Source of the DNA: Candidatus Nomurabacteria bacterium
GTDB lineage: Bacteria > Patescibacteriota > Minisyncoccia > Phycocordibacterales > UBA9973
NCBI GenBank assembly: GCA_026395995.1
Contig: JAPLXQ010000010.1
Span: forward strand, 146,400-210,399
Reading direction: 5' to 3'
Length of the DNA: 64,000 nt
Shown here: piece by piece, positions 1-64,000 of the stretch
Layout of the letters: each line of letters opens with the position of its first letter
Position numbering within the stretch: position 1 is the first letter of the stretch
The notes under the pieces: generated by a model
Seen by the model: the letters and a program-made list of their open reading frames with translations, nothing else
Databases searched by the model: none
What the model was told of the DNA's origin: nothing
Translations under genes and position numbers: made by a program

Positions 1-24
1 ACTGTTGAAATAAGAGATAATAAA

Positions 25-645
25 GTGGTACGTAAATTCGCGTATTACTCTGTTGAAGAAATATTGAATGATTTGAAAAAGAAGGGACTAATCGGTATGA
101 CACCAACAGATATTCAAAAGTTTGATAGTTCTAAAACGTTTGGGAACATTACTACGTTTGCAAAACGAGGAAAGATTAAGATTGTTGATTTATGGGAACA
201 GCTTGGTATAAAGCCCATAGACAAATCTACATTAGTAAAGTCGCCTAAAATAGTTTTTAACTCAGTTGAAGAAATTAAAAAATCTTTGGAAAAGTTGAAA
301 ATGCCTGAAAAGAGTTTAAAAGCTTTCAGGGTTGCCGATAAAAAGATGTATAAGGCAATTTTAGATTATGCTAAAAAACAGAAGATGAAACGAGGAGAGA
401 TATGGAAAGAATTGGAAATGGACACATTGTTTGTAGCAAATTCGATTGAAGATATTATTGCTCTTTTAAAAGAAAACGACCTTTTAAAAGCTTCTGTCGC
501 TGAAATTCGTAAAAATGGACATGTGCATGATTCTGTATATTTATATGCCAAGAAGAATTTTTTAAAAATGAGTACTATTTGGAAAGTGCTTGGTATAAAA
601 AATGCGTTTCAATTAAAATCAGAAAAAAAGATAACTATCCTTTAA
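25..645 (+). CDS. hypothetical protein with three internal ~60-aa repeats (xSVEEI..L.K...KRG.I...L). GTG start; the frame is open back to the window start, so it may be 5'-partial
   Basis: ORF track; my reading of the repeated SVEEI/NSIEDI modules in the translation. No family recognised. Confidence 0.4.
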   Translation: MVRKFAYYSVEEILNDLKKKGLIGMTPTDIQKFDSSKTFGNITTFAKRGKIKIVDLWEQLGIKPIDKSTLVKSPKIVFNSVEEIKKSLEKLKMPEKSLKAFRVADKKMYKAILDYAKKQKMKRGEIWKELEMDTLFVANSIEDIIALLKENDLLKASVAEIRKNGHVHDSVYLYAKKNFLKMSTIWKVLGIKNAFQLKSEKKITIL

Positions 646-732
646 TTGGGTAGTTTTTTTATATTTTGTTTGACTTATAGATATTGAAAGTGTATTGTTT
701 CAGTAAATATAAACGAATCCAAATCATGGCAG

Positions 733-1269
733 TTGTCTGATGTAGGTTCATTAAAAATAAACAAAATGGGAAATCAAGTAATAGGTTTTTTAGAAGAATC
801 TACTTCTGTTTCACTAAGTGAAATTAGTAACTTTAAATTTGATGATTTCTTTAATCTTTTTCCTGCTGATAATGTGATTAAGCAGGAAAGCTTTTATAGA
901 CTTTGTGGTGATAATACTCATTCATCTGGAATAAATCTTTTTAATTATCGTTGCACTAAAGATGGTATGTCACCATATTTAGTTGGTCATGATTACAAAG
1001 AATCATATCAAAAAATTAGCTTAGCGCATGTCAGTCAGATATGTGAACTTCATTTTTCTAGCAAAAGAAATTTACTTCATGAAGGTTCTTTTATGAAAAA
1101 TATTTTTTGGTTAATAGATAGAAATGGAAAAGATTGTGTTGTTTTAGTAAATCGTATTTCGGGTTATGAAGGTTGGAAAGCAAAAATTATAGATTTTCAT
1201 CCTCATCAGGTTGTAAACAGAAACGACCAATTATTTCTAGAAGATGCATTTAAAAGGTATCGACATTAA
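733..1269 (+). CDS. hypothetical protein
   Basis: 178-aa ORF followed by a hairpin plus T-run. No recognisable motifs. Confidence 0.35.
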   Translation: MSDVGSLKINKMGNQVIGFLEESTSVSLSEISNFKFDDFFNLFPADNVIKQESFYRLCGDNTHSSGINLFNYRCTKDGMSPYLVGHDYKESYQKISLAHVSQICELHFSSKRNLLHEGSFMKNIFWLIDRNGKDCVVLVNRISGYEGWKAKIIDFHPHQVVNRNDQLFLEDAFKRYRH

Positions 1270-1287
1270 TTATTTAAAAATTCACTG

Positions 1288-1320
1288 AAAGCCTTGTAAA
1301 ATATTGCAGGGCTTTTTTTA
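1288..1320 (+). terminator. rho-independent terminator-like hairpin plus T7
   Basis: aagcc..ggctt stem followed by ttttttta directly after the ORF stop. Confidence 0.4.
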
Positions 1321-1347
1321 TTTGTCTTTTTAGCATATAGTAAAAGT

Positions 1348-2028
1348 ATGCGTTTTCATATAATTACAATTTTCCCAGAGGCGTTTGATTCTTATCTCAA
1401 AGAGTCTATTATTGGGCGGGCCCTTCGGCCTAGCTCAGGGCAAGCTAAAAGAAAAAAACCATTAATTGAGGTTTATTTCTATAATCCGCTCTCATATTGC
1501 AAACCAAAGGAAAGAGTAGACGGACGCCCATATGGTGGTGGTCCTGGAATGGTTTTAAGACCTGAGGTTTTTATTAAGTCTATTGAAAAGGCCTTGAAAG
1601 CTATTTCAAAAAATTCTAAAGCCAAAGTAAAGATTATAAATTTTTCTCCAAGTGGTAAAAAGTTTGATACAGCATACGCAAAAACTTCTGCGAAAAAATA
1701 TTCGGACATTATTTTAATTTCTGGACGATACGAAGGCATTGATGCGCGCGTGATGAAGATATTTAAAGCGGAAGATATTTCGATCGGGGATTATGTGCTC
1801 ACAGGTGGAGAATTACCAGCGATGGTATTACTTGATTCTATTTCTCGCCAAATTCCTGGCGTCCTCGGTACATATGAATCGCTCGAAGAAGAACGTGTGT
1901 CTTCAAGTGAAGTCTACACTCGGCCGGAAGTTTTGAAATACAAAAACAAGAATTATAAAGTACCAAAAGTATTGCTTTCAGGCAATCATAAACTCATTGA
2001 AGCATGGAAGAATGAAAGTAAAAAATAA
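1348..2028 (+). CDS. trmD: tRNA (guanine37-N1)-methyltransferase TrmD
   Basis: N-terminal MRFHIITIFPE, RPYGGGPGMV, GRYEGIDARV and GDYVLTGGELPAMVLLDSISR motifs typical of TrmD/SPOUT. The GRA-to-PYGGG segment is ~7 aa longer than the E. coli segment, with a GC-rich stretch at 1415-1430. Confidence 0.85.
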   Translation: MRFHIITIFPEAFDSYLKESIIGRALRPSSGQAKRKKPLIEVYFYNPLSYCKPKERVDGRPYGGGPGMVLRPEVFIKSIEKALKAISKNSKAKVKIINFSPSGKKFDTAYAKTSAKKYSDIILISGRYEGIDARVMKIFKAEDISIGDYVLTGGELPAMVLLDSISRQIPGVLGTYESLEEERVSSSEVYTRPEVLKYKNKNYKVPKVLLSGNHKLIEAWKNESKK

Positions 2029-2119
2029 AAGTGTGCAAAGTCGAACTTTGCACACTTGTTGCAAAATATATTTTTTGTGGTAATGTTTATTTAAATAAAT
2101 TTGTACTAAAAAATCATAT

Positions 2120-2530
2120 ATGAAAACAAAAGTAATTATCTACGTTTATGGAATTAAGGTTCTATATCCTAAATTTACAGATCAAATTGATTTAATTGAT
2201 AAAGAATTAAATAAGGTGTTTGGTAAAGATCATATAATAAAAATTATTGCTCTCGCATCATATATGCCTAAAGATGAATATCTTTTTCTGTCTAATGAAG
2301 ATGAAGATTTTTCTAAAAAAGAAGGTAGAAAAGAATATTTTTTAGCTAAAGAAAAAGTTAAAAAAATAATAATTGGAGCTTTTATTTTTTTAAAATTTGG
2401 AAAAATTACTTTCATTAATGGCGGAGAGTTTAAGGAAGTTTTTGAATATGAACTAATTTCTGAAAAACCAAAAGAAAAACCAAAAGAAAAAATTAAAAAA
2501 CAAAAGAAAGTAAAAGAAAAAACAGCATAA
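2120..2530 (+). CDS. hypothetical protein, lysine-rich C-terminus (KPKEKPKEK)
   Basis: ORF track only. Confidence 0.3.
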   Translation: MKTKVIIYVYGIKVLYPKFTDQIDLIDKELNKVFGKDHIIKIIALASYMPKDEYLFLSNEDEDFSKKEGRKEYFLAKEKVKKIIIGAFIFLKFGKITFINGGEFKEVFEYELISEKPKEKPKEKIKKQKKVKEKTA

Positions 2531-2531
2531 T

Positions 2532-2570
2532 ATTGCCCCCGACCATAGGTCTGGGGCAATTCTTTATTTT
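2532..2570 (+). terminator. rho-independent terminator (ATTGCCCC-N-GGGGCAAT hairpin plus T-run)
   Basis: attgcccccgaccataggtctggggcaat then tctttatttt; the same palindrome type recurs at 62889. Confidence 0.5.
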
Positions 2571-2572
2571 AG

Positions 2573-2600
2573 TTGACTTTTTGTTGTATATAAGTATACT
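2573..2600 (+). promoter_or_regulatory. sigma70-like promoter candidate upstream of rpoB (TTGACT, 16-nt spacer, TATACT)
   Basis: Hexamers read directly from the sequence. They are followed by a ~165-nt leader with a hairpin and U-tract before the rpoB ATG. Confidence 0.35.
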
Positions 2601-2768
2601 AGTAATTAGTAGATTGATCGATTGAGTTTCGGCTGAAAATCTCCATTTTTATTAATTTAAGCCTTATAAGCGTTAATTTAATTAATATCCGAAACAAATA
2701 ATAGCAAGAAATAAAAGCTTACATGGCTTTCGTTTCTCGTTTTGAGTTTTTTTTGATATTACAATAAT

Positions 2769-5700
2769 ATGCAAAAATCAGTTGCACGACCAAAGAAGTA
2801 TTTCTCAAGGTACAAGAAGCCCTTGATAGAGTTTCCAAACTTAATTGAAACTCAAGTAAAAAGTTTCAAGTGGTTAGTCGAAAATGGAATTGGAGAAGTG
2901 TTCAAAGAGTTCTCTCCGATCAATGATTACTCTGGAAAAAAATTCCAATTAGAGTTCACATCTTTTACTCTCGGTGAACCAAAGTGCGACGAATATACAG
3001 CAAAGTTAAACAAGCTCTCATATGAAGGGCTTTTAAAAGTGCGCGTAAAATTGACAAACAAAGTTCTCGGTACTATTAAAGAACAAGAAATTTTCATGTC
3101 TGAATTCCCATTGATGACTGCACATGGAAGTTTTATTATCAACGGAGTAGAACGTGTCATCGTTCCACAGCTTGCTAGAAGTTTCGGAGTTTTCTTTACT
3201 GAATCTGAAAGTAAAGGTAAGAGATTTTTTGGTGCAAAAATAATTCCAGCTCGTGGAGTTTGGATTGAGATAGAATCAGAAGCTGATGGTGCTATTTATG
3301 TACGTATCGATAAAAAGAGAAAATTCCCAGCTACAGCTCTATTACGTGTCATGGGTTATCATACAGACGAAGAAATAATAAAAGCTTTTGCTGGTAATGA
3401 AATACATGAAGCTTCTATTGTTGCCTCTTTAGCTAAAGACACTACTAAAGTATTAGGGGAAGCCTTTGTAGACATCTACAAGCGTTTACGTGATGGTGAT
3501 ATGGCGACTGCTGACAATGCGAAAGAATTTATTACTTCAATTTTTACAGCTGAGAGATATGATCTTTCTCCTGTTGGACGTTTTCGTTTCAATGATCGTT
3601 TCGGAAAAGATATGGGCGACGAAGAAATGAAAAGAAGAATAATTTCTAAAGAAGATTTAGTTGTAATATTAAAAAATATTATAGATTTAAATAATACCGC
3701 TGATGCAAAAGCTGATGATATTGACCACTTAGGTCAACGTCGTGTACGTTTCGTCGGAGAAATGCTCCAACAAAAAATCCGTACAGGTATCATGCAAATC
3801 AAGAGAAATATTCAAGATAGAATGTCTACTATTGATGTAGATATGGCTATGCCTATTCAAATCATCAATCAACGACCTCTCCAAGCTCGTATTAAAGAAT
3901 TCTTTACTACAAACCAGCTTTCACAATTCATGTCTCAAGAAAACGTCTTGGCTGAAATAGAGCACTTACGTTTGCTTTCTGCTCTTGGCCCCGGTGGTCT
4001 TACACGTGAAAGAGCAGGTCTCGAAGTTCGTGACGTGCATCCATCTCACTATGGACGTATTTGTCCTATTCATACACCTGAAGGTCCAAACATTGGATTG
4101 ATTGTTCACCTTTCAATTTATTCTAAAATAAATGATTTTGGTATTATTGAAACTCCTTACGTGAAAGTTAAAAAAGGAAAAATTACTGGTGAAATTCAAT
4201 ACTTGAATGCTTTAGAAGAAGAGAAATACAATATTGCTCACGGTGGTGTTCCTTATACTGAAGAAGGAATGATTTCAGTAGAACAAGTAGAAGCTCGTGT
4301 CAAAACTCAACCTGGTATTATTCACCGCGATGAAATTGATTTTATCGACGTGGCTACAAACCAAGGTTTTTCTATTGCGACATCTATGATTCCTTTCTTG
4401 GAACATAACGATGCGAACCGTGCACTCATGGGAAGTAATATGCAGAAGCAAGCAGTGCCTTGTGTTAATCCAGAAGTTCCATTGGTTGGAACAGGCATGG
4501 AAGAATATGCTTCTAGAGATTCAGGAAGACTTGTCATTGCTGAAAATGATGGAGTTGTAAAATATGCTGATGGTAAAAAAATAATCATTACTGAAAAAGG
4601 TGATAAAGATAAAGTTTATACTTTAGTTAATTTCTTACGTAACAACAACTTTTCTATTTTTCATCAACGTCCAAATGTAAACGTCGGAGATAAAATTAAA
4701 AAAGGCGATGTTCTTGCTGATACTACTAGTACAGTAGATGGACAAATTGCTATTGGTCAAAATATTTTAATGGCTTTCATGTCATGGAATGGACTCAACT
4801 ATGAAGATGCGATTATTATTTCTGAAAGATTGGTGAAAAATAGTGTTTTCACTTCTGTTTATTTGGAAGAATTCATCTGTACTGTTCGTGATACAAAGCT
4901 TGGTCCCGAAATCACAACTCGTGATATTCCAAACGTTGGAGAATTGAAATTGAAAGATCTTGATGAAGACGGTATTGTCCGTGTCGGAGCTGAAGTTCGT
5001 GAAAACGATATTTTGGTTGGTAAAATTACTCCAAAAGGAGAGACAGAGCTTACACCAGAAGAAAGATTACTTCGTTCTATTTTCGCTGAAAAAGCTCGTG
5101 ACGTAAAAGATACATCAATGCGTATGGAACACGGAAAGCGTGGACGTATTATCGGTGTGAAAATTTTCTCACGTGAAATGGGCCACTCATTAGAATCTGG
5201 AATCATTAAGAAAATTGTTATTGAAGTTGCTCAAATTAGAAATATTTCTGTCGGAGACAAGCTTTCAGGACGTCATGGAAACAAAGGTGTTATTTCTACT
5301 GTTCTTCCAGAAGAAGATATGCCATACATGGCAGATGGTACTCCAATCGATATTATTTTGACACCACTCGGTGTGCCTTCTCGTATGAACTTGGGACAGA
5401 TTTTGGAAATTCACCTTGGTATGGCGGCAAACACACTCGGCTATCAAGCTATTGTTCCACCATTCCTTGGTGCAAAAAATGAAGAAATCAAAGAAGAATT
5501 AGTCAAAGCTGGATTCAATGAAAATGGAAAAATGAAACTTTTCGATGGACGAACTGGAGAAGCTTTTGAACAAGATATCGCTGTCGGTTATATGTATATG
5601 TTGAAACTTCACCACATGGTAGAAGACAAGATCCATATGCGTTCAATTGGTCCCTACAGTCTCATTACACAGCAACCACTCGGAGGTAAAGCTCAAGGTG

Positions 5701-5960
5701 GAGGACAAAGATTCGGAGAAATGGAAGTGTGGGCTCTCGAAGGATACGGTGCTGCTCATGCACTACGAGAAATGCTCACTATCAAGTCTGACGATATCGT
5801 AGGACGTTCAGCTACATTCGATTCAATCATTAAAAATGAAGTAATCAAATCACCAAACTCACCAGCCTCATTTAACGTTATGTTAAATTACTTGAGAGGA
5901 CTAGCACTCAATGTGAACTTAAAAAAATGGTCGGACAAATCTGGAGAAGATAACATTTAG
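2769..5960 (+). CDS. rpoB: DNA-directed RNA polymerase subunit beta
   Basis: 1063 aa; unmistakable RpoB blocks (GPNIGLI, NMQKQAVP, GRHGNKGV, RFGEMEVWALE). Confidence 0.97.
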   Translation: MQKSVARPKKYFSRYKKPLIEFPNLIETQVKSFKWLVENGIGEVFKEFSPINDYSGKKFQLEFTSFTLGEPKCDEYTAKLNKLSYEGLLKVRVKLTNKVLGTIKEQEIFMSEFPLMTAHGSFIINGVERVIVPQLARSFGVFFTESESKGKRFFGAKIIPARGVWIEIESEADGAIYVRIDKKRKFPATALLRVMGYHTDEEIIKAFAGNEIHEASIVASLAKDTTKVLGEAFVDIYKRLRDGDMATADNAKEFITSIFTAERYDLSPVGRFRFNDRFGKDMGDEEMKRRIISKEDLVVILKNIIDLNNTADAKADDIDHLGQRRVRFVGEMLQQKIRTGIMQIKRNIQDRMSTIDVDMAMPIQIINQRPLQARIKEFFTTNQLSQFMSQENVLAEIEHLRLLSALGPGGLTRERAGLEVRDVHPSHYGRICPIHTPEGPNIGLIVHLSIYSKINDFGIIETPYVKVKKGKITGEIQYLNALEEEKYNIAHGGVPYTEEGMISVEQVEARVKTQPGIIHRDEIDFIDVATNQGFSIATSMIPFLEHNDANRALMGSNMQKQAVPCVNPEVPLVGTGMEEYASRDSGRLVIAENDGVVKYADGKKIIITEKGDKDKVYTLVNFLRNNNFSIFHQRPNVNVGDKIKKGDVLADTTSTVDGQIAIGQNILMAFMSWNGLNYEDAIIISERLVKNSVFTSVYLEEFICTVRDTKLGPEITTRDIPNVGELKLKDLDEDGIVRVGAEVRENDILVGKITPKGETELTPEERLLRSIFAEKARDVKDTSMRMEHGKRGRIIGVKIFSREMGHSLESGIIKKIVIEVAQIRNISVGDKLSGRHGNKGVISTVLPEEDMPYMADGTPIDIILTPLGVPSRMNLGQILEIHLGMAANTLGYQAIVPPFLGAKNEEIKEELVKAGFNENGKMKLFDGRTGEAFEQDIAVGYMYMLKLHHMVEDKIHMRSIGPYSLITQQPLGGKAQGGGQRFGEMEVWALEGYGAAHALREMLTIKSDDIVGRSATFDSIIKNEVIKSPNSPASFNVMLNYLRGLALNVNLKKWSDKSGEDNI

Positions 5961-5983
5961 TAATAAATTTTAAAAAATAAATT

Positions 5984-8900
5984 ATGAAAACATTAAACAC
6001 AACAGATTTCGATTACATTACATTAAGTTTAGCTTCTCCTGAACAAATCAAGGAGTGGTCATACGGAGAAGTCACAAAAGCAGAAACTATCAACTATCGT
6101 ACAGGTAGAAGTGAAAGATCTGGTCTTTTCGACGAAAGAATTTTCGGCCCAGAAAAAGATTATGAATGTTACTGTGGAAAATACAAGCGTATTCGTTATA
6201 AGGATATTATTTGTGAAAAGTGTGGAGTTGAAGTCACTCGCTCTATCGTTCGCCGTGAACGTATGGGTCATATCGAATTGGCTACACCAGTAGCACACAT
6301 TTGGTTCCTTCGTGGCGTACCATCTCGTATGAGTATTCTTTTAAACGTAACTGTCTCAGATCTTGAGAAGGTTGTTTATTTTGCTGGTTATATCGTCACA
6401 AAAGTCTACGAAGAAGAGAAAGAAAAAATTATTGAAAACTTAGACCGAGAATATAAAGCTAAAGTTAAAAATTCTGCTGATGAAGATACAAAAGAAAAAT
6501 TAAAGATTCTTCTTTCTTCTACTAAAAAAGAAATTGGTGAAATTTATGAAGGAAAGGTTTTGAATGAAATTTCTTTCCATCATTATTCTTTAAAATATGG
6601 AACATGTTTTGAAGCCAATATCGGAGCTGAAGCTATTTATTCTATTTTCAAGAATCTTGATTTAAATAAATTAAAAATTCATACAGAAAAAATAATAGAA
6701 AAGGCTAGTGTTATCGAAAAGGAGAAAATGCAAAAAAGACTTTCTCTTATTCGCGCAATGCTTTATTCAAAGATGCGTCCTGAATGGATGTTCTTATCTA
6801 TTATTCCAGTTATACCACCAGTTCTACGTCCGATGGTGGCTCTTGAAGGTGGAAGACATGCAACTTCAGACTTAAATGATTTGTATCGTCGCGTGATCAA
6901 TAGAAATAATCGTTTGAAGAAATTGAAAGAAATCAATGCTCCAGACGTCATTCTCCGAAATGAAAAAAGAATTATTCAAGAAGCAGTAGATGCTTTGATT
7001 GATAACTCTATAGCAAAACAAGGTGACTCTGCTGCGATGAGTCAATCACAAAAGAGAGCTTTGAAATCTCTTTCTGATAACTTGAAATCAAAACAAGGTC
7101 TCTTCCGTCAAAACCTTCTCGGTAAACGTGTGGACTATTCTGGACGTTCTGTTATCGTTGTCGGTCCTCAATTAAAACTCAATCAATGTGGTTTGCCAAA
7201 ACACATGGCACTTGAACTTTTCCGCCCATTCGTTATTTCAAAAATATTACAAGCAGAACTTGCTTTCAATATTCGTGGCGCTAACAAATTAATTGAAGAA
7301 GGTGTCCCAGAAGTTTGGGCAATGCTTGAAGAAGTTATTCAAGGTAAGTACGTTCTTTTAAACCGTGCTCCTACATTGCACCGTCTTGGTATTCAAGCTT
7401 TCAATCCTATTTTGATTGAAGGAAATGCTCTTCAAGTTCATCCACTTGTTTGTCAGGCTTTCAATGCTGACTTCGATGGAGACCAGATGGCTGTCTATGT
7501 TCCACTTTCTGAAGAAGCTCAATGGGAAGCAAAAGAATTGATGGCTGCTAATAAAAACTTATTAAAACCACAAAACGGAGATCCTATTGTGAACCCTCGT
7601 ATGGATATGGTTCTTGGTTCTTACTGGATGACAAAAGATGTCGATGGTGAAAAAGGTGAAGGTAAATATTTTGCTGGTCCAAATTCTGCTGTCATGGCTT
7701 ATGAACACGGAGTGCTTGCTCTTCGTGCAAAAATCAAAATCATGGGTACTGACACACAAAGATATTCAAAATTTGAAGGAAAAATATTCGAAACAACTGT
7801 CGGAAGAATACTTTTCAATAGTATTTTGCCAAGTGATTTTTCTTATTTAAACGAAGAAATGAACGTTAAAAGACTTTCATCTTTGGTTGATGAATTGATC
7901 ATGCACTATGGTATTGATGCTACTCCACCAATCTTGGATAAGATTAAAAATTTCGGTTACAAATATTCTACAATCTCTGGTACTACTTGGGGTATTGATA
8001 ACGTGAAGGTTCCAGAAGAGAAAAAAGGTATAGTAGCAGCTGGTAAAAAAGCTCAAGAAGAAGTGGTGGGTCAATGGAAAGATGGTCTTCTTTCAGAAGA
8101 TGAAAAATACCAAAAAGTTCAAGAAATCTGGACTCATGCTAAAAAAGAACTTGAAAAAGTTCTTCCTGGAACTCTAGATAAAAATGGTTCAACTTATGAC
8201 CTCTTTACTTCAGGAGCCCGCGGTACAATGACATCACTTTCACAGATGACAGGTATGAAGGGTCTTATTCAAAACAACCAAGGACGAACAATTGAATTTC
8301 CAGTCATTCCTTCTTATATTGAAGGTCTATCACCACTTGAATATTTCATTACTACTCATGGAGCTCGTAAAGGAGCCTCTGATACCGCTTTGAACACTGC
8401 TAAAGCTGGATACTTGACACGTCGTCTAGTAGATGTGTCTCAAGACGTTGTGATTACAGAAGAAGATTGTGGAACAAAAGAAGGAAAGACTGTCAGTAAA
8501 GAAAATATTTCTGGAATTGAAATTTCATTATCAAAAAATCTTCGTGGACGTGTTCTTGCTGGAGATATAAAAGATGAAGAAGGAAAAGTTCTTTATAAAA
8601 AAGGATTCTTAATTACAAAAGAAGAAGCTTTAGTGATTGAAAAAATTGGTGTCAAAGAAGCTTTTGTTCGTTCTCCACTTACTTGTAAAACAATTCATGG
8701 ATTATGTCAGCAATGTTACGGTCTCGACTTGGGTCGTAACCACTTAGTCGATCTTGGTGAAGCAGTAGGAATTATTGCTGCTCAAGCTATCGGTGAACCA
8801 GGAACACAGCTTACACTTCGTACATTCCACGCCGGAGGTGTCGCGGGTGTCGATATTACTGCTGGTCTTCCTCGTATCGAAGAAATTTTCGAAAGAAGAA

Positions 8901-9595
8901 TTCCAAAGAATGCAGCTATTGTTTCTCAGACAGATGGACAAATCATAGAAGTTAATGATAAATCTGGAAAAGATAAAACTATAAAAGTTTTGTCCGACAG
9001 TAAGGCTGATGGAAAATCAAATGAAATAGAATATGTCTTACCACCTTACCGATTACCATTAGTAAAAGTAGGTGAAAAGGTTACAAAAGGAAAAATCTTG
9101 ACTGATGGATCTGCTGATATTGCTGAAATATTCAAATATGGAAGTAAAGAACTTGCAGAAGAATATATTATTCGTGAAATTAATAAAGTTTACGAATTAC
9201 AAGGGGCTTCTATTTCACGTAAACATATTGAAATAATTATTCGTCAAATGTTCTCACGAAGAAGAATAAAAGAATCAGGTGATACAAACTTCTCTTCTGG
9301 TGATGTCGTAGAAAATACAGCTTTAATGGAAGAAAACATTCGTGTTGAAAGTACTGGTGGAACACCAGCAAAGGGTGAAATTATTGCTCTCGGTATTACT
9401 ACTGTTTCTCTTTGTACAAAGAGTTGGCTCTCAGCTGCTTCATTCCAAAACACAAACCGTGTTCTTATTGAAAATGCTATTAAGGGTGGAGTTGATTCAC
9501 TTAGAGGTCTAAAAGAAAATGTTATCATTGGTAGACTTATACCAGCTGGTACAGGTTTTCGAAAACACATTGTAAATCCTAGTACAGAAGAATAA
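5984..9595 (+). CDS. rpoC: DNA-directed RNA polymerase subunit beta'
   Basis: 1203 aa; zinc finger CYCGKYKRIRYKDIICEKCGVEV, catalytic NADFDGDQMAV, trigger-loop region. Confidence 0.97.
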   Translation: MKTLNTTDFDYITLSLASPEQIKEWSYGEVTKAETINYRTGRSERSGLFDERIFGPEKDYECYCGKYKRIRYKDIICEKCGVEVTRSIVRRERMGHIELATPVAHIWFLRGVPSRMSILLNVTVSDLEKVVYFAGYIVTKVYEEEKEKIIENLDREYKAKVKNSADEDTKEKLKILLSSTKKEIGEIYEGKVLNEISFHHYSLKYGTCFEANIGAEAIYSIFKNLDLNKLKIHTEKIIEKASVIEKEKMQKRLSLIRAMLYSKMRPEWMFLSIIPVIPPVLRPMVALEGGRHATSDLNDLYRRVINRNNRLKKLKEINAPDVILRNEKRIIQEAVDALIDNSIAKQGDSAAMSQSQKRALKSLSDNLKSKQGLFRQNLLGKRVDYSGRSVIVVGPQLKLNQCGLPKHMALELFRPFVISKILQAELAFNIRGANKLIEEGVPEVWAMLEEVIQGKYVLLNRAPTLHRLGIQAFNPILIEGNALQVHPLVCQAFNADFDGDQMAVYVPLSEEAQWEAKELMAANKNLLKPQNGDPIVNPRMDMVLGSYWMTKDVDGEKGEGKYFAGPNSAVMAYEHGVLALRAKIKIMGTDTQRYSKFEGKIFETTVGRILFNSILPSDFSYLNEEMNVKRLSSLVDELIMHYGIDATPPILDKIKNFGYKYSTISGTTWGIDNVKVPEEKKGIVAAGKKAQEEVVGQWKDGLLSEDEKYQKVQEIWTHAKKELEKVLPGTLDKNGSTYDLFTSGARGTMTSLSQMTGMKGLIQNNQGRTIEFPVIPSYIEGLSPLEYFITTHGARKGASDTALNTAKAGYLTRRLVDVSQDVVITEEDCGTKEGKTVSKENISGIEISLSKNLRGRVLAGDIKDEEGKVLYKKGFLITKEEALVIEKIGVKEAFVRSPLTCKTIHGLCQQCYGLDLGRNHLVDLGEAVGIIAAQAIGEPGTQLTLRTFHAGGVAGVDITAGLPRIEEIFERRIPKNAAIVSQTDGQIIEVNDKSGKDKTIKVLSDSKADGKSNEIEYVLPPYRLPLVKVGEKVTKGKILTDGSADIAEIFKYGSKELAEEYIIREINKVYELQGASISRKHIEIIIRQMFSRRRIKESGDTNFSSGDVVENTALMEENIRVESTGGTPAKGEIIALGITTVSLCTKSWLSAASFQNTNRVLIENAIKGGVDSLRGLKENVIIGRLIPAGTGFRKHIVNPSTEE

Positions 9596-9597
9596 AT

Positions 9598-11328
9598 ATG
9601 ATTAACTCTCCAGTACAACAAATCAAGGAGAGGCTTTCAATCGAAGACATAGTCTCTTCATATATAAAAATTGATAGAGTTGGCAATGCTTTAAAAGCAC
9701 GGTGTCCATTTCATAGTGAAAAATCTCCATCATTTTTTATTTCTCCCGAACGAGGAGGGTATTATTGTTTTGGTTGTGGTGCGAAAGGAGATATATTTAC
9801 TTTTGTTCAAGAATTTGAAGGACTTGATTTTCGTGGTGCGCTCAAGCTTTTAGCTGAGCGTGCCGGGGTCAAGCTCGGAACTTATAATCAAAAAGAAGAG
9901 AGCGAAAAAGAAAAACTCTATCGTGTAATGGATTTTGCTACACTCTTTTTTGAAAAGAATTTATTTACCAATAGAGATGCTATAGAGTATTTAAAGAATA
10001 GGGGACTTAAAGATGAAACCATAAAAGATTTTAGAATTGGTTATTCTTTGCTTGATTGGCGAACACTATATGATCATTTAAAATCTAAAAATTTCACAGA
10101 TAAAGAGATAGAACTTGCTGGTCTTGCAAAACATCCAGACGATGCCAATAAGGCTATGTATGATAGATTTCGTGGCCGGATAATGTTTCCAATTTCTGAT
10201 TCTAGTGGTAGAGTAATTGCTTTTTCAGGTAGAATTTTAGTCGATGATGGAAAATCTGCAAAATATTTAAATAGTCCTGAGACACCGATTTTCAATAAAT
10301 CCTCAGTACTTTTTGGTATCGACAAAGCTAAGGAATCAATAAGAAAAAATAATTTTTCTATTCTTGTCGAAGGGCAAATGGATTTGATTCTTTCTCATCA
10401 AGCTGGATTTAAAAATACAGTAGCTTCCTCTGGCACAGCCATGACTGACTCTGTTATTTCAAAAGAAAATATTATAAATAATTTAGGATTAATTCAAAGA
10501 TTATCAAAAAATATTGTTCTGGCTTATGATGCTGATAAAGCAGGAGTTAATGCTTCAAATCGTTTTGCAAAAATTGCTTTATCTCTCGGTATGGATGTAA
10601 AAGTAGCCCAAATGACAGAAGGAATGGATCCCGCAGATACTATATCAAAACTCGGTGTCGATGCTTGGCGTGAGGCAGTGAGAAACTCGAAACACTTTAT
10701 TGAATTTATGCTTATGCGCATCTTAAAAGATGCTGGAGGAGATAATAGAAAAGCAGGTAGAGATATAAAAGAGCGTTTACTGTCTTTTGTAAATGACCTT
10801 GATAGCTCAATAGAAAAATCTCATTTTATTACTCTCATTAGCAATAAATCAGGTATTGCTGAAAATGCTTTGCTAGAAGATTTAAAAAAAGTAGAGACTG
10901 AGTTAAAGAACGAAAAAGAAGAGACAAAAATTGCCAAAGAAAATGTCGAGAAAAAATTGAGAAAAGACCCAATAGAACGTAGGTTACTTGGTGTCGCTTT
11001 TTGGCAGGAAGGATTGGAAAAAAAGAAAATAGACCCAAATGTAATTTTTGAAAAATTAAATAAAGCTAAAGAAATTTACAAAGATATAAGAGAAGATTTA
11101 ATTTATGAAGCAGAGGAATTTTATTCAAATAATGAAGATTTAAATAAAGATGTAAATGAAATGCTGTGGGCTATAGAAGAAGAATATTTAAATGAAGAAC
11201 TTGCGAAAAATATGATTGAAATGCAAAGTTTAAAAGGAAAAGAGCAAGAAATAGAAATCTTAAAAAAGATTAATGAAATAAATAAAAGAAAAGAAGAAAT
11301 TAAAAATAAAAAAATGGTCGTTAAATAA
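9598..11328 (+). CDS. dnaG: DNA primase DnaG
   Basis: Zn-ribbon CPFHSEKSPSF...CFGCG; RNA-polymerase and TOPRIM region (EGQMDLI, AYDADKAG); coiled-coil Lys/Glu-rich C-terminus. Starts 2 bp after the rpoC stop. Confidence 0.9.
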   Translation: MINSPVQQIKERLSIEDIVSSYIKIDRVGNALKARCPFHSEKSPSFFISPERGGYYCFGCGAKGDIFTFVQEFEGLDFRGALKLLAERAGVKLGTYNQKEESEKEKLYRVMDFATLFFEKNLFTNRDAIEYLKNRGLKDETIKDFRIGYSLLDWRTLYDHLKSKNFTDKEIELAGLAKHPDDANKAMYDRFRGRIMFPISDSSGRVIAFSGRILVDDGKSAKYLNSPETPIFNKSSVLFGIDKAKESIRKNNFSILVEGQMDLILSHQAGFKNTVASSGTAMTDSVISKENIINNLGLIQRLSKNIVLAYDADKAGVNASNRFAKIALSLGMDVKVAQMTEGMDPADTISKLGVDAWREAVRNSKHFIEFMLMRILKDAGGDNRKAGRDIKERLLSFVNDLDSSIEKSHFITLISNKSGIAENALLEDLKKVETELKNEKEETKIAKENVEKKLRKDPIERRLLGVAFWQEGLEKKKIDPNVIFEKLNKAKEIYKDIREDLIYEAEEFYSNNEDLNKDVNEMLWAIEEEYLNEELAKNMIEMQSLKGKEQEIEILKKINEINKRKEEIKNKKMVVK

Positions 11329-11358
11329 TAAATTATCATTAAAGAAGTAAATAATTAT

Positions 11359-12606
11359 ATGAAAAAAACAAAAGTAAAAAAAGTAATAAAAAAACCAGCA
11401 AAAAAAGTTTCCAAACCTGTGAAAAAGGTGGTTAAAAAGGTTGCAAAAAAGATAGATAAAAAAACAAAAGTAGTTGTAAAAAAGGTTAAGAAAGAGGCTG
11501 TAAAAAAAGTTGCAGTCAAAAAATTAAATACAGGTGATAAAAAAGCTCAATTTTTAGATGCTAAAGCTACTGAGCTTATAGAAAAAGGACGCAAGCGTGG
11601 TTTTATTACTTATGATGAACTTTTGAAAACTTTTCCTGATATTGAAAATAACATTCTTTTCTTAGATGAGCTTTATGATAAATTTAATGTAGCCGGTATT
11701 GATGTTCTTGAAGGTGGAAATTTATTGGATCTTGATGCTTTAGAGAAAGATAAAGATTTGAATAAGTCTACAATGCATGATTCTATTCAAATGTATTTGA
11801 AAGAAATTGGTCAATACTCACTTATTTATGCTAGTGAAGAAAAAGATTTAGCGAAGAGAATTGAAAAGGGGGATGAAGAAGCAAAGAATTTACTGGCTCG
11901 TGCGAACCTTCGTCTTGTGGTTTCTATCGCTAAAAAATACGTAGGACGTAGTGCAGACCTTACTTTGCTTGATTTGATTCAAGAAGGAAATTTGGGTCTT
12001 TTTAAGGCTGTTGAAAAATTTGACTGGACTAAGGGTTATAAGTTTTCTACTTATGCGACTTGGTGGATTCGTCAATCTATCACTCGTGCTTTAGCTGATC
12101 AAAGTCGCACTATTCGTATTCCTGTGCACATGGTAGAAACAATTTCAAAATATAAACAAGTTCACCGTCGTCTTTCTCAAGACCTTGGACGTGAACCTCT
12201 TTCAGAAGAAATAGCTACAGAAATGGGGATTGATGTTGAAAAAGTTCATACAATTGAAAGTATTTCTCAAGAGACTATTTCCCTCGAGCAACCAGTCGGA
12301 GATGATGATGATAAATCAACACTCGAAAACTTCGTGGCTGATGATAAGATACTACGTCCTGATCAAGAATCTTCACGTCGTATCCTCGCTGATCAAATCA
12401 AAGAAGTTCTAGATGAACTTAATCCAAAGGAAAGAAAAATTCTTGAAATGCGTTATGGGCTGATGGATGGAATTCAGCATACTCTTGAGAGAGTAGGGGA
12501 AGAATTCGGTGTCACTCGTGAACGTATCCGTCAAATCGAAGCAAAAGTTCATGAAAAGCTACGACAGCATGAAAAAATCGCAAGACTTAAAAATTATTTT
12601 GATTAA
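11359..12606 (+). CDS. rpoD: RNA polymerase sigma-70 factor RpoD with a ~55-aa KK/AK/PV-rich, histone-H1-like N-terminal extension
   Basis: Regions 1.2-4 conserved ([35 protein letters not shown], region 4 [18 protein letters not shown]). Confidence 0.9.
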
Positions 12607-12612
12607 AACACA

Positions 12613-12691
12613 ACCCCTCCCGACCTCCCCTTATCAAGGGAGGAGGAAATGCTAAGCCTTTAATTCCCCCTGACAAGGGGGTTAGGGGGTT
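12613..12691. repeat. degenerate copy of the GC-rich compound palindromic element (intergenic, after rpoD)
   Basis: cccctcccgacctccccttatcaagggaggagg and ccccctgacaagggggttaggggg hairpins resemble the right arm of the uvrA/uvrB/uvrC copies. Confidence 0.5.
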
Positions 12692-12725
12692 GTATTATCC
12701 TTATTTTATAAGGGCTTTTTAGTGC

Positions 12726-12755
12726 TTGACAGAATGGTATTAAATATGCTATCAT
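12726..12755 (+). promoter_or_regulatory. sigma70-like promoter candidate (TTGACA, 18-nt spacer, TATCAT) upstream of the DGR target gene
   Basis: Hexamers read from the sequence, ~65 nt upstream of the ATG at 12820. Confidence 0.3.
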
Positions 12756-12819
12756 ATAAGTTGAAATAGTATAGTGCTATTTTATAACAGAATAATAAAC
12801 AAAAAAAAGATTACAGATC

Positions 12820-13536
12820 ATGAAAAATGAAACAAAATCTGACAGACTGAGCTTTGCACAGCTGGGTGTCCTTGCAGGAATCATTATGGAATTCCTTGCA
12901 GTAATGTTCAATGCTCCACAGCTAAAATATTGGCTTGAGCATAAAACGGAGTTAAAGAAAAGGCTTCGTGAAGTTTTTAAAATTGTAGATGAGTATGTCG
13001 ACATTCGTATAGAATGGGCTACTTTCTACAAAAAGAATTTTGACTGGGAAGTAGATTTCAGTCATGTAATAATTCCAACAATGCCGACTATTGGTAAATG
13101 GAGATTATTATTTATTCCGAAAGGAATGAGACCACAGCTTGCTTTTGAAGTTTGTACAAAGCTTTTTAAAACAAGTAAGTATTGTGATAACTTGGATGAT
13201 GCGATTGGTAAAAACATTCGTACAACAGGTGAACATTATGCTGTGTGGGTTCGTGACGAAGTTGAACCAGATTCAGAAACATTGGGCAAATCAACTCGCC
13301 AAGCGGATCCTGATATGAAAGTTGGAATCACATTGCTTGAAGGAATTATTTTTGAAATTAAGTATTTTACTGAAACCGGTAAACATCTTAATATTAAAGG
13401 AGTTACTTTTTGTAGCGGTTCTCGCATTTCTGGTGGCAATGTTCCGAGCGTGAGTTGGAGCGATGGCAAGTTCGAGGTGTACTGGAACGACTTGGACAAT
13501 TCGGTTTCGTATTATGGTATCCGTTCAGCAGTTTAA
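12820..13536 (+). CDS. DGR variable target protein (238 aa). The C-terminal ~40 aa is encoded by the VR; hydrophobic N-terminal segment; no other recognisable domain
   Basis: VR lies in-frame in the last 40 codons. C-terminus CSGSRISGGNVPSVSWSDGKFEVYWNDLDNSVSYYGIRSAV. Variable codons correspond to AAY/GAY/AAG codons in the TR. Confidence 0.8.
   Translation: MKNETKSDRLSFAQLGVLAGIIMEFLAVMFNAPQLKYWLEHKTELKKRLREVFKIVDEYVDIRIEWATFYKKNFDWEVDFSHVIIPTMPTIGKWRLLFIPKGMRPQLAFEVCTKLFKTSKYCDNLDDAIGKNIRTTGEHYAVWVRDEVEPDSETLGKSTRQADPDMKVGITLLEGIIFEIKYFTETGKHLNIKGVTFCSGSRISGGNVPSVSWSDGKFEVYWNDLDNSVSYYGIRSAV
13415..13534 (+). repeat. DGR variable repeat (VR), 120 bp
   Basis: Direct repeat of 13797-13916 with 13 mismatches, all at TR adenines. 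The 3' end (ggtatccgttcag) is conserved and may serve as the homing-initiation sequence. Confidence 0.85.
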
Positions 13537-13564
13537 TCTTTTATTTTTTTAACTTTTAACCTTA

Positions 13565-13600
13565 ATCAGTGTTTGCTATGCAAACACTGATTTTTTTATG
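13565..13600 (+). terminator. hairpin plus T7 30 nt downstream of VR (terminator and/or DGR target-recognition cruciform)
   Basis: atcagtgtttgc-tatg-caaacactgat then ttttttt. Confidence 0.5.
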
Positions 13601-13796
13601 CTAAAATATACTCGGCTGTTAAATTGATTTGGCTTCGGCTAGATAACAATTTGCCATATAAAGAAACTGCCTGCAATTAATAAAGCATAGATAATTCAGT
13701 TTTGTATTGATGCACCACATTGCTCGTTGTGAAGCGAGATAACTCAGAAAATTTGGAAACAGATTTTCGGTGAAATGGAATATTTATTGCGGTAGA

Positions 13797-13916
13797 GCGG
13801 TTCTCGCAATTCTGATGGCAATGTTCCGAACGTGAATTGGAACGATGACAAGTTCAAGGTGAACTGGAACAACTTGGACAATTCGAATTCGAATTATGGT
13901 ATCCGTTCAGAAGTTT
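13797..13916 (+). repeat. DGR template repeat (TR), 120 bp, same orientation as VR
   Basis: About 35 A residues, of which 13 differ in the VR (to G x8, T x4, C x1). In the VR reading frame the TR carries many AAC/AAT codons. Confidence 0.85.
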
Positions 13917-13917
13917 C

Positions 13918-14262
13918 TCATAACAATCCGCTCTGTTTGGGCGGATTTTGTGTTTGAGTATATTTGAGCCAGCCATTTATCATCTTTGAAATTTCTTGAA
14001 GTTTCAATTCTATTTGTAAATATATAGTTTCGGTAATTATTTTTAATTCATATTCTGTGCGGATAAGTTGTTTCAATGTTTCTGTTTGTAGCCTTGCTTG
14101 TTTAAGTAGAATAATTTTATCTACCTTTGATTCAAGTGATGCACTAATGAGCAACGAAAAACTTTTTAAAAATTCTTTTTCAATATAGTTATGTAGTCCA
14201 AGTTTGTCACGTTTCGGTAATTTATTTCCAATTAAATAAATATAAGCGTATAATTTACGCAT
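13918..14262 (-). CDS. avd: Avd-like accessory variability determinant (basic four-helix-bundle / 23S rRNA IVS protein family)
   Basis: YAYIYLIGNKLPKRDKLGLHNYIEKE fits the KFPKxxxYxL motif of this family; ~114 aa and basic. The ORF is also open back to an upstream ATG at 14322, which would overlap the RT start; the start at 14262 is preferred. Confidence 0.7.
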   Translation of the reverse strand: MRKLYAYIYLIGNKLPKRDKLGLHNYIEKEFLKSFSLLISASLESKVDKIILLKQARLQTETLKQLIRTEYELKIITETIYLQIELKLQEISKMINGWLKYTQTQNPPKQSGLL

Positions 14263-14265
14263 CTT

Positions 14266-15393
14266 ATGGACAACTGGAATATCAAAGTCGTTGGGGGGGG
14301 TGCTAATCAAAGTCTCCTTCATAATATCGTAAGTTTACCAAATTTACTGCAAGCATGGAAGGAATTTAAAAGGTGTAAAAATTCCAAAAAAGACATTGCT
14401 GAATTTGAATTTAATTTAGAAAATAATTTATTTTCCTTGTACAGTAATTTAATAAATAAAACATACATACCAGACCCATACCAAGCATTCTTTGTTTATG
14501 ATCCAAAACGACGACATATACACAAAGCTACAGTCAAAGATAGAGTTTTACATCAAGCTATTTTTAAGATTTTATATCCAATATTTGATAAGCATTTTAT
14601 TTATGATTCTTATTCATCACGCAAAGGAAAGGGAACTCATAAGGCGTCACAACAGCTTTTTATAGTATTAAGGAAAGAGAGCAAAAACTGGCGAGTGCCA
14701 GTTTTTGCTCTTAAGTGTGACATTAGAAAATTTTTTGATTCTGTAGATCACAACATTTTATTTGAGTTAATAAAAAAGAAAATAACAGATGAAGAAACTT
14801 TAACTTTAATTAAACAAATTTTAGATAGCTTTGAAGTTAAAAATAAAATGTTAACAAACTCAGCGATAGCAGAAAGTGTTAACATTTCAAGACGAGGTTT
14901 ACCTCTTGGTAATGTAACGAGCCAGCTTTTTGCAAATATCTACTTAAATGAATTAGATCAATTCGTGAAACATAACTTGAAAGTAAAAAGTTATTTTAGA
15001 TATGCAGATGATTTTGTGTTGCTTTCTAGAGATAGAAAAATTTTAGAAAACTACATATTAGAAATTCAGGATTTTTTAGATAAAAATTTAAAATTACAAT
15101 TACACCCAAATAAAATTTCAATAAGAAAAGTAACACAAGGGATTGATTTTGTGGGATATGTAATTTTACCTGATACAGTGGTATTAAGAACTAAAACAAA
15201 AAAGAGAATTTTTAAAAAGTTAAAAACTGTAAAAGACAAATTAGTTAACAAAAAATCAACTAAAGAAAACTTTAATCAAACTAAAACTTCCTATTTAGGA
15301 ATTCTTACTCATTGTAAAGATAAGGAAATTAAAAGAGGGATAAACAGAATTTTATTGCAATGCTTTATCAATTTTGCCAGTGACCATCAATAG
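14266..15393 (+). CDS. DGR reverse transcriptase
   Basis: RT motifs: PKRRHIHKATVKDRVLHQAI (1/2), ALKCDIRKFFDSVDH (3), motif 4 GLPLGNVTSQLFANIYL with the DGR-specific [ILV]GxxxSQ signature, YADDFVLL (5). The N-terminal region aligns with the Bordetella phage bRT pattern (...YDPKRR.I.KA...DRV.HQAI...IFD..FIYDSY..RKGKGTH.A). G8 homopolymer at 14293-14300. Confidence 0.9.
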   Translation: MDNWNIKVVGGGANQSLLHNIVSLPNLLQAWKEFKRCKNSKKDIAEFEFNLENNLFSLYSNLINKTYIPDPYQAFFVYDPKRRHIHKATVKDRVLHQAIFKILYPIFDKHFIYDSYSSRKGKGTHKASQQLFIVLRKESKNWRVPVFALKCDIRKFFDSVDHNILFELIKKKITDEETLTLIKQILDSFEVKNKMLTNSAIAESVNISRRGLPLGNVTSQLFANIYLNELDQFVKHNLKVKSYFRYADDFVLLSRDRKILENYILEIQDFLDKNLKLQLHPNKISIRKVTQGIDFVGYVILPDTVVLRTKTKKRIFKKLKTVKDKLVNKKSTKENFNQTKTSYLGILTHCKDKEIKRGINRILLQCFINFASDHQ

Positions 15394-16113
15394 TGGTTCA
15401 GCGCCGTCGATTGTGTCGAGGACTTTGCCGTCTTTGATGATGAACCCTTTTGGTGTGCCGTTTACTCCAGCCTTACCACCTTCTTCGGTAGAATCGACAA
15501 TGGCTTTTGAATATTTACCAGAATCTAAACATGTATTAAATATGGTTGTATCAAGACCTAAACCTTTAGCAAAAGATTTCAAGTTTTTATCTGCAAAGGC
15601 ACCTTTATTTTCACCTTGTTGATGAGTGAAGAGATAATCATGATATTCCCAGAATTTATTTTGATCACCAGCACAACGAGCTGCTTCAGCTGATTTGACT
15701 GATTCAGCTCCTAGGAAAGCAAAATCTCTTGAGATTAATGAGATTTTTCCATTCTTGATATAAGAATCATTTAAACCTTGCTCAGTCTCACTAAAGAATT
15801 TCCCACAAAATGGACACTGAAAGTCTGTGTACAAAATGACAGAAATAGGGGCATTTATGTTTCCTAGAATTCTATCAGTATTTGAGACAGGGGTGGGTGT
15901 GTCTGTCTTTTTAGCATTATTTTTTCCAGTATCTTCTACTTTAGCTACTTTGTCTGAGTTGTCACTATTACTACCACCTGTCAACCAATAAAAACCTATT
16001 AAAATAGAAGCTGAAATTAAAACTCCAGTTATGATAATAGCGACGGGTGTTGTCAATTCAAACTCTTTTTTATCACCGATTTGGACCACTTTTAAATCTT
16101 CATTATTTTCCAT
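15352..16113 (-). CDS. DsbA-family thiol:disulfide oxidoreductase, membrane-anchored
   Basis: N-terminal TM helix; thioredoxin CPFC active site (DFQCPFCGKF); DsbA-like length. The 3' end overlaps the RT 3' end by 42 bp, convergent. Confidence 0.75.
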   Translation of the reverse strand: MENNEDLKVVQIGDKKEFELTTPVAIIITGVLISASILIGFYWLTGGSNSDNSDKVAKVEDTGKNNAKKTDTPTPVSNTDRILGNINAPISVILYTDFQCPFCGKFFSETEQGLNDSYIKNGKISLISRDFAFLGAESVKSAEAARCAGDQNKFWEYHDYLFTHQQGENKGAFADKNLKSFAKGLGLDTTIFNTCLDSGKYSKAIVDSTEEGGKAGVNGTPKGFIIKDGKVLDTIDGAEPLLMVTGKIDKALQ

Positions 16114-16249
16114 AAATATTTATTTTATTACTAATATGTATGATATTGTATCATATTTTTTGCTTATGCTATAATTAAACTATTATTAATTAATTTGTAT
16201 TGCTTAAGAAAAATTAAGAAATAATTTTCTTTTGTGATTATAAAATAAA

Positions 16250-16519
16250 ATGTGTAAAGGAAAATGTGTCCCTGCAATGATTGCTAAAATATTAGTTATC
16301 GTAGGAGGTATAAACTGGGGATTAGTAGGATTAGGAATGTTTATGAGTGCAAACTGGAATCTTGTAAATATGATCTTTGGTACTATGCCAAAAATCGAAG
16401 CTGTAGTATACATATTAGTAGGTGTCTCAGCTGTTATGATGATTTTTGGTTGCAAATGTCAAAAGTGTGCTGAGGCTTGTGCTACATGTGGCACAGAAGC
16501 TAAAGCAGGAAATAACTAG
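16250..16519 (+). CDS. small membrane protein, DUF378-like (INWGLVGLG motif), with Cys-rich termini (CKGKC ... CKCQKCAEACATCG)
   Basis: The motif xGGxNWGLVG is typical of DUF378. The Cys clusters at both ends are unusual for that family. Confidence 0.5.
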   Translation: MCKGKCVPAMIAKILVIVGGINWGLVGLGMFMSANWNLVNMIFGTMPKIEAVVYILVGVSAVMMIFGCKCQKCAEACATCGTEAKAGNN

Positions 16520-16530
16520 TATAAAAATAG

Positions 16531-16580
16531 TTAAAATAGCAATTAACCCTGTCGCTCTCAAGCGACAGGATTTTGCTTTT
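16531..16580 (+). terminator. rho-independent terminator
   Basis: cctgtcgct-ctcaa-gcgacagg then attttgcttttt. Confidence 0.5.
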
Positions 16581-16591
16581 TAGGTCATAAT

Positions 16592-17893
16592 ATGTTAAAA
16601 TATAAAGGTCTTATGGCTTTATTTTTAAATATTATATTTTATATTCTAACCTTCTTGGCTATTTATGTGCAGGTCTTTTTCTTGGTAACTTTTTTTGAAA
16701 ATCGAAAAAAAATAGTAATTAGAACAAAAGATATTGAACTTGAACATTATCCATCTGTGACGATCATTGTTCCTTGTTATAATGAAGAAAATACTGTCGG
16801 TAATACTATAAATTCTCTTTCAGCCCTCAATTATCCAAAAGATAAATTAAATATTATTGTCGTCGATAATGCTTCTAAAGATGGTACTTGGGATGTTTTA
16901 CAAAATTATACAGATAATCCTCAAATTAAAATTTTTCAAGAAATAAAAGTAGGGAAGCACAATGCACTCAATAAAGGTCTTGAAAATATTACTACTGATT
17001 TTGTCGGTTGTCTTGATGCCGATTCCACTGTTCACCCAGAAGCTTTAAAAAGGATTATGACTTATTTTTCTAATCCTAAAACAATGGCTGTCGCTCCATC
17101 TATTGTGGTAAATAATCCTAAAAATCTTATTCAATATGCCCAGCGTGCTGAATATGACATGGCTCATTATAATAAAAAAATGTTAGCTTTTTTGGGTGGT
17201 ATTCATGTGACACCTGGACCTTTTTCTATTTTTCGTAAAGAAGTTTTTGAGCAAATTGGTATTTACAAAAAAGCACATCATACAGAAGATCAAGAAATTG
17301 CACTTCGTATGCAAAAAAATGGTTTACAAATAGATCATGCTCCAGATGCTTATGTCTACACCAATAGTCCTAGTAGTGTGCCAAAACTTTATCGTCAGCG
17401 TGTGCGTTGGATTTATGGTTTCATTAGAAATGCACTTGATTATCGAGAATTATTTTTTAAACCTAAATATGGGTCAATAGGAATTTTTACACTACCATCT
17501 GGTTTTATTTCTGTCATTGGAACAATATTCCTTTTACTTTTTTCTTTTGTTCAGTTGTATACCGTCATTGCTCGTAAAATTTTACAAACTCAAGCTGTCG
17601 GTTTTCATATTATAAATGGTAAAGTTTTTAGTTTTGATTTTTTTACACTAGATTCTAGGACTTTTGTTTTTGTTTCGATAATGTTGTATATTTTAGTAAT
17701 CATTGGCTTATTAAACGGCCGTAGAATGATTCATGGTAGAAAGAAATATATCTGGTGGGATATACCTGTTTTTATCATTATATACATGTTTATAGCCCCG
17801 ATATGGCTCCTCAAGGCTGTCTGGAATGCAGTGACCTCCAAAGAGGCTAGTTGGGCTAAAGAACGTGATTATTTGATTAAAAGTAATAATTAA
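16592..17893 (+). CDS. family-2 glycosyltransferase, processive (cellulose/chitin/PNAG-synthase-like), integral membrane
   Basis: VTIIVPCYNEE, DAD motif (GCLDADS), QRVRW (QxxRW) motif, flanking TM helices. Confidence 0.75.
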   Translation: MLKYKGLMALFLNIIFYILTFLAIYVQVFFLVTFFENRKKIVIRTKDIELEHYPSVTIIVPCYNEENTVGNTINSLSALNYPKDKLNIIVVDNASKDGTWDVLQNYTDNPQIKIFQEIKVGKHNALNKGLENITTDFVGCLDADSTVHPEALKRIMTYFSNPKTMAVAPSIVVNNPKNLIQYAQRAEYDMAHYNKKMLAFLGGIHVTPGPFSIFRKEVFEQIGIYKKAHHTEDQEIALRMQKNGLQIDHAPDAYVYTNSPSSVPKLYRQRVRWIYGFIRNALDYRELFFKPKYGSIGIFTLPSGFISVIGTIFLLLFSFVQLYTVIARKILQTQAVGFHIINGKVFSFDFFTLDSRTFVFVSIMLYILVIIGLLNGRRMIHGRKKYIWWDIPVFIIIYMFIAPIWLLKAVWNAVTSKEASWAKERDYLIKSNN

Positions 17894-17897
17894 AAAT

Positions 17898-18605
17898 ATG
17901 GAAATAGAAAATAATAATAAAAAAAATGATTGGATGAAATATGTCGTAGTATTAGTTATTACGCTTGGTCTTTTTGCTGTAGCTGGTGGGCTAAGTAATT
18001 TTTTTACAAATAAAAAAGTAGAGACAATGCAAGAAGTTCAAAATAAACTTGCTACTGATATTCTCTCTTCTGAGACACAATTTTCGTTACTCTCTGAGCT
18101 TTCTTGTGGGCAAGATGATGGATCTGAAAATCTTTCAGGTGAGCTTTCTGATATGGCTTCAAAGATTGATTATAGTGAAAATAATTTTAAAGATAATTCT
18201 GTGGCCACAGAATTAAAGAGATATTATACTATCCTTGAAATTAAAGATTTTATTTTAACAAAAAAGATTAATCAACGTTGTGGAAATAAGAGAGTACCAA
18301 TTTTGTATTTTTATACAACAGCCGAGAATTGTACTGAGTGTACAAAACAAGGTTTTGTACTTACAGAGCTTCGTAAAAAGTATCCTGATTTAAAGGTTTA
18401 TTCTTTTGATTATAGTACTGACGTTTCAGCTCTTACTGCACTTTTGAAAATATATAAAATAAGTGATAAAGAATTACCAGCTTTGGTGATTGATGAAAAT
18501 AAAGCTACAGGTTTCAAGAGTGTAGTAGATATAGAGAAATTATATCCGAATATTATAAAGCTTTTACCTAAAGATATGGCAAAAACAGAACCTATTAAAA
18601 AATAA
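17898..18605 (+). CDS. hypothetical membrane-anchored protein, possible thioredoxin-like CxxC (CTEC)
   Basis: N-terminal TM helix, ENCTECTKQG. Weak evidence. Confidence 0.3.
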   Translation: MEIENNNKKNDWMKYVVVLVITLGLFAVAGGLSNFFTNKKVETMQEVQNKLATDILSSETQFSLLSELSCGQDDGSENLSGELSDMASKIDYSENNFKDNSVATELKRYYTILEIKDFILTKKINQRCGNKRVPILYFYTTAENCTECTKQGFVLTELRKKYPDLKVYSFDYSTDVSALTALLKIYKISDKELPALVIDENKATGFKSVVDIEKLYPNIIKLLPKDMAKTEPIKK

Positions 18606-18629
18606 TAGCTTGTTGTACTTATATTTTAA

Positions 18630-20120
18630 TTAAATAATATTACTAATTTTTTCGTGTATTCCATCAAAAGATCCATTACTCATTACAACCACTATGTCTT
18701 TTTCTTTGATAGTTCCTTTTAATATTTTTACAGCCTCATCTGCTCCGTTTACACAAAAAGCTTGTTTTGTTTTTGAGATTTCATCAACAACCTTAGTAGT
18801 ATCCATTAGATCATCAGGTATATATCCTTCTTTATGTTTTGGTGTAGAGATTATAACAATATCAGCCGAAGAAAAGCTTTTTTTATATTCTTCTTCAAAT
18901 ATTTTTGATCGACTTGAATTTGATCTAGGTTCAAAGACTGCTATGATTCTATGACCAGAGTATTTATCTTTTATGCCATTTAATGTTTTTTCTACTGCTG
19001 TTGGATGGTGAGCAAAATCATCTATCAAAATTATGCCATTTTTATCAGCAAAAACTTCTTGTCTTCTTTTCATTCCAGAAAAAGAATAAATACCTTTTTT
19101 AATAGACTCTATTTCTAATCCGTACGTTAAAGAAGTTCCAATTACGGCTAAACAATTTAAAATATTATATTTACCAAAAAGGGGAGTTAAAAAGATACCA
19201 TAATCTTTTCCTTTAAAAAAAACCTTGAATTCTTGATAATCATCTTTGATATTTATGTCTTTAGCATAGAGATCAAAATTTTCTGAAAAACCGTATTGTA
19301 GTATTTTTTCATTATCTATATATTCTTCCTTTAAGCTATTTGCTCCAGAATCTTCACCACAAATAAATATATGTCCATCATCTGCTACTTCATCAATTAA
19401 AAATTTAAAAGCATTTCTATAGTCTTCAATATCATTGTAGATGTCTATATGGTCCAGTTCAACAGAAGTTATAATCGCAGTTTTTGGCATATAATGTAAA
19501 AATTTTGGAGACTTATCAAAGTATGAAGTGTCATATTCATCACCCTCTATTATAAAATGTTTAGATTCTTTATTGTAAAAAGCACTATCTTTAGAATCTT
19601 TTAAAACTCCACCTATGAGATAGGAGGGGTTTGTCTCACCTTCTTTGAAAACATGTACCATTATACCTGTAGTTGTCGTCTTACCATGAGTACCCGCTAT
19701 CACTATTGATTCTTTGCTATTTATAAAGAATTGTCTTATAGCTTCAGGCATTGATAACTCTGGTAAATTATTCTCTCTAGAATATTTAGCTTCTATATTA
19801 TCTGGACCAAACATATTGGCTATGATTATTAAATCTTTTTTATTAAGATTTTGCTCATTAAAATCACTAGATATATTTATACCTAGATTTGCTATTATCT
19901 GGTCCATAGGGGGGTAACATGTTTTATCTGATCCTGTAACTTCATAATTGGCATCTCTGAAAAGCTTAGCAAGTGAACCCATGGCTGTACCACATATACC
20001 GGTCAAGTGTATGTTCTTTATTTCATTTATATCTAAAATCGACTCTGTAACATTTCTTTGTTGATAGTCTGGTAGTTTCTTTTTCTTTTCTTCATAGTAT
20101 AATTTTGCCTTTTTTTGCAT
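18630..20120 (-). CDS. Mur ligase family protein (MurC / Mpl-like UDP-N-acetylmuramate-peptide ligase)
   Basis: IHLTGICGTAMGSLA N-terminal Rossmann motif, GTHGKTTTTG P-loop, Mur ligase middle and C-terminal domains. Confidence 0.7.
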   Translation of the reverse strand: MQKKAKLYYEEKKKKLPDYQQRNVTESILDINEIKNIHLTGICGTAMGSLAKLFRDANYEVTGSDKTCYPPMDQIIANLGINISSDFNEQNLNKKDLIIIANMFGPDNIEAKYSRENNLPELSMPEAIRQFFINSKESIVIAGTHGKTTTTGIMVHVFKEGETNPSYLIGGVLKDSKDSAFYNKESKHFIIEGDEYDTSYFDKSPKFLHYMPKTAIITSVELDHIDIYNDIEDYRNAFKFLIDEVADDGHIFICGEDSGANSLKEEYIDNEKILQYGFSENFDLYAKDINIKDDYQEFKVFFKGKDYGIFLTPLFGKYNILNCLAVIGTSLTYGLEIESIKKGIYSFSGMKRRQEVFADKNGIILIDDFAHHPTAVEKTLNGIKDKYSGHRIIAVFEPRSNSSRSKIFEEEYKKSFSSADIVIISTPKHKEGYIPDDLMDTTKVVDEISKTKQAFCVNGADEAVKILKGTIKEKDIVVVMSNGSFDGIHEKISNII

Positions 20121-20178
20121 GTTAGAATTCTAACATAAAAGATAAAATAAAAAAGCCGGAAAATATTCCGGCTTTAGA

Positions 20179-21249
20179 TTAATCAGCATTGAGTCCACAA
20201 TGCTTACAAACAATAATACTTTCTGCGACAGATTTACGGAAATTATACATAGACCCTGGTTTCCTGTGTGGATATACTGCATTAGACAAAATTACTATAC
20301 ATAAATTTTTCTCATAATCTAACATAATAGAACAGCCAGTAAAACCAGTTATAATTAGGGCTCTTTTTGAGAAACAGCTACAAGCACAGTAATCGAGTTT
20401 GAATTTATCCCAGCTTAATCCATAACGGTGATTTTTAATATCGTGAAGTTGATTACTAGTCATATTGTTAAATGTTTTTTCATCTAAAAATCCTTCACCT
20501 CTTTTTAAAATCATTTTTGAAAATTTCATCAAGTCTGGTAATGTTGAGAAAATTCCAGCAGAAGCAACGGTACGAGGTAAAAGCAATCTAGCTGTTTCAT
20601 CGTGCACTAAGCCTCTAAGAGGTTTTCCTGCAACTAATTCTGTCGGGACAATATTACTTTTGTCTTGTGTATCAGGATGAAAGGTTGTGTTGTTCATGTT
20701 TAACGGCAAGAAAAAATCTTTTTCAAGTATTTCCCATAAGCCAGTACCTTTTATTTTTTCAATAAAAAATCCAAGTAGTATTGATGTCGTATTACGATAA
20801 TCAAATTCAATTCCTGGTTGAACCTTTAGGCCAGAATTTAAAATTATTTTTTCAATTTCAGCAGCTTTTAATTTTTGTAAATCTTCCTCAGTGTCCAATG
20901 TTATTGTAAAAGAAAGTAAATGTTTTAATTTTAGCTCATTAACAAATCTTCCTTTAATAGGTAATACGTCTGCTATCTTTGTTTCCAAAGAAATAATGCC
21001 ATCACTTATCATAGAACAAGCATAAGTTCCTACTATTGCTTTAGTAATAGAACTTATGTCCCAAACTGAGCGATTAATATTTATTGCTGGTGAGTGTTCA
21101 TACATTTGATGGCCAAATGCCAATAAATGTTCTTCTTTTTGACTAATTATTCCTATGGTACAACCTGGAAAAATTTTGTCTTCTATGGCTTTTCTTGCCA
21201 AATCGGTTATTTTACCGATATATGCCGGTACTATAGTTTGTGTCTCCAT
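20179..21249 (-). CDS. serine hydrolase of the beta-lactamase / penicillin-binding fold
   Basis: SxxK motif (SISSITK). Cys-rich C-terminus CKHCGLNAD. Confidence 0.55.
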   Translation of the reverse strand: METQTIVPAYIGKITDLARKAIEDKIFPGCTIGIISQKEEHLLAFGHQMYEHSPAININRSVWDISSITKAIVGTYACSMISDGIISLETKIADVLPIKGRFVNELKLKHLLSFTITLDTEEDLQKLKAAEIEKIILNSGLKVQPGIEFDYRNTTSILLGFFIEKIKGTGLWEILEKDFFLPLNMNNTTFHPDTQDKSNIVPTELVAGKPLRGLVHDETARLLLPRTVASAGIFSTLPDLMKFSKMILKRGEGFLDEKTFNNMTSNQLHDIKNHRYGLSWDKFKLDYCACSCFSKRALIITGFTGCSIMLDYEKNLCIVILSNAVYPHRKPGSMYNFRKSVAESIIVCKHCGLNAD

Positions 21250-21314
21250 TTTTTTAAATTACAAGTTTGTTTAAATGTACTTTAACAGTTTTACAAAGAA
21301 AAGGGAAGTAAATA

Positions 21315-21350
21315 CAAAAAATCCCCTTGTAGGAGATTTTTTGTATTTTG
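21315..21350 (-). terminator. hairpin plus T-run downstream of the tRNA-Thr (minus strand)
   Basis: Reverse complement reads ...tcctacaaggggattttttgtattt. Confidence 0.4.
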
Positions 21351-21400
21351 GAGCCGCTTCTCAGATTTTAATTGAGAATCTTCGTTTTAGTTATGCGTTG
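21351..21400 (-). pseudogene. degenerate duplicate of the 3' ~50 nt of the adjacent tRNA-Thr (tRNA fragment, possible former integration-site repeat)
   Basis: gagccgcttctcagatt is identical to the tRNA 3' end; the following ~33 nt are ~70% identical. Confidence 0.5.
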
Positions 21401-21424
21401 AACAGAACCTATATTTTTACCTTG

Positions 21425-21497
21425 AGCCGCTTCTCAGATTCGAACTGAGGACCTTCGCTTTACAAAAGCGTTGCTCTACCAACTGAGCTAAAGCGGC
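21425..21497 (-). tRNA. tRNA-Thr (anticodon UGU)
   Basis: Cloverleaf folded manually from the reverse complement: acceptor GCCGCTT/AAGCGGC, D-arm GCTCAGTTGGTAGAGC, anticodon loop TTTGTAA, T-arm CTCAGTTCGAATCTGAG. Confidence 0.75.
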
Positions 21498-21668
21498 ACG
21501 TATGTTGTTGTTATCTACCAAAACAGCTAAAGCGTCAAATACAGTTTAATTAAAATATATATTTTAATTATCAACCAAAATCTCTCCTAATTTAGGAGAG
21601 ATGTCAGCTGTAGTCAGCTGACAGAGAGGTCTTTCAATATACTAGCAAATTTATTTAGCTTAATCAAG

Positions 21669-22073
21669 CTATGAATTAGTTTCTTCTTCGACGATTTGAT
21701 TCTTCAGTTTATTGATCTTTTTCTTGTATTCAGAGACTGTTCGCAGGAACGCTGAGACTTCTTTCTTTTCAGGAATTGCTTCAGGGTCGTGATCTTTTAC
21801 GAGTCTTCCTTTTACTTTATGATAAAGGTCCACACTTTTCTTTTTAATAACTATAGATGATCTCACATATGTTCGAAGAGTCATTTCAATTATAAAAAAC
21901 CCAAATTCTTTGGCGTGTTTTATTATTAGAATATGCACCTCTTTAGCATCAGGCAATAGAGGGGATTCATCTATTATCACCATATCATTTTCACGTATCA
22001 ACAAAACACGCTTATATAAAATAAAAATGATACTGATTAGTGAGACGAAAAATAAAATTAAAATAAAAGTCAT
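21669..22073 (-). CDS. hypothetical membrane-anchored protein
   Basis: ORF track; N-terminal TM helix. Confidence 0.3.
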   Translation of the reverse strand: MTFILILFFVSLISIIFILYKRVLLIRENDMVIIDESPLLPDAKEVHILIIKHAKEFGFFIIEMTLRTYVRSSIVIKKKSVDLYHKVKGRLVKDHDPEAIPEKKEVSAFLRTVSEYKKKINKLKNQIVEEETNS

Positions 22074-22128
22074 AGTGTAATTGTATCATATAAAAAACGA
22101 CAGAGAAATGTCGTTTTTTATATTGTTT

Positions 22129-22905
22129 TTATATTGAGTATCTTTTTACTTCTACTATTTTTGCACCGGCTTTTGAGAGTAGGGAAGCAATAGTTTCATC
22201 TGGATTTTTGATGAAGTTTTGTTCTACTAGAGTTTTTTCTTTAAAATAACCAGCTATTTTTCCTTCAAGCATTTTCTTCTTAATATCTTCTGGTTTATCA
22301 CTAGCCATGACTTCTTTTTCAAAAATTTCTGAAACAGTTTTTTTGTTTTCTTCTGAAATTTCATCTAGAGTTACATATTCTGGTTTCATAGCTGCTACGT
22401 GCATAGCGATATCTTTTGCCAATTCTGTACTTCCACCTTCAAGAGATACAATCACCGCAGATTTACCATTGTGTACATAACTTCCGATTATATTTCCTGT
22501 TACTTCTGCTGTTTCACCGAGCTGAATATTTTCACCAGTTTTTTGAATTATTTGGTCAATCATTTCTTTTGATCCAGCTTTCATTGTTTCTACACCGTCA
22601 GTTAATGCTTTGTTTGTAAGAGCAGAAAGTAAGTTTGTGAAATCTTCATTTTTAGCAACGAAATCAGTCTCACAGTTTAGTACTACAAGAACAGTCTTAT
22701 TAGAATCTGCTTTTATCATGATAGCTCCATCATTAGCTTCACGGCCAGCTTTTTTAATAGCAATATCAGAACTAGATTTTTTTAAGATAACAATAGCTTT
22801 TTCCATATCTCCACCTGCTTCTTCTAGAGCTTTTTTACATTGCATAACAGAGACACCAGTAGAGTCTCTTAATTGTTTTACTAATTCTGTAGTTATTTGT
22901 GACAT
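22129..22905 (-). CDS. tsf: elongation factor Ts
   Basis: N-terminal UBA-like LVKQLRDSTGVSVMQCKKALEEAGGDMEKAI; EF-Ts core. Confidence 0.92.
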   Translation of the reverse strand: MSQITTELVKQLRDSTGVSVMQCKKALEEAGGDMEKAIVILKKSSSDIAIKKAGREANDGAIMIKADSNKTVLVVLNCETDFVAKNEDFTNLLSALTNKALTDGVETMKAGSKEMIDQIIQKTGENIQLGETAEVTGNIIGSYVHNGKSAVIVSLEGGSTELAKDIAMHVAAMKPEYVTLDEISEENKKTVSEIFEKEVMASDKPEDIKKKMLEGKIAGYFKEKTLVEQNFIKNPDETIASLLSKAGAKIVEVKRYSI

Positions 22906-22928
22906 ATTTATTTTTTAATTAATATTAA

Positions 22929-23636
22929 TTACTTAACTTCAGGGATAGACATTTGTCCGTTTTTATAAGCAGTAGCAAAAGCTTTTGCAAATAGTGTGAT
23001 ACTTGCTCTTGAGGCATCATTGGCGATGATAGAGTAAGTTAATTCTTTTATGTTTGAGTCTGTATTTGTAAGAGCTACTACAGGTACATGAGATTTTCTA
23101 GCTTCTGTAGCTGCAATATGTTCTTTTTTAGCATCGATAATGATAAGAGCATCAGGGATTTTTTTCATTCCGATCATACCAGAGTAATATTTTGAAAGTT
23201 TCTCCATTTTCTTTGAAAGAACCAATCTTTCTTTTTTGGTATATTTATTGAGTTCACCTTTTTCACTGTCAATTTTGTAATTTTCTAATTCAGCGATTCT
23301 TTTTTTGATTTCTCCGAAATTACTGATTGATCCACCGATCCATCTTTCTATGACATATGGCATGTTTATAGATTCAGCAACAGATTTTATTGCTTCACGA
23401 GCTTCTGGCTTTGTGCCGACAAAAAGAACGACCTTATTTTTAGAACCAAGGTCTTTAATAAAATCACAAGCTTCTTTGAGCATTGTCTCTGTCTTTTCTA
23501 AGTCGATGATATCTGTCTTAGCTTTGGTCATAAAGATAGCAGAAGAAACAGAAGGGTGTCTTCGTGTCTTTGAGTATCCATAATGAGCTCCGGCCTCGAA
23601 CATTTTTTCTATTGTTACTATTTCGTTTTTTGACAT
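22929..23636 (-). CDS. rpsB: 30S ribosomal protein S2
   Basis: MFEAGAHYGYSKTRRHP..., VLFVGTK, conserved S2 blocks. rpsB-tsf operon order. Confidence 0.95.
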   Translation of the reverse strand: MSKNEIVTIEKMFEAGAHYGYSKTRRHPSVSSAIFMTKAKTDIIDLEKTETMLKEACDFIKDLGSKNKVVLFVGTKPEAREAIKSVAESINMPYVIERWIGGSISNFGEIKKRIAELENYKIDSEKGELNKYTKKERLVLSKKMEKLSKYYSGMIGMKKIPDALIIIDAKKEHIAATEARKSHVPVVALTNTDSNIKELTYSIIANDASRASITLFAKAFATAYKNGQMSIPEVK

Positions 23637-23820
23637 GTATTTATATCTGTTTAATTTATAATTAATAATTTACCTTACGACTTAAACAGGCTATTTTAAA
23701 AGCCTATTATTCATCTAGAAAAGAAAAACCCATCTCTAGACAGGTGTTTGTATATTAGCAGTAATTTTAATTTTTTGCAAATTTCCCGAGGTTTTGCAAA
23801 GCTTAAGTTTTTAGGGTAGT

Positions 23821-25080
23821 ATGAGAGATATGAGACAATCAAAACTTTTTTCAAAAACAAGAAAAGAAGCTCCAGCAGATGAGGTCGCTAAGAATGCTGA
23901 GCTCTTGATAAGAGGTGGATTTATATACAAAGAAATGGCTGGTGTTTATACATTGTTACCACTAGGCCTCCGAGTTATAAATAAAATAGAACAAATAGTC
24001 CGTGATGAAATGAATATGATTGGTGGTATGGAAATGCGTACTTCTATTATTCAAGCAAAAGAAGTTTGGGAAAAAACCAATAGATGGGATGATGAAATAG
24101 TAGATAATTGGTTTAAAACAAAATTAAAAAATGGTGGAGAAGTCGGCCTATCTTTTACAAATGAAGAAGCCCACTCAAATATTTTAAAACAATATGTAAA
24201 TTCTTATAAAGATTTACCTGTTTATGTTTATGATTTTAAAAATATTTTTAGAAATGAAACTCGCAGTAAATCAGGAATTTTACGAGGTAGAGAATTCTAT
24301 TGGAAAGCTCTATATTCTTTTTCTAAAAATGAGACAGAACACAATGAATTTTATGAAAAAGCTAAAATAGCTTATAAAAATGTTTTCCAAAAAGTTGGTA
24401 TTGGACATTTAACTTATATGACATTTGCTTCAGGTGGGACTTTTTCAAAGTTCTCTCATGAATTTCAAACTTTAACTTCTGCTGGAGAAGATACTATATA
24501 TGTAGATGAAGCAACTTCTGTAGCTGTGAACCAAGAAGTCTATACAGATGAAGTTTTAAAAGATTTAGGTTTAGAAAAAGAAAAACTAGTTGAGAGAAAA
24601 GCTATCGAAGTTGGTAATATTTTCTCATTGGGTACTAAATTCTCAACTCCTTTTGATTTAAAATTTAAAGACGAAAATAACGCAGAAAACCTTGTGGTTA
24701 TGGGTAGTTACGGTATTGGCCTTACTCGTCTTATGGGTACAGTCGTCGAAGTTTTGTCAGATGATAGAGGTATGATCTGGCCTGAAAGTATTGCTCCATT
24801 TAAAATTCAATTGCTTTCTTTGGGAGAAAGTGAGAATGTTACCAAAGAAGCTAACAAAGTCTATGATGCTTTATTAGAGGCTGGTATAGAAGTTATCTTT
24901 GATGATAGAAGTGGAATGTCTGTCGGAGAAAAATTTGCTGATTCAGATTTACTCGGTATGCCATATAGAGCAGTTGTATCAGAGAGAAGTATAAAAGAGG
25001 GTGGTATTGAATTAAAGAAAAGAACAGAAGAAAAAGGCAGTATTGTAAGTTTAGATGAATTGATAAAGACTCTTAAATAA
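23821..25080 (+). CDS. proS: prolyl-tRNA synthetase (short form without editing domain)
   Basis: N-terminus MRQSKLFSKTRKEAPADEVAKNAELLIRGGFI...GVYTLLPLGLRV matches ProRS; class II motifs; C-terminal anticodon-binding domain. Confidence 0.8.
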   Translation: MRDMRQSKLFSKTRKEAPADEVAKNAELLIRGGFIYKEMAGVYTLLPLGLRVINKIEQIVRDEMNMIGGMEMRTSIIQAKEVWEKTNRWDDEIVDNWFKTKLKNGGEVGLSFTNEEAHSNILKQYVNSYKDLPVYVYDFKNIFRNETRSKSGILRGREFYWKALYSFSKNETEHNEFYEKAKIAYKNVFQKVGIGHLTYMTFASGGTFSKFSHEFQTLTSAGEDTIYVDEATSVAVNQEVYTDEVLKDLGLEKEKLVERKAIEVGNIFSLGTKFSTPFDLKFKDENNAENLVVMGSYGIGLTRLMGTVVEVLSDDRGMIWPESIAPFKIQLLSLGESENVTKEANKVYDALLEAGIEVIFDDRSGMSVGEKFADSDLLGMPYRAVVSERSIKEGGIELKKRTEEKGSIVSLDELIKTLK

Positions 25081-25082
25081 AA

Positions 25083-26129
25083 ATGTTAAAAAAATTTTAC
25101 AAAATGTTTTCAAATGATATCGGTATCGACCTCGGCACAGCAAATACGCTCGTGTATTTAAAAGGGCAGGGTATCGTGATCAATGAACCTTCTGTCGTAG
25201 CTGTGAATGTGAAGACGAATCAAGTTCTCGCTGTCGGTGCGCAAGCAAAACAAATGCTTGGTAGAACACCAGGGCATATTCGCGCCGTGCGTCCACTCGT
25301 AGATGGAGTTATTTCTGATTTCGAAGTTACAGAAGAAATGCTTTCATATTTGATAAATAAAGCAGACAAAATGTCTAAAAAGTTTTTGCGTCCTCGTGTT
25401 GTCATCGGTGTTCCTTCTGGAACTACAAATGTCGAAACTCGTGCTGTCTATGATGCAGCGAAGTCTGCCGGAGCGAGAGAAGTATTTTTGGTAGAGGAGC
25501 CGATGGCTGCAGCTATCGGAATTCGTTTACCTATCAAGGACCCAGTAGGTTCTATGATTATCGATATCGGTGGAGGGACTACAGATGTCGCCGTTATATC
25601 GCTCGGTGGAATCGTGAAATCTAGAAATTTAAAAATCGCTGGAGATAAATTGAACAACGATATCATCTCATATATGCGTGATGAATTTAAACTTTTGATT
25701 GGTGAGAAAACAGCCGAAGGTGTCAAGATTGCTATTGCTTCTGCAATGCAAGGGGAATATATGGAAAGTTATGTTCGTGGACGAGATTTACTCACAGGGC
25801 TTCCTAGAGAAGTAGTCGTGACTGATTCAGATATTCGTGAAGCTATTGGATCTTCTGTAGCTGAGCTTGTCGATGGTGTAAAAGATATATTGGAAACTAC
25901 TCCACCAGAAATTCTTTCAGATATCATGCGTGGCGGTGTAGTGCTTTCTGGTGGTGGAGCATTACTACACGGTCTTGATAGTCTTTTGCAAAATGTTTTG
26001 AAAATACCAGTATATGTTGTCGATGATCCACTTTCAGCTGTGGCTCGTGGTACAGGAATTATTTTAGATGATATAGAAAATTATCGTGAAGTATTAATCG
26101 GCAATCAAGATGAGCTACCTCCTAGATAA
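25083..26129 (+). CDS. mreB: rod shape-determining protein MreB
   Basis: DIGIDLGTANTLVY, actin-fold motifs, GGGALL. Confidence 0.95.
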   Translation: MLKKFYKMFSNDIGIDLGTANTLVYLKGQGIVINEPSVVAVNVKTNQVLAVGAQAKQMLGRTPGHIRAVRPLVDGVISDFEVTEEMLSYLINKADKMSKKFLRPRVVIGVPSGTTNVETRAVYDAAKSAGAREVFLVEEPMAAAIGIRLPIKDPVGSMIIDIGGGTTDVAVISLGGIVKSRNLKIAGDKLNNDIISYMRDEFKLLIGEKTAEGVKIAIASAMQGEYMESYVRGRDLLTGLPREVVVTDSDIREAIGSSVAELVDGVKDILETTPPEILSDIMRGGVVLSGGGALLHGLDSLLQNVLKIPVYVVDDPLSAVARGTGIILDDIENYREVLIGNQDELPPR

Positions 26130-26901
26130 AAATAAAAAAACAAAAAAGTATAAAAAAATTGGAGCAATAGTTTTTCTAGCTATTGTTTTAGTTTATTTTC
26201 GTGCCCCAGTTTGGAAAGGTTTATCTGTCTCTACTCATACGATTTTTAAACCAGTAATAGTTTTTGGACAATTTATCGGTGGAGGCTTTTCAAATATTGG
26301 TGTAAATTTTCGTTCTAAAAAAGCTCTCGTCACAGAAAATGAAAATTTGAAAAATCAAATTACAGAAAGTGAGGCTGATAGAGCGAACTATGCATCTGTC
26401 GTCGATGAGAATAATAAAATGAAAGAAATTCTTGGTAGAAAAGCTGAAAATATGAAAGTCGTTTTGGTGGGAATTTTAGAAAAACCAAATCGTTCTTTGT
26501 ATGATACTTTAGTGATAGATGCAGGGAGTAATCAAGGAGTAAAAATCGCGGATAGAGTTTTTGCAATTGGGAATATTCCTATCGGGCGCGTGGCTGAAGT
26601 TTATTTAAATTCTTCAAACGTAATTTTATTTTCAAATCCAGAAGAAAAGACTGATGTCGTACTTTCAGGCAAAGATGGATTCTTGCAAGCTGTCGGCCGT
26701 GGGGGAGGAAATTTTGAAATAATTTTGCCTAAGGATTTAGTGATAGCTGTCGGTGCAGAAGTTGATTTACCGGGCATTACGCCTTATATATTAGGCACAG
26801 TCGCGACGCTTGTTTCCGATCCACGTGATTCTTTTCAGAAAGCGATTTTGGTGAGTCCTGTGAATATTCAGCAACTTAAATTTGTAGAAGTAGAAATTTA
26901 A
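26110..26901 (+). CDS. mreC: rod shape-determining protein MreC
   Basis: Position after mreB, N-terminal TM helix, coiled-coil, beta-rich C-terminal domain. Confidence 0.7.
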   Translation: MSYLLDKNKKTKKYKKIGAIVFLAIVLVYFRAPVWKGLSVSTHTIFKPVIVFGQFIGGGFSNIGVNFRSKKALVTENENLKNQITESEADRANYASVVDENNKMKEILGRKAENMKVVLVGILEKPNRSLYDTLVIDAGSNQGVKIADRVFAIGNIPIGRVAEVYLNSSNVILFSNPEEKTDVVLSGKDGFLQAVGRGGGNFEIILPKDLVIAVGAEVDLPGITPYILGTVATLVSDPRDSFQKAILVSPVNIQQLKFVEVEI

Positions 26902-28212
26902 ATGAATTTTAAAATAGAAAAAAAGTTAGCAAATACTTTAGGCAGAGTTGGAATTTTATCAACTCCACACGGAGATATTTTAACTCCTGCTTTTGTGACT
27001 GTCGGTACGAAGGCGACCGTGAAATCTCTCACACCAGAAGCGGTGAGTGGTGCTGGTGCGCAAGTCGTCCTCGCGAATACTTACCATTTATTTTTACAAC
27101 CAGGGGATGAGGTTGTGGCAAAAGCTGGAGGCCTAGGCAAGTTTATGAATTGGAGTGGTCCTACGATGACAGACTCAGGAGGATTCCAAGTTTTTTCTCT
27201 CGGTGCTGCGTATGGAAAAGATATTTCAAAAGTAGTAAAAATTACTGATCCGTCGCTCATGATTCCTGAGCGTTTCGATGATAGTGATGCACCGCGCCTC
27301 GCGAAGATCGGCAATGATGGAGTGTCTTTCAAGTCGCATCTCGATGGTTCGATTCATTACATCACTCCAGAGAAATCAATCCAGATTCAGCACAACCTCG
27401 GTGCGGATATTATTTTTGCATTTGATGAATGCACTTCTCCGGCAGAGGAGATCAAATACCAAGAAGAAGCTCTCTCTCGCACTCATGCTTGGGCGAAGAG
27501 GAGTTTGGAAGAGCATATAAAATTGGAAGAGGCGAAGAATTTTCTTCCTCCCCTTCGCCAAGGGGAGGACCGAGGTGGGGTGTTGAATCAGCACCCCCTC
27601 CCAACCTCCCCCTTAGCAAAGGGGGAGGAGAAATTCCCCCAAGCCCTCTTCGGCATCGTCCAAGGCGGTCGCGAAGAAGATCTAAGAAAAAAATCCGCGC
27701 AAATTATTTCTGAAATGGAAGTGGACGGCAAGAAATTCGACGGCTTCGGTATTGGGGGAAGTTTTGCAAAAGAAGATATGGCGACAGCGGTAAAATGGTG
27801 CAATGAAATTTTGCCAGAAGAAAAACCTCGCCACCTCCTCGGCATCGGCGAGCCGGAAGATTTATTTATGGGTATTGAAAATGGTGTAGATCTTTTTGAC
27901 TGTGTCATCCCGACCCGCCTCGGCAGAAACGGCACTATCTATACAAAGACAGGGAAGATAAGTATTACAAATACAAAATTCCGTGAAGACTTTACACCAA
28001 TAGAAGCCGACTGTGAATGTTATACTTGTAAAAATTATACCAAAGCCTACATCGCACACCTTTTCCATGGCAAAGAAATGCTCGCGGGTACTTTGGCTTC
28101 TACTCACAACCTCCACTTCATCGTCTCCCTTGTCGCCAACATCCGCCAAAGTATTTTAGATGATAAATTTGAAGAATTTAAGGATGAATTTTTAAATATG
28201 TATAAAGCTTAA
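26902..28212 (+). CDS. tgt: queuine tRNA-ribosyltransferase, carrying an in-frame ~32-aa insertion encoded by a palindromic element
   Basis: TPAFVTVGTKATVK, LFGIVQGG, zinc site CxCxxC...H at the C-terminus. Insert LPPLRQGEDRGGVLNQHPLPTSPLAKGEEK. Confidence 0.9.
   Translation: MNFKIEKKLANTLGRVGILSTPHGDILTPAFVTVGTKATVKSLTPEAVSGAGAQVVLANTYHLFLQPGDEVVAKAGGLGKFMNWSGPTMTDSGGFQVFSLGAAYGKDISKVVKITDPSLMIPERFDDSDAPRLAKIGNDGVSFKSHLDGSIHYITPEKSIQIQHNLGADIIFAFDECTSPAEEIKYQEEALSRTHAWAKRSLEEHIKLEEAKNFLPPLRQGEDRGGVLNQHPLPTSPLAKGEEKFPQALFGIVQGGREEDLRKKSAQIISEMEVDGKKFDGFGIGGSFAKEDMATAVKWCNEILPEEKPRHLLGIGEPEDLFMGIENGVDLFDCVIPTRLGRNGTIYTKTGKISITNTKFREDFTPIEADCECYTCKNYTKAYIAHLFHGKEMLAGTLASTHNLHFIVSLVANIRQSILDDKFEEFKDEFLNMYKA
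27546..27630. repeat. GC-rich compound palindromic element, in-frame inside tgt
   Basis: cctcccc-ttcgccaa-ggggagg / ggggtgttgaatcagcacccc / ctccccc-ttagcaaa-gggggag; same architecture as the uvr copies. Confidence 0.7.
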
Positions 28213-28224
28213 TATAATAAATAT

Positions 28225-28839
28225 ATGGAAATTTTTTTAATTAAAGGTCTAATAATTGGTTTTTCTATAGCAGCTCCTGTCGGGCCTATTGGTATTTTGT
28301 GTATTCAGAGAACCATTAATTATGGAAGAAAATCAGGATTATTCACCGGTTTTGGTGCAGCAACAGCTGACGGTCTATATGGTGCTGTGGCTGCTTTTGG
28401 TTTGACAATTATTTCAAATTTTTTAGTCGGACAACAGTTTTGGTTTAGGTTAATCGGAGGTTTATTTCTGCTTTATTTAGGTATCAGAACTTTTGTGTCT
28501 AAACCAAAAGAAAAAACAAAGAAAGATAACCATAAAAGTTTATTTTCAGATTATTTTTCTACAATTTTTCTTACACTTACAAACCCAATGACAATTTTAT
28601 CTTTTGTTGCTATTTTTGCAGGGCTAGGACTCGGTAGCATAAAAGGAGATACATCATCAGCACTTTTTATGACAATAGGAGTATTTATTGGTTCAGCTAT
28701 TTGGTGGTTAATTTTGAGTGGAGGAGTTAGTCTTTTAAAAACAAAATTTAATACTTCTTCATTAAAAATTGTAAACAAAATTTCTGGAATAATTTTAGTG
28801 ACTTTTGCAATTTTATCTTTTTTAAGTATTTTTAAATAA
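28225..28839 (+). CDS. LysE/RhtB-family amino-acid exporter
   Basis: ~200 aa, 6 TM helices, N-terminal GxxxGFxxAxPxGP motif. Confidence 0.7.
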   Translation: MEIFLIKGLIIGFSIAAPVGPIGILCIQRTINYGRKSGLFTGFGAATADGLYGAVAAFGLTIISNFLVGQQFWFRLIGGLFLLYLGIRTFVSKPKEKTKKDNHKSLFSDYFSTIFLTLTNPMTILSFVAIFAGLGLGSIKGDTSSALFMTIGVFIGSAIWWLILSGGVSLLKTKFNTSSLKIVNKISGIILVTFAILSFLSIFK

Positions 28840-28960
28840 TTTTGTTACGAAAAAATCCTCACTTAACTCTTAAAATTATAGATGAGATATTACCAATGAT
28901 ATTTGACACTAAGTTAGTCTTGTGCTAATTTAAAGATAAATTACAGTTCATCGTATTTAT

Positions 28961-29111
28961 TCCGGATTAGCTCAGCTGGTTAGAGCGCCTGACTGGATAA
29001 GTTTTGTAGATTTAGTAAGTTAGTTCGAAATAATTTATTAAACTCTTTCTTGGTTTACCAAGGCAACCTTATTTTATCAGGAGGTCATGGGTTCAAGTCC
29101 TTTATCTGGAG
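28961..29111 (+). tRNA. tRNA gene interrupted by a ~77-84-nt AT-rich insertion in the anticodon loop. D-arm, variable loop and T-arm resemble tRNA-Ile
   Basis: Acceptor TCCGGAT/ATCTGGA, D-arm GCTCAGCTGGTTAGAGC, anticodon stem CCTGA...TCAGG separated by 84 nt, variable loop AGGTC, T-loop TTCAAGT. The isotype cannot be fixed by eye. Confidence 0.5.
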
Positions 29112-29133
29112 CGGAATATCAAATTTTATTAAG

Positions 29134-29168
29134 AGCACTAAACTTTTTATGTTTAGTGCTTCTTTTTT
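29134..29168 (+). terminator. rho-independent terminator after the tRNA
   Basis: agcactaaac-ttttta-tgtttagtgct then tctttttt. Confidence 0.5.
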
Positions 29169-29200
29169 GTCTTTTTGAGTTAGGACTAATATATAAATAA

Positions 29201-29231
29201 AAAAGCGTTTCAGAAATTTCTGAAACGCTTT
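29201..29231. terminator. perfect 13-bp-stem palindrome, bidirectional terminator
   Basis: aaaagcgtttcag-aaatt-tctgaaacgctttt; it terminates the minus-strand ORF that ends at 29252. Confidence 0.5.
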
Positions 29232-29251
29232 TACAACAAAAATTTGTTGTT

Positions 29252-29551
29252 TTAATTTTGTGGCACAGGCATTGGTACTGCTGAAGTAATAAAACGGTCA
29301 CTAACTTCTCCATTTTCGTGCGCACGACCAGTTTTTGCCTCAAAAGAATCTTTTAATGCTTGACCTAATCTTTTGTACAACTCTAGCTCTGTTTCGTTGT
29401 CGTCACTAGAGATTTCAATACAGTGAACCTCACAATGATTAAGTAGGCCTTCTTGCCCATACAGATCTACTTTTTCTGTAATTGAATTTTTGTAAAAGTC
29501 ATTTAGTTTCACTGTGTAATAGCCACATACTAAAAAATAGAATTTTTTCAT
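29252..29551 (-). CDS. hypothetical protein
   Basis: ORF track only. Confidence 0.3.
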   Translation of the reverse strand: MKKFYFLVCGYYTVKLNDFYKNSITEKVDLYGQEGLLNHCEVHCIEISSDDNETELELYKRLGQALKDSFEAKTGRAHENGEVSDRFITSAVPMPVPQN

Positions 29552-29676
29552 TTTTATTATTGATTTGTGAAAGAGCCATTTCTGGATTTCCGATTAATAC
29601 TGAATTTCTGAATTAGAATTATATTATATACCTTTTATTTAACTTTGTCAATTCTAATTAATTTTGCTATAGTGTA

Positions 29677-31884
29677 TTGGTGTTTAATAATAAATTCAAA
29701 ATCAAATCAGATTTCAAACCAGCAGGCGACCAGCCGAAGGCTATAAAGGCGCTTGTGGAAGGGTTGAAGAAGGGAATGAACAAGCAGACATTGCTCGGGG
29801 TTACGGGTAGTGGCAAGACTTTTACTGTGGCGAATGTGATCCAAAGTATACAGAAGCCGACGCTCATTATTGCGCACAATAAAACCCTCGCAGCTCAGCT
29901 CGCGCAGGAGTTCAAAGAATTCTTTCCGGAAAATGCGGTGCATTATTTCGTCTCCTATTACGACTACTACCAGCCGGAAGCTTACATGCCGACGACGGAT
30001 ACCTATATCGAAAAAGACGCGCAGATCAACAAAGAGATTGATCGTCTTCGTCATGCGTCTACGCAAGCTTTGCTCACGAGAAGTGATGTGATTATCGTAG
30101 CATCGGTGTCTTGTATTTACGGTCTCGGAAGTCCTGAAGAATACAAGGAGGAAAATTTGCATTTAGATGTCGGGATGAAAATGGATAGAAAAGAACTCGT
30201 GGAGAAATTGGTGAAAGTGCATTTCGAGAGGACGAATGCGGATTTGGAGCCGGGGAATTTCCGCGCGATAGGGAACATCATCGAAGTCATGCCGATATCA
30301 GAAACTTTTGTATATCGAATTGAGATTGGAACCCCCTCTCTAAAATCTTCAAATTTTGGAGAGGGGGCGGGGGGTGAGGGGAATTGTATTTCTAGTATCA
30401 CAAAAATAGATCCAGTGTCTTCTAAAATTCTTGCCGAAGAGCAAATGATTTTTATTTTTCCAGCGAAGCATTTCATTACGACGACAAAAGGCAGAGACAG
30501 TGCAATAAAATCTATTAAAAAAGAACTCGCAGATCAGCTCAAGAAATTCGACAAAGAAGGCAAGCTCCTCGAAGCGGAAAGATTAAAGAGGCGCACGACA
30601 TATGACCTCGCGATGATTCGCGAAGTCGGGTATTGTTCTGGAATTGAAAATTATTCTCGCCATTTGTCTGGTAAGGCTGTCGGTGAAGCACCGGAAACAT
30701 TGCTTTCATATTTCCCAAAGGATGCAAAAGGTAATCCTGATTTTTTGACTATCATCGACGAATCCCATGTCTCTATTCCGCAAATCGGGGGAATGTTTGC
30801 AGGGGATCAATCTAGAAAAAATACACTTGTCGAGCACGGTTTTCGTTTACCGAGTGCAAAAGATAACAGGCCATTAAAATTTCCAGAATTTTTAGAACGC
30901 GTCGGACAAATGATTTACACTTCTGCGACCCCGGCAGATTATGAACGAAAAGAAAGTAATCAGATAGTCGAGCAGGTTATCCGTCCGACAGGTTTGCTTG
31001 ATCCTGAAGTAGAAATAAGGCCAATTTTAGCTTCGAGTTCCTTTCCCCCTTCGCTAAGGGGGAAAATGAAAGGGGGTGTTGAATCAGAGCACCCCACCCC
31101 AACCCTCCCCTTGGCGAAGGGGAGGGAGAAATCTTACCCCGGTCAAATTCAAGATTTCATTTCCGAGGCAAAAAAGGAAATCAAAAATGGTCGCCGAGCG
31201 ATTGCGACGACACTTACGAAGAAAATGGCAGAAGATTTATCTGAATATTTAAAGAAAGAGGGAATCAAGGCAGAATATTTACATAGTGATATAAAAACGA
31301 TTGAGAGAATAAAAATTCTGACAGAATTTCGTCGGGGTGCTTTTGATATTATTGTCGGGGTGAACTTACTTCGTGAAGGTTTGGATTTACCAGAAGTTGG
31401 TTTGATAGGAATACTCGATGCCGACAAAGAAGGATTTTTGCGAAGTGAGACGGCACTTATTCAAACTATTGGCCGTGCGGCGAGAAATTCTGCTGGACGA
31501 GTTATTTTATATGCGGACAATATGACAGGTTCGATGGAGCGAGCATTACGAGAGACAAATCGTCGTCGTGCATTACAAATTGCTTATAATAAAAAAAATG
31601 GCATTACTCCTAAAACTATTTTGAAAGCTATCAAAGATATCACACAGGGGATGGATACACTCCATGACAAAGCTGTGCGTTCCGAGCTCGAACTCGATAC
31701 GAAACTTTTTGCAAAGAATCCAAATAAATTAATTAAAATAAAAGAACAAGCAATGAATGAAGCAGTAAAAATGCTCGACTTTGAGACTGCAGCAATCCTT
31801 CGCGATGAGATTAAAATCTTGAAATCTCGACCAGTGCCGGTAGTAGAACCTAAAGGTATTCCTAGGGTAAAGAAGACAAAGTAG
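29677..31884 (+). CDS. uvrB: excinuclease ABC subunit B, with two in-frame palindromic-element insertions
   Basis: GVTGSGKTFT Walker A, DESHVSIPQ, helicase motifs, C-terminal UVR domain (AAILRDEIKILK). Inserts TPSLKSSNFGEGAGGEGNC and SSSFPPSLRGKMKGGVESEHPTPTLPLAKGREKSYP. Confidence 0.92.
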   Translation: MVFNNKFKIKSDFKPAGDQPKAIKALVEGLKKGMNKQTLLGVTGSGKTFTVANVIQSIQKPTLIIAHNKTLAAQLAQEFKEFFPENAVHYFVSYYDYYQPEAYMPTTDTYIEKDAQINKEIDRLRHASTQALLTRSDVIIVASVSCIYGLGSPEEYKEENLHLDVGMKMDRKELVEKLVKVHFERTNADLEPGNFRAIGNIIEVMPISETFVYRIEIGTPSLKSSNFGEGAGGEGNCISSITKIDPVSSKILAEEQMIFIFPAKHFITTTKGRDSAIKSIKKELADQLKKFDKEGKLLEAERLKRRTTYDLAMIREVGYCSGIENYSRHLSGKAVGEAPETLLSYFPKDAKGNPDFLTIIDESHVSIPQIGGMFAGDQSRKNTLVEHGFRLPSAKDNRPLKFPEFLERVGQMIYTSATPADYERKESNQIVEQVIRPTGLLDPEVEIRPILASSSFPPSLRGKMKGGVESEHPTPTLPLAKGREKSYPGQIQDFISEAKKEIKNGRRAIATTLTKKMAEDLSEYLKKEGIKAEYLHSDIKTIERIKILTEFRRGAFDIIVGVNLLREGLDLPEVGLIGILDADKEGFLRSETALIQTIGRAARNSAGRVILYADNMTGSMERALRETNRRRALQIAYNKKNGITPKTILKAIKDITQGMDTLHDKAVRSELELDTKLFAKNPNKLIKIKEQAMNEAVKMLDFETAAILRDEIKILKSRPVPVVEPKGIPRVKKTK
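30331..30381. repeat. GC-rich palindromic element (variant family) in-frame in uvrB
   Basis: ccccctctc-taaaatcttcaaattttg-gagaggggg followed by cggggggtgagggg. Confidence 0.55.
31039..31127. repeat. GC-rich compound palindromic element in-frame in uvrB
   Basis: tccccc-ttcgctaa-ggggga / gggggtgttgaatcagagcacccc / ctcccc-ttggcgaa-ggggag; near-identical to the 33506 and 37543 copies. Confidence 0.75.
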
Positions 31885-31963
31885 TTTCCTTGACTTTTTA
31901 TCTTATACATGCTATTCTTTAATTAGAAATTAATGTACAAATAAACTTAAATTAAAACAAAAT

Positions 31964-32257
31964 ATGAGTGCAGACAATAAAAGTAACATCTTGCAGACAA
32001 AATCTAAAGATGGTGGCTCTGAATTTAGAGTTGAGTGTATCCAAAATTCAGAAAGAATTACAGATAATCCGGATACCAAAGATGGTTTTAACAACGAAGC
32101 CGTTCTTAAAATTTTTGGTGAATCAAAAGTTTTCACTAAAGAATCTGACGCTTGGCGTGAAGCATTCAAAATTGAAGACGAAATGGGTGGTTCGGAGTAT
32201 GGAGCAGTGAGACTTGATTTCTCGCATCTTCCGTTTCCGGAAAAGGTTCTTGTCTAA
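31964..32257 (+). CDS. hypothetical protein
   Basis: ORF track; followed by a terminator. Confidence 0.3.
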   Translation: MSADNKSNILQTKSKDGGSEFRVECIQNSERITDNPDTKDGFNNEAVLKIFGESKVFTKESDAWREAFKIEDEMGGSEYGAVRLDFSHLPFPEKVLV

Positions 32258-32280
32258 AAGTATTGCTGTAAAAAGCAAAA

Positions 32281-32307
32281 GTCCTGTAGTAATACAGGAC
32301 TTTTTTA
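32281..32307 (+). terminator. rho-independent terminator
   Basis: gtcctgta-gtaa-tacaggac then ttttttat. Confidence 0.55.
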
Positions 32308-32390
32308 TTTACTAATATGTGCTATAGTATTCTCACAAATTAATATATAAACCCCAAGGGCAAACCAAGGGGTGTTTCGGAGTTTTGGGT

Positions 32391-32478
32391 TCCTCCTCCC
32401 ATTAGCTAAGGGGAGGAATGAGGTGGGTGTTGAATTTTGCACCCCCTCCCAACCTCCCCCTTGGCGAAGGGGGAGGAG
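32391..32478. repeat. GC-rich compound palindromic element in the uvrA 5' leader, ending 10 nt before the ATG
   Basis: tcctcctccc-attagctaa-ggggaggaa / gtgggtgttgaattttgcacccc / ctccccc-ttggcgaa-gggggag. Confidence 0.7.
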
Positions 32479-32488
32479 AATAAATACA

Positions 32489-35191
32489 ATGAAAAACAAT
32501 AAAGAAGAAAAAATAATAGTGCGTGGAGCTAGGACTCACAATTTGAAAAATATTACTGTGGAAATGCCACGTAATAAGATGATTTGTATTACCGGTATGT
32601 CTGGATCAGGAAAATCATCTCTCGCTTTTGATACTATTTTCGCCGAAGGGCAACGACGATATGTGGAATCTCTTTCTTCATATGCGCGACAATTTCTAAA
32701 ACAAATGGCAAAGCCCGATGTGGATGAAATCGAAGGTTTGAGTCCTGCTATTTCTATTGATCAAAAATCTCGCTCAAATAATCCACGTTCTACTGTCGCG
32801 ACTATTACGGAAGTGTATGATTACCTCCGTGTTTTATATTCTCGTATTGGTAAACCTCACTGTCTCGAATGTGGCACAGAAATAAAAAAACTTTCGAATG
32901 AAGAAATTATGAATTTCGTTAAAGAAAAAGCGGAAAGTTTTTTAGCAAGTGGCAAGAAAAAAGAAGTTATGGGTGTGAATTGGACAGAAGTAAATATTAA
33001 AATTTTTGCTCCTGTCGTGCGTGGAAGAAAAGGGGAATATTATCAATTACTCTATGACTTACTCGGTAAAGGTTATGCGAAAGTTCGCATTAATGGAGAA
33101 ATAAAAAATCTTCGCGATAGAATCGATCTCGCAAAAACAAAGAAGCATGACATTGATGTTTTAGTAGATGAAATAACTTTTCACAAAGTAAAAGACAAAA
33201 GTGAAGATGAAAATATGCGTTTGTTTGAAGCGGTTGAAAGAGCGTTACTTGAAAGTGATGGACTCGTAAGTATCACATACAACGATGTCGAATCAGTTTT
33301 TTATTCTGCGAAATTTTCTTGTCCAAATGATGGCTTTTCTTTCCCAGAGGTAGAACCTCGTCTTTTCTCTTGGAACAGTCCGTATGGAGCTTGTGAGACG
33401 TGTCACGGCCTCGGAACCAAGCATATGTTTGGTGATGACCCTTGTGATGCTTGTAAAGGTTTACGACTTCGCCCTGAAGCTTTACATGTTTATATTGAAG
33501 CGGATTCCTTTCCCCCTTCGCTAAGGGGGAAAATGAAAGGGGGTGTTGAATCAGAGCACCCCACCCCAACCCTCCCCTTAGCGAAGGAGAGGGGGAACTC
33601 AAAGACTTGTCGTATGAACATTATCGAAGCAATCTCACTTTCTGCCGAAGATGCTTTTGAATTTTTCGGTTCATTAAAACTTTCTAAAAAAGAAGAAGAA
33701 ATTTCTGGTGTCTTGATGAAAGAAATTTTGTCGCGTATTGAATTTTTGCTCAATGTCGGTCTCGAATATATTTCTCTCGATCGTCGTGCAAATACACTTT
33801 CAGGTGGAGAAGCACAACGCATCCGCCTCGCTTCACAGCTCGGCTCACGACTCGTGGGAACTTTGTATGTACTCGATGAGCCGACGATTGGTCTACATCA
33901 ACGCGACAATGAAAGACTTATAAAAACTCTCGAAGATTTGCGTGACCTTGGTAATACTATCATCGTTGTTGAACACGACGAAGACACTATTTATGCTTCC
34001 GATTATATTATTGACATCGGTCCAAAAGCCGGTGTGCATGGGGGCAATGTCATTGTCGCAGATGATTTAGAAAAACTTTTATCTGCACCAAAAAATACTT
34101 CAAAGTCTCGCACTCTCGGATACCTCCGTGGAGAAATAAAAATAGAAATTCCAGAGAAGAGACGAACTTCAGAAAAGGGTAGTATAAAAATAGTTGGTGG
34201 AAAAGTTTTTAATATAAAAAATTTGAATGCAGAAATTCCACTCGGCAAACTCGTATCTATCACTGGCGTTTCTGGTTCTGGTAAAAGTTCTTTTATGTAT
34301 GAAATTTTGCATAAAAATTTACAAGGCCGACTCGAGAGAAAATACCGCACGAATGAAGTCTACAACTGCGCGTCATTTTCAGGATCTGAATATATTAGTC
34401 GTGTTGTGCTAATTGACCAATCAGCTATCGGACGCACACCACGCTCGAATTTGGCGACTTATACAGGTGCTTTTACCTATATCCGAGAACTCTTTGCCGA
34501 GACCGAAGAAGCTCGTTTTCGTGGATGGAAATCAAATAGATTTTCTTTTAATGTATCTTCAAAGACTGGTGGGGGACGATGTGAAGCATGTGAAGGTAAT
34601 GGTGAAATAGCTGTTGAAATGCATTTCTTGCCGACTGTGTACGTGACTTGTGATGTGTGTATGGGCAAGCGTTTTGATAAAGAAACTCTAAAAGTAAAAT
34701 ATAAAGGAAAAAATATTTATGAAGTTTTGAAAATGACTGTCGAAGAAGCTTTTACATTTTTCGAAGATATTCCAAATGTGTTTGACCGTGTGAAAACTTT
34801 AATGGATGTCGGCCTCGGCTATGTCGAGCTCGGTCAAAGTGCGACGACGCTCTCGGGCGGAGAAGCACAGCGCGTAAAAATCTCGAGCGAACTCTTTCGT
34901 CCGTATCTAGAAAAAACAATCTACCTACTCGACGAGCCGACTGTTGGGCTTCATTATGATGATGTGCAAAATTTAATTAATGTATTAAATCGCCTCGTAG
35001 ACAAAGGCAACACCGTCGTCGTCATTGAACACAATATGGATCTTATAAAATCTGCGGATTATCTCCTCGACTTTGGTCCTGAAGGTGGTGCAAATGGGGG
35101 AACATTGATTGCAAAAGGAACTCCAGAAGAAGTTGCTAACACTCCGAAAAGTTATACTGGGAAATATCTTAAAAAAGTTTTGAGGAAATAA
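32489..35191 (+). CDS. uvrA: excinuclease ABC subunit A, with an in-frame palindromic-element insertion
   Basis: Start set at ATG 32489 (MKNNKEEKIIVRGARTHNLKN, canonical UvrA N-terminus). Two ABC modules (GMSGSGKSSL, GVSGSGKSS; LSGGEAQR x2), zinc fingers. The longer ORF from 32372 reads through the upstream repeat and is rejected. Insert FPPSLRGKMKGGVESEHPTPTLPLAKERGNS. Confidence 0.9.
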   Translation: MKNNKEEKIIVRGARTHNLKNITVEMPRNKMICITGMSGSGKSSLAFDTIFAEGQRRYVESLSSYARQFLKQMAKPDVDEIEGLSPAISIDQKSRSNNPRSTVATITEVYDYLRVLYSRIGKPHCLECGTEIKKLSNEEIMNFVKEKAESFLASGKKKEVMGVNWTEVNIKIFAPVVRGRKGEYYQLLYDLLGKGYAKVRINGEIKNLRDRIDLAKTKKHDIDVLVDEITFHKVKDKSEDENMRLFEAVERALLESDGLVSITYNDVESVFYSAKFSCPNDGFSFPEVEPRLFSWNSPYGACETCHGLGTKHMFGDDPCDACKGLRLRPEALHVYIEADSFPPSLRGKMKGGVESEHPTPTLPLAKERGNSKTCRMNIIEAISLSAEDAFEFFGSLKLSKKEEEISGVLMKEILSRIEFLLNVGLEYISLDRRANTLSGGEAQRIRLASQLGSRLVGTLYVLDEPTIGLHQRDNERLIKTLEDLRDLGNTIIVVEHDEDTIYASDYIIDIGPKAGVHGGNVIVADDLEKLLSAPKNTSKSRTLGYLRGEIKIEIPEKRRTSEKGSIKIVGGKVFNIKNLNAEIPLGKLVSITGVSGSGKSSFMYEILHKNLQGRLERKYRTNEVYNCASFSGSEYISRVVLIDQSAIGRTPRSNLATYTGAFTYIRELFAETEEARFRGWKSNRFSFNVSSKTGGGRCEACEGNGEIAVEMHFLPTVYVTCDVCMGKRFDKETLKVKYKGKNIYEVLKMTVEEAFTFFEDIPNVFDRVKTLMDVGLGYVELGQSATTLSGGEAQRVKISSELFRPYLEKTIYLLDEPTVGLHYDDVQNLINVLNRLVDKGNTVVVIEHNMDLIKSADYLLDFGPEGGANGGTLIAKGTPEEVANTPKSYTGKYLKKVLRK
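33506..33596. repeat. GC-rich compound palindromic element in-frame in uvrA
   Basis: Same three-hairpin sequence as 31039 and 37543. Confidence 0.75.
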
Positions 35192-35222
35192 AAAAGGAAA
35201 CAACATTGTTGTTTCCTTAATC
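35190..35222. terminator. bidirectional hairpin terminator between uvrA and a small minus-strand ORF
   Basis: ggaaacaacattgttgtttcc flanked by A-run and T-run. Confidence 0.45.
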
Positions 35223-35401
35223 TAAAATCTTGGTTTCCCAAATTCTTTCATTACCCAAGTAAGATGACTTGCTTCTTTATTGCACTTAATTTTACTGCCA
35301 GTAAAGACAGTTTTACCATCTGACCTTTTTACTTCGTGTTTGATAATTTTCTTACCAGAACGACTAAAAATTGGTTTTACTTCATAAGTTATATCTCCCA
35401 T
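35222..35401 (-). CDS. small basic hypothetical protein (59 aa), not in the ORF track
   Basis: My translation of the minus strand: MGDITYEVKPIFSRSGKKIIKHEVKRSDGKTVFTGSKIKCNKEASHLTWVMKEFGKPRF; sits between two terminator hairpins. Confidence 0.3.
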   Translation of the reverse strand: MGDITYEVKPIFSRSGKKIIKHEVKRSDGKTVFTGSKIKCNKEASHLTWVMKEFGKPRF

Positions 35402-35538
35402 TTTTTATTGTTATTAAATTAATACTATTATTTATTTCACTCAATATGATACTATCAAATCTATGCAAAGTCAAGAATTAAAAAAACTCAATATCCCAGA
35501 AAAGCCAGAGGTGTATTTATATAAAATAATAAGCCAGT

Positions 35539-36084
35539 TTGGTGATAGCATACATGGCTTTTGTTTGTTATAATAAAAACATGAAAAAAGAAATTAAAAA
35601 TGGAATTCGTGGCCAGATCTTTGAGCAACTTTCAAAATCACAATTTAAATATAAAGGTGTACCTGTAAATTTCTTTGGTTTACCAACTTTTTGTTCTTCA
35701 AAACCTCGCACACTTGTCTCTAATGAACTTTCAAGAATGAAAAGATTGGGTTTAATTGAGAAGAACGGGGAATTTTTACAAATTACAAATAAAGGCAAGG
35801 ATTACATAAAACGTCGCCAAGAAAGACTTTCTGTTTTTTATTTTACTTTTCAAAAATCTGCACCTAAAAATCTAATAGTCATGTTTGATATTCCAGAAGG
35901 TAAAAAAGCAGAAAGGGAATGGTTTAGATTTCATTTAAGAAGGTTTGACTATATTATGGTTCAAAGGTCGGTATGGGTCGGTCCATCACCTTTACCAAAA
36001 GATTTTCTAAAATATATAGAAGAAATTAATTTAAAGGATTGTATAAAAACTTTTAAACTAGCGAAAGGATATAAACCTCAATAG
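35539..36084 (+). CDS. PaaX-like regulator: winged-helix N-terminus plus Cas2-like (PaaX_C-like) C-terminal domain
   Basis: wHTH-like LSRMKRLGLIEKNGEFLQIT. C-terminus NLIVMFDIPEGKKAEREWFRFHLRRFDYIMVQRSVWVG has the Cas2/PaaX_C pattern. The true start may be the internal Met at 35581. Confidence 0.45.
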   Translation: MVIAYMAFVCYNKNMKKEIKNGIRGQIFEQLSKSQFKYKGVPVNFFGLPTFCSSKPRTLVSNELSRMKRLGLIEKNGEFLQITNKGKDYIKRRQERLSVFYFTFQKSAPKNLIVMFDIPEGKKAEREWFRFHLRRFDYIMVQRSVWVGPSPLPKDFLKYIEEINLKDCIKTFKLAKGYKPQ

Positions 36085-36185
36085 AAAATATACAAGCTTA
36101 CTTTGCTATCGCTATGTTAGCTTATTAGATTAAAATAGTTATTTTTCTAAAAGTTATACTAGAAAATATTTGAAAAAGGTTTTAA

Positions 36186-36216
36186 GGAAATAAAAAAAGG
36201 GAACTTGGTAGTTCCC
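36186..36216 (-). terminator. rho-independent terminator for the minus-strand ORF 36223-36633
   Basis: gggaactaccaagttccc then tttttttatttcc on the minus strand. Confidence 0.5.
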
Positions 36217-36222
36217 TTGAAT

Positions 36223-36633
36223 TTAGATTTTTGCAAAAGCTTTTTTTAGAATTTTCTTTTCATCTTCGTTTCCTTTTAAGGCAATGAATTCCTCGAGTTT
36301 TTTCATTATTTCTAATTCTCTTGTTTTGCATTGCTTGATTTTTTTTATAAAAAATCCTTTAAAACAAAAAATCAAGAAAAATAGTAAGAAAGTTCCCAAA
36401 AATATACTAAATTGTGTAAGTATATTAGGTATGCGTTGGGCGATTAAAAATGCGATTATTCCTGCCACCATAGAAGATGATAAAATACCGAACTTGCTCA
36501 TGATTTTTTCAAAGTTAATCTTTTCAGATTCTTTTATTAAATCAAAAAGTTCTGCACCAACTTTTGTTTTTTTAAGCTCTTCGAGCTCACGTTCTTTGTA
36601 GCCTTCTGCTCGGCCTGTGTCGTACTGATTCAT
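36223..36633 (-). CDS. hypothetical membrane protein
   Basis: Two TM helices in the middle. Confidence 0.3.
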   Translation of the reverse strand: MNQYDTGRAEGYKERELEELKKTKVGAELFDLIKESEKINFEKIMSKFGILSSSMVAGIIAFLIAQRIPNILTQFSIFLGTFLLFFLIFCFKGFFIKKIKQCKTRELEIMKKLEEFIALKGNEDEKKILKKAFAKI

Positions 36634-36738
36634 TTTTTTTGGTATTAAATTGTTTATGTGCAGAAGCTCTAGGACTTCTGCTTGAATTAGTGAAGCAGAC
36701 TAGATGCTTTTATTTAAAATTATGATACTATGTAGCGT

Positions 36739-38118
36739 ATGCAAAGTCAACCCCAAAAAATCGCTCTGCTCTCACGGGGCAGGGAATTAAAAAAAACTAT
36801 ATTACCAGATAAACCCGGTGTTTATTTTTTTATGCGTGGCAAGGATATTTTATATATCGGAAAGGCGACGAGTTTGAGGGATAGAACAAAGAGCTACTTC
36901 GGTAAAGATTTAATAAATACTCGCGGACCGTTGATATTGGATATGGTTTTTAAGGCGGATGGACTGAAGTGGCAGGAGACTGACACCGTTTTGGAAGCGC
37001 TTATTTTAGAAGCGAATCTGATAAAGAAACATCAGCCGTATTACAATACGAAAGAGAAGGATGACAAGAGTTTTAATTATGTTTGTATAACCCGCCCGCT
37101 AACGCCTGAGCGTAGCGATGGCGGGCGGGCTAAAGATGAACTTCCAAAAGTTTTAATTGTTCGTGGTAGAAATCTAAATATACGCCATGGCGTATATTCT
37201 AAAATTTATGGGCCTTTTCCAAATGGCGGGCAATTGAAAGAAGCTTTACGGTTGATAAGAAAAATATTTCCATTCTTGGATGAAAAATCTCGCATTCAGG
37301 GAACGTATGAATTCTATAAGCAGATCAAACTCATTCCAGAACAAAAGGAAATGCTTTTCCAAAATATAAAAAATATTAAACTTCTTTTTGAAGGTAAGAA
37401 AAAATCAATATTAAAAAATTTAGAAAAAGAAATGAAAATGTATGCGAAAGCACATTCGTTTGAAAAAGCAGGGGAAATAAAAAGACAGATTTTTGCCTTG
37501 CAACATATTCAAGATGTGTCGCTGATTAAAGAGGAATTTAATTCCTTTCCCCCTTCGCTAAGGGGGAAAATGAAAGGGGGTGTTGAATCAAAGCACCCCA
37601 CCTCAATCCTCCCCTTGGCGAAGGGGAGGAGGAACTCAAATGCATTTCGCATTGAAGCATACGACATCGCACATATGTCCGGCCAAAATATGGTGGGTGT
37701 GATGGTGGTACTCGAAGATGGTGAAATTGCGAAAAATGAATATAGAAAATTTATTATCAAAGGTTTTACTAATTCAAATGATGTGGGGGCATTGGCAGAA
37801 GTTCTTACTCGTCGATTCAAACACACTGAATGGAGGAATCCTGACTTGATAGTTGTCGACGGAAGTACAGCACAGCTAAATGTCGCAAAGAAAATTTTGA
37901 AAGAATACAAACTAGAAATTCCTATTTCTGCAGTAGTAAAAGACGATAGACATAAAGCCAAGATGATATTAATGCCAAATTCACCTCACCCCAACCCTCT
38001 CCTTGTAAAGGAGAGGGAGAAGTCTCTTAAAAAAGATATATTGCTCTCAAACAGTGAAGCACATCGATTCGCTATTACATACTATCGTCAAAAAAGTAGA
38101 AAAAATATGTTAAAATAA
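36739..38118 (+). CDS. uvrC: excinuclease ABC subunit C (short form), with in-frame palindromic-element insertions
   Basis: GIY-YIG N-terminus (KPGVYFFMRGKDILYIGKATSLRDR), UvrC homology region, RNase-H-like endonuclease domain (RIEAYDIAHMSGQNMVGVMVV). No C-terminal HhH seen. Insert FPPSLRGKMKGGVESKHPTSILPLAKGRRNS. Confidence 0.85.
   Translation: MQSQPQKIALLSRGRELKKTILPDKPGVYFFMRGKDILYIGKATSLRDRTKSYFGKDLINTRGPLILDMVFKADGLKWQETDTVLEALILEANLIKKHQPYYNTKEKDDKSFNYVCITRPLTPERSDGGRAKDELPKVLIVRGRNLNIRHGVYSKIYGPFPNGGQLKEALRLIRKIFPFLDEKSRIQGTYEFYKQIKLIPEQKEMLFQNIKNIKLLFEGKKKSILKNLEKEMKMYAKAHSFEKAGEIKRQIFALQHIQDVSLIKEEFNSFPPSLRGKMKGGVESKHPTSILPLAKGRRNSNAFRIEAYDIAHMSGQNMVGVMVVLEDGEIAKNEYRKFIIKGFTNSNDVGALAEVLTRRFKHTEWRNPDLIVVDGSTAQLNVAKKILKEYKLEIPISAVVKDDRHKAKMILMPNSPHPNPLLVKEREKSLKKDILLSNSEAHRFAITYYRQKSRKNMLK
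37091..37130. repeat. second, different GC-rich palindrome in-frame in uvrC
   Basis: cccgcccgc-taacgcctgagcgtagcgat-ggcgggcggg encodes PLTPERSDGGRAK in an otherwise AT-rich gene. Confidence 0.4.
37543..37632. repeat. GC-rich compound palindromic element in-frame in uvrC
   Basis: Near-identical to the 31039 and 33506 copies. Confidence 0.75.
37981..38020. repeat. half-copy (right arm) of the palindromic element in-frame near the uvrC C-terminus
   Basis: cacctcaccccaaccctctcc-ttgtaaa-ggagaggg resembles caccccaccccaaccctcccc-ttggcgaa-ggggaggg. Confidence 0.5.
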
Positions 38119-38122
38119 AAGT

Positions 38123-39064
38123 ATGATAAAAGTCGGCATATTGCGTGGTGGAATAGGAGAAGATTATTTTGAATCTCTAGAAAAAGGAGGAGAAATTATT
38201 TCTTATATTCAGGAAAATTTTCCTGATAAATTTCAACCTATAGATATTTTAGTAGACAGAGAAGGTGTTTGGCATTATCGTGGTCTACCTGTTTTACCAA
38301 TAGATTTAAAAAATAAAGTAGACATTGTTTGGCACACAGGATCATTTGATGGAAAAAATATTTTAGAAAATATTTCTATACCACATATTTCTGATGCTGG
38401 ATTTGGTTCTTCTGTAACAAAAGACAGATCTATTTTAGAGCGCCATATGGCAAATCTTGGAATTAAAATATCTAAGCACGTTGTTTTACCAGCTTATAAT
38501 TTTGAATTTGATGGGCCGGTAGATAAATATTTTATGAAGAAAGCAATGCAAATTTTTGAAAAATTCTCTTCACCTTGGACAGTGAAAAGTTTTACACCTG
38601 ATAGTTCGCTAGGAATACATATTGCAAAGACTTTTCCAGAACTTGTACAAGCTCTTACAGAAATTGCTCAAAGTGGAAAAAGTATTTTAGTCGAAGAATT
38701 AATAGCAGGGAAGAAGGCATCAGTACACTCACTCTCAAATTTTCGAGGAGAAAAAATCTACTCTTTTCCACCTATTGAACATCGAAATGGTGAAGTATTT
38801 GCTCCTGGTAATTTTTCTCAATCTGAAAAAGAAGAAATGCTTTCGTTGGTGAGAGATATTTTTTCACATATGAGTGCAGAGCATTATATGCAGTCAGACT
38901 TTGTGATTCAACCAAATAGAGGTATCATTCTAACCAATGTCACATTTATTCCTGATTTTAAAAGCAACTCACCTTTTTCACGGTCTACCGATGCTGTGGG
39001 TTCGACTACTGCATCTGTTTTTGAACAGATAATAAATAATACATTGAATAAAAGTTTGCAATAA
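38123..39064 (+). CDS. ddl: D-alanine--D-alanine ligase-like ATP-grasp enzyme
   Basis: N-terminus MIKVGILRGGIGEDYFESL resembles Ddl (KIGVLFGG.S.EHEVSL); ATP-grasp length. The substrate is uncertain. Confidence 0.6.
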   Translation: MIKVGILRGGIGEDYFESLEKGGEIISYIQENFPDKFQPIDILVDREGVWHYRGLPVLPIDLKNKVDIVWHTGSFDGKNILENISIPHISDAGFGSSVTKDRSILERHMANLGIKISKHVVLPAYNFEFDGPVDKYFMKKAMQIFEKFSSPWTVKSFTPDSSLGIHIAKTFPELVQALTEIAQSGKSILVEELIAGKKASVHSLSNFRGEKIYSFPPIEHRNGEVFAPGNFSQSEKEEMLSLVRDIFSHMSAEHYMQSDFVIQPNRGIILTNVTFIPDFKSNSPFSRSTDAVGSTTASVFEQIINNTLNKSLQ

Positions 39065-39099
39065 AATTTAAATGCGGTAGTATATATAAGTGTTTAGCT

Positions 39100-39176
39100 G
39101 GGCCCTTAGCTCATCTGGCTAGAGCGCCTCATTTGCAATGAGGAGGTGGCAGGTTCGAGTCCTGTAGGGTCCACCA
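39100..39176 (+). tRNA. tRNA-Ala (anticodon UGC), CCA encoded
   Basis: Manual fold: acceptor GGGCCCT/AGGGTCC with a G3:U70 identity pair, anticodon loop TTTGCAA, T-loop TTCGAGT, 3' ACCA. Confidence 0.9.
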
Positions 39177-39180
39177 CAAT

Positions 39181-39215
39181 ATAAAAACCTACCTCCTGGT
39201 AGGTTTTTATATTGT
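39181..39215 (+). terminator. rho-independent terminator
   Basis: aaaaacctacc-tcctg-gtaggttttt. Confidence 0.5.
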
Positions 39216-39306
39216 GGACCCTTTGAACTATATTTAAACAGTATACAAAAGGTTGTTTTTTCTTTAAATTCTGCTAAAATAGTCTTGTTATTGGTAATAA
39301 CCGTAT

Positions 39307-39378
39307 TCGGGAGTAGCTCAGCGGTAGAGCGGTCGCCTGTTAAGCGATTGGTCGTAGGTTCGATCCCTACCTCCCGAG
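39307..39378 (+). tRNA. tRNA-Asn (anticodon GUU)
   Basis: Manual fold: acceptor TCGGGAG/CTCCCGA, D-arm GCTCAGCGGTAGAGC, anticodon loop CTGTTAA, T-loop TTCGATC. Confidence 0.9.
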
Positions 39379-39392
39379 CCTGTTAAAATCTT

Positions 39393-39424
39393 GAGCGCCC
39401 TTCGGGGCGCTTTTGATTTTTTAT
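39393..39424 (+). terminator. rho-independent terminator
   Basis: gagcgccc-ttcg-gggcgc then ttttgatttttt. Confidence 0.6.
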
Positions 39425-39449
39425 AATATTATTGATAATATAACTTGTA

Positions 39450-40109
39450 ATGACAAATACAAACATAGATTTCTGGATGAGAATAATTGAGAACCCTTCA
39501 CCTATTTATAAAGAGCTTTTTAAGCAAGAAAAGATATATCTTACATCTAAAATTTTACCAAATGTAAATGTTTTAGATGTTGGATGTGGTGATGGAAGAA
39601 TAATAAAAATTATTACAGAAAATACAAAAAATATTGTTGGTATAGACAATGACCCCATTGCTATTAAAAATGCAAGAAATCAATTAATAGAATTTCCTTC
39701 TACTAAACTAGTAGAAGGAGATGGTCTTAATATGCCTTTTGTAAATGAATCATTTGATATTATTGTATTTATGATGACTCTTGTTAATTTTGGAAACAAT
39801 AAGATTTCTGTTTTAAAAGAAATAAATAGGGTTCTAAAAAGAGATGGAATATTATTATTAAGTGTATATTCGGAAGATGCTTATGAAACTCGGCTTAAAA
39901 TGTATACTGAGATTGGGCTACCAATTAAAAATTATGAAAATGGAAAATTTGTTTTTAATGCAATGGCAAGTGCTGAAACTTCACAACAATTTTCAATAGA
40001 AGAGTTATCTTCTTTAGTAAAAGAAGGTGGTTTTAAAATTACTGATACTTATAAAATCGATAAAATTGCTTATATATGTACTCTTCAAAAAATAAGTAAT
40101 ATGATATAA
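39450..40109 (+). CDS. class I SAM-dependent methyltransferase
   Basis: Motif I VLDVGCGDGR, motif II/III spacing. Confidence 0.7.
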   Translation: MTNTNIDFWMRIIENPSPIYKELFKQEKIYLTSKILPNVNVLDVGCGDGRIIKIITENTKNIVGIDNDPIAIKNARNQLIEFPSTKLVEGDGLNMPFVNESFDIIVFMMTLVNFGNNKISVLKEINRVLKRDGILLLSVYSEDAYETRLKMYTEIGLPIKNYENGKFVFNAMASAETSQQFSIEELSSLVKEGGFKITDTYKIDKIAYICTLQKISNMI

Positions 40110-40116
40110 TTTCGAC

Positions 40117-40647
40117 ATGATATATCTTATTGGAGGAACTCCACGAGTTGGAAAAAGCACTCTTTCTTCTCTTATTTTAGAACGAAATAATATTTCTGTA
40201 CTTTCAACTGATGTTATAAGAAATCTTATTGATTTTGCACCCACAAAAGTAGGAATTAAAGATTTACCGGTCAAAGAAAAATCTGAAGCATTTTTCCCTT
40301 ATTTTTTGCAATTGTTAAAAATACTTCAAAACAAATACACTGACTATGTTATTGAGGGGGATTTATTTACTCCAGAACAACTTTCAACCATACAAGAACA
40401 AATACAGTTTAAATGTTGTTTCCTTGGTACAAGTAACATAACTCTTGATGATCTTAAAAATGTAAAAACAGAACATGATTGGGTAAGTAAATTCCCAGAA
40501 AAAGTACAACAGAAATTACCACAACAATTTATGGAAAGAAGTGCTATCACTAAGGTTGAAGCTGAAAAATGTAATTTCCCTTATTTTGATATTTATCCTG
40601 ATAGAGACAAGTCAATTGAAGCAGCTTACGATTCGTTATTTAAATAA
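40117..40647 (+). CDS. P-loop NTPase, small-molecule/nucleotide kinase-like
   Basis: Walker A GGTPRVGKST at the N-terminus, ~175 aa. Confidence 0.5.
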   Translation: MIYLIGGTPRVGKSTLSSLILERNNISVLSTDVIRNLIDFAPTKVGIKDLPVKEKSEAFFPYFLQLLKILQNKYTDYVIEGDLFTPEQLSTIQEQIQFKCCFLGTSNITLDDLKNVKTEHDWVSKFPEKVQQKLPQQFMERSAITKVEAEKCNFPYFDIYPDRDKSIEAAYDSLFK

Positions 40648-40739
40648 TTTTTAATAGCCTTCCAAGTTTGGATTATTGACTTTTTGTTTGTATATGATAA
40701 TGTAAAGAAAAATATTCTTTAACTTTTTAATTTATAAAA

Positions 40740-41138
40740 ATGAAAATATACACAATTCTTTTAATCACTTCTGACAAGTCAGGAAGTGTAATGGCAATGT
40801 TACAATCAAGTCATTCTCCTCAAATACCAAGAATAATAATAGCTGGTGGTCCTGATGCATTAAAAGATGCTTGGAAACAGCAACAAGATGGTTTCTATTT
40901 CTATGATCGTGTTTGTACTTTTTTACCACATGACAAAGAGCTTCTTGATGCAAAAAAAATACTAGGTATTGAAGATGGTTTTTTTAGTAACAAGAAGGAA
41001 TCACCTAGAACATGTCCAAGGTGTAAGGGAAGAAAGGTTGACCCATACCATTTTCAAGATGATTGTCAGAGATGTGGTGGAATAGGAGAAGTTTGTGGCG
41101 ATGAAAGCAAATGGTCTCCGCCTCAATTTGTTGATTAA
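40740..41138 (+). CDS. hypothetical protein with a C-terminal zinc-ribbon-like Cys cluster (CPRC...CQRCGG..C)
   Basis: ORF track. Confidence 0.3.
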   Translation: MKIYTILLITSDKSGSVMAMLQSSHSPQIPRIIIAGGPDALKDAWKQQQDGFYFYDRVCTFLPHDKELLDAKKILGIEDGFFSNKKESPRTCPRCKGRKVDPYHFQDDCQRCGGIGEVCGDESKWSPPQFVD

Positions 41139-41320
41139 AAGTCATTTGTTGATTTTAATAAAGAACTCGTCAATTTTGATGGGTTCTTTTTTTTTGTTTC
41201 TCACTCAAAATTTCTACTTAAAACATTGTATACAACAAAAATACCCCACCTCGCCCCAATAGGAGAGTACAAATTGACTTTTCAAACTATATATGCTATA
41301 CTATATCTAGTATAGATTCT

Positions 41321-41692
41321 TTGAAAATACCCTTTTGTTTGTTATTGGCTTGGGTACTCTGTGCATTTTGTGCTCAGAGCACCCAAGCCAAAAGCTCAAA
41401 AACGGGGATAAAAATGAAAAATATATGTATTTTATTATTGAGTATTATCTTAGGAGTACTCACAAGTTGTGATGGTATTCCACAAAATGGTGCACAAATT
41501 ATTTCAGGTAAAGGATCTGACACTCTTAAGATCCCAACCCAGGAGGGAAGTATTATAGAAAGTATTAATAATGTAGGTAATAGTGTTTCTATTAAATACA
41601 AAAATATTACTTCAAATTCTTCCTTTACCAAGGAATATTTTAAAACTGCTTTCATGAGTAAATCAGGAGATCAGTATGTAATTAAATTTTAA
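41321..41692 (+). CDS. small secreted protein / probable lipoprotein (lipobox LTSC if started at the internal Met at 41411)
   Basis: Two in-frame hydrophobic leaders; MKNICILLLSIILGVLTSC fits a lipoprotein signal. Confidence 0.4.
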   Translation: MKIPFCLLLAWVLCAFCAQSTQAKSSKTGIKMKNICILLLSIILGVLTSCDGIPQNGAQIISGKGSDTLKIPTQEGSIIESINNVGNSVSIKYKNITSNSSFTKEYFKTAFMSKSGDQYVIKF

Positions 41693-41796
41693 ATTTAAAA
41701 TATAAAGTAAGGGATTAGAGTCTTTTAAAAAATGACTCATTAATTAACAAAAAAATAAAAAAAGGAACTTATAAAGTTCCTTTTTTTATTTTAATA

Positions 41797-42309
41797 TTGG
41801 TTTTAATTTGTAGTATAATTCATATTATGAAAAAAGTTTTAACTTTATGTATGGTTTTGAAAGACAATCAGATTCTTTTGGGTATGAAGAAGAGAGGTTT
41901 CGGTGCTGGTAGATGGAATGGTTTTGGTGGAAAATTGGAAGAGTCAGAAATAGTAGAAGATGGAGCTCTTCGCGAATTAGAAGAAGAAGTGGGAATTAAA
42001 GCTTCGGCCATGAAAAAAGTTGGTATTTTAGATTTTTCATTTGAAAATGATCCAAAAATTCTTGAAGTTCATATTTTTAAAGTTTTAGATTATACTGGAG
42101 AGCCGACAGAGAGTGAAGAGATGAGACCTCAATGGTTTTCTTTTGAAAATATTCCATTTGATCAAATGTGGTCTGATGATATATTTTGGCTGCCTTTATT
42201 ATTAAAAAATAAACTTTTTAAAGGAAATTTTTTGTTTGACAGACCTTCTGATGCTGAATATTCAGCAAAAATAATTAATCAAAATTTAGAAGAAGTGCTT
42301 AGTCTTTAA
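41797..42309 (+). CDS. NUDIX hydrolase
   Basis: Nudix box GGKLEESEIVEDGALRELEEEVGI. Confidence 0.8.
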   Translation: MVLICSIIHIMKKVLTLCMVLKDNQILLGMKKRGFGAGRWNGFGGKLEESEIVEDGALRELEEEVGIKASAMKKVGILDFSFENDPKILEVHIFKVLDYTGEPTESEEMRPQWFSFENIPFDQMWSDDIFWLPLLLKNKLFKGNFLFDRPSDAEYSAKIINQNLEEVLSL

Positions 42310-42335
42310 TTTATTTAGTATGATATACTAAATTT

Positions 42336-42923
42336 ATGAATATAAAACTAATTTTCAGTACAATTTCGATTGCTGTCGCAGCAGCTAGTTATATTCCATA
42401 TTTTAGGGATATATTTAAAAATAAAACTAAGCCACACCTATTTTCTTGGTTTATTTTCTCTATTACAACAGGTATAATCTTTGCACTTCAGATGCAGGGT
42501 GGTGCTGGTGTCGGTGGTTGGATTACACTTATTTTAGCTTTTATTTTCTTTGCGATTTTCATTTTGAGTATTAAATATGGAACAAAAGATATTAAGTTTA
42601 TTGATATTATTTTTTTGGTATTAGCATTATTGGCTATACCTATCTGGCTTATTGCAAAACAACCAATTATTTCTGTTTTGCTTTTAACTACTATTGATAT
42701 GTTAGGATTTGCACCAACCATACGTAAGTCATGGAATAATCCGTATTCTGAGACCTTATCTATGTATGCAATAACTATTGCAAGATATGTTTTAGTTTTT
42801 CCTTCACTTGAAGCTTACAATATTCTTACATTAATCTTTCCTATTGTTTGGTTTTTTGCAAATGTTTTATTAGTTATTGTGTTAGTACATAGACGTAAAA
42901 TTGTACCTCAAGTAAATATTTAA
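42336..42923 (+). CDS. hypothetical integral membrane protein (about 6 TM helices)
   Basis: Hydrophobicity pattern. Confidence 0.35.
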   Translation: MNIKLIFSTISIAVAAASYIPYFRDIFKNKTKPHLFSWFIFSITTGIIFALQMQGGAGVGGWITLILAFIFFAIFILSIKYGTKDIKFIDIIFLVLALLAIPIWLIAKQPIISVLLLTTIDMLGFAPTIRKSWNNPYSETLSMYAITIARYVLVFPSLEAYNILTLIFPIVWFFANVLLVIVLVHRRKIVPQVNI

Positions 42924-42949
42924 ATTTGAACCTGTGATATAATCATTTT

Positions 42950-43513
42950 ATGATAAATATAAATAATTTAGTACCTGATTTTGAATTAGATGCATACCAA
43001 AATAGTGAAATAAAAAAAATAAAGATTTCTGATTACAAGGGAAAGTGGGTGGTTTTAATTTTTTACCCTGCTGATTTTACATTTGTTTGTCCCACAGAGC
43101 TTGAAGATGCCCAGAAGTATTATGAAGATGTAAAAAAGCTTGGAGGAGAAATAATGAGTATTAGCACAGACACTGCTTTTGCTCATAAGGCTTGGCATGA
43201 TAGCTCACCCGCGATAAGTAAAATACAATATCCAATGTTAGCTGATCCAACTGGGAATATTGCGAGAACATTTGGAACATATATCGAAAATGAAGGACTT
43301 TCTTTACGTGGTACTTTTATTGTTGATCCAGATGGTGTGTTGAAAACAATAGAAATTCATGATAATAATATCGGCCGAAGTGCAAAAGAGATGCTACGCA
43401 AGCTTGAAGCAGCAAAATTTACAAGAGAACATAGTGGAAATGTCTGTCCTGCTAGTTGGGAGCCAGGAGAAGAGACATTAAAGCCGGGTGTAGATTTGAT
43501 TGGTAAAATCTAA
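42950..43513 (+). CDS. ahpC: 2-Cys peroxiredoxin (AhpC/Prx1 family)
   Basis: FTFVCPTEL peroxidatic Cys motif; resolving Cys in GNVCPASW. Confidence 0.9.
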   Translation: MININNLVPDFELDAYQNSEIKKIKISDYKGKWVVLIFYPADFTFVCPTELEDAQKYYEDVKKLGGEIMSISTDTAFAHKAWHDSSPAISKIQYPMLADPTGNIARTFGTYIENEGLSLRGTFIVDPDGVLKTIEIHDNNIGRSAKEMLRKLEAAKFTREHSGNVCPASWEPGEETLKPGVDLIGKI

Positions 43514-43536
43514 TATAGTTAATATGTAATACATAT

Positions 43537-43938
43537 ATGAATAATCTAATTGAACAAGTGGCAAGCCTAATACATGAAAGCTGGAGAAAGGGGAGATATA
43601 ACTCAGAAACGAATTCATATGCTCCGAGAATTAAAATAGTACAAGATCAAGAGTGGATAAATAAACATGATGGTATAAATGAATTAGATATAGCCAATTC
43701 ACCATTTTCTGAGTTACCAGCTGATTGGCAACAAGAAAATATACTTTCAGCAACAGTGGCAATTGAAAAGATAAAAGATGCATTATTTTTAATTCATGAC
43801 AATTGGCTTGATCGTAATGATACATATGCCGATCCTGATCAAAAAGTGCAATATTCTCGTTTATCAAAAGATGAAAAAAATAAAGATATAGAAGTACTCG
43901 AAGATACTCTCAAAGTGATGCGAGCAATGGAAAAATAG
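43537..43938 (+). CDS. RyR-domain-like hypothetical protein
   Basis: LIHESWRKGRY...PFSELPADWQQEN resembles the bacterial ryanodine-receptor-domain pattern (IHE.W...GW.YG....P.L.P.eLPe). Confidence 0.4.
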   Translation: MNNLIEQVASLIHESWRKGRYNSETNSYAPRIKIVQDQEWINKHDGINELDIANSPFSELPADWQQENILSATVAIEKIKDALFLIHDNWLDRNDTYADPDQKVQYSRLSKDEKNKDIEVLEDTLKVMRAMEK

Positions 43939-44011
43939 TACGGTATCATTTTTTAATTTGACAAAATATGTAATAAAAAGTAAAGTTATTAAAAATCTTT
44001 AACTTTTTAAT

Positions 44012-45007
44012 ATGAAACAAACTATTATTAACACCCTTAAGGGTGTAGCTATTGGTGATGCTTTTGGTGTTGGTCTTGAGTTTAAAAGTCGTTTTTGGAT
44101 TAAAGAAAATGTCCATTTTGATAAATTTTTAAATACATGGATTGAGTGGAATGGAAAGAAAAATAATATTATGCCAGGTGCGTATTCAGATGATACTGAA
44201 CATACTTTTGGGGTGATTGAAGCATTACTTTCTCGTGAGCTATTTTTTGAGGAATTATTATTGTCAAAATTTAAACATGAATATGAGTACGATAAAGAAA
44301 AGAAAGGATTTTCACGGGATGGTCATGGATCTATTGAAAAATGGTACAAAGGAGAACAGGCTATTGATGAAGTTCGCAAAGAACAAGCAGTGCGTGCAGA
44401 TCCCGGGAATGGTCCGATTATGAGGTGTGTACCGTTAATATTTATTCCATTAGAAAAACGTTGGGATTACTGCTATATCAATGCTCATTCGACACATCCG
44501 GGTCCTGTAGCATACAATTCAACATTACTGGCAGTAGTGACCGGTTGGCATTTCTTGCGAAATAATGGAAATGCAGATAATTTGCTTGAGTATCTAATTG
44601 GTTTTTTTAATGAATATTTTCAAATAAAAAAGCAGTTGCAAATACTCGATAAACTTCCTGCACCAGATAAATTATCTGAAAAAGATTTTTTAATTCTTCA
44701 TGGAGAACAGCCAATACCTTATATTAAATTTGATACCAATGTATATGGATGCCCTGGGACAGCAATGAAGACCGCCCTTAATGTAGTTTATATTTTAAAG
44801 CATAGTAGTAGTGCCTTTGATGCTTTGAAAAATAGTATAAATATGGGAGGCGATGTAGATTCTCTTGCAGCGGTGTCTGTAGGTATAGCGGCAGGTAAAT
44901 ATGGCCTAGATTCTCTTCCTCAGTTTTTATTGGAGCAGACAGAAGGGCTTGAAAGAATGGAAATACTGGCTGGAAAATTATATGAAAAGTTTAAAGCAGA
45001 ATATTAA
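44012..45007 (+). CDS. ADP-ribosylglycohydrolase family protein
   Basis: N-terminus LKGVAIGDAFGVGLEF matches the family (GDALG.P.EF); C-terminal GGDVDSLAAVSVGIAAG matches the metal-binding motif. Confidence 0.7.
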   Translation: MKQTIINTLKGVAIGDAFGVGLEFKSRFWIKENVHFDKFLNTWIEWNGKKNNIMPGAYSDDTEHTFGVIEALLSRELFFEELLLSKFKHEYEYDKEKKGFSRDGHGSIEKWYKGEQAIDEVRKEQAVRADPGNGPIMRCVPLIFIPLEKRWDYCYINAHSTHPGPVAYNSTLLAVVTGWHFLRNNGNADNLLEYLIGFFNEYFQIKKQLQILDKLPAPDKLSEKDFLILHGEQPIPYIKFDTNVYGCPGTAMKTALNVVYILKHSSSAFDALKNSINMGGDVDSLAAVSVGIAAGKYGLDSLPQFLLEQTEGLERMEILAGKLYEKFKAEY

Positions 45008-45068
45008 ATATTTAAAAACCTGTTATTGTGACAGGTTTTTTATTTGACAAAACACAAAATAAGAAGTA

Positions 45069-45425
45069 ATGTTAAGAAAAAAATGTATTTTAAAAATAGG
45101 TGAAGAGATGAGTAAAAAGCGGTTATTTACAACATTTAGGATTGAAAAACAATTTTTAAATTCTGAAGTTTCTGAAGAAAAATGGAACGAAATTAATAAT
45201 TATTATAAAGCAGGTATTCTGGTTGAGGGTATAGTTATTAGTAAAAAACGTAAAGGTTTTATGGTTTATGTTTGCCGAGATGTAAAAGCTTATTTACCGT
45301 TTTATTCAACCGGAAAGAAAAATTTTAAACAACATATTTCTCAAAAATTTGAGTTTAAAATTGTAAATATTTTTGAAAATAAAAACAAAGAAAAAGGTAT
45401 ACTTCTTTCTTTGAGAGATATTTAA
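45069..45425 (+). CDS. hypothetical protein
   Basis: ORF track. Confidence 0.3.
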   Translation: MLRKKCILKIGEEMSKKRLFTTFRIEKQFLNSEVSEEKWNEINNYYKAGILVEGIVISKKRKGFMVYVCRDVKAYLPFYSTGKKNFKQHISQKFEFKIVNIFENKNKEKGILLSLRDI

Positions 45426-45467
45426 TTCACAAAAACGCACCAACTAAATGGTGCGTTTTTTTTATTT

Positions 45468-46538
45468 TTAATTCCCAGTATCGTACTTTTCTAGATATGT
45501 AGTGAGTTGGCGATTTACTTTTATGAATGTTGCTCTTTTTGGAAATTCTTTTAGTTGTCTGGCACCGATATATGTAGCAGTACTACGAAGTGCACCCATA
45601 AGTTCTGAAATAAAATCATTCAAATCTCCTTTGTGTGGGATCAATGCATATCTTCCTTCACTAGCTCGATAAGTATCTTTTTTGCCGTAGAAATCCTTCA
45701 TAGCCTTGTTTGAAGATGAACCGAAATATTCTTTGAATTTTTTACCGTCTTTTTCTATGGTCTCACCACCACTTTGCTCAAATCCAGAAAATAGGGAACC
45801 ACACATATTGAAATCTGCTCCACCGCAAAATGCTTTGGCAATGTCTGAAGTATATTGTTGTCCTCCATCAGCAATAATTCTACCTACACCTTTTTCATTG
45901 GAAACTCCATGAGCAGAGTCAGCGCATTCTATGACAGCAGAGAGCTGCGGATATCCGACACCTGTCATTTTTCTAGTAGTACATGCAGCACCAGGGCCGA
46001 TACCAATTTTTACAATATCTGCACCTGCTAGGATTATCTCCTCAGTTATTTCATTGGTGACGACATTACCAGCAATGATGATGTGTTTAGGGCACATTTT
46101 GCGAACATCTTTTATTACTTCGAGAAAATTTTGTAAATATCCATTTGGAACATCGAGACAAATAAAAGAAAATTTCTCTAATAAACCTTTTTGTTTCATT
46201 GATTTCATCTGTTTAATATCTTGTTCACGAATACCAGAAGTGTAACAGATATAGTCTGGATTTTTAAAAGTTTTGAAAAAGTTTTCATAATCTTTTACAG
46301 AATAGTATTTATGAAAAGTCGTAATCATTTTATACTTTGAAAGTATTTTAGCTATTTCAAAAGTACCACAGGTGGCCATATTGGCAGTCATTATCGGTAT
46401 GCCAGTCCATTCCTTGGGTGAGTGGTAGAAAGTAAAGGTTCTTTCTAGTATAACGTCTTTTCGGGACTCAATAGTACTTCTTTTGGGTCTTAATAATACA
46501 TCCTGATAATCTAATTTTATTTCATCTAATATTCTCAT
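45468..46538 (-). CDS. guaC: GMP reductase
   Basis: N-terminus MRILDEIKLDYQDVLLRPKRST compares with E. coli GuaC [31 protein letters not shown] TIM-barrel motifs (GIGPGAACTTR, catalytic Cys). Confidence 0.85.
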   Translation of the reverse strand: MRILDEIKLDYQDVLLRPKRSTIESRKDVILERTFTFYHSPKEWTGIPIMTANMATCGTFEIAKILSKYKMITTFHKYYSVKDYENFFKTFKNPDYICYTSGIREQDIKQMKSMKQKGLLEKFSFICLDVPNGYLQNFLEVIKDVRKMCPKHIIIAGNVVTNEITEEIILAGADIVKIGIGPGAACTTRKMTGVGYPQLSAVIECADSAHGVSNEKGVGRIIADGGQQYTSDIAKAFCGGADFNMCGSLFSGFEQSGGETIEKDGKKFKEYFGSSSNKAMKDFYGKKDTYRASEGRYALIPHKGDLNDFISELMGALRSTATYIGARQLKEFPKRATFIKVNRQLTTYLEKYDTGN

Positions 46539-46611
46539 ATATTGTAAGTATACATTAATTTTTTACTTTTAAAAATAGGCTATATTTAGTATTTATTTAC
46601 TTTATTTATTT

Positions 46612-46884
46612 TTGATATATAATATAAATATGAAAAATGAAGTACCCAAAGACCCAAATCAGCTTGATGCTTTTAAAGATTTCGGCCCACAAAAAGACAA
46701 AGAAGGGCGAACCCTTGAGGATATTAAAAATGCAACTAAAAGCCTAAAACCAGAGGTTTTAAATTCTATTGTCTTTAAAGATGGTAAATATTTAATAGAA
46801 GGAATTGATGCTGACGAGTGGATTGCAACTGACCGAAGATTAAATGGTGAAGACCCATCAGCTCCTTGGTATAAAAATATATAA
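46612..46884 (+). CDS. hypothetical small protein
   Basis: ORF track. Confidence 0.3.
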   Translation: MIYNINMKNEVPKDPNQLDAFKDFGPQKDKEGRTLEDIKNATKSLKPEVLNSIVFKDGKYLIEGIDADEWIATDRRLNGEDPSAPWYKNI

Positions 46885-48408
46885 TTAAGCGAAACCAGGG
46901 AAGAAGTCTATTTTAATATTACTACTAGGTACTCCCATAGATTTGAGAGTATTTTCAAATGCATCCACCATGCTATGTGGTCCAGAAATATAATAAATTT
47001 TATTTAAATAATTTGGAATTTCTTTGGCTATTACTTGGGCATTAATAAATCCAGCTTGCATATTTTCAGTCAATATTTCACCTTTATCTGTAATGGAATA
47101 AACTGTCTTTATTCCAAGTTCTTTTTGGGCTCGATCAAAAACATCCTTATAGGCAATATCTGAAACTTTTTTATTTGAATAGAGTACTGTAATATTTCTC
47201 TTTTCTTTTTTATCTATTAAATATTGAACCATACTTCTAAATGGTGTGACGCCAATACCTCCTGCAATAAATACTAAACCAAAACCTTTTTCTTTTGGTA
47301 AAACGAAGTCACCTGATTTTTGGGCGACAATGATTTCTCCGCCGACAGGCAAGGCTAATAAATGATTTTTAAAACTACTTGGTTCTGGGTAAAATTTTAC
47401 TCCTAAATGAATATCTTGTTCGGTAGGAGAGGAAGCTAGTGTAAAATATCTTCGGTTGCCACGAGAGTCTGGATCACGATGTTTGAGAGTCCATTCCATA
47501 TATTGTCCTGGTTTAAAAGAGAAATCTTGGTCTTTGGTAAAAATAAAATCAAAAGTATCGGTGGCTACTTGGACTCGGTCTTTTAATTTTAAGAATAGTT
47601 TTTCTTTTGGACTAACCAAATAAGCAAAAATATTTCCTATCACCAATGCAAGCTCTGGAGAAGAATAAATTCCACCTATATGTAATGATGGTGTAAATAA
47701 GGCTCCGACTATTATTCCAAAAACAACACGAAGCCATCTTGTAGTAGGTGCGGTGAGTGGCTCGGTAAGCATAATAAAAGCAAAGAAAAAGAAAGCGGAA
47801 TTTGCCATTGTTTTGAATAAAGCTGTCGGAATATTTGAACCTTTTAGCACTGTCAGTATTGTTACTGTTATTAATGCTGAAACAATAAAGCTAAAAAATA
47901 AATCAGCTCGACGAATTTTTCTTATTACCAAAAATCCACCAATCAATACTATTGGTAACATTGTCGGTGTTCCTATCCACCAAGAGGCAAATTGATTGAT
48001 TGTAAAAGCTGTCAGTACGACAGCAAAAGCTGCAGGGTTAAAAAGATGTTTTCGTCCAATTGCAAATATATATTTTGAAGCCATTGCCCAGATAGATGCC
48101 CAAATAGCAAATGGTAAAAATTCTGTATATACACCTCCTTGTGCTGGTGTGATTATAAAAAATAAAATTAAGGCTGTAATGTAGACAGATTCGACATTGG
48201 TCGGTGCGTCATAAGCATAAGAAAAAACCAGATTGGATATCCATGAGATAAATAAAATGATAAGTAATGAAGAAATAAGGTCGAGTGGGGTATAAGGTAA
48301 AAATTTAAATACAGATAATAAAAGAGCAAAAATAAAAAAAGACATAAGAATATAAAGAACTATTCTGTACATTGTTATTTTATTTAAAAAGTTGTCTATG
48401 TGGTTCAT
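46885..48408 (-). CDS. membrane oxidoreductase: polytopic N-terminal domain fused to an FNR-like FAD/NAD(P)-binding module
   Basis: ~8 TM helices, then RRYFTLASSP (RxYS FAD motif) and GGIGVTPFRSM (NAD-binding). NqrF/ferric-reductase-like. Confidence 0.6.
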   Translation of the reverse strand: MNHIDNFLNKITMYRIVLYILMSFFIFALLLSVFKFLPYTPLDLISSLLIILFISWISNLVFSYAYDAPTNVESVYITALILFFIITPAQGGVYTEFLPFAIWASIWAMASKYIFAIGRKHLFNPAAFAVVLTAFTINQFASWWIGTPTMLPIVLIGGFLVIRKIRRADLFFSFIVSALITVTILTVLKGSNIPTALFKTMANSAFFFFAFIMLTEPLTAPTTRWLRVVFGIIVGALFTPSLHIGGIYSSPELALVIGNIFAYLVSPKEKLFLKLKDRVQVATDTFDFIFTKDQDFSFKPGQYMEWTLKHRDPDSRGNRRYFTLASSPTEQDIHLGVKFYPEPSSFKNHLLALPVGGEIIVAQKSGDFVLPKEKGFGLVFIAGGIGVTPFRSMVQYLIDKKEKRNITVLYSNKKVSDIAYKDVFDRAQKELGIKTVYSITDKGEILTENMQAGFINAQVIAKEIPNYLNKIYYISGPHSMVDAFENTLKSMGVPSSNIKIDFFPGFA

Positions 48409-48409
48409 A

Positions 48410-49174
48410 TTATTGTTTTGTATAATTGTTAAAATTTGTTGTCATTGTGGCTATACCATTTTTATCTATCATATATGCTTCGAAACCATTGAGTTTTTCT
48501 ATAAAATAGATCCCTTGTTTTCCCATCGCATATGCCGCTGTAGCAAATCTGTCTGCTTCAAAAATATTTGGTCCAATGACAGTGATACTCGATATATCTT
48601 CTATTGTATCATTTTTATCTTTTGGATTATAAATATGATTACCTCGAACATAGTTTCCAGAAGTCGCTATACCTTCACCACTGACATATATTTTTTTTAT
48701 AATTTCTCTTTTTTTACTGAAAGGATTTTGAATACCTATACACCACGTATCACCATTTTCATTTTTACCAGAAGTCTGAATATCACCACCTGCTTCGACT
48801 GTAAAATTTTTTACACCGTGATTTTTTAATATTTCACTAGCATTAAAAATAGACCAACCTTTTACTAGTCCAGATGGGTCATAAGTTCCATCTGGAGTCA
48901 CTATATCAAAATATCCATCTGTTAATTTCTTTGTTTCTTCTGAAAGCTCAAAAACTTTTTTCATATCTTCACTCATTCCTGCCTGCGCAGGCAGGTTAGC
49001 TTCTTTAATTTTATTATTTATTGCTGTAATTTCACTAGTGTCTTTATAAGTGCTAAATTTACTATCAACATATTTAAAGTAATCAAAAGCTTCATTAAAA
49101 AGTTCTTGCCTAGCTTCTTGATTATTAATTTCAATAATAATGGGAGTTCCCATGATAATTTGTTCCTGTTTCAT
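48410..49174 (-). CDS. apbE: FAD:protein FMN transferase (ApbE family)
   Basis: N-terminal IMGTPIII, ApbE-like length and C-terminal Mg/FAD-binding region. Confidence 0.65.
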   Translation of the reverse strand: MKQEQIIMGTPIIIEINNQEARQELFNEAFDYFKYVDSKFSTYKDTSEITAINNKIKEANLPAQAGMSEDMKKVFELSEETKKLTDGYFDIVTPDGTYDPSGLVKGWSIFNASEILKNHGVKNFTVEAGGDIQTSGKNENGDTWCIGIQNPFSKKREIIKKIYVSGEGIATSGNYVRGNHIYNPKDKNDTIEDISSITVIGPNIFEADRFATAAYAMGKQGIYFIEKLNGFEAYMIDKNGIATMTTNFNNYTKQ

Positions 49175-49181
49175 TTTATAT

Positions 49182-49718
49182 TTAAGCTTGAGCTAAAGCT
49201 GATGCTAAAGATTGACGATAGGCTTCACTAGTGTATGAGGCACCAGAAACAGTGTCGACGTTTGAGTCTTGTAAAGCAATAGCTTCACTGATTAAGTAGG
49301 GCATAGCATAGTTGTTTATTCTAGTTGAGTTTCCACCTCGTGGATGGTCTAGGAATTGAACATCAGCTATTTTGCCACCAGAAATAACAACCTTAACTTG
49401 AACATAGCCATATGATGCATCAACAGAGTCACCAGTGTAGGTGCCATTTCTGTATTTACCAGTATTTATTACTGGTGGAGGTGGAGTAGGAGTTGGTTTT
49501 GGAGTGGGTGTTGGGGTGGTTTTTACTTCAGGTTTAATAATAGCTGGAACAACTGGTTCTATTACAATTTGGTTGTATTGTGGAAGATTTAAAGCAACTG
49601 GCGGTTTGTTTGGTCTTGGTTTTAAGGCGACAGGGGCTTCAGCTCCCAAAATACGCACATGCAATATGTATGCGCCGAAGCTAAATATTAATAATGATGA
49701 TAAAATTATTTTTTTCAT
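49182..49718 (-). CDS. secreted FMN-binding-domain protein (ApbE substrate) with a Pro/Thr-rich linker
   Basis: Signal peptide/TM, PTPTPKPTPTPPPP linker, flavinylation motif DTVSGASYTS (Dxx[ST]GA[ST]). Confidence 0.65.
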   Translation of the reverse strand: MKKIILSSLLIFSFGAYILHVRILGAEAPVALKPRPNKPPVALNLPQYNQIVIEPVVPAIIKPEVKTTPTPTPKPTPTPPPPVINTGKYRNGTYTGDSVDASYGYVQVKVVISGGKIADVQFLDHPRGGNSTRINNYAMPYLISEAIALQDSNVDTVSGASYTSEAYRQSLASALAQA

Positions 49719-49770
49719 AAAACTTTTTATATTCTATAGATTGAAAATGAATTCTTCATGAAGTTGTTTT

Positions 49771-50679
49771 TTAATCATCATTTTCTGATCTATTAAAATC
49801 TTCATTTTCAATATCGTTACCATGTTTTTCAAAGTTGTTATCATCTTCAATACCACGTTTTATTGTGTTTGAAAGCATTAATAATTTTGCTGAATTCGTA
49901 GTATTTATAGATGTTTGAAATTTTTCTATAGAATTTGTGTAGTCTATGCTTGTGATTAATATTTTACCTTCTTCTATTGAAGTTTCAGCTGAAGATAATT
50001 TGCTGCTTATTTGATTTTGTATATTTGTAGATAAATTTATTTTTTCTTTTTGATAACTAAGTTTTGCAGAATTTAATAAATTTTCTGCAGCCCTTTGCTT
50101 GTCGAGCGCTAAAACAGAATTGTCTATGGTTTGTGCGGGGATAGATGTATCTAATGGTATTACTCCGACATTTGTCTCTAGGTTTTGATTATCAGTATTG
50201 ATTTTTTTAGTAGCTTCATCTATGTTTGAAATAAGTTTTTGGTTTTCTATTTTAGTATTTTCATTAAGAACTACCTCTGTCGAAAGATTCTCTAAAACAC
50301 TTTTATAAGCGTTGAGGGATGCTTGAAGTCTGATATTTAAATCAGATGAATTTACCGATTGGTTTTTTTGTAAAGAGAGTGCATTTACATTTGTATTAAA
50401 TTCTGTAATTTGACTTGATATTTGATTTTGGAGGTCTAGTCTAGTGGCCTCGTCTAGATTGTTATTGGAAATTAATTTTTGAGCTTCATCTAGTCGTCTC
50501 TCGACTATACGTTCTTGCCATTCAGTTTTTTCTTCTTTCGTAAACGCAAAAACTCCAGCGACCGGCTCATTGATATGAACTTTTACCCCATACAAAAAAT
50601 CTCCGGGAATAGACTTTTCGGCTATAGTCGCCGTACCTCCTGTGATAGCTATCACTAATGCAATAATAAATGGTATCAT
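49771..50679 (-). CDS. hypothetical membrane-anchored coiled-coil protein
   Basis: N-terminal TM helix, long Q/N/S-rich coiled coil. Confidence 0.3.
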   Translation of the reverse strand: MIPFIIALVIAITGGTATIAEKSIPGDFLYGVKVHINEPVAGVFAFTKEEKTEWQERIVERRLDEAQKLISNNNLDEATRLDLQNQISSQITEFNTNVNALSLQKNQSVNSSDLNIRLQASLNAYKSVLENLSTEVVLNENTKIENQKLISNIDEATKKINTDNQNLETNVGVIPLDTSIPAQTIDNSVLALDKQRAAENLLNSAKLSYQKEKINLSTNIQNQISSKLSSAETSIEEGKILITSIDYTNSIEKFQTSINTTNSAKLLMLSNTIKRGIEDDNNFEKHGNDIENEDFNRSENDD

Positions 50680-50719
50680 ATCTAAATTATAGCATTAAAA
50701 GCTATTTTATTACAAAATT

Positions 50720-52984
50720 ATGAATACAAAAAATTACAAAGTAAAAGGAATGCATTGTGCGAGTTGTGCCAGTATTATCGAGCGCACTATGAAAAAAATT
50801 GATGGTGTATCAGAAGTTTCCGTAAACCCCGGTACTGAGAGTGCTAAAATTTCTTATGATGAAAGTAAGACTAATCCAGAAAGTTTAAACACAAAACTCG
50901 AAATACTTGGATATTCTTTAGGTTTAGAAAAACCACTAACTAGGACTGTCCTAGTTAGTGCTAAAGATGAAAAGTTGACTGAACTTAAATCAATGAAGTT
51001 AAAAATTATTTCAGCAATTCCTCTTGCAGTGATAAGTATTTTTGTAATGGCTTGGGATATTTTAGCTCAGTTTAAAACACAGTATAGTATGCCGTTGGTT
51101 TGGTCAGAATTTTTTCATCATCTTTTGCCTTTAATGGCGACATATATGCTCTTTGTTGTAGGTAAGCCTTATCTACAAGGTTTTTATCGTTTCCTTAAAA
51201 CAGGCAAAGCAAATATGGATACATTGATCGGGCTCGGCACGAGTGTCGCTTATATTTACAGCTTCATTGTCGGAGCTTTTGAAGAAACATTACTTAAAGA
51301 TTTTCCTAATGTTGGCGTGACGTATTTTGATGTGACGATTATTGTCATCACTTTTATCGCCCTTGGAAAATATTTGGAAACTCGTTCAAAGTTAAAAACA
51401 GGTGATGCAATAGAAAAACTTTTAAACTTACAAGCAAAAACTGCGCTCGTCGTTCGTGCGGGAAAAGAAATAGAAATTTCTGTGAATGAAGTTGTTCATG
51501 GAGATATTATTATTATCAAACCGGGAGCAAAAATTCCCGTGGACGGAACCATAGTAGAAGGGAATTCTTTTGTCGATGAATCAATGGTGACAGGTGAACC
51601 AATGCCAGTGAAAAAAAATATTGGAGATGTCGTAGTCGCAGGGACGATAAATACGACAGGCACTTTTAATTTCAAAGCCACAAAAGTCGGTAATGAAACA
51701 CTTCTAGCACAAATTATAAAAATGGTTGAAGAAGCGCAGAGTAGTAAAGCACCGATTCAAGCCATCGCTGATAAAATTTCGGCAATCTTTGTACCAATTG
51801 TTTTAGTAATTGCATTTATCACGCTCGGAGCTTGGCTTTTCTTTGCTTCAGGTCCGCTTGGTTTTTCACAAGCACTTTCTTTTGGGCTTATGTCATTTGT
51901 GGGCGTGCTGGTAATTGCTTGCCCTTGCGCGCTTGGCCTCGCTACACCGACGGCGATCATCGTCGGCGTTGGTAAAGGTGCCAAAGAAGGAATTTTAATT
52001 AAAGACGCAGCGACACTCGAGAAGCTCCATAAAGTAGATACTGTTATCGTCGACAAGACAGGTACGATAACAATCGGCAAGCCAACGCTCGTTGATATAG
52101 AAATTTTGTCGGCTGTAAAAGAGCCAGAATTTATTTCAATCATTGCATCATTAGAAAAAAAGTCAGAACATCCTATTGCTCACGCAATCCTTGAATTTGT
52201 GAAGGAAGGTCCTTCACAAATTTATGAAGTTTCAAATTTTGAAAACATAGAAGGTAAGGGAATCAAAGGAACAGTAAATGGAATTGAATATTTTGTCGGT
52301 AATGTGAAAATGATAAAAGATTTAGGAATTAATTTTGATGCGACAAAAATAGAACAATATACAATGCAGGGTAAAACTCCAGTCATTCTCGCGACAAAAG
52401 ATTCAGTCATTGGTTTTTTGACTGTCGCTGATGAAGTTAAAATTGAATCAAAACAAGCCATTACAGATTTGCACAAACTCGGCATCAAAGTAATTATGCT
52501 CACCGGCGATGATGAGAAAGCTGGAAAATATATGGCGTCACTCGTCGGCATCGATGAAGTCGTGGCGCATGTGATGCCAGTGGACAAGCTCGCGAAGATA
52601 AAAGAATTGCAAAATAGCGGGCGCGTCGTCGCTATGGCCGGAGACGGCGTGAACGACGCGCCCGCCCTAGCCCAAGCCGATGTCGGCATTGCTATGGGCA
52701 CAGGCACCGATGTGGCTATCGAGTCGGCAGGAATCACACTTCTCAATGGAGATATTTCCAAGCTCGTAAAAGCGATCAAACTTTCAAAAATCACCATGCG
52801 CGGAATTAAACAAAATCTTTTCTGGGCTTTCATATATAATATAGTAGGCATCCCGCTCGCCGCCGGCCTTTTCTACCCAATCTTCGGCTGGCTCCTGAAC
52901 CCCGTCTTCGCCGGCCTCGCAATGGCATTCTCCAGCGTTTCCGTCGTGTCGAATTCACTTAGAATTAAAATTAAAAAAATATAA
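50720..52984 (+). CDS. copA: copper-translocating P1B-type ATPase
   Basis: HMA domain [15 protein letters not shown] motif ([11 protein letters not shown]), DKTGT phosphorylation site, [10 protein letters not shown]. Confidence 0.92.
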
Positions 52985-52986
52985 TT

Positions 52987-54036
52987 ATGAAAAAATACAC
53001 ATTACATGTTTCGGGGACACATTGCGCATCGTGCAAGATATTGATTGAAGATATTTTGATGGATTCGACAAGCTCACCACAAGCCGAGCAAATTTTAGTT
53101 AAAAGTGCAAAAGTAGATTTAAAAAAAGAAATAGTTGAAATTGAAACTGATAGTGAAAAACCAGTTGAGGAATTAGTAAATATTTTAAATGAAAAAGTTA
53201 AAGGGAATAAATATACTCTTTCACTAGAAGAAATCGTTAGGCAAGACCTAACGATTTCTGACGATGTGATTTGGAAAGCGATACCTATTGGTTTAGTTTT
53301 TTTAGTATTATTTTTTCTTCTACAAAAATCAGGACTGCTCAATCTCGGCATTGGTGGCAAGACGACACCGACGACGAGTTTTATTATCGGAATTATCGCT
53401 TCGCTTTCGAGCTGTCTCGCAATCGTCGGCGGGCTGGTCCTTTCTTTATCTGCCAAAGTCGCGCAGGATGACCAAGGCAATCCAAAGTCTACAAAGAAAC
53501 CTTTCATCCTTTTCCACGCAGGGCGATTGCTCGGCTTCGCGGTACTCGGCGGAGTGCTCGGCCTCGTCGGCAAAGCAATTGGAATAAATTTTATTTTCTC
53601 AGCAATTCTCGGAATTATTGCATCTGTCGTGATGATCTTGCTCGGCATAAATTTGCTCGGCATTATCAAGAAAAATAAAATTACCTTGCCAAGCGGAATT
53701 TTTTCCTTTTTTCGAAAAGCTGAACACACGACTTTAGCACCGCTTCTCATTGGTATCGGCACCTTTTTCTTGCCTTGCGGTTTCACTCAATCAATGCAAG
53801 TCTCGGCACTTTCTAGTGGATCTTTTACATCTGGATTTTTAATTATGTTAGCTTTTGCTCTCGGCACATTGCCAGTGCTCGCACTTCTTTCTTTCGGTTC
53901 TGTATCATTCGCACATTCCAAGAATGCACCACTCTTTTTTAAATCTGCGGGAGTGATAGTCCTAGGTCTCGGAATCTTCGCACTCTTGGCAGGGCTGGCA
54001 GGCCTCGGTATTATCAATCCATTATTTAATATATAA
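52987..54036 (+). CDS. heavy-metal-associated (HMA) domain fused to a CcdA/DsbD-type transmembrane domain
   Basis: GTHCASCKILIE HMA motif; 6-8 TM helices with paired Cys (SSCLA..., FLPCGFTQ). Confidence 0.65.
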   Translation: MKKYTLHVSGTHCASCKILIEDILMDSTSSPQAEQILVKSAKVDLKKEIVEIETDSEKPVEELVNILNEKVKGNKYTLSLEEIVRQDLTISDDVIWKAIPIGLVFLVLFFLLQKSGLLNLGIGGKTTPTTSFIIGIIASLSSCLAIVGGLVLSLSAKVAQDDQGNPKSTKKPFILFHAGRLLGFAVLGGVLGLVGKAIGINFIFSAILGIIASVVMILLGINLLGIIKKNKITLPSGIFSFFRKAEHTTLAPLLIGIGTFFLPCGFTQSMQVSALSSGSFTSGFLIMLAFALGTLPVLALLSFGSVSFAHSKNAPLFFKSAGVIVLGLGIFALLAGLAGLGIINPLFNI

Positions 54037-54039
54037 AAT

Positions 54040-54453
54040 ATGAATACAAATAAAATTATTTCAATAGTTGTCACAGTCGCACTCTTGGCCGGCATTATTT
54101 TTATCATTACTAAAAGTCCAAAATCTAAAAATGAAGAAGGTGGAATATATGGTCAATCAGTTGTTTCAAACGTAACAATGAAAGACGGAGTGCAATATAT
54201 AACTATTGATGCGACAAATGGTTACAATCCAAAAATTACAAATGCCAAAGCTGGTATACCAACAAAATTAATTATGAAAACCAATGGAGCTTTTAGTTGT
54301 TCTTCTGCTCTTGTAATTCATTCATTAAATTATCAAAAAATGTTGCCCCAAACAGGGGAGACAGAAATAGATATCGGCATACCAAAAGCCGGCGAGCCAT
54401 TACAAGGCATTTGCGGAATGGGAATGTATAATTTTTCTGTGAATTTTAATTAA
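54040..54453 (+). CDS. small secreted protein, possible metal-binding (Cys/His/Met-containing, cupredoxin-like?)
   Basis: Signal anchor; FSCSSALVIHS and GICGMGMY motifs. Speculative. Confidence 0.3.
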   Translation: MNTNKIISIVVTVALLAGIIFIITKSPKSKNEEGGIYGQSVVSNVTMKDGVQYITIDATNGYNPKITNAKAGIPTKLIMKTNGAFSCSSALVIHSLNYQKMLPQTGETEIDIGIPKAGEPLQGICGMGMYNFSVNFN

Positions 54454-54497
54454 TAAGCCTTCATGAAAATTTCATAAAAAGGTGGTATCATTAAAGA

Positions 54498-55169
54498 ATG
54501 AAGATTCTTTTGGTGGAAGACAATCAAAAATTGGCTGAAAATATTAAACAAGGGCTCGTGCAAGAGAGCTATTCTGTCGATATTATTGAAGATGGAGCTG
54601 TAGCGGAAAAGCGGATTTTAATGAGCGTGACTGATTATGATTTAGTTATTTTAGATCGAATGCTTCCAAATAAAGACGGCGTTTCTATTTGTAAAGAATG
54701 GCGTGAAAAGGGAATTATTATTCCTGTGATAATGCTCACAGCGCTCGATACAGTCGAAGACAAAGTCGATGGTCTCGAAGCTGGTGCAGACGATTATTTA
54801 GCCAAACCTTTCGCCTTCAAAGAATTGTTGGCTCGAATTCACGCATTGCTTCGCCGACCACAATTAATTTTTCCAGAAATGCTTACTTTTGGAAAATTGA
54901 ATTTAAATACAAAATCCAGAGTGGCATATTTCAAAGAAAAACCATTGTCGCTGACATTGAAAGAATTCATGGTCCTAGAATATTTAATGCGTAATCCAAA
55001 TAAAGTAATTACTCGAGATACATTGTATTCACATGCTTGGGATTTTGCCGATTCATCATTTAGTAATACGGTCGACGTACATATTAAAAATTTAAGAAGA
55101 AAAATTAACGACAATGGAAAAATTATCCAAACAGTTCGAGGGGTGGGTTACAAAATGGAAGACAGATAG
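54498..55169 (+). CDS. OmpR-family response regulator
   Basis: Receiver domain (D at LDRMLP), winged-helix C-terminus (RVAYFKEKPLSLTLKEF, GVGYKM). Confidence 0.9.
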   Translation: MKILLVEDNQKLAENIKQGLVQESYSVDIIEDGAVAEKRILMSVTDYDLVILDRMLPNKDGVSICKEWREKGIIIPVIMLTALDTVEDKVDGLEAGADDYLAKPFAFKELLARIHALLRRPQLIFPEMLTFGKLNLNTKSRVAYFKEKPLSLTLKEFMVLEYLMRNPNKVITRDTLYSHAWDFADSSFSNTVDVHIKNLRRKINDNGKIIQTVRGVGYKMEDR

Positions 55170-56124
55170 TTTTTTGATTGCCAGAATTAAACTAACCTTT
55201 TTTTATTTTCTGACGGCTTCTGTAATTTTAATTGTGGCTAGTTCTATTTTATATCGAACTTTTCTTTTTAATATTACTGAATCAGTTAATTTGAATGTCG
55301 ACGATGAAGATGTCGCTCAAGTTTTAGTCGATAGAACACAAGATATTTTATTGAATAAATTTATTACGACAGATAGTTCTATTTTGATTGTAATTATTGT
55401 TTGCGGATTTTTATTAACCAAGAAATCTCTAGACCCAATTCGAGAAAATATGAAAAGACAAAAGAGGTTTATTGCTGATGCTTCTCACGAATTGCGTACA
55501 CCTATTGCTATCGCCATTTCAGGGCTGGAAGTGGCTATGAGTAATAAAAATTTTAATATAGATATTGCCAAAAAAACACTTTCAAATACATTAGAAGAAA
55601 TGCAAGATCTTTCTAAGTTAACCAATAATTTACTAGATGTGACTAAATATAATGTTAGTAGTTCATCTGTGTACGAACCTTTGCAAATCAATGAAGTCAT
55701 TTCACAAGCAGTAGAAAAAATGAAAGCTTTAGCTAAAGCAAAAGAAATAGAAATAAAAAATGAAATTAAAGAACAAGTAAATGTTTTAGGAAATAAAACA
55801 GAAATTGAGCGAATTGTTTATAATATTATAAACAATTCACTCGCACATACTCCTAATGAGGGGATTGTTACTATTTCTGATTTTATCAATAAAAAAGAGT
55901 ATATTATTTCAATTACTGACAATGGTTCTGGTATTTCAAAAGAAAATTTAGATAAAATTTTCGATCCATTTTTTCAAGGCGATACATCAAGGAATAATGG
56001 TGGGGCAGGGCTCGGTTTAACTCTTGCTAAAAAAATAATTGAAAATCACAAAGGAAAAATAACCATAAAAAGTGAATTAAATAAAGGTACAAACGTAATA
56101 ATCAAACTCCCTATTTCTTCATAA
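55114..56124 (+). CDS. sensor histidine kinase
   Basis: 2 TM helices, H-box ASHELRTPIA, N/G1/G2 boxes (NNSLAHTP, DNGSGI, GGAGLGL). The annotated start overlaps the regulator by 56 bp; the true start may be downstream. Confidence 0.85.
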   Translation: MEKLSKQFEGWVTKWKTDSFLIARIKLTFFYFLTASVILIVASSILYRTFLFNITESVNLNVDDEDVAQVLVDRTQDILLNKFITTDSSILIVIIVCGFLLTKKSLDPIRENMKRQKRFIADASHELRTPIAIAISGLEVAMSNKNFNIDIAKKTLSNTLEEMQDLSKLTNNLLDVTKYNVSSSSVYEPLQINEVISQAVEKMKALAKAKEIEIKNEIKEQVNVLGNKTEIERIVYNIINNSLAHTPNEGIVTISDFINKKEYIISITDNGSGISKENLDKIFDPFFQGDTSRNNGGAGLGLTLAKKIIENHKGKITIKSELNKGTNVIIKLPISS

Positions 56125-56270
56125 AGACTTCATTTTGTGTATATATAATTTAAACATTGCTTCAATAGTCGTTTTTTAAGCAATAATAATTATTAATTTA
56201 AAAAATTTATTAAAAGTTAAAATAATTATCCGCCTACGCAAAAAAGCTATGGCGAGACAAAGAAAAATAT

Positions 56271-56726
56271 ATGAAATATAAAAAACAAATTACAACTAGT
56301 GTCCTCGCATTGTCTTTATTGATGGTCAGTTCTTCAGCTTTTGCTGCTACAAATGTAGTACCACAAGGAGCTACAGTTAATCACGTAGAAACTAAAGCAA
56401 AAGAAACAACACACGCTAAAACAAAAGTAACTGGAGTGGTTAGTGTTGTTAGTGCCGATGGTGCAAGTTTTACTGTGACTGTAAAAAATCGAAAAACAAA
56501 TACAACAACTTCATTTGACGTACAAACAACAGCAGCAACAAAATTTACTAAAGATGGTAAATTAGCCACCATGGCTGATGTCGCATTAAATACAAAAGTT
56601 ATTGTTTCTGGAAAAGTAGATTCTACTGCAAATACTATTTCTGCAAATAAGGTAAGATTGGTTACAAAGAAAGTGGCCATGAATCCTTCTAAAGAAAGCA
56701 AAATAGATAAAACAAAAACTAATTAA
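56271..56726 (+). CDS. secreted Thr/Lys-rich hypothetical protein
   Basis: Signal peptide ...SSAFAATNV; low-complexity T-rich body. Confidence 0.4.
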   Translation: MKYKKQITTSVLALSLLMVSSSAFAATNVVPQGATVNHVETKAKETTHAKTKVTGVVSVVSADGASFTVTVKNRKTNTTTSFDVQTTAATKFTKDGKLATMADVALNTKVIVSGKVDSTANTISANKVRLVTKKVAMNPSKESKIDKTKTN

Positions 56727-56740
56727 CTAAACAAATAAAA

Positions 56741-56768
56741 AAACACCTATAATTAGGTGTTTTTTTAT
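56741..56768 (+). terminator. rho-independent terminator
   Basis: aaacaccta-taat-taggtgttt then ttttatt. Confidence 0.55.
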
Positions 56769-56810
56769 TTGTTTAGTTTTTATTATGTTATAATTACTAT
56801 AAACATATAT

Positions 56811-58382
56811 ATGGAAAAACTTCCACCAAAAAAATTTAAAGCAAAAGTTGATTCTATCGAGACCATTGCAAAAGGTGTAAAAAAAATAACATTTAAAATA
56901 AATGATAATTTTAATTTTTTAGTCGGCCAATATGTTTGGGCTGAAATTCCAGAATTAAAAATCAAAGACCCAAAAGGTAATCGTCGCGCATTTTCTATTT
57001 TTAATTTACCGAATAATGATAACAAGATTTCAATTGTTGCCAGGACCAGTGAAAGTGGATATAAACAAGAATTATTTGCTTTAAATGTTGGAGATGAAAT
57101 ATATGGTCATGGACCATTTGGTAGTGCTTTTGTTGCTGATTATCATAAAGATACAAATCTTATTTTTATTGCTGGTGGTGTGGGTATTGCTCCTTTTATT
57201 CCAATAATTCAAAATATAAAATCTCAGTCTTTACCAATAAAGACTTTCTTGGTTTATTTAAATAAAGATAAAGAAAACACACCATTTGTGTCTGAATTAA
57301 AGTCTTTGAAAAATGACAATTTTAATTACGAGATTGTTTATGGTGATTTTTCTTGGGACCTTGTTAAAAATTCTTGTGTTAACTTGGGAAAGGAAATTAA
57401 ATGGTTAATTGCTGGTCCACAAGGTCTGGTGGATCAGGTCTATTTAGAATTAGAAAAGAGTGGAATTTCTAAATTAAATATGGTCTTTGAAAATTATTAC
57501 CCAACATTAAAAAATAATTTAACAAAAAAAATAATAGAAGATCAGCTTTTTGTTGAAAATGTTTTTGCTAAAGCAATTCAAAATTCTACAAACCATACTG
57601 TCATTACCGATGTTAATGGTATTGTTTTATATGCTAATAAGGCTGCTCAAGATATTACAGGCTATTCTCTTGAAGAAATTTTAGGCAATACACCACGTCT
57701 TTGGGGAGGGATGATGAGTCATGAATATTATGTTGATTTCTGGAAGAAGAAAATGTCAGGAGAACCATTTCAGGGTGAAATAATGAATCGTAGGAAGAAT
57801 GGTGAGATTTATTATACAGTAGCGCATATTGCTCCGATTTTATCATCAGACAAGACTATTATAGGATTTGTCGGTACAGAAGAAGATATTTCGATTCTTA
57901 AGAAAAAAGAACAAGAAATTATTGATAAATCAGTAGAATTGGATACATTTTTTAGTACAGCAAACGACCTCATGTGTATTGCTGGTATTGATGGATATTT
58001 TAAAAGAATTAATCCAAAATTTAAAGAAATCTTATCTTATGAAGAAAAAGATTTATTAGGATCTGTTTTTATTAGTTTTGTACACCCAGAAGATGTCGAA
58101 TATACAAATAATATTATAAAAAAATTATCACAAGGTGAAAAGATTGTTAGTTTTAAAAATAGATTTCATAAAAAAGATGGTTCATATGTCTGGCTTGAAT
58201 GGAATGCTGCACCTAACGGTGAATACTTATATGCTATTGCTCGTGATATTACAGAAGATATTAAAAATAAAGAAATTATGGAAGAAAAAAATGCTGAGCT
58301 TGAAAAAATGAATAAATTTATGATTGGAAGAGAGTTAAAAATGATAGAATTAAAAGAAGAAATTAATAAATTAAAAAATTAA
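56811..58382 (+). CDS. cytoplasmic sensor: FNR-like flavin/NAD-binding reductase domain, two PAS domains and a C-terminal coiled-coil peptide; no output domain
   Basis: RRAFSIFNLP and GGVGIAPFIPI (FNR-like); two PAS folds (ITGYSLEEILG..., ...MCIAGIDGYF...). Start moved to the Met at 56811 because 56757-56810 overlaps the upstream terminator. Confidence 0.6.
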   Translation: MEKLPPKKFKAKVDSIETIAKGVKKITFKINDNFNFLVGQYVWAEIPELKIKDPKGNRRAFSIFNLPNNDNKISIVARTSESGYKQELFALNVGDEIYGHGPFGSAFVADYHKDTNLIFIAGGVGIAPFIPIIQNIKSQSLPIKTFLVYLNKDKENTPFVSELKSLKNDNFNYEIVYGDFSWDLVKNSCVNLGKEIKWLIAGPQGLVDQVYLELEKSGISKLNMVFENYYPTLKNNLTKKIIEDQLFVENVFAKAIQNSTNHTVITDVNGIVLYANKAAQDITGYSLEEILGNTPRLWGGMMSHEYYVDFWKKKMSGEPFQGEIMNRRKNGEIYYTVAHIAPILSSDKTIIGFVGTEEDISILKKKEQEIIDKSVELDTFFSTANDLMCIAGIDGYFKRINPKFKEILSYEEKDLLGSVFISFVHPEDVEYTNNIIKKLSQGEKIVSFKNRFHKKDGSYVWLEWNAAPNGEYLYAIARDITEDIKNKEIMEEKNAELEKMNKFMIGRELKMIELKEEINKLKN

Positions 58383-58399
58383 CTAGAATAATTATTCTT

Positions 58400-60475
58400 A
58401 TGGAAGAACATAAAATAATAAATAAAAAAATACTATTTCTCAGTAAATCTAATATTTTAATATTTAGTATTATTTTGTTTAGTATTATTTGGATTTTTTT
58501 TCTAGCTCCACAAATTTTAAAAATTCCAAAAGATTTTTCTTATAAAGCTGATGTTATATCTGTCGATAATCTATATGATAAAAGTAGTAATGAATTTAGT
58601 GGGGAGAGTTACTCAAAGACCAAATTCTCATACGAAACCATTTCGAGTAGTGATAATAACTTAATGATAAAGAATAGTTTTGATGTAAAAACTATTGATG
58701 GAAAGCAAATTTTTAAAACAGATAGATTGTACGGTATCAACTCTTTGACAGGCGAACATGTAAAAGGGTTAGGGGATAAAGATAGAGAAGGTTATTTATT
58801 TGCTCCTCGTGGAATAAAAAAGGGTCAATCTTATACATATTGGCATGTTGATGTTAATACCCCAGCAACGATGAATTTTGTTGGTGAGGAGAATTTGTAT
58901 GGTTTAAATGTCTATAAATATGAGACTAATTACGGGGGAGCTATAGATCAAACTGCTAATTTTGTTTTTTTGCCGGAAGTCGGTAAGACTCTTGGTGTAA
59001 AACTTTTATCTAAAAATTATTTATGGATTGAACCAGTTTCCGGTTATCTAGTTAAACAGCAAGATATGTCTACTGATTATTATTTTTATGATCTTAAAAC
59101 TGGTGAGAAGTTGTACCCATATAATCAATTTTCAAATATTTTTTCAGAAAAAAGTACAGAAGAGCATACCTTAATTGCTAAAAAGTTAAAGACTGAGATT
59201 ATTGTTGCGAATTACCTTATCCCAATAATTTTATTTATTTTGGCTATTATAATGTTAGCATTAAAACTTAGCTATTTTGATAGAATTCTTACTTTCGTTA
59301 AGAGTAATTTTATATTAATTTTTGTTACAATTGTAATGTTTTTGGGTAGTTTCACTGGTTATTATTTTTTAGTTAATGGTTTTGATAAAGAAAAACAAGT
59401 TTCTTTAGAAACTCAATCAATAGATATAACTGAAAAAATATTAAATAAAACATCTAATTATTTACGTTTACCATTAAATGGACGCGCCTTGTTTAATGCT
59501 AGTGTAAGTGTGGAGAGAAATGAATGGTCTGCTTTTGTAAAGTCTTTAGATTTATTACAAAACTATCCAGGAGTTCAAGGTTTAGGTTTTCTAAAAATAG
59601 TGTTACCTAATGAAAAGAATCTTTTTGTTCAATCTGTAAAAAAAGAAGGTTTTTCTGATTTTAATATTATCCCAGTAGGAGATAGAAATATATACACACC
59701 TGTAATTTATTTGGAACCATGGACACCTAGAAATATCAGAGACTTAGGGTTTGATATGTTTTCAAATAAAATTACAAGAAACTCTATAATTAAAGCCAGA
59801 GATTCTGGAGAAATTTCAGTTTCTTCAAAGGTAGCGCTTCTTCAAGATAATGGAACTGGTTCACAATTTGGTTTTTTTGCTTTTTCACCAGTCTATAAAA
59901 ATAATTCCAAGGTAGGCACTGTAGAAGAAAGAAGAAAAGAAATAATTGGCTATACTTATTATTCATCTATGATAAAAGATTTTTTAACAAGTATTTTTAA
60001 TAATCAGAAATATGATTTAGATTTTAAAATTTATGATGGCCTAAAGATTAGCAATGAATCACTTATTTATGATTCTGGTAATGGATCTATTTCTAATAAT
60101 GTTTTTTTTCACAAAGTAGAAACAATCTATTTAAAAGATCATCCTTGGACGATTGAATATGTAAATTCTTCAAATTACCAAAAACCTTTAATAGATAAGG
60201 TTATTCAATATTCAGTTCTTTTTGGAAGTTTACTTGTTACTTTTTTAGTTTTTAGTTTAATTTTATCTATTTCTAAATCAAAAGAAAGTTCTGTTTTATA
60301 TGCAGCTTCTTTGACCAAAGATTTAGAAGCAAAACAGGATGAGTTAAAGAAAAATAATCAAACCTTAAAAGAAAAATTAAATGAAGTTGATAAAATGAAT
60401 AAATTGATGATAGGTAGAGAGCTCACAATGTTAGATCTTAAAAAGGAAATTGATAAATTAAAGAGAAAAATATGA
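58400..60475 (+). CDS. membrane sensor with a periplasmic domain and a CHASE-like domain, ending in the same C-terminal coiled-coil peptide; no output domain
   Basis: TM segments at ~20-40, ~265-330 and ~610-630. CHASE-like pattern (NEWSAFVKSLDLLQNYPGVQGLGFLKIV ... GFFAFSPVY). C-terminus DKMNKLMIGRELTMLDLKKEIDKLK. Confidence 0.55.
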   Translation: MEEHKIINKKILFLSKSNILIFSIILFSIIWIFFLAPQILKIPKDFSYKADVISVDNLYDKSSNEFSGESYSKTKFSYETISSSDNNLMIKNSFDVKTIDGKQIFKTDRLYGINSLTGEHVKGLGDKDREGYLFAPRGIKKGQSYTYWHVDVNTPATMNFVGEENLYGLNVYKYETNYGGAIDQTANFVFLPEVGKTLGVKLLSKNYLWIEPVSGYLVKQQDMSTDYYFYDLKTGEKLYPYNQFSNIFSEKSTEEHTLIAKKLKTEIIVANYLIPIILFILAIIMLALKLSYFDRILTFVKSNFILIFVTIVMFLGSFTGYYFLVNGFDKEKQVSLETQSIDITEKILNKTSNYLRLPLNGRALFNASVSVERNEWSAFVKSLDLLQNYPGVQGLGFLKIVLPNEKNLFVQSVKKEGFSDFNIIPVGDRNIYTPVIYLEPWTPRNIRDLGFDMFSNKITRNSIIKARDSGEISVSSKVALLQDNGTGSQFGFFAFSPVYKNNSKVGTVEERRKEIIGYTYYSSMIKDFLTSIFNNQKYDLDFKIYDGLKISNESLIYDSGNGSISNNVFFHKVETIYLKDHPWTIEYVNSSNYQKPLIDKVIQYSVLFGSLLVTFLVFSLILSISKSKESSVLYAASLTKDLEAKQDELKKNNQTLKEKLNEVDKMNKLMIGRELTMLDLKKEIDKLKRKI

Positions 60476-62274
60476 GTTTTTTAAATAAAAAAGATAATAC
60501 TTTCTTAAGTACCCCGATTACATCTATGCGATGTAGGCTTTTAAAAGTTCTTTCTTATATAGCAATCGTAGTCTTATTCGTTTTTGGTTTTTTGAATATA
60601 TTTCCACAAAATAATTTTTTTGTTGGTTTTGTACAGTTGGTTATTGGTGTATTTTTAATGTTAAATGTACTTTTTTTAAAAAAGTTTAATAATTTTAAAT
60701 TAGCCTCTTTAGTTTTTATCTTTACTTTGTTTTTTATAATGATTTTTCTATTTTGTACTGGAGGATATCAAGACACTGGTATTTATTGGTTTTGTTTATT
60801 TCCGTTAATTGTTTACTTTTTACGTGGTAGAAAATACGGTTTATATTTTAGTATACTTTTTATATTAACTATTTTGTTTATCTATATATTTAAGGGGTCA
60901 TTTGTGCCGTATAATTTTATTCAAATTAGACAGGTATTATCTAGTTTTATTACAATATCTTTGATTACACATTTTTATTTATCAATAGAAGAAAAAGACT
61001 CAGAGTCTTTAGAAGAAAACGAAAATAAATTAAAATCTATAAATCAAAAGTTGCAAGATGAAATACAGAATAGTGATTTAATTAAAAAAGAGTTATCGGA
61101 AAACATTTTAGATTCTGAAAATACCAAAAAAGCAGTTTTAAATATTCTAGAAGATGTTCAGGACGAAAAGATAAAAGTAGAGAAAATTTCTCAAAAATTA
61201 ACTTTGGCTACAAAGTCTGCAAAGATTGGTGTGTGGGAATGGGATATTGTAAAAAATAAATTAAGCTGGGACAATATAATGTGTGTTCTTTATGGTATAA
61301 AACCTGAAGATTTTAGGGGTATTTATGAGACTTGGTTAGAAAAATTACACCCAGATGATAAAAAGCATGCTAACGAAGAAATGCAAACTACTTTAAGTGG
61401 CGGTAAAGATTTTGATACAGTTTTTCGTGTTATTTGGCCAAATCAAGAAATTCATTACATTAAAGCTTATGCATCCTTAGAATCTGACATTAATGGTAAA
61501 CCAATAAAAATGGTTGGAATCAATTTTGATGTTAGTCATGATAAAGAAGTAGATATTGAAAAAACAGAATTCGTTTCTTTGGCTTCGCATCAATTAAAAA
61601 CACCGGTCGGTGCTTTAAATTGGAATTTAGAATTATTACTTGGAGGTGATTATGGAAAAATCACAGAAAAACAAAGAGAAATTATTTCTGATATGTATAA
61701 AATGAACCAAAGGATGAATGATTTAATAAATAGTCTTTTGAATGTTTCTCGTATTGATCTTGGTGTTTTTATTATTGAACCAGTGCCGACTAATTGGGTT
61801 GATATGTGCGATGAAGTTCTTGCTGAATTGGATTCTAAAATAAAAATCAAAAATCATATTATTACTAAAAAATATATTGGTGATTTGGCTACTATTCCAG
61901 CTGACCCAAAGCTCTTGAGAATAATTTTTCAAAACTATATTTCTAATGCAGTCAAATACACCCATGGTAGTGGTGTAATAAATATTATTGTTGAAAACAA
62001 AAATGATGAAGTTTTAATTAGTGTTTCCAATAATGGTGATTCTATTCCAGAAAAAGAAAAAAGTAGAATTTTCAGTAAATTATTCAGAGCTAGTAATGCT
62101 CAAGAACAAGACCCAGATGGAAATGGTCTTGGTCTTTATATTGTTAAAAAGATTGCTGAAAATGGCGGTGGTAGAGTTTGGTTTGAGTCTAGAGAGGGCA
62201 AAGATACAGTCTTTTATGCTTCTTTTCCTGTTTCTGGTATGATTAAAAGAGAGGGTGAAAAGGTATTAGTTTAG
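60472..62274 (+). CDS. sensor histidine kinase (5-6 TM N-terminal domain, PAS, HisKA, HATPase)
   Basis: PAS (IGVWEWDIVKNKLSWDN), H-box LASHQLKTPV, N/G boxes (NAVKYTHGSG, DPDGNGLGLYIVKKI). Confidence 0.85.
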   Translation: MSFLNKKDNTFLSTPITSMRCRLLKVLSYIAIVVLFVFGFLNIFPQNNFFVGFVQLVIGVFLMLNVLFLKKFNNFKLASLVFIFTLFFIMIFLFCTGGYQDTGIYWFCLFPLIVYFLRGRKYGLYFSILFILTILFIYIFKGSFVPYNFIQIRQVLSSFITISLITHFYLSIEEKDSESLEENENKLKSINQKLQDEIQNSDLIKKELSENILDSENTKKAVLNILEDVQDEKIKVEKISQKLTLATKSAKIGVWEWDIVKNKLSWDNIMCVLYGIKPEDFRGIYETWLEKLHPDDKKHANEEMQTTLSGGKDFDTVFRVIWPNQEIHYIKAYASLESDINGKPIKMVGINFDVSHDKEVDIEKTEFVSLASHQLKTPVGALNWNLELLLGGDYGKITEKQREIISDMYKMNQRMNDLINSLLNVSRIDLGVFIIEPVPTNWVDMCDEVLAELDSKIKIKNHIITKKYIGDLATIPADPKLLRIIFQNYISNAVKYTHGSGVINIIVENKNDEVLISVSNNGDSIPEKEKSRIFSKLFRASNAQEQDPDGNGLGLYIVKKIAENGGGRVWFESREGKDTVFYASFPVSGMIKREGEKVLV

Positions 62275-62293
62275 ATTATATAAAAATAATTAT

Positions 62294-62671
62294 ATGGAAG
62301 ATAAAAAAACAATCTTAATTGTAGAAGATGAAAAATCTATTAGTGGTGCTTTGAGTGATAAATTAAACAATGAAGGATATACGATCCTTCAAGCTAAAAA
62401 CGGTGAGGAGGGTCTAAAAATAGCCTTAAAGGAACATCCAGATTTGATGCTAGTTGATATTTTAATGCCTAAGATGGATGGTATTAAAATGGCGAAAGAG
62501 TTGAGAAAAGATATTTGGGGTAAGACTGCAAAGATAATTATTCTAACTAATGTTACAGATTTGAATCAAGTTCAAGAGGTTATGGATAGTGAGGTTTTTG
62601 AATATTTAACAAAGAGTAATGTCACTTTAGAATATCTTACAAATAAAGTTAAAGATTTTTTAAATAGATAA
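62294..62671 (+). CDS. single-domain response regulator (CheY-like receiver)
   Basis: ILIVEDE, phospho-acceptor D in LMLVDILMP, KIIILT..., K in YLTKS. Confidence 0.85.
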   Translation: MEDKKTILIVEDEKSISGALSDKLNNEGYTILQAKNGEEGLKIALKEHPDLMLVDILMPKMDGIKMAKELRKDIWGKTAKIIILTNVTDLNQVQEVMDSEVFEYLTKSNVTLEYLTNKVKDFLNR

Positions 62672-62748
62672 TTATTTTCAATATTGATATTATTTACTTT
62701 TTAGAGTATAATGAATCTAACTTATTAATAATCAATTAAATTTATTTT

Positions 62749-62874
62749 ATGGCAAAAAGAGGAACAACATTAAGTATACGCCCAGTATCAAGACGTTCAC
62801 ATAAGACAAAGAAGCGTGTCGCTGCAAAAAAGGTAATGCTTGCAAAAAAGGCAAGTAAAAAGAAAGCTAAATAA
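62749..62874 (+). CDS. small highly basic protein (41 aa), not in the ORF track
   Basis: My translation MAKRGTTLSIRPVSRRSHKTKKRVAAKKVMLAKKASKKKAK; followed by a strong terminator. Ribosomal-protein-like composition but no family recognised. Confidence 0.3.
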   Translation: MAKRGTTLSIRPVSRRSHKTKKRVAAKKVMLAKKASKKKAK

Positions 62875-62888
62875 ACTTAGAAAATAAA

Positions 62889-62929
62889 ATTGCCCCGTTG
62901 CTTATAGCAACGGGGCAATTGGTTTTTTT
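62889..62929 (+). terminator. rho-independent terminator (ATTGCCCC-N-GGGGCAAT type)
   Basis: attgccccgttgc-ttatag-caacggggcaat then tggttttttt. Confidence 0.55.
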
Positions 62930-62943
62930 GGAGTCGGTAAACA

Positions 62944-63927
62944 CTATTTGATTAAATGACAGGTTTTTTCCCTGATCATATTTATCATTTTTTCTGTATC
63001 CCTCTCAGCTTTTTTGGGTACTATTTTTATATAGTTCAAAGCGTATTTTCGAACTTCATTAAAAAATTCTGATTGTTCAGGATTTACCTTTTCAAATGAT
63101 GCAGCCATGGCAAAGATAATTCCGATTGGATTTAAAAAGTTATCTCCAATCATTTCACCTGTCGTCATTTTGTCTGCTGTGCCTCCGGGAAGTTCTTCAT
63201 AAATAAATTGAGAACCATCAGGATTTTCGCAGTACACTCTTGATCCCATGACACGATTACCATGTTGCCAGTCAATAATATCAGTACTTATATCACCAAC
63301 TTCATTGTCTGCAACATGTAAGAATTTTCCATTAGCAAAAGGTGTACCATCCGCTGTAACGATTGGAAGTCCAGCAAGTAATACATCACTTAATTCATGA
63401 TGAAAGTTTCCGGTCCAAATTTCTCCTTTTTTATTGTAGGCTTCACCCCTGGTTAAACCAAATTCTTCCCACACTTTTTCTATTTCTGTGCGAAATAAAC
63501 GTTGAGTCTCAGCAATAGTGCTTTTTGAAGAAAGTATGATATGTAAATTTTGACGTTTTGCTATTTCGTTTGCAAGAATTGCAAACGGGCGTAATCCATC
63601 GAGGTCCATGTGTTGAGTACTGACTGCAACTCTTCTTCCTTTAATAATTTGGATATCACAGGATTTCTCATCATAGAACCCACCATATGCGTAACGAAGC
63701 ACTCCGCAAATATCCTTATACCTTCCAGGTCCTTGCAGAATACGAAGTATTCCAAAAGCACCGACTTCAGGACGCATCAATATATTTGCACTTTTCCAAC
63801 CCAACTCTTTTATTTTTGGATGATCACTCGCAGTACTGTTTTTGAATCCAGTACCACATTTACGAAGTGCTTCTACAGCTTCTTTGATGCAGTTATCATT
63901 TGTTCTGATTCTTTCCTCTACTGTCAT
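62944..63927 (-). CDS. hypothetical protein (327 aa); may continue past the window edge
   Basis: ORF track; no family recognised by eye. Confidence 0.3.
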   Translation of the reverse strand: MTVEERIRTNDNCIKEAVEALRKCGTGFKNSTASDHPKIKELGWKSANILMRPEVGAFGILRILQGPGRYKDICGVLRYAYGGFYDEKSCDIQIIKGRRVAVSTQHMDLDGLRPFAILANEIAKRQNLHIILSSKSTIAETQRLFRTEIEKVWEEFGLTRGEAYNKKGEIWTGNFHHELSDVLLAGLPIVTADGTPFANGKFLHVADNEVGDISTDIIDWQHGNRVMGSRVYCENPDGSQFIYEELPGGTADKMTTGEMIGDNFLNPIGIIFAMAASFEKVNPEQSEFFNEVRKYALNYIKIVPKKAERDTEKMINMIREKTCHLIK

Positions 63928-64000
63928 TGGTATATCTACAGTAGGGAATTCTTCAAAAATAGTTTCTCGTACAATTTTGGCTGCACGACCAGTACCGCCA

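Follow-up and report, generated by a model that had tools for sequence, protein, structure and literature searches.

GC-rich palindromic insertions, probably small mobile hairpins, in the uvrA, uvrB, uvrC and tgt reading frames of Candidatus Nomurabacteria

Introduction

Rickettsia palindromic elements (RPEs) were described by Ogata et al. (2000, 2002; reviewed in PMC2229807 and PMC10969869). They are 105-146 bp long (PMC2229807), and RPE-4 and RPE-6 end in CGTC (PMC3733652), a motif absent from the elements described below. Intragenic GTAG/CGTC REPs prefer genes for UvrA/B/C/D, RecBCD, polymerases, and tRNA modification (Di Nocera, De Gregorio, and Rocco 2013, PMC3733652). In R. conorii, uvrB (at two sites), uvrC, and queA carry intragenic REPs, which are often head-to-head dimers that encode 20-30 aa within genes (PMC3733652). 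The CGTC REPs have stems of 8-9 bp and loops of 4-5 nt and are without a known dedicated transposase (PMC3733652). Bacterial MITEs, such as ERIC and the 107-bp Correia element, are small and non-autonomous, with terminal inverted repeats, open frames, and occasional fusion to host ORFs (PMC2229807). Strong hairpins are also found in the translated coding sequence of Nematomorpha mitochondrial genes, some at positions common across species (PMC6649704).

Here we describe GC-rich hairpin insertions in a 64-kb stretch of Candidatus Nomurabacteria DNA (the window). Their behavior is known from Rickettsia and some other bacteria and is found here in a new phylum.

Results

Copies of the element in the window

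Four host genes, all on the + strand, were identified with Pfam, and the assignments agree with those of the original prediction, which had been made by reading the sequence. These are tgt (26902..28212; Pfam TGT, E = 2e-133), uvrB (29677..31884; 100% identity with NCBI MCX6755425.1), uvrA (32489..35191; 100% identical to P0125, 900 aa), and uvrC (36739..38118; 459 aa; Pfam GIY-YIG, UVR, and UvrC_RNaseH_dom). A C-terminal helix-hairpin-helix domain was not matched by Pfam in the uvrC product. Elsewhere in the 64-kb window, a tRNA gene was observed to contain an insertion of ~77 nt within its anticodon loop.

A covariance model trained on eight copies was used to scan the 64-kb window, and exactly five full copies of a ~90-nt element were detected, in uvrB, uvrA, uvrC, tgt, and upstream of uvrA (E values of 1e-22 to 5e-28). 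Three + strand copies, termed type 1, are inserted in frame. The copy at uvrB site 3 (31037..31130; E = 4.9e-28) is located between EIRPILA and YPGQIQDF, that is, before the GQIQDF block as predicted. The copy in uvrA (33504..33600; E = 4e-27) corresponds to residues 340-369 of the 900-aa protein, and that at uvrC site 2 (37541..37636; E = 1.9e-27) is just upstream of the RNase H-like endonuclease domain. The three were seen by direct reading and by repeat finding, and their pairwise identities are 94-98%, consistent with the near-identity claimed for them. Type 2 comprises two diverged + strand copies, 82-88% identical to one another. One is in frame in tgt and encodes ...FLPPLRQGEDRGGVLNQHPLPTSPLAKGEE... 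(27542..27632; E = 1.4e-23). The other (32390..32480; E = 6.3e-22) had been placed in the uvrA leader; its sequence was correctly recognized, but it is intergenic, with its 3' end 9 nt from the true ATG at 32489, as judged from the annotated 900-aa homologue.

Partial copies were also examined. A right-arm half-copy, CACCTCACCCCAACCCTCTCC TTGTAAA GGAGAGGGAGAA, had been reported in uvrC; it was confirmed in frame at site 3, near the C-terminus (37981..38020, + strand), where the model matched region 37915-38024 with an E value of 4e-6. A degenerate copy had also been proposed after rpoD. The compound palindrome is indeed present there (12613..12691, + strand), is intergenic, and resembles the type-2 right arm, but its membership in the family is only marginal (14.5 bits, E = 0.07 for 12614-12697).

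The copies of this family are 85-97 nt in length, and their GC content is 0.53-0.58, compared with 0.26-0.42 in windows of 2 kb, in line with the earlier description of GC-rich elements in AT-rich surroundings. A 24-nt core pattern was matched three times, whereas 0.00 matches were expected by chance. All copies seen in the 64 kb are intragenic or gene-proximal, and the eight clear copies are all located inside 10.5 kb (P ~1.5e-5).

The inventory of GC-rich hairpin insertions in the original prediction was incomplete, as two additional ones were detected on the + strand. At uvrB site 1, a separate insertion of 48 nt net (30328..30387) contains the hairpin CCCCCTCTC...GAGAGGGGG at 30332-30367. 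This insertion is found in the window and in the relative L014, is missing from L012, L015, and L016, and aligns with a gap in solved UvrB. At uvrC site 1, a 39-nt GC palindrome, CCGCCCGC...GCGGGCGG, is inserted in frame (37093..37134) and is missing from L014.

Folding and coding properties

The three-hairpin organization that had been proposed for the element was supported by the covariance of its copies: 98% of cells are paired, seven pairs show compensatory changes, and none of 500 shuffles matched this. A central hairpin is flanked by two outer ones that resemble each other (10-bp stems, 4-nt loops), and the termini, TTCCTYYCCCC...GGGGRRAGGAA, form terminal inverted repeats. In the minimum-energy fold the outer hairpins pair mutually, and a single long hairpin is an equally possible alternative fold of the element. 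The fold z-scores of the copies were -4.4 to -6.5. Among the inserts at seven sites in seven genomes, nearly all are strong hairpins, with z-scores mostly of -4 to -9. When RNA folding energies were summed over 20 inserts, -870 kcal/mol was obtained for the antisense strand and -788 kcal/mol for the mRNA strand, with 84 versus 39 G.U pairs.

As predicted, every intragenic copy leaves the host ORF open, being in frame and without stops. Type 1 has stops in three of its six frames, and each intragenic copy is read in an open one; in the three type-1 copies of the window, the host frame is the sole open frame of the + strand. The frame was kept and stop-free at all 24 of the occupied sites examined (P ~3.5e-12 if unconstrained). 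The insert peptides are 13-37 residues long and rich in Ser, Gly, Pro, Lys, and Glu; Ile is absent, and Met, Tyr, Cys, and Trp are nearly absent.

Empty sites and solved structures

Solved UvrB chains pass directly from residue 427 to 428 where the window UvrB has residues 451-487, and the window inserts stay unaligned in solved Tgt and UvrA chains. Furthermore, uvrB site 3 is empty in L012, a relative with ~90% identity, and the tgt site is empty in L015. Short linkers at the UvrA site were found in relatives with ~80% identity (P0130 and P0131). Of 109 homologues, 67 have a linker of 5-6 aa at UvrB site 3, and the other 42 have one of 12-50 aa. Because close relatives lack an insert at the uvrB and tgt sites and solved UvrB, Tgt, and UvrA structures offer no counterpart of the segments, these sequences are insertions, as had been predicted for the ~30-aa segments, and not conserved native parts of the proteins.

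Families and turnover among relatives

Comparison with related genomes, which the original prediction had proposed as a check, showed that the element occurs elsewhere. Two other species, L005 and L012, have orthologous type-1 copies at the uvrA site occupied in the window, and uvrB site 3 of a distant relative, L015, contains the same element as the window. The palindromic families are many, not one. In L014, L016, L017, and L018, uvrB site 3 is occupied by other palindrome families and the tgt site by other palindromes, while in L012 and L014 other hairpin elements are found at the same place upstream of the uvrA start. The uvrA site contains family C in L014 and family H in P0128; uvrC sites 2 and 3 of L014 contain families D and F, respectively.

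Some families are in turn found in more than one gene. L014 has family C in both tgt and uvrA. Family D occurs in uvrC of L014 and, with 98% identity across 48 nt, in uvrB of L017; family F occurs in tgt of L018 and, with 92% identity across 51 nt, in uvrC of L014. Different genomes carry family H at UvrB sites 2 and 3 and at the UvrA site. The host genomes that share families are only ~70% identical, with ~48% identity at third positions. In two genomes with 86% identity, the family differs at five of the seven sites. These results show that copies are gained, lost, and replaced rapidly, that linker positions are recolonized by the same or other families, and that families are common to diverged Nomurabacteria/Paceibacteria lineages. 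Turnover at these few sites is unusually fast among the relatives.

Third-position identity between the window and L015 uvrB is 49% in the gene and 93% in the element (two differences in 30 codons, P = 3e-7), and identity is not raised in the element flanks. At the amino acid level, the element (70%) is less alike than the gene (77%). The same pattern was observed for uvrA in comparison with L012 and L005, where the element is more alike than the host-gene third positions. The difference indicates that the element is younger than the split of its hosts or is constrained at the nucleotide level.

Discussion

These results are best explained, with a probability of about three in four, by small, GC-rich, non-autonomous mobile hairpin elements that are selfish and translated as loops. 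The elements, ~40-115 nt in length, would be built from hairpins, with the ~90-nt family resembling an REP doublet or a small MITE. After insertion into the chromosome, a copy within a gene would survive only if its length were divisible by three, its frame contained no stop, and it lay in a permissive linker between domains. Ribosomes would then read through the insert, so that Tgt, UvrA, UvrB, and UvrC, canonical in other respects, would gain 13-37 residues, and the translated inserts are presumably roughly neutral for the host. The elements may be mobilized in trans by a hairpin-recognizing enzyme, for example a RAYT-type or IS200/IS605-type HUH/tyrosine transposase. Neither a transposase nor a RAYT-like gene was found in the scanned ORFs of the window or the called genes of related loci, and viral and metagenome scans, which might have revealed a parent insertion sequence ending in these repeats, gave no related sequence. 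Neither a consistent target-site duplication nor a flanking target motif was detected at the junctions of the five copies or in filled-versus-empty comparisons; the junctions are blurred by linker divergence. Two further observations count against this explanation: the copies seen in the 64 kb are intragenic or gene-proximal, unlike classical MITEs and REPs, which lie mostly between genes, and random insertion would not predict the clustering within 10.5 kb. An insertion preference, acting on top of selection, may contribute to the reuse of sites.

In a stronger version, the insertions would not be random and sorted by selection alone; site-preferring ("homing-like") mini-elements would repeatedly target a few conserved linkers in nucleotide-excision-repair and tRNA-modification genes and spread horizontally among co-occurring candidate-phyla-radiation lineages. 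This is tentative, and we consider it somewhat doubtful. It is suggested by the sharing of one element, at one uvrB site, between two lineages with saturated silent sites, closer relatives having that site empty or filled by other families, by the different families at five of seven sites between the 86%-identical genomes, and by the confinement of every clear copy to four genes within 10.5 kb. If true, it would provide a mechanistic basis for the unexplained association, noted in 2013, of intragenic palindromic repeats with UvrABC across phyla.

The hairpins could instead benefit the host as nucleic acids at domain boundaries, through translation pausing for co-translational folding, mRNA stability or processing, or protein-binding DNA sites, and selection would then retain a hairpin there irrespective of its sequence. 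Unrelated hairpins do hold the same inter-domain positions in many genomes, compensatory changes keep the base pairing, conservation is at the nucleotide rather than the codon level, and the copy upstream of uvrA adjoins the start codon with GGAGGAG in its 3' arm. Such a role is nevertheless unlikely, since sites are often empty (in 67 of the 109 UvrB homologues and in close relatives, L012 and L015 among them), the antisense strand folds more strongly than the mRNA strand, and near-identical copies in three genes fit copying better than independent origin. Another alternative is that the segments are native hypervariable linkers evolving in place, for example by slippage or quasi-palindrome correction. 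These positions tolerate length variation and the inserts are very different between relatives, but in-place evolution is contradicted by multi-copy families: copies with 94-98% identity lie in three genes of one genome, the same families occur across different genes of diverged genomes, and between lineages the element is far more alike than the silent sites of its host genes. We regard it as very improbable.

Excision of the inserts as small introns, or their translational bypassing, so that they never reach the protein, is scarcely credible. Bypassing has precedents in gene 60 of phage T4 and in the GC-rich "byp" elements of yeast mitochondria, and the inserts are GC-rich and structured within an AT-rich genome; the ~77-nt anticodon-loop insertion in the tRNA gene of the window also implies that some RNA splicing activity may exist. 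On the other hand, the inserts at all 24 occupied sites have lengths divisible by three and no stop in the host frame, with only open frames used, a constraint that would be needless if the insert were excised, and no Rfam intron family was matched. Inteins were rejected, as inserts of 13-37 aa are too short. An artefact of metagenome assembly or binning is close to negligible: the sequences are all metagenome-assembled and palindromes can misassemble, but the same uvrA insert is present in three independent assemblies from different projects, and the inserts are inside intact genes on contigs of 35-287 kb with the frame always kept.

Comparison with known systems

In REPINs/RAYT and IS200/IS605-derived palindrome-associated elements, two inverted hairpins combine into one larger hairpin, and this is the unit that moves. 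These elements move without target-site duplication, can be excised precisely, are extragenic, and are tied to a recognizable tyrosine (HUH) transposase gene. Mobility of this type fits the clean empty sites and missing duplication observed here, whereas the window elements are mostly intragenic and no transposase was found among the window ORFs scanned. Like MITEs, they are small and multi-copy, with terminal inverted repeats and without coding capacity for a transposase. However, MITEs duplicate TA or other targets and are found chiefly between genes, while no duplication was detected flanking the five copies or in the filled-versus-empty comparisons. The palindromes of Nematomorpha differ in being perfect and kept in place, with both arms encoding conserved native residues, whereas the window elements form dispersed families of inserts (PMC6649704).

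The window elements share with the GTAG/CGTC REPs short GC-rich stem-loops in UvrABC and tRNA-modification genes. They also have the form of the REP superfamily, short stem-loops (stems of 5-13 bp, loops of 2-20 nt) that often occur as inverted dimers. None of GTAG, CTAC, CGTC, or GACG was found in any type-1 or type-2 copy, and the elements differ from these REPs in the lack of a tag, in the additional central hairpin, and in belonging to a phylum outside that study.

The likeness to RPEs put forward in the original prediction was supported by palindromic, multi-copy elements inserted in frame into linkers of conserved proteins. Both are multi-copy palindromes that fold into a long stem-loop, end in inverted repeats, and are joined in frame to conserved protein genes whose ORFs stay open. 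Both are represented by several families per genome with some intergenic copies, reside in reduced, AT-rich genomes, and are presumed to be tolerated at the surface or in linkers. The elements do not correspond to RPE-1 to RPE-10 in length or genus; judged by descriptions of the RPEs, they show no evidence of common sequence and are set apart by length (40-115 nt and GC-rich, versus 105-146 bp), by host (Candidatus Nomurabacteria of the candidate phyla radiation, versus Rickettsia), and by the lack of the CGTC end of RPE-4 and RPE-6. Unlike RPEs, they include different families at one site in sister genomes and copies common to diverged lineages.

Copies of the element in the window and their structure

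The window, part of a Candidatus Nomurabacteria genome assembled from a metagenome, is AT-rich (GC 0.26–0.42 per 2 kb) and encodes a UvrB that matches NCBI MCX6755425.1, a protein encoded on a 287-kb contig, at 100% identity. The near-identical ~90-bp copies that the original prediction placed in uvrB, uvrA, and uvrC were found both by direct reading and by repeat finding, at 31037–31130, 33504–33600, and 37541–37636, respectively. These three copies, termed type 1, share 94–98% pairwise identity, and a 24-nt pattern from the type-1 core matched the window three times, against 0 matches expected by chance. Two diverged copies (type 2) were located by repeat finding at 27542–27632 in tgt and at 32390–32480 before uvrA. 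A covariance model trained on eight copies of the element identified all five of these as full copies, and no others, across the 64 kb (E values of 1e-22 to 5e-28). The second type-2 copy had been assigned to the uvrA leader; it is present, but it lies between genes, with its end 9 nt short of the true ATG at 32489. The model also matched the expected right-arm half-copy close to the end of uvrC (E = 4e-6). A palindrome does lie 3′ of rpoD, where a degenerate copy had been proposed, but its membership in the family is marginal (E = 0.07). In addition to the copies already listed, a scan of the window for GC-rich hairpins revealed two insertions that had been overlooked, in uvrB (hairpin 30332–30367) and uvrC (37092–37128). 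The host genes were identified by Pfam as Tgt, UvrB, UvrA, and UvrC, and no Rfam family matched the elements.

The proposed three-hairpin architecture was supported: 98% of cells were paired, compensatory changes were seen at seven pairs, and no shuffle out of 500 did as well. Fold z-scores of the copies ranged from −4.4 to −6.5. Because the two outer hairpins are mutually complementary, the sequence could fold equally well into a single long hairpin. As had been claimed, every intragenic copy is in frame and leaves the host ORF open, and the three type-1 copies are read in the sole stop-free frame of the + strand; examples of predicted peptides across the insert junctions are ILASSSFPPSLR and GGVESEHPTPTLPLAK. 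The idea that type 2 is merely a reversed type 1 was considered; orientation proved ambiguous, with similar global identity both ways (70/95 direct and 75/94 as the reverse complement). In the tgt copy, the left 40 nt is closest to the type-1 reverse complement and the central loop to the direct orientation. Such ambiguity is expected because the elements are near-palindromic. The pentamer AATTC was enriched ~twofold in the inserts compared with the surrounding DNA, mainly in the sense orientation and across otherwise unrelated families, often as AAAATTC, which codes for Asn-Ser. The families might have this pentamer in common as an end or recognition motif, but the enrichment is too weak for interpretation.

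Several other unusual sequences were noted in the window. An 83-nt imperfect palindrome at 41327–41409, with 39-nt arms that are 77% complementary, directly precedes the start codon of a lipoprotein-like ORF (ATG at 41414); its sequence bears no relation to that of the GC-rich elements. A tRNA gene at 28961–29111 (+; Rfam, 45.8 bits), missed by ARAGORN, carries an AT-rich insertion of ~77 nt in the anticodon loop; this insertion is not long enough for a group I intron and does not belong to the GC-rich elements. The coding stretch at 51800–54100 reaches a GC of 0.75 in 60-nt windows, against ~0.30 around it, is crossed by long ORFs at 50720–52984 and 52987–54036, and may have been horizontally acquired.

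The segments are insertions into native genes

We compared the 64 kb of the source genome with about 90 kb of DNA from relatives. A scan of the genome collection with a loose pattern gave 11 chance matches and two real ones, loci L005 and L012 of related Nomurabacteria species, and further loci (L014–L018) were reached through UvrB homologue look-ups. L012 is syntenic with the window and about 90% identical to it; the uvrA copy is present there, and both uvrB insertions are absent, leaving clean 90-nt and 48-nt gaps. Likewise, the tgt insert is absent in L015, and the 39-nt uvrC palindrome is absent in L014.

Comparison at the protein level gave the same picture. An AlphaFold2 model of UvrB (20-sequence alignment; mean pLDDT 55) was too poor for placement of the inserts, and solved structures were aligned instead. 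Residues 451–487 of the window UvrB fall between residues 427 and 428 of solved UvrB structures, which also lack the first uvrB insert, and the insert segments remained unaligned with solved Tgt and UvrA structures. At the third uvrB site, the linker is 5–6 aa in 67 of 109 homologues and 12–50 aa in 42, and the UvrA linker is short in relatives that are about 80% identical. Insert junctions are blurred by the divergence of the linkers. The empty sites and the gaps against solved structures agree with the original prediction that the segments are not native parts of these proteins.

Apart from the inserts, two of the host proteins are reduced. UvrA (32489–35191) is missing most of the stretch that separates the cysteines of the second zinc module in solved UvrA proteins, its residues ~318–383 corresponding to residues ~311–455 of the solved chain, and UvrC (36739–38118) has only 459 aa and no match to the C-terminal helix-hairpin-helix domain.

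Different families occupy the same sites

At each examined position, relatives hold other palindromic inserts or none. The third uvrB site contains type 1 in the window and L015, four unrelated palindromes in L014, L016, L017, and L018, and nothing in L012. The tgt site holds type 2 in the window and four other inserts in relatives, and is empty in L015. At the uvrA site, type 1 is found in the window, L012, and L005, family C in L014, and family H in the homologue P0128, with a short linker in P0130 and P0131. The second and third uvrC sites carry type 1 in the window and families D and F in L014, and other hairpin elements lie in the uvrA leaders of L012 and L014. Almost all inserts are strong hairpins (z mostly −4 to −9).

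The families also recur between sites. Family C is present in both tgt and uvrA of L014; family D in uvrC of L014 and uvrB of L017 (98% identity over 48 nt); family F in tgt of L018 and uvrC of L014 (92% over 51 nt); and family H at UvrB site 3, UvrB site 2, and the UvrA site, each in different genomes. Family D has weak scores on the type-1/2 covariance model (E about 1e-5 to 6e-4), suggestive of a broader superfamily. Among the locus-shared genes compared (EF-Ts, S2, an aminoacyl-tRNA synthetase, MreB, MreC, Tgt, UvrB, UvrA, UvrC, and Ddl), indels of at least 8 aa were confined to Tgt and the three Uvr genes.

Searching 1.84 billion cluster representatives with a profile of the insert peptide yielded a single true match, a spurious ORF of 45 aa that covers a type-2-like element; the remaining matches were repeat-protein false positives. 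The concatenated insert peptide had no match in a 5.8-billion protein set, for which the word index is insensitive to short biased segments. Scans with two DNA patterns in JGI metagenomes and two in viral contigs gave 0 matches.

Age, constraint, and translation of the inserts

The genomes form clades, between which identity is ~70% overall and ~48% at third codon positions, i.e., saturated. Between the window and L015, whole uvrB is 72% identical in nucleotides, 49% at third positions, and 77% in amino acids, whereas the 30 codons of the element are 87%, 93%, and 70% identical, respectively. Only 2 third-position differences occur in these 30 codons (P = 3e-7), and third-position identity is not raised in the 50-codon flanks. 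The uvrA copy compared with L012 and L005 behaves similarly, with third-position identity of 93% in the element and 77–78% in the gene, and amino-acid identity of 87–90% and 98–99%, respectively. Since third-position identity is above that of the gene and amino-acid identity below it, the pattern is unlike that of a protein under purifying selection. As judged from these substitutions, the element is either younger than the split of its hosts or constrained at the nucleotide level. If it is younger, it would have been inserted independently at the same site, because the site in closer relatives is empty or differently filled. Nucleotide-level constraint is what is expected for sequences kept recognisable to a mobilising enzyme.

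The frame is kept at all 24 occupied sites (P about 3.5e-12), which argues that the inserts are translated and not removed. Ser, Gly, Pro, Leu, Lys, and Glu dominate the insert peptides and Ile is absent, a composition that fits flexible loops.

Proposed mechanism and site preference

The best-supported reading is that the inserts are selfish, non-autonomous hairpin elements, of which only frame-preserving, stop-free insertions in permissive linkers would survive in coding DNA. An alternative is that hairpins in the mRNA are useful to the host. Sites are often empty, however, and overall folding is stronger for the antisense strand than for the mRNA strand (−870 vs −788 kcal/mol). Across 20 inserts from the window and L014–L018, the reverse complement forms the more stable fold and contains 84 G·U pairs, compared with 39 in the sense strand, so that stem imperfections are mainly A·C on the mRNA strand; the cause could be a mutational bias or selection disfavouring strong structure in the mRNA. 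We therefore do not favour a host benefit.

As to how such selfish elements would move, no target-site duplication or common flanking motif was found at the insert junctions, and the empty uvrB sites of L012 are clean. These features would suit hairpin-recognising single-strand transposition, of the RAYT/REP (Y1 HUH transposase and short palindromic repeat) or IS200/IS605-like kind, more than a cut-and-paste MITE. Neither the window ORFs that were scanned nor the related loci encode a RAYT or IS200/IS605-like enzyme. Whether insertion is random, with selection alone shaping the outcome, was also considered. The family differs between the window and L014 at five of seven sites (their uvrB genes are 86% identical), type 1 was probably gained independently at one site in two clades, and all eight clear copies lie inside 10.5 kb (P about 1.5e-5). 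These observations fit random insertion plus selection poorly, and a site or gene preference in insertion is thus likely, though not proven.

Other mobile or variable features are present. A diversity-generating retroelement occupies 12820–15393, with a target gene (12820–13536; variable repeat 13414–13534), a template repeat (13796–13916), a bAvd-like accessory gene (13918–14322, − strand), and a reverse transcriptase (14266–15393); 13 of 13 repeat mismatches are at adenines of the template copy. A tie between this reverse transcriptase and the hairpin elements was considered, and nothing supported it. Between uvrA and uvrC, a ~1-kb insertion (35196–36197), absent in L005, L012, and L014, is flanked by a 49-nt direct repeat of the uvrA 3′ end (35147–35195 and 36149–36197; 88% identical) and contains an ORF (35539–36084) with a PaaX-central/Cas2-like domain; an opposite-strand ORF without a Pfam match (36223–36633) is located immediately 3′ of the second copy of the repeat. 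The insertion has the appearance of a small integrated element that duplicated its target. In L014, a large serine recombinase gene (19604–21298; Resolvase/Recombinase domains) lies downstream of tRNA genes after uvrC and ddl, has no counterpart at the corresponding window position, and probably marks an integrated element.

Comparison with known systems

Close relatives in which the sites are filled, empty, or differently filled provide a natural experiment on insertion and excision rates, the mobilising enzyme, and possible effects on repair proteins, and why UvrABC genes are hit is now directly testable in this genome group. The inserts also lengthen proteins and yield spurious GC-rich ORFs on the opposite strand, and can mislead annotation and alignment in the candidate phyla radiation.

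Rickettsia palindromic elements (RPEs) are 105–146 bp long and lie in frame within conserved genes (PMC2229807; PMC10969869). The present elements match this behaviour, as originally predicted, but sequence homology to RPEs is not demonstrable. They are closer in behaviour to the intragenic REPs of Di Nocera et al. (2013), which are short GC-rich stem-loops, often dimers coding for 20–30 aa, and prefer UvrA/B/C/D, RecBCD, polymerases, and tRNA-modification genes; in R. conorii, they occur in uvrB (twice), uvrC, and queA (PMC3733652). UvrA/B/C cases have been published from Rickettsia, Opitutus, and Thioalkalivibrio. The GTAG and CGTC tags that define the REP superfamilies of Di Nocera et al. 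are both absent from the present elements. We found no published report of such elements in the host phylum. Multi-family reuse of sites, families common to several lineages, and the silent-site evidence go beyond published descriptions. The bias toward excision-repair and tRNA-modification genes (here UvrA, UvrB, UvrC, and a queuosine-pathway gene) now recurs across unrelated phyla. In-frame coding palindromes have so far been seen as a curiosity, chiefly of Rickettsia; a diverse, fast-turnover set in bacteria of the candidate phyla radiation suggests that they are more general among small AT-rich genomes.

Follow-up and report, generated by a model that had tools for sequence, protein, structure and literature searches.

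Group I introns are known from the tRNA genes of Patescibacteria, where they are 184 to 606 nt long, contain a P3-P9 core that is recognized by RF00028 or by a custom model, have a U at position -1, and end in a terminal G (PMC13011429). These introns self-splice in vitro, and those found in tRNA-Asn genes lie between nucleotides 35 and 36, with the junction pattern CTGT|...g|TAA (PMC13011429). Inserts of another kind have been reported for the tRNA genes of Lak megaphages, which contain "enigmatic" introns of 79 to 114 nt (Devoto et al. 2019, PMC6784885, Table S6). These Lak introns are the nearest precedent for the locus described here, a tRNA gene in a Candidatus Nomurabacteria (Patescibacteria) MAG whose anticodon loop is split by a short AT-rich sequence. 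All positions refer to the window, by which we mean the whole 64-kb stretch of DNA that was analyzed.

We estimate the probability at roughly one half that this locus is a recently disrupted, redundant copy of a tRNA-Asn gene, now either a pseudogene or a gene for a non-decoding tRNA-derived RNA. The locus is real and odd-looking, and the simplest account of it is a spare tRNA gene that has been disabled and lies in variable DNA. The evidence so far does not indicate a new splicing system.

Results

Anatomy of the interrupted gene

Positions 28961-29111 of the plus strand were matched by the Rfam tRNA model RF00005 at 45.8 bits (gathering score, 29), with an E value of 1.4e-6 over the 64-kb window. 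The match covers model positions 1 to 71 and places an 81-nt insertion within the anticodon loop. ARAGORN at default settings reported three tRNAs in the window, and this gene was not among them; with introns allowed, the program called a tRNA-Asn(gtt) with a 77-nt intron at 28996-29072. The insertion site, printed by ARAGORN as 35-36 in gene coordinates, lies between G34 and U35 in standard numbering, since the D-loop has 9 nt. An earlier reading of the letters alone (the original prediction) had proposed a tRNA gene with a 77- to 84-nt intervening sequence in its anticodon loop and had suggested running ARAGORN with intron models; RF00005 and the intron-mode call both bear the proposal out.

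According to the RF00005 alignment and the ARAGORN intron boundaries, the gene consists of a 5' exon-like half (28961-28995, plus strand), a 77-nt insert (28996-29072, plus strand), and a 3' exon-like half (29073-29111, plus strand). The 5' half holds the acceptor 5' strand, the D-arm, CCTGA, and C32 U33 G34. The insert is AT rich (27% GC) and is present as a single copy in the window. The 3' half holds U35 U36 U37 A38, TCAGG, AGGTC, the T-arm (ATGGG/TTCAAGT/CCTTT), the acceptor 3' strand, and G73. By direct reading, TCCGGAT at 28961-28967 pairs with ATCTGGA at 29104-29110 in a perfect 7-bp acceptor stem that is followed by the discriminator G at 29111. The D-arm reads GCTC/AGCTGGTTA/GAGC, the variable loop is AGGTC (29082-29086), and the T-loop is TTCAAGT (29092-29098). 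The two halves of the 5-bp anticodon stem, CCTGA at 28988-28992 and TCAGG at 29077-29081, are 84 nt apart, exactly the separation that had been noted before. The arms had also been described as clean, which is correct for the acceptor stem, the D-arm, AGGTC, and TTCAAGT; the T-stem (ATGGG/CCTTT) is not entirely so, as it contains one U.U and one G.U pair.

Altogether, the tRNA body has 20 stem pairs (18 Watson-Crick and 2 G.U) and one mismatch. This stem quality is within the spread of the approximately 60 tRNAs called in the window and in the fetched loci, so decayed stems were rejected as a sign of a pseudogene. The nucleotides of the tertiary core are all present (U8, A14, G18G19, C48, T54-T55-C56, and A58), and CCA is not encoded at the 3' end. 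With a cloverleaf, a tertiary core, and a score above gathering, the sequence at 28961-29111 belongs to the tRNA family.

The sequence comes from a MAG, and an error of assembly or binning might have joined two tRNA halves. We find this hardly credible: the two halves pair perfectly over the 7-bp acceptor stem and the 5-bp anticodon stem, and an independently assembled Logan contig of 1,079 nt (L001, run SRR20698644) spans, at 100% identity, the neighboring LysE gene, the element, and the first part of orf99, which follows it. The element is therefore not an assembly chimera.

A promoter-like site was read by eye at 28903-28931 of the plus strand. It consists of TTGACA (28903-28908), a 17-nt spacer, and TGc-TAATTT with the -10 element at 28926-28931, with 29 nt between it and the 5' end of the tRNA. 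A consensus promoter scanner did not list 28903-28931, and the -10 element matches at only 3 of 6 positions; promoter-like sites of comparable layout precede the window's other three tRNA genes. At 29133-29169 of the plus strand, 22 nt past the tRNA 3' end, is an intrinsic-terminator-like hairpin of 11 bp followed by CTTTTTTG. Of the window's three ordinary tRNA genes, two (Ala and Asn) also have a terminator hairpin downstream. The interrupted gene thus appears to have a promoter-like site and a terminator-like hairpin of its own, both of them intact.

Fold of the insert

RNAfold predicts that the insert continues the anticodon stem coaxially as a Y-shaped extension. Moving outward from the anticodon stem, the predicted order is a 2x2 internal loop (C32 U33 / U37 A38), helix B, helix C, and a three-way junction with hairpins D and E, all on the plus strand. 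Helix B (28995-29001 with 29068-29074) has 7 bp, including G34.U36 and a G.U35 pair, and helix C (29004-29007 with 29063-29066) has 4 bp; both are found in the minimum-free-energy and centroid structures. The 15-bp stem of hairpin D (29008-29046) is AU rich, includes two G.U pairs, and has a single bulged C; it is closed by an 8-nt loop, GUUCGAAA, at 29023-29030. The sequence of this loop resembles a T-loop. Hairpin E (29049-29062) is CUUGG-UUUA-CCAAG, with 5 bp and the loop UUUA, and it directly adjoins the 3' strand of helix C, without a spacer. The helices that had been picked out in the original prediction, ATAAG/CTTAT and CTTGG-TTTA-CCAAG, are both part of the minimum-free-energy fold.

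The sense-strand fold has a z-score of -3.9 against dinucleotide shuffles. It is strand specific, with -25.5 kcal/mol on the sense strand (z of about -4) and -15.2 kcal/mol on the antisense strand (z of about -2), where the stem of hairpin D does not form. Among its 36 pairs are 5 G.U pairs and zero A.C mismatches. Such a well-scoring, sense-specific fold inside an anticodon loop is also what one would expect if the insert were a functional RNA domain. The gene could encode an unspliced tRNA-like noncoding RNA, in which the tRNA body would be a scaffold for stability and for processing by RNase P, 3' trimming, and CCA addition, and function would reside in the Y-shaped arm. The tRNA-like domain of tmRNA, or a natural "tRNA scaffold," follows this principle. 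The intact tRNA core and expression signals, the strand-specific insert fold with its z-score of about -4, its 5 G.U pairs, and its lack of A.C mismatches, and the T-loop-like GUUCGAAA speak for such an RNA. We nevertheless regard it as unlikely, since no search returned a homologue, and hence no covariation; the GC content of the insert is the same as that of intergenic DNA (27% versus 25%); no Rfam family matches; the islet in which the gene lies is variable and missing in close relatives; and there is no recognizable partner gene, the adjoining orf99 being blank in Pfam, PHROGs, and PADLOC.

The fold also bears on where the insert came from. IS200/IS605-type elements, which move as single-stranded DNA, have strand-specific subterminal hairpins and cause no target duplication. 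The hairpins of the insert start 12 nt inside its left end and stop 10 nt inside its right end, a geometry that presumably recalls the ends of IS608; they are strand specific, and the sequence contains no target-site duplication. The insert could thus be a miniature nonautonomous mobile element, for example, a single-stranded DNA remnant of the IS200/IS605 type, and such an origin would be compatible with a pseudogene. We consider it a long shot. The insert has no second copy in the 64-kb window or in approximately 1 Mb of related loci; the window encodes neither a Y1 transposase nor TnpB, and flanking repeats are absent. Classification as a MITE or as an IS200/IS605-derived element, for which multiple copies and a cognate transposase are required, was rejected, since the insert is a single copy and the 64-kb window contains no transposase domain.

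Isotype and decoding capacity

The anticodon itself is split, and the isotype was read from the remaining signals. U1-A72, G73, the TCCGG...CUGGAG ends, the G34 that precedes the insert, and the UU that follows it all point to tRNA-Asn(GUU); the acceptor ends are common to the window's own tRNA-Asn and to published Patescibacteria tRNA-Asn genes. The arms had been thought to resemble tRNA-Ile most closely, which these signals contradict. The resemblance to tRNA-Ile arises because the D-arm is generic and because BLAST aligns CTGGATAAG with gaps to CTGATAAG.

A viral contig (L084) carries an ordinary tRNA-Asn that has the same D-arm and anticodon stem and a canonical loop, GCGCCTGA-CTGTTAA-TCAGGA. 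The ancestral loop was probably of this type, CCTGA-CTGTTAA-TCAGG. Relative to the form in L084, the element has an insert after G34 and a change of A37 to U. An intact, intron-less tRNA-Asn(GUU) is found elsewhere in the window, at a distance of 10 kb (39307-39380, plus strand), and was called by ARAGORN and by RF00005 (70.6 bits); its loop is the canonical CTGTTAA, and it is presumed to be the working copy. The exons of the interrupted gene are only 68% identical to this resident gene, and the interrupted gene is therefore not a recent local duplicate of it. The original prediction had named an intact duplicate, combined with a lack of expression of the interrupted locus, among the findings that would count against it; the gene at 39307-39380 is, in its sequence, a duplicate of the same isotype.

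tRNAs that decode ANN codons carry A37. In a functional decoder, the anticodon loop must be 7 nt long and carry U33 as well as a purine at position 37, either directly or once the insert has been removed. In the gene as it stands, 84 nt separate the stem halves. For excision, we combined k bases of CUGGAUA with 7-k bases of UAUUUUA, which yields 7-nt loops in eight registers: CUGGAUA (k = 5, 6, or 7), CUGGUUA, CUGUUUA, CUUUUUA, CAUUUUA, and UAUUUUA. Position 37 is a U in 8 of 8 registers and never a purine, and the register that would restore the Asn anticodon, CUG|UUUA, has no A37. The locus thus combines an intact gene of the same isotype elsewhere with a lesion that is incompatible with decoding, two of the features by which a tRNA pseudogene is recognized, alongside the lack of a mature functional RNA product.

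Known intron classes

Rfam searches at E values of up to 10, with permissive filters and on both strands of 28800-29300, found no group I or group II intron, ribozyme, or riboswitch. The sole other match that overlaps the insert, ODC_IRES (16.1 bits, E = 6.8), is noise. A group I intron was rejected, as there is no RF00028 match, the insert is 77 nt long, the base at -1 is G, and the last base of the insert is U. A remnant of a group I intron at 35/36 was rejected as well, the junctions CTG|GAUAAG...CCUUAU|UUUA being unlike CTGT|...g|TAA. Group II introns are defined by a 5' GUGYG, a domain V, and a 3' AY with a bulged A in domain VI (RF00029 and related models); the insert begins with GAUAAG and has no such Rfam match. 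The original claim that the insert is too short for either class is thus upheld, and the hallmarks of both are missing.

The insert had also been likened to archaeal or eukaryal tRNA introns. The likeness holds for size. It fails for the bulge-helix-bulge (BHB) motif, in which a 4-bp helix at the splice sites is flanked by one 3-nt bulge on each strand: at this locus, a symmetric 2x2 internal loop (CU/UA) leads into an uninterrupted helix of 7 bp, and the candidate junctions lie one base pair apart inside that helix. Threading of the motif by hand in other registers gave bulges of 5 to 6 nt at best. None of the 60 open reading frames of the 64-kb window encodes a splicing endonuclease, RtcB, or an Rnl-type ligase.

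Several further candidates were rejected. Small self-cleaving ribozymes (hammerhead, twister, twister-sister, pistol, hatchet, HDV-like, and hairpin) had no match at E values of up to 10, and no CUGANGA...GAAA core was seen on inspection of the sequence. A preQ1 riboswitch, considered with tgt adjoining, likewise had no Rfam match at that threshold. ARAGORN (-t, -mt, and -mtmam) and Rfam found no tRNA nested in the insert of the kind present in Lak tRNA-Thr. The tRNA 3' end is not repeated and there are no flanking direct repeats, which excludes a genomic-island att site.

Genomic neighborhood and relatives

The Tgt protein has its best relatives, at up to 89% amino acid identity, in Candidatus Nomurabacteria, Paceibacterota, and Patescibacteria MAGs. 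The LysE protein is NCBI MCX6755423.1, and orf99 is NT068_02700 of the same Candidatus Nomurabacteria MAG. The gene order is class II aminoacyl-tRNA synthetase, mreB, mreC, tgt (26902-28212), LysE, the element, orf99, uvrB, and uvrA. Between tgt and uvrB, the LysE-family gene (28225-28839), the interrupted tRNA gene, and orf99 (29252-29551, minus strand) occupy a stretch of low-GC DNA at 28225-29551. The GC content is 30% for LysE, 35% for orf99, and 25% for the spacers, versus 44% for tgt and 42% for uvrB. orf99 is an ORFan: it has no homologue outside its own MAG among 5.8 billion proteins and no match in Pfam, PHROGs, or PADLOC.

This stretch is absent from the tgt-uvrB interval of relatives. 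In the closest relative (L002), similarity breaks off where tgt ends and picks up again just ahead of uvrB, with a different small gene between; other relatives have DUF1653 or other genes there. Among the syntenic tgt loci of 80 related genomes, the element is found in none, and LysE is in no tgt-uvrB interval. In a strain with a 97%-identical LysE (ERZ1426853), tgt is followed by two further genes, by LysE, and by DUF1653, which starts 18 nt past LysE, in the place that the element occupies here. Six informative contig look-ups of LysE relatives (76 to 97% identity) revealed no tRNA immediately downstream of LysE; contig L093 stops at LysE itself. The relatives at 76 to 81% identity are in unrelated contexts. 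On contigs L087 and L088, a normal tRNA cluster lies upstream of LysE. Low GC content, the ORFan, and absence from relatives together place the element in a small strain-specific islet, which was probably acquired recently inside a recombination hot spot. The low GC content and the ORFan are consistent with recently acquired, dispensable DNA.

Searches farther afield returned no homologue of the element. ARAGORN in intron mode found no other interrupted tRNA in approximately 0.86 Mb of relatives; a 96-nt tRNA-Thr(ggt) that it called on contig L064 was a false positive. In JGI metagenomes, the 20-mer GGTTAGAGCGCCTGACTGGA, which spans the D-stem, the anticodon stem, and the start of the insert, gave only two chance matches outside tRNAs. 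Five scans of viral sequences with exon, gapped, and insert patterns gave ordinary tRNAs only, or nothing, and in BLAST searches of phages and plasmids the only similarity was that of the generic D-arm to tRNA-Ile, -Val, and -Thr. So far, the element is the only one of its kind among the sequences searched.

The viral contigs did provide one related arrangement. In L084, one of the three that were fetched, the anticodon loop of a tRNA-Gln contains a mini tRNA-like module that scores 36.7 bits with RF00005 and has no anticodon arm. Together with the short AT-rich inserts in the anticodon loops of phage tRNAs (PMC6784885), this nested module speaks for reading the insert as a genuine short tRNA intron that is removed by an undescribed pathway, for example, one in which a structure-specific nuclease (RNase P/Z-like or other) would free the Y-shaped module and RNA ligation would follow, as may happen to the Lak introns. 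The position in the anticodon loop, the intact tRNA body, the promoter-like site and terminator, and the sense-specific structure of the insert fit such an intron, and hairpin E abuts the closing helix as a T-arm abuts the acceptor stem. Even so, this explanation is improbable. Every excision register leaves U37; there is no BHB, ribozyme, or group I or II signature; and neither ARAGORN (-t and -mt) nor Rfam finds the insert tRNA-like. No ligase or endonuclease gene lies in the window, the element is a singleton with no conservation, and the intact Asn gene makes splicing unnecessary.

Discussion

The alternative of a pseudogene disrupted by a small insertion, which had been offered alongside the intron in the original prediction, is the one best supported here, by the intact duplicate, by U37, and by the missing intron hallmarks. 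Counting against it are the undecayed tRNA body, the sites that resemble expression signals, the precise placement of the insert, and the structured, sense-specific nature of that insert.

In a disrupted spare gene, events might have run as follows. An accessory second copy of tRNA-Asn(GUU), probably acquired horizontally, would have come to lie in the tgt-uvrB islet, and a 77-nt hairpin-forming AT-rich sequence would have been inserted between G34 and U35, splitting the anticodon loop. The gene is probably still transcribed, with the use of its own promoter and terminator. The resulting RNA probably adopts a normal tRNA body in which the Y-shaped extension lengthens the anticodon arm, and RNase P and 3'-end enzymes can probably trim this RNA. 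Conversion to a decoding tRNA would not be possible, because there is no recognizable splicing signal and because U37 would be left after any excision. The reading of AAY codons would fall to the intact tRNA-Asn at 39307-39380.

The consequences depend on the explanation. If the locus is no more than a disrupted spare gene, its importance lies chiefly in annotation: the gene is overlooked by default finders and called a working tRNA-Asn with an intron by intron-tolerant ones, so that the tRNA complement of a reduced Patescibacteria genome would be misdescribed either way. If the insert were spliced, it would be the first short tRNA intron of a cellular bacterium that belongs to neither group I nor group II, and it would tie the locus to the megaphage tRNA inserts as a sign of a novel bacterial tRNA-splicing pathway, which the evidence does not favor. 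[quoted passage not shown] We hold this generalization to be distinctly improbable; were it true, it would amount to a third, protein-dependent route of tRNA splicing in the bacterial world.

The locus shares features with each of the systems to which it can be compared. Like the Lak inserts, the 77-nt insert is short and AT rich, lies in the anticodon loop of a bacterial-type tRNA, has no Rfam match, and has no known splicing mechanism (PMC6784885). The folds of both have a closing helix that encloses hairpins, with a 5' hairpin first in the Lak inserts. The Lak Tyr, Phe, and Gly inserts contain a T-arm of the GGTTCGAWTCC type within a tRNA-like module, although RNAfold forms the T-arm as a separate hairpin for Gly and Thr only; the present insert has no such embedded module, only the GUUCGAAA loop on a 15-bp hairpin. 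Lak inserts are conserved, often identically, across phage genomes (PMC6784885), whereas the present insert is a singleton without cross-genome conservation. In the single example read, the Lak Tyr boundaries can yield A37, while the present insert never gives a purine at that position. The Lak inserts are in phage, and the present one is in a bacterial chromosome.

With the Patescibacteria group I introns, the locus has in common the phylum, the Asn GUU isotype, and a near-identical position, one nucleotide off (PMC13011429). The tRNA genes that contain those introns are likewise missed by default tRNA finders (PMC13011429). The published comparison set has 22 members, all at least 184 nt long; the present insert has 77 nt, no core, a G at -1, a U as its last base, and the site 34/35. 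Archaeal and eukaryal BHB introns (processed by EndA/TSEN and RtcB/Trl1) are of a similar size range and are also located in the anticodon loop, but they lie at 37/38, whereas the present insert lies at 34/35, in a bacterial host, and has neither a BHB nor a relaxed BHB motif. Typical tRNA pseudogenes are marked by point mutations or truncation; here, in contrast, the lesion is a structured insert, and the rest of the gene is undecayed. With tRNA pseudogenes in variable islets, the locus nevertheless shares a redundant copy of the same isotype, a place in strain-specific low-GC DNA beside an ORFan, and a lesion in the one part of the molecule that is essential for decoding.

Gene content of the tgt-uvrB interval

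The interval between tgt and uvrB (window 28213-29676) was compared with that of the closest relative (locus L002, 7261-7596) and with five further loci of related genomes (L003, L004, L009, L011, and L012). Its contents vary by genome and include DUF1653, LysE, cyclase, epimerase-like, or ORFan genes. Gene turnover in Nomurabacteria has a hot spot in this interval. Two stretches of the tgt product (window 26902-28212; 436 amino acids [aa]) align with the Pfam TGT model, the first beginning only at residue 107, and UvrB (window 29677-31884; 735 aa counted from a TTG start) exceeds the usual length. Both proteins may carry insertions or extensions specific to the lineage.

The ORFan beside the interrupted tRNA gene, orf99 (NT068_02700; window 29252-29551, minus strand), has no homologue among 5.8 billion proteins, and searches of Pfam, PHROGs, and PADLOC returned no match; yet it is equipped with a perfect consensus sigma-70 promoter (window 29623-29651, minus strand; 12/12 positions) and a terminator that is a perfect 14-bp palindrome (window 29201-29232). 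Farther along the window, directly 3' of uvrA, the segment 35554-36084 encodes a small protein in which a PaaX central (Cas2-like) domain was identified.

Diversity-generating retroelement

A complete diversity-generating retroelement occupies window 12820-15393. Its target gene (12820-13536) contains the variable repeat (13414-13534); the template repeat (13796-13916) is followed by a bAvd-like gene (13918-14322) and by the gene for the reverse transcriptase (14266-15393). All 13 mismatches between the two repeats fall at template adenines.

tRNA introns of a viral contig and of Lak megaphages

On viral contig L084 (IMGVR_UViG_3300014039_000211), ARAGORN called a tRNA-Gln(ttg) with a 61-nt "intron" at 3660-3797 (minus strand). 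This "intron" itself fits the Rfam tRNA model as a separate match: positions 3704-3761 score 36.7 bits and correspond to a tRNA-like RNA that lacks an anticodon arm. This module has an acceptor pair of the G3.U70 type, A73, and an encoded CCA; the tRNA-Gln thus holds a nested mini-tRNA in its anticodon loop. The same contig also carries a tRNA called as Pyl(cta), a possible amber suppressor.

Four Lak megaphage tRNA intron sequences have been published (PMC6784885, Table S6). When folded here, all four shared a layout in which a 5' hairpin is followed by an A-rich linker and then by an 8- to 9-bp closing helix around hairpins, and by reading of the sequences a canonical T-arm was recognized in three (Tyr, Phe, and Gly). 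Because of this common layout and these T-arms, our analysis suggests that the Lak introns, rather than being arbitrary inserts, would be nested modules of a tRNA-like kind.

Follow-up and report, generated by a model that had tools for sequence, protein, structure and literature searches.

Why do the three nucleotide excision repair (NER) genes of a bacterium with a tiny genome all carry the same kind of palindromic element? The question arises in a metagenome-assembled genome of Candidatus Nomurabacteria, of which 64 kb of a 287-kb contig were readable (the window) and were compared with 84 kb of sister DNA picked via uvrB and rpoC. A sequence-only reading had counted seven copies in the window, concentrated in uvrA, uvrB, and uvrC, and had offered insertion preference, regulatory capture, or chance in a larger family as possible reasons.

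Eight element loci in the window

All seven copies are real, five as full copies of 105-117 nt each (in tgt, uvrB, the uvrA leader, uvrA, and uvrC) and two as single-module halves in uvrB and uvrC; an eighth locus, directly downstream of rpoD, had been overlooked (Table 1). Searching with an nhmmer profile of these copies recovered the five full ones with E-values of 1e-30 to 1e-38 and the uvrC half copy with 5e-7. The same search of the window missed the second of the two claimed uvrB copies, which nevertheless exists, albeit as one module whose hairpin differs: it is seen as a 16-aa insert within the UvrB_inter domain when compared with PDB UvrB and with sister genomes, and by a finder for triplex modules (homopyrimidine/homopurine hairpin plus mirror third strand). 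With both profile and finder, rpoB, rpoC, mreB, and copA were free of copies, as had been stated, and so were dnaG and the rest of the window. The core hairpin matched five times in the window, with none expected from shuffles. Six of the eight loci lie in frame within conserved genes, and all coding copies are stop-free with a length that is a multiple of three; subfamily B, in the orientation used here, offers a single open frame only.

Table 1 Element loci and host genes (positions in the window)
Feature	Position	Strand	Remarks
Module pair, tail-to-tail	12612..12690	.	directly 3' of rpoD stop; mini-ORF ATGCTAAGCCTTTAA between modules
tgt	26902..28212	+	fourth host gene; 436 aa
tgt full doublet, subfamily A	27541..27642 (nhmmer 27532-27636)	+	in frame; encodes FLPPLRQGEDRGGVLNQHPLPTSPLAKGEEKFPQ
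tgt doublet, triplex modules	27546-27582; 27592-27628	+; -	
uvrB	29680..31884	+	ATG 29680 agrees with NCBI MCX6755425.1 (734 aa)
uvrB hot spot 1, single triplex module	30328..30378	+	in frame; CCCCCTCTC-N18-GAGAGGGGG-C-GGGGGGTGAG
uvrB hot spot 2, full doublet, subfamily B	31033..31149	+	in frame; encodes SSSFPPSLRGKMKGGVESEHPTPTLPLAKGREKS; after residue 450, between RPILA and YPGQ
uvrA 5' leader, full doublet, subfamily A	32379..32485	+	
uvrA	32489..35191	+	900 aa from ATG 32489
uvrA internal full doublet, subfamily B	33500..33616	+	in frame; encodes ADSFPPSLRGKMKGGVESEHPTPTLPLAKERGNSKTCRM; replaces GGK turn of canonical V-x-I-GGK-N segment
uvrC	36739..38118	+	459 aa; GIY-YIG, UVR motif, RNase H-like domains
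uvrC GC-rich 11-aa insert	36751..36783	+	after codon 4; other family, non-triplex
uvrC GC-rich hairpin insert	37091..37134	+	in frame; other family; CCCGCCCGC-N21-GCGGGCGGG
uvrC full doublet, subfamily B	37536..37653	+	in frame; between UVR motif and RNase H-like endonuclease domain
uvrC single triplex module	37975..38026 (nhmmer 37978-38026)	-	in frame; loop of endonuclease domain; CCCTCTCC-TTTACAA-GGAGAGGG-TTG-GGGTGAGGTG

Insert sites are loops, turns, or interdomain linkers in PDB alignments, and AlphaFold renders the inserts as coil with pLDDT below 50 in a model that is itself poor. Purifying selection on the host genes is very strong outside the inserts: dN/dS is 0.027 in uvrA, 0.049 in uvrB, 0.075 in tgt, and 0.107 in uvrC, compared with 0.10-0.115 in rpoB and rpoC. 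The uvrA product is without the canonical insertion domain and that of uvrC has no (HhH)2 tail. The mechanical uvrB ORF begins at TTG 29677.

Module architecture and relation to known repeats

Each 35-47-nt module runs from a pyrimidine arm through a loop into the complementary purine arm, followed, after a further 3-5 nt of loop, by a G/T(A) strand mirroring the latter. Co-variation of arm and third strand is seen among modules (GGGGAGG with GGTGGGG, GGGGGAAA with AAAGGGGG, GGAGAGGG with GGGTGAGG), and all 13 modules that the finder reports in the 64 kb lie inside element copies. Modules occur in the genome singly, as head-to-head inverted doublets (105-117 nt), and in one tail-to-tail pair. 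Judged by its sequence, the element is a GC-rich palindrome that belongs to the class of intrastrand triplex motifs known as BoxC/PIT/TMECO (Bachellier, 1990s; Hoyne and Maher 2000; Holder et al. 2015, PMC4666352), with the triplex as a prediction. The single uvrC module shares 19 of 21 bases with the E. coli BoxC core GGAGAGGGTTAGGGTGAGGGG, and the core here reads GGAGAGGGTTGGGGTGAGGTG; the E. coli TMECO/BoxC sequence CCCTCGCCCCTCCGGGGAGAGGGTTAGGGTGAGGGG is likewise arranged as inverted pairs (PMC4666352). Both have the same order of Y arm, loop, R arm, short loop, and G/T mirror strand, and both are multi-copy, paired in inverted orientation, associated with variable loci, and spread across many phyla. 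The notion of chance in a larger family is borne out to the extent that this class is very widespread. The E. coli motif, in contrast, is always intergenic, the head-to-head doublets described here pair their third strands as a central stem, and Holder et al. (PMC4666352) found no link to mobile elements, whereas modules in related genomes serve as terminal inverted repeats for a DUF559 gene cassette.

Such cassettes, in which a DUF559 endonuclease gene is bounded by the same modules, occur in related Patescibacteria, and DUF559 is a candidate mobilizing enzyme. The pair downstream of rpoD aligns to the joined ends of one of the cassettes (L125) and thus reads as an internally deleted DUF559-endonuclease cassette. 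The link is not general, as 5 of 24 loci selected for DUF559 had a module nearby, which is not above background. The arrangement recalls REP/REPIN sequences with RAYT, where genome-dispersed hairpin singlets and inverted doublets likewise coexist with a small nuclease gene between inverted copies of the same hairpins. REPINs are, however, extragenic, and the gene flanked here is DUF559 (PD-(D/E)XK, Vsr-like fold) rather than an HUH Y1 transposase. In placement, there is a parallel with Rickettsia palindromic elements (Ogata et al. 2000; reviewed in PMC10969869): palindromes of ~100-150 nt that sit in frame in conserved protein genes of a small AT-rich genome and encode a conserved peptide at fold-compatible positions, with presence or absence varying among close relatives. 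This likeness is one of architecture and placement, and a sequence relationship is not expected. Moreover, Rickettsia elements are spread over unrelated metabolic genes, with R. conorii having 44 insertions (PMC10969869), whereas the modules here are of triplex type and occupy four genes, with different families reusing the same codon sites. Neither target-site duplications nor a target motif were detected, and the element peptide has no match in protein databases outside these genomes, so that the in-frame family is small.

The uvrA leader copy

As had been proposed, uvrA starts at ATG 32489, and the ORF call from GTG 32372 runs through the leader copy. This start is favored by a PDB UvrA alignment beginning at residue 5, by conservation of ATGAAAAACAA in sisters, and by a terminator at 32277-32304. 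The strong RNA structure suggested for the leader is likewise borne out (-71 kcal/mol, z = -4.5). The last purine arm of the leader, GGGGGAGGAGA (32470-32479), holds the sole Shine-Dalgarno-like sequence, a GGAGG ~10 nt upstream of the ATG, and some triplex-type element is present at this exact position in three of three sister genomes. A module-borne GGAGG recurs before DUF559 genes and, in sisters, before uvrA and tgt. The hairpin's CCUCC arm probably sequesters this GGAGG, so that the leader element would set low or structure-dependent uvrA translation. A Correia element (NEMIS) 5' of uvrB in N. gonorrhoeae is a comparable case of a MITE contributing expression signals to an NER gene (PMC10969869), although Correia elements bring promoters and a TA target-site duplication, whereas the element here brings a hairpin-embedded Shine-Dalgarno sequence and sits downstream of a conserved extended -10 motif.

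Turnover at the same sites in sister genomes

Comparison with uvrABC of sister genomes revealed that copies are variably present and that unrelated palindromic families occupy identical codon positions. The tgt site is empty in L127 and L128 and filled by a different 60-nt palindrome in L126. The module at uvrB hot spot 1 is common to L126 and missing from L127 and L128. At hot spot 2, L128 carries the same family at the same site, where identity is 84.8% in the element and 71.5-75% in the flanks; L127 has no insert. The internal uvrA copy has an ortholog in L127 (94.5% identical), and L126 bears a different palindrome there. At the uvrC full-doublet site, L127 is empty and L126 has a diverged three-hairpin element. 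The GC-rich uvrC inserts vary too: the 11-aa insert is missing from both sisters, and the hairpin insert has a relative in L127 and none in L126. The rpoD-downstream pair was not found in sister locus L129. A "NHHLALKGTPPQKGG" family occupies UvrB in one genome and UvrC in another. Given this variation and the unrelated contexts of copies in other Patescibacteria, the elements are mobile, or at minimum gained and lost.

Origin of the concentration in uvrABC

Six of the eight loci lie inside uvrABC or the uvrA leader, which make up 10% of the window (P = 2.4e-5 under uniform placement, in a post hoc test of events that are perhaps not all independent). Internal inserts of at least 8 aa are present in 51 of 120 UvrB homologs compared with 2 of 120 RpoC homologs (P = 6e-16), and those in UvrB cluster at residues ~217 and ~450. 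Ten neighboring control genes have no comparable inserts in sister genomes; aaRS, mreB, mreC, ddl, rpsB, and tsf show no indels of at least 4 aa in the sister comparison, and gap columns number 0 in rpoB and rpoC, 4 in rpoD, and 12 in dnaG. Since most of these controls are core genes with high expression, "tolerance" may be no more than a reflection of expression level.

One could put the concentration down to regional accident, with the uvr genes caught by chance in a local burst ("local hopping") or in an unstable, recombining segment; their own properties would then be irrelevant. Seven of the eight loci indeed fall within 11.2 kb, and as the four host genes fill 69% of that segment, finding seven of seven in them has P = 0.07. 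Every sister has its own intergenic content between uvr genes, the interval from uvrA to uvrC holds a duplicated junction with a PaaX/Cas2-like gene, the dS of uvrA and uvrB is below that of other genes, suggesting recent exchange, and TM loci in E. coli are reportedly rearrangement-prone (PMC4666352). We nevertheless judge this unlikely: many Paceibacteria have the same two UvrB hot spots filled, among them L128, whose uvrA and uvrC do not adjoin uvrB, and mreB, mreC, an aaRS gene, and ddl adjoin the host genes yet are insert-free in four genomes. The concentration noted by the sequence-only reading is thus real in this lineage, beyond regional clustering.

The element is not confined to NER genes, however. 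Triplex- and hairpin-forming elements serve as excision repair substrates, and copies landing in uvr genes might protect the family by attenuating NER, or repair synthesis or transcription of these genes might be coupled to insertion. In favor of such targeting or benefit, apart from the six of eight loci, sister uvrA, uvrB, and uvrC also host several unrelated palindromic families, the "NHHLALKGTPPQKGG" family among them; the coding fraction is 6/8, whereas in other low-GC genomes this hairpin reaches 3/37; and NER reportedly processes triplex structures (PMC5027492, PMC6011834). Yet tgt bears the element in the same manner, and related copies sampled independently of uvr genes are mostly intergenic or, when in frame, lie in rsmI, ileS, prmC-like, mnmA-like, and cheA-like genes, with an unclassified in-frame GC-rich insert in atpD. 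Purifying selection is stronger on uvr genes than on rpoB and rpoC and the inserts keep the frame, which argues that NER is maintained rather than disabled, and L127 lacks inserts at uvrB site 2 and the uvrC full-doublet site. NER-specific targeting or benefit consequently appears quite improbable. We grant as small a chance to regulatory domestication, by which a shared cis signal (RNA hairpin or DNA structure) would co-regulate uvrA, uvrB, uvrC, and tgt, with the leader copy as a translational switch. For the leader itself regulatory capture is plausible, considering its strong structure, the Shine-Dalgarno-supplying element of this type kept at the same position in all three sisters, the same module arrangement before DUF559, a similar, wider-spaced one before atpC (L060), and the Correia element promoting gonococcal uvrB transcription (PMC10969869). 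Internal copies, however, are absent or replaced by another family between genomes with 97-98% identical UvrA, leaving no conserved internal or regulon signal, and PIT/BoxC elements in E. coli reportedly showed neither promoter nor terminator activity (PMC4666352).

The reading that we favor, and consider reasonably probable, is that UvrA, UvrB, UvrC, and Tgt offer a small number of permissive hot spots at which elements turn over, as suggested by different families at the same codon sites in hosts under strong purifying selection. Since the same kind of repeat occurs in other genes of related bacteria, there is nothing to show that the element is tied to DNA repair or has an NER-specific function. 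That different families share identical insertion points at 5-6 sites is not readily accounted for by mere tolerance and hints at a targeting or replacement mechanism; a pre-existing hairpin may draw the next insertion or replacement. Hot-spot sites would thus repeatedly gain, retain, exchange, or lose palindromic inserts, which, as in Rickettsia, would be translated as Pro/Gly/Ser/Lys-rich loops of ~11-39 aa (~16 aa for single modules).

Near-palindromic repeats in uvrA, uvrB, uvrC and tgt

The window is AT-rich (~32% GC); in the source MAG, UvrB (MCX6755425.1) and RpoC (MCX6755404.1), both identical to the proteins encoded here, lie on the same 287-kb contig. Repeat finding, together with an nhmmer profile made from the copies themselves, located five full, GC-rich, near-palindromic copies of 105-117 nt in the 64-kb window, accompanied by partial and single-module copies (see Table). 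The hairpin core occurs five times, compared with zero occurrences in shuffled sequence. An earlier sequence-only reading had listed seven element copies, five in uvrABC, one in the uvrA leader and one in tgt. nhmmer and structure alignment bear these out with small corrections: all seven loci hold, the second uvrB copy is a real insert, though built from one module only and with another hairpin, and an eighth locus, after rpoD, had been overlooked. That rpoB, rpoC, mreB and copA are free of copies also holds, as neither the profile nor the module finder returned a comparable insert in these genes, in dnaG, rpoD and mreC, or in the remainder of the 64 kb. An assembly artefact was rejected because independent sister MAGs carry the same inserts, and a known RNA family because an Rfam search at gathering thresholds yielded tRNAs only.

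The window further contains a long direct repeat and a tRNA match that may represent an intron-containing or disrupted tRNA gene, as well as a high-GC block that may be foreign DNA.

Table. Repeat copies and other features of the window, with related loci elsewhere (coordinates count within the window unless another locus or genome is named)
Feature	Location	Coordinates	Basis or remark
Full copy	tgt	27532-27636	nhmmer
Full copy	uvrB	31033-31149	nhmmer
Full copy	5' of uvrA	32379-32485	nhmmer
Full copy	uvrA	33500-33616	nhmmer
Full copy	uvrC	37536-37653	nhmmer
Half copy	uvrC	37978-38026	nhmmer
Single module, different hairpin	uvrB	30328-30378	16-aa insertion relative to solved UvrB structures
Eighth locus	directly after rpoD	12612-12690	nhmmer and module finder
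GC-rich palindromic inserts of other families	uvrC	36751-36783 and 37091-37134	
Terminator	upstream of uvrA	32277-32304	ends the upstream gene
UvrA		32489-35191	~13 residues between two CxxC pairs; solved UvrAs have a ~130-aa insertion domain there
UvrC		36739-38118	459 aa (404-443 aa in sisters), without (HhH)2 C-terminal domain
Inserted segment, candidate	between uvrA and uvrC	within 35147-36750	~950 nt
Duplicated uvrA 3' end	segment border	35147-35195 / 36149-36197	88% identical
Duplicated uvrC 5' end	segment border	35445-35474 / 36721-36750	
ORF	uvrA-uvrC segment	35539-36084	PaaX central/Cas2-like domain
Rfam tRNA		28961-29111	spans 151 nt, ~80-nt insertion after anticodon-loop region; no ARAGORN call there
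Long imperfect palindrome	intergenic	41327-41409	39-nt arms 77% complementary, 5-nt spacer
High-GC block	3' end of copA-like P-type ATPase gene and following DsbD_2-family gene	52500-54010	60-nt windows to 0.75; long ORFs on both strands
Direct repeat, 121 nt		13414-13534 and 13796-13916	89% identical, 382 nt apart
In-frame host	locus L060, with rsmI and atpD	328-3101	Patescibacteria
In-frame host	ileS, locus L075	2-2596	Patescibacteria
In-frame host	prmC-like methyltransferase gene, locus L028	minus-strand ORF	Patescibacteria; 326 aa
AAGGCAAGACC...GGTCTTGCCTT family	sister L126, tgt and uvrA		exactly at the window's triplex-doublet sites
GGATTGG...CCAATCC element	sister L126, UvrB site 2		
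Diverged three-hairpin element	sister L126, UvrC site 3		
GAGAAGTTTCA...TGAAACTTCTC element	sister L126, UvrC site 4		
ycjD locus (L130)	E. coli K-12 NC_000913.3	1351040-1351406	

Triplex-motif anatomy and family assignment

Two modules in inverted orientation make up a full copy, and each runs from a pyrimidine arm via an 8-nt loop, a complementary purine arm and a 3-5-nt loop to a G/T(A) mirror strand, for example TCCTCCCC-TTCGCCAA-GGGGAGGA-CCGA-GGTGGGGTG. The doublets bring their two G-rich third strands opposite one another, where they pair to form a central stem. A purpose-written finder, demanding exactly a homopyrimidine/homopurine hairpin and a mirror third strand, identified 13 modules in 64 kb with at most one mismatched triplet each, every one inside element copies and none outside. 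Purine arm and third strand co-vary (GGGGAGG with GGTGGGG, GGGGGAAA with AAAGGGGG, GGAGAGGG with GGGTGAGG), as selection for mirror symmetry, and hence for triplex potential, would predict. The long intergenic palindrome at 41327-41409 is unrelated to this element.

By its sequence, the module corresponds to the E. coli BoxC repeat, alias PIT element or TMECO (consensus CCCTCGCCCCTCCGGGGAGAGGGTTAGGGTGAGGGG), and the uvrC half copy is identical to the E. coli core at 19 of 21 bases. TMECO is a class II purine-motif intrastrand triplex with 23 copies in MG1655, intergenic without exception and including five inverted pairs; it is present in >260 genomes and tied to locus rearrangement, and no link to a mobile element was found (Holder et al. 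2015, PMC4666352). The window modules share its predicted anatomy of arm, arm and mirror G/T(A) block, as well as the dispersed, multi-copy habit with partly inverted pairs. They differ in placement, six of the eight window loci lying within ORFs, but intergenic position characterises the copies in E. coli and is not part of the structural definition. Other repeat classes match in part. The element has terminal inverted repeats as MITEs do, and filled and empty insertion sites reveal no clear target-site duplication, the linkers at the sites themselves being variable. In REPIN/RAYT systems the repeats flank a gene for an HUH Y1 transposase (RAYT), whereas here the flanked gene encodes a DUF559 protein, and no RAYT gene was found in the 64-kb window. 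An in-frame palindromic insert with a conserved encoded peptide is shared with Rickettsia palindromic elements (RPEs), for which in-frame, fold-compatible insertion has been described (review PMC10969869). We conclude that the element is a BoxC/triplex-motif repeat behaving like RPEs.

Scanning 185,579 species genomes for an 18-base hairpin returned at least 118 loci, with Planctomycetota, Geobacterales, Chloroflexota, Bacteroidota, Paenibacillus, Acinetobacter and Patescibacteria among the matches listed, and a 26-base pattern specific to the family matched seven metagenome loci. Full-length doublet relatives were restricted to Patescibacteria among the matches listed: L064 (Nomurabacteria), L085 (Paceibacterota), L060 (Minisyncoccia) and the metagenome loci L121 and L123, where the doublets are intergenic or within no long ORF.

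In-frame insertion at predicted loops and linkers

Every coding copy is stop-free and a multiple of three in length, which makes it unlikely that the inserts are spliced out of the RNA or bypassed in translation. The encoded peptides are related, reading SFPPSLRGKMKGGVESEHPTPTLPLAKGR or FLPPLRQGEDRGGVLNQHPLPTSPLAKGE depending on orientation; an example of a predicted insert peptide is GGVESEHPTPTLPLAK. Two doublet subfamilies can be distinguished, A (tgt, uvrA leader) and B (uvrB, uvrA, uvrC). Only one of three plus-strand frames is open in subfamily B, and consequently uvrA, uvrB and uvrC share the same frame. Alignment to PDB structures positions the UvrB inserts at residues 218-233, in the UvrA-interaction domain, and in a gap after residue 450, and the UvrA insert at a GGK turn after the second CxxC pair; those of UvrC lie in the linker between UVR motif and RNase H-like domain and in a loop within the latter. 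All positions are thus predicted loops or linkers. AlphaFold renders both UvrB inserts as coil (pLDDT <50) in a poor model with a mean pLDDT of 57. A word-indexed search of protein databases with the element peptide gave no match; HMMER, run exhaustively against 1.84 billion representatives, yielded five marginal matches, none usable.

UvrA and UvrC also deviate in domain content (see Table); judging from predicted sequences, this lineage has structurally reduced NER proteins.

Insertions concentrate in uvrABC and tgt

Six of eight loci fall within the 10% of the window that comprises uvrABC and the leader (P = 2.4e-5, post hoc, uniform placement), and seven within uvrABC and tgt (P = 2.6e-6 in the 64-kb window, likewise post hoc); within the 11-kb segment considered alone, concentration in host genes is not significant (P = 0.07). 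The relatives provide the decisive evidence. Three syntenic sister genomes (L126, L127 with L129, and L128) were compared with the window. Across this comparison, tgt, uvrB, uvrA and uvrC show ~15 indel blocks of at least 4 aa, and no fewer than 10 of these blocks represent GC-rich or palindromic inserts differing between genomes. No indel of this size was found in the aaRS gene, mreB, mreC, ddl, rpsB or tsf in the sister comparison, and control gap columns amount to 0 in rpoB and rpoC, 4 in rpoD and 12 in dnaG. We further surveyed the 120 closest UvrB homologues (at least 68% identity) for internal inserts of at least 8 aa, which are present in 51 of them compared with 2 of 120 RpoC homologues (largest RpoC insert 10 aa; Fisher P = 6e-16). 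The UvrB inserts are nearly all at residues ~217 (site 1) and ~450 (site 2), many of them unrelated sequences resembling translated palindromes. In L128, UvrB site 2 holds the doublet seen in the window even though uvrA and uvrC are not adjacent, so UvrB recurs as a host regardless of the chromosome segment. Placement, sister genomes and homologue survey together confirm the concentration in uvrABC proposed by the sequence-only reading as real and gene-linked.

Neither NER-specific targeting nor a repair-coupled mechanism, in contrast, emerges from these data. tgt is hit equally, and Patescibacteria sampled irrespective of uvr genes carry in-frame copies in rsmI, ileS and a prmC-like methyltransferase gene. 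The atpD gene of locus L060 contains an in-frame GC-rich insert not called by the module finder; APSPLSLSRRGVGGEV and HLTPSPLSLIRRGVGERS exemplify the peptides of in-frame inserts in other Patescibacteria. Hosts in other phyla are an mnmA-like gene, a gene for a T9SS-tail protein and a cheA-like gene. Across low-GC genomes, 34 of 37 hairpin sites lie outside long ORFs; it is the coding fraction that sets the window apart, 6/8 versus 3/37 there (P = 2.5e-4).

Insert families are also shared across repair genes and sites. NHHLALKGTPPQKGG is found in one UvrB (homologue P0009, site 2) and one UvrC (L126 16698-16784, site 3), and LRRSHSVLEGQ (homologues P0019/P0040 and P0003/P0008) at UvrB positions ~352 and ~452.

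Unrelated palindromic families share codon positions

The most unexpected result is that unrelated palindromic families occupy identical codon positions in sister genomes, as exemplified by the L126 elements (see Table); in L127, several shared insertion sites are empty. The uvrA copy is orthologous in the window and L127, with 94.5% identity versus 88-92% in the flanks. At UvrB site 2, the copies of L128 and the window are 84.8% identical, with coding flanks at 71.5-75%, so that insertion there is old, or the site was re-seeded. Reuse of one site by different families is not described in the literature searched.

Tolerance of inserts through relaxed selection on NER genes was rejected on the basis of dN/dS (0.03-0.11), which between window and L127 is 0.027 (uvrA), 0.049 (uvrB), 0.075 (tgt) and 0.107 (uvrC), compared with 0.10-0.115 for rpoB/rpoC. 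dS of uvrA (0.45) and uvrB (0.63) is below that of other genes (0.74-1.37 elsewhere versus uvrA), and protein identity to L126, L127 and L129 is mosaic over 22129-39064: 98.3% for UvrA and 96.1% for UvrB, 88-89% for RpoB/RpoC, 71% for the aaRS, 70% for EF-Ts and 37% for ddl of L126. Low uvrA/uvrB dS and mosaic identities suggest frequent recombination or gene replacement between lineages, in keeping with the instability reported for TM loci and with the sister-specific gene content between uvr genes. The best reading is that host proteins have few permissive sites, which repeatedly gain, swap and lose palindromic inserts; a hairpin residing at such a site might favour the next insertion or swap.

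The segment between uvrA and uvrC, bordered by duplicated gene ends, resembles a cassette that entered the uvrA-uvrC junction through recombination.

The uvrA start and its leader element

The sequence-only reading had preferred ATG 32489 to the GTG at 32372 as uvrA start, correctly, as the longer ORF merely reads through the leader copy. Homology to solved UvrA starts at residue 5 of the shorter protein, ATGAAAAACAA is conserved among sisters, and a terminator ends the upstream gene. In all three sisters, a triplex-type element lies between a conserved extended -10 with a small hairpin and the uvrA ATG. This element is a doublet in the window and CCCCTCCCC-N17-GGGGAGGGG-TTA-GGGGTGGGG in L126 and L127, an arrangement that also precedes tgt in L127, and each version contributes a GGAGG ~10 nt before the start codon. 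Of the regulatory capture envisaged for the leader copy, the strong structure is borne out by predicted folding (-71 kcal/mol, z = -4.5), and an effect on translation is plausible.

DUF559 cassettes with related ends

To our knowledge, BoxC/PIT/TM repeats, on record for ~30 years, are still without an established origin, mobilising enzyme or role. At loci L122, L125 and L075 (Saccharibacteria), two modules in opposite order surround an ORF of 119-121 aa that matches Pfam DUF559 (E = 4e-33), a Vsr-like PD-(D/E)XK fold. The layout is CACCCCC...hairpin...GGAGG-N10-ATG...gene...hairpin...GGGGTG, the modules thereby forming ~45-nt terminal inverted repeats of which the upstream one provides the SD. 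The locus after rpoD, absent at the corresponding place in a sister genome, aligns to the joined ends of this cassette with ATGCTAAGCCTTTAA alone remaining between them, and reads as a putative gutted copy. A MITE parent would combine a transposase with the same ends; the DUF559 gene is flanked by the same modules, but DUF559 is no known transposase.

DUF559 genes adjoin such modules in Draconibacterium and Acinetobacter as well. For E. coli ycjD, a DUF559 gene chosen beforehand, BoxC lies ~170 nt downstream (0.005 expected, one gene checked); across 5,426 E. coli genomes, BoxC/TMECO is found at a median of 19 places each. A general association of DUF559 with triplex modules is not supported by 24 viral-contig loci selected for DUF559, where a module lies within 300 nt in 5 of 24 without enrichment and module density is 0.36/kb near DUF559 versus 0.26/kb away, the loci being mostly one high-GC family. 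Given this lack of enrichment, the link, based on the three CPR cassettes, Draconibacterium, Acinetobacter and ycjD, remains a lead and not a finding. Titles and abstracts of the searched papers that mention DUF559 make no connection to these repeats, and the cassette relationship is not described in the literature searched. That triplex repeats are non-autonomous partners of DUF559 cassettes, as a structure-specific analogue of RAYT-REPIN, and home in Patescibacteria into a few hairpin-marked sites of excision-repair genes is, in our estimate, improbable.

In two IMG/VR contigs (L147 and L151), a high-GC DUF559 gene lies between inverted CCTCCCCCGCGATGCGGGGGAGG-type modules; the other 22 loci are without such flanks.

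Implications

Repair proteins of essential fold in a reduced genome harbour, in frame, a module described as strictly intergenic. In annotations of Patescibacteria MAGs, protein lengths are inflated by peptides derived from the element and by ORF extensions of the same origin, such as that at uvrA. DUF559 provides a concrete candidate partner gene for BoxC/triplex repeats that is open to biochemical testing; if the partnership with homing were true, copies would have built up in uvrABC, genes of the pathway otherwise expected to process such structures, as the outcome of a selected conflict between host and element rather than of tolerance. Reuse of codon sites by several palindromic families constitutes a natural system for studying protein tolerance of selfish DNA, as with RPEs.
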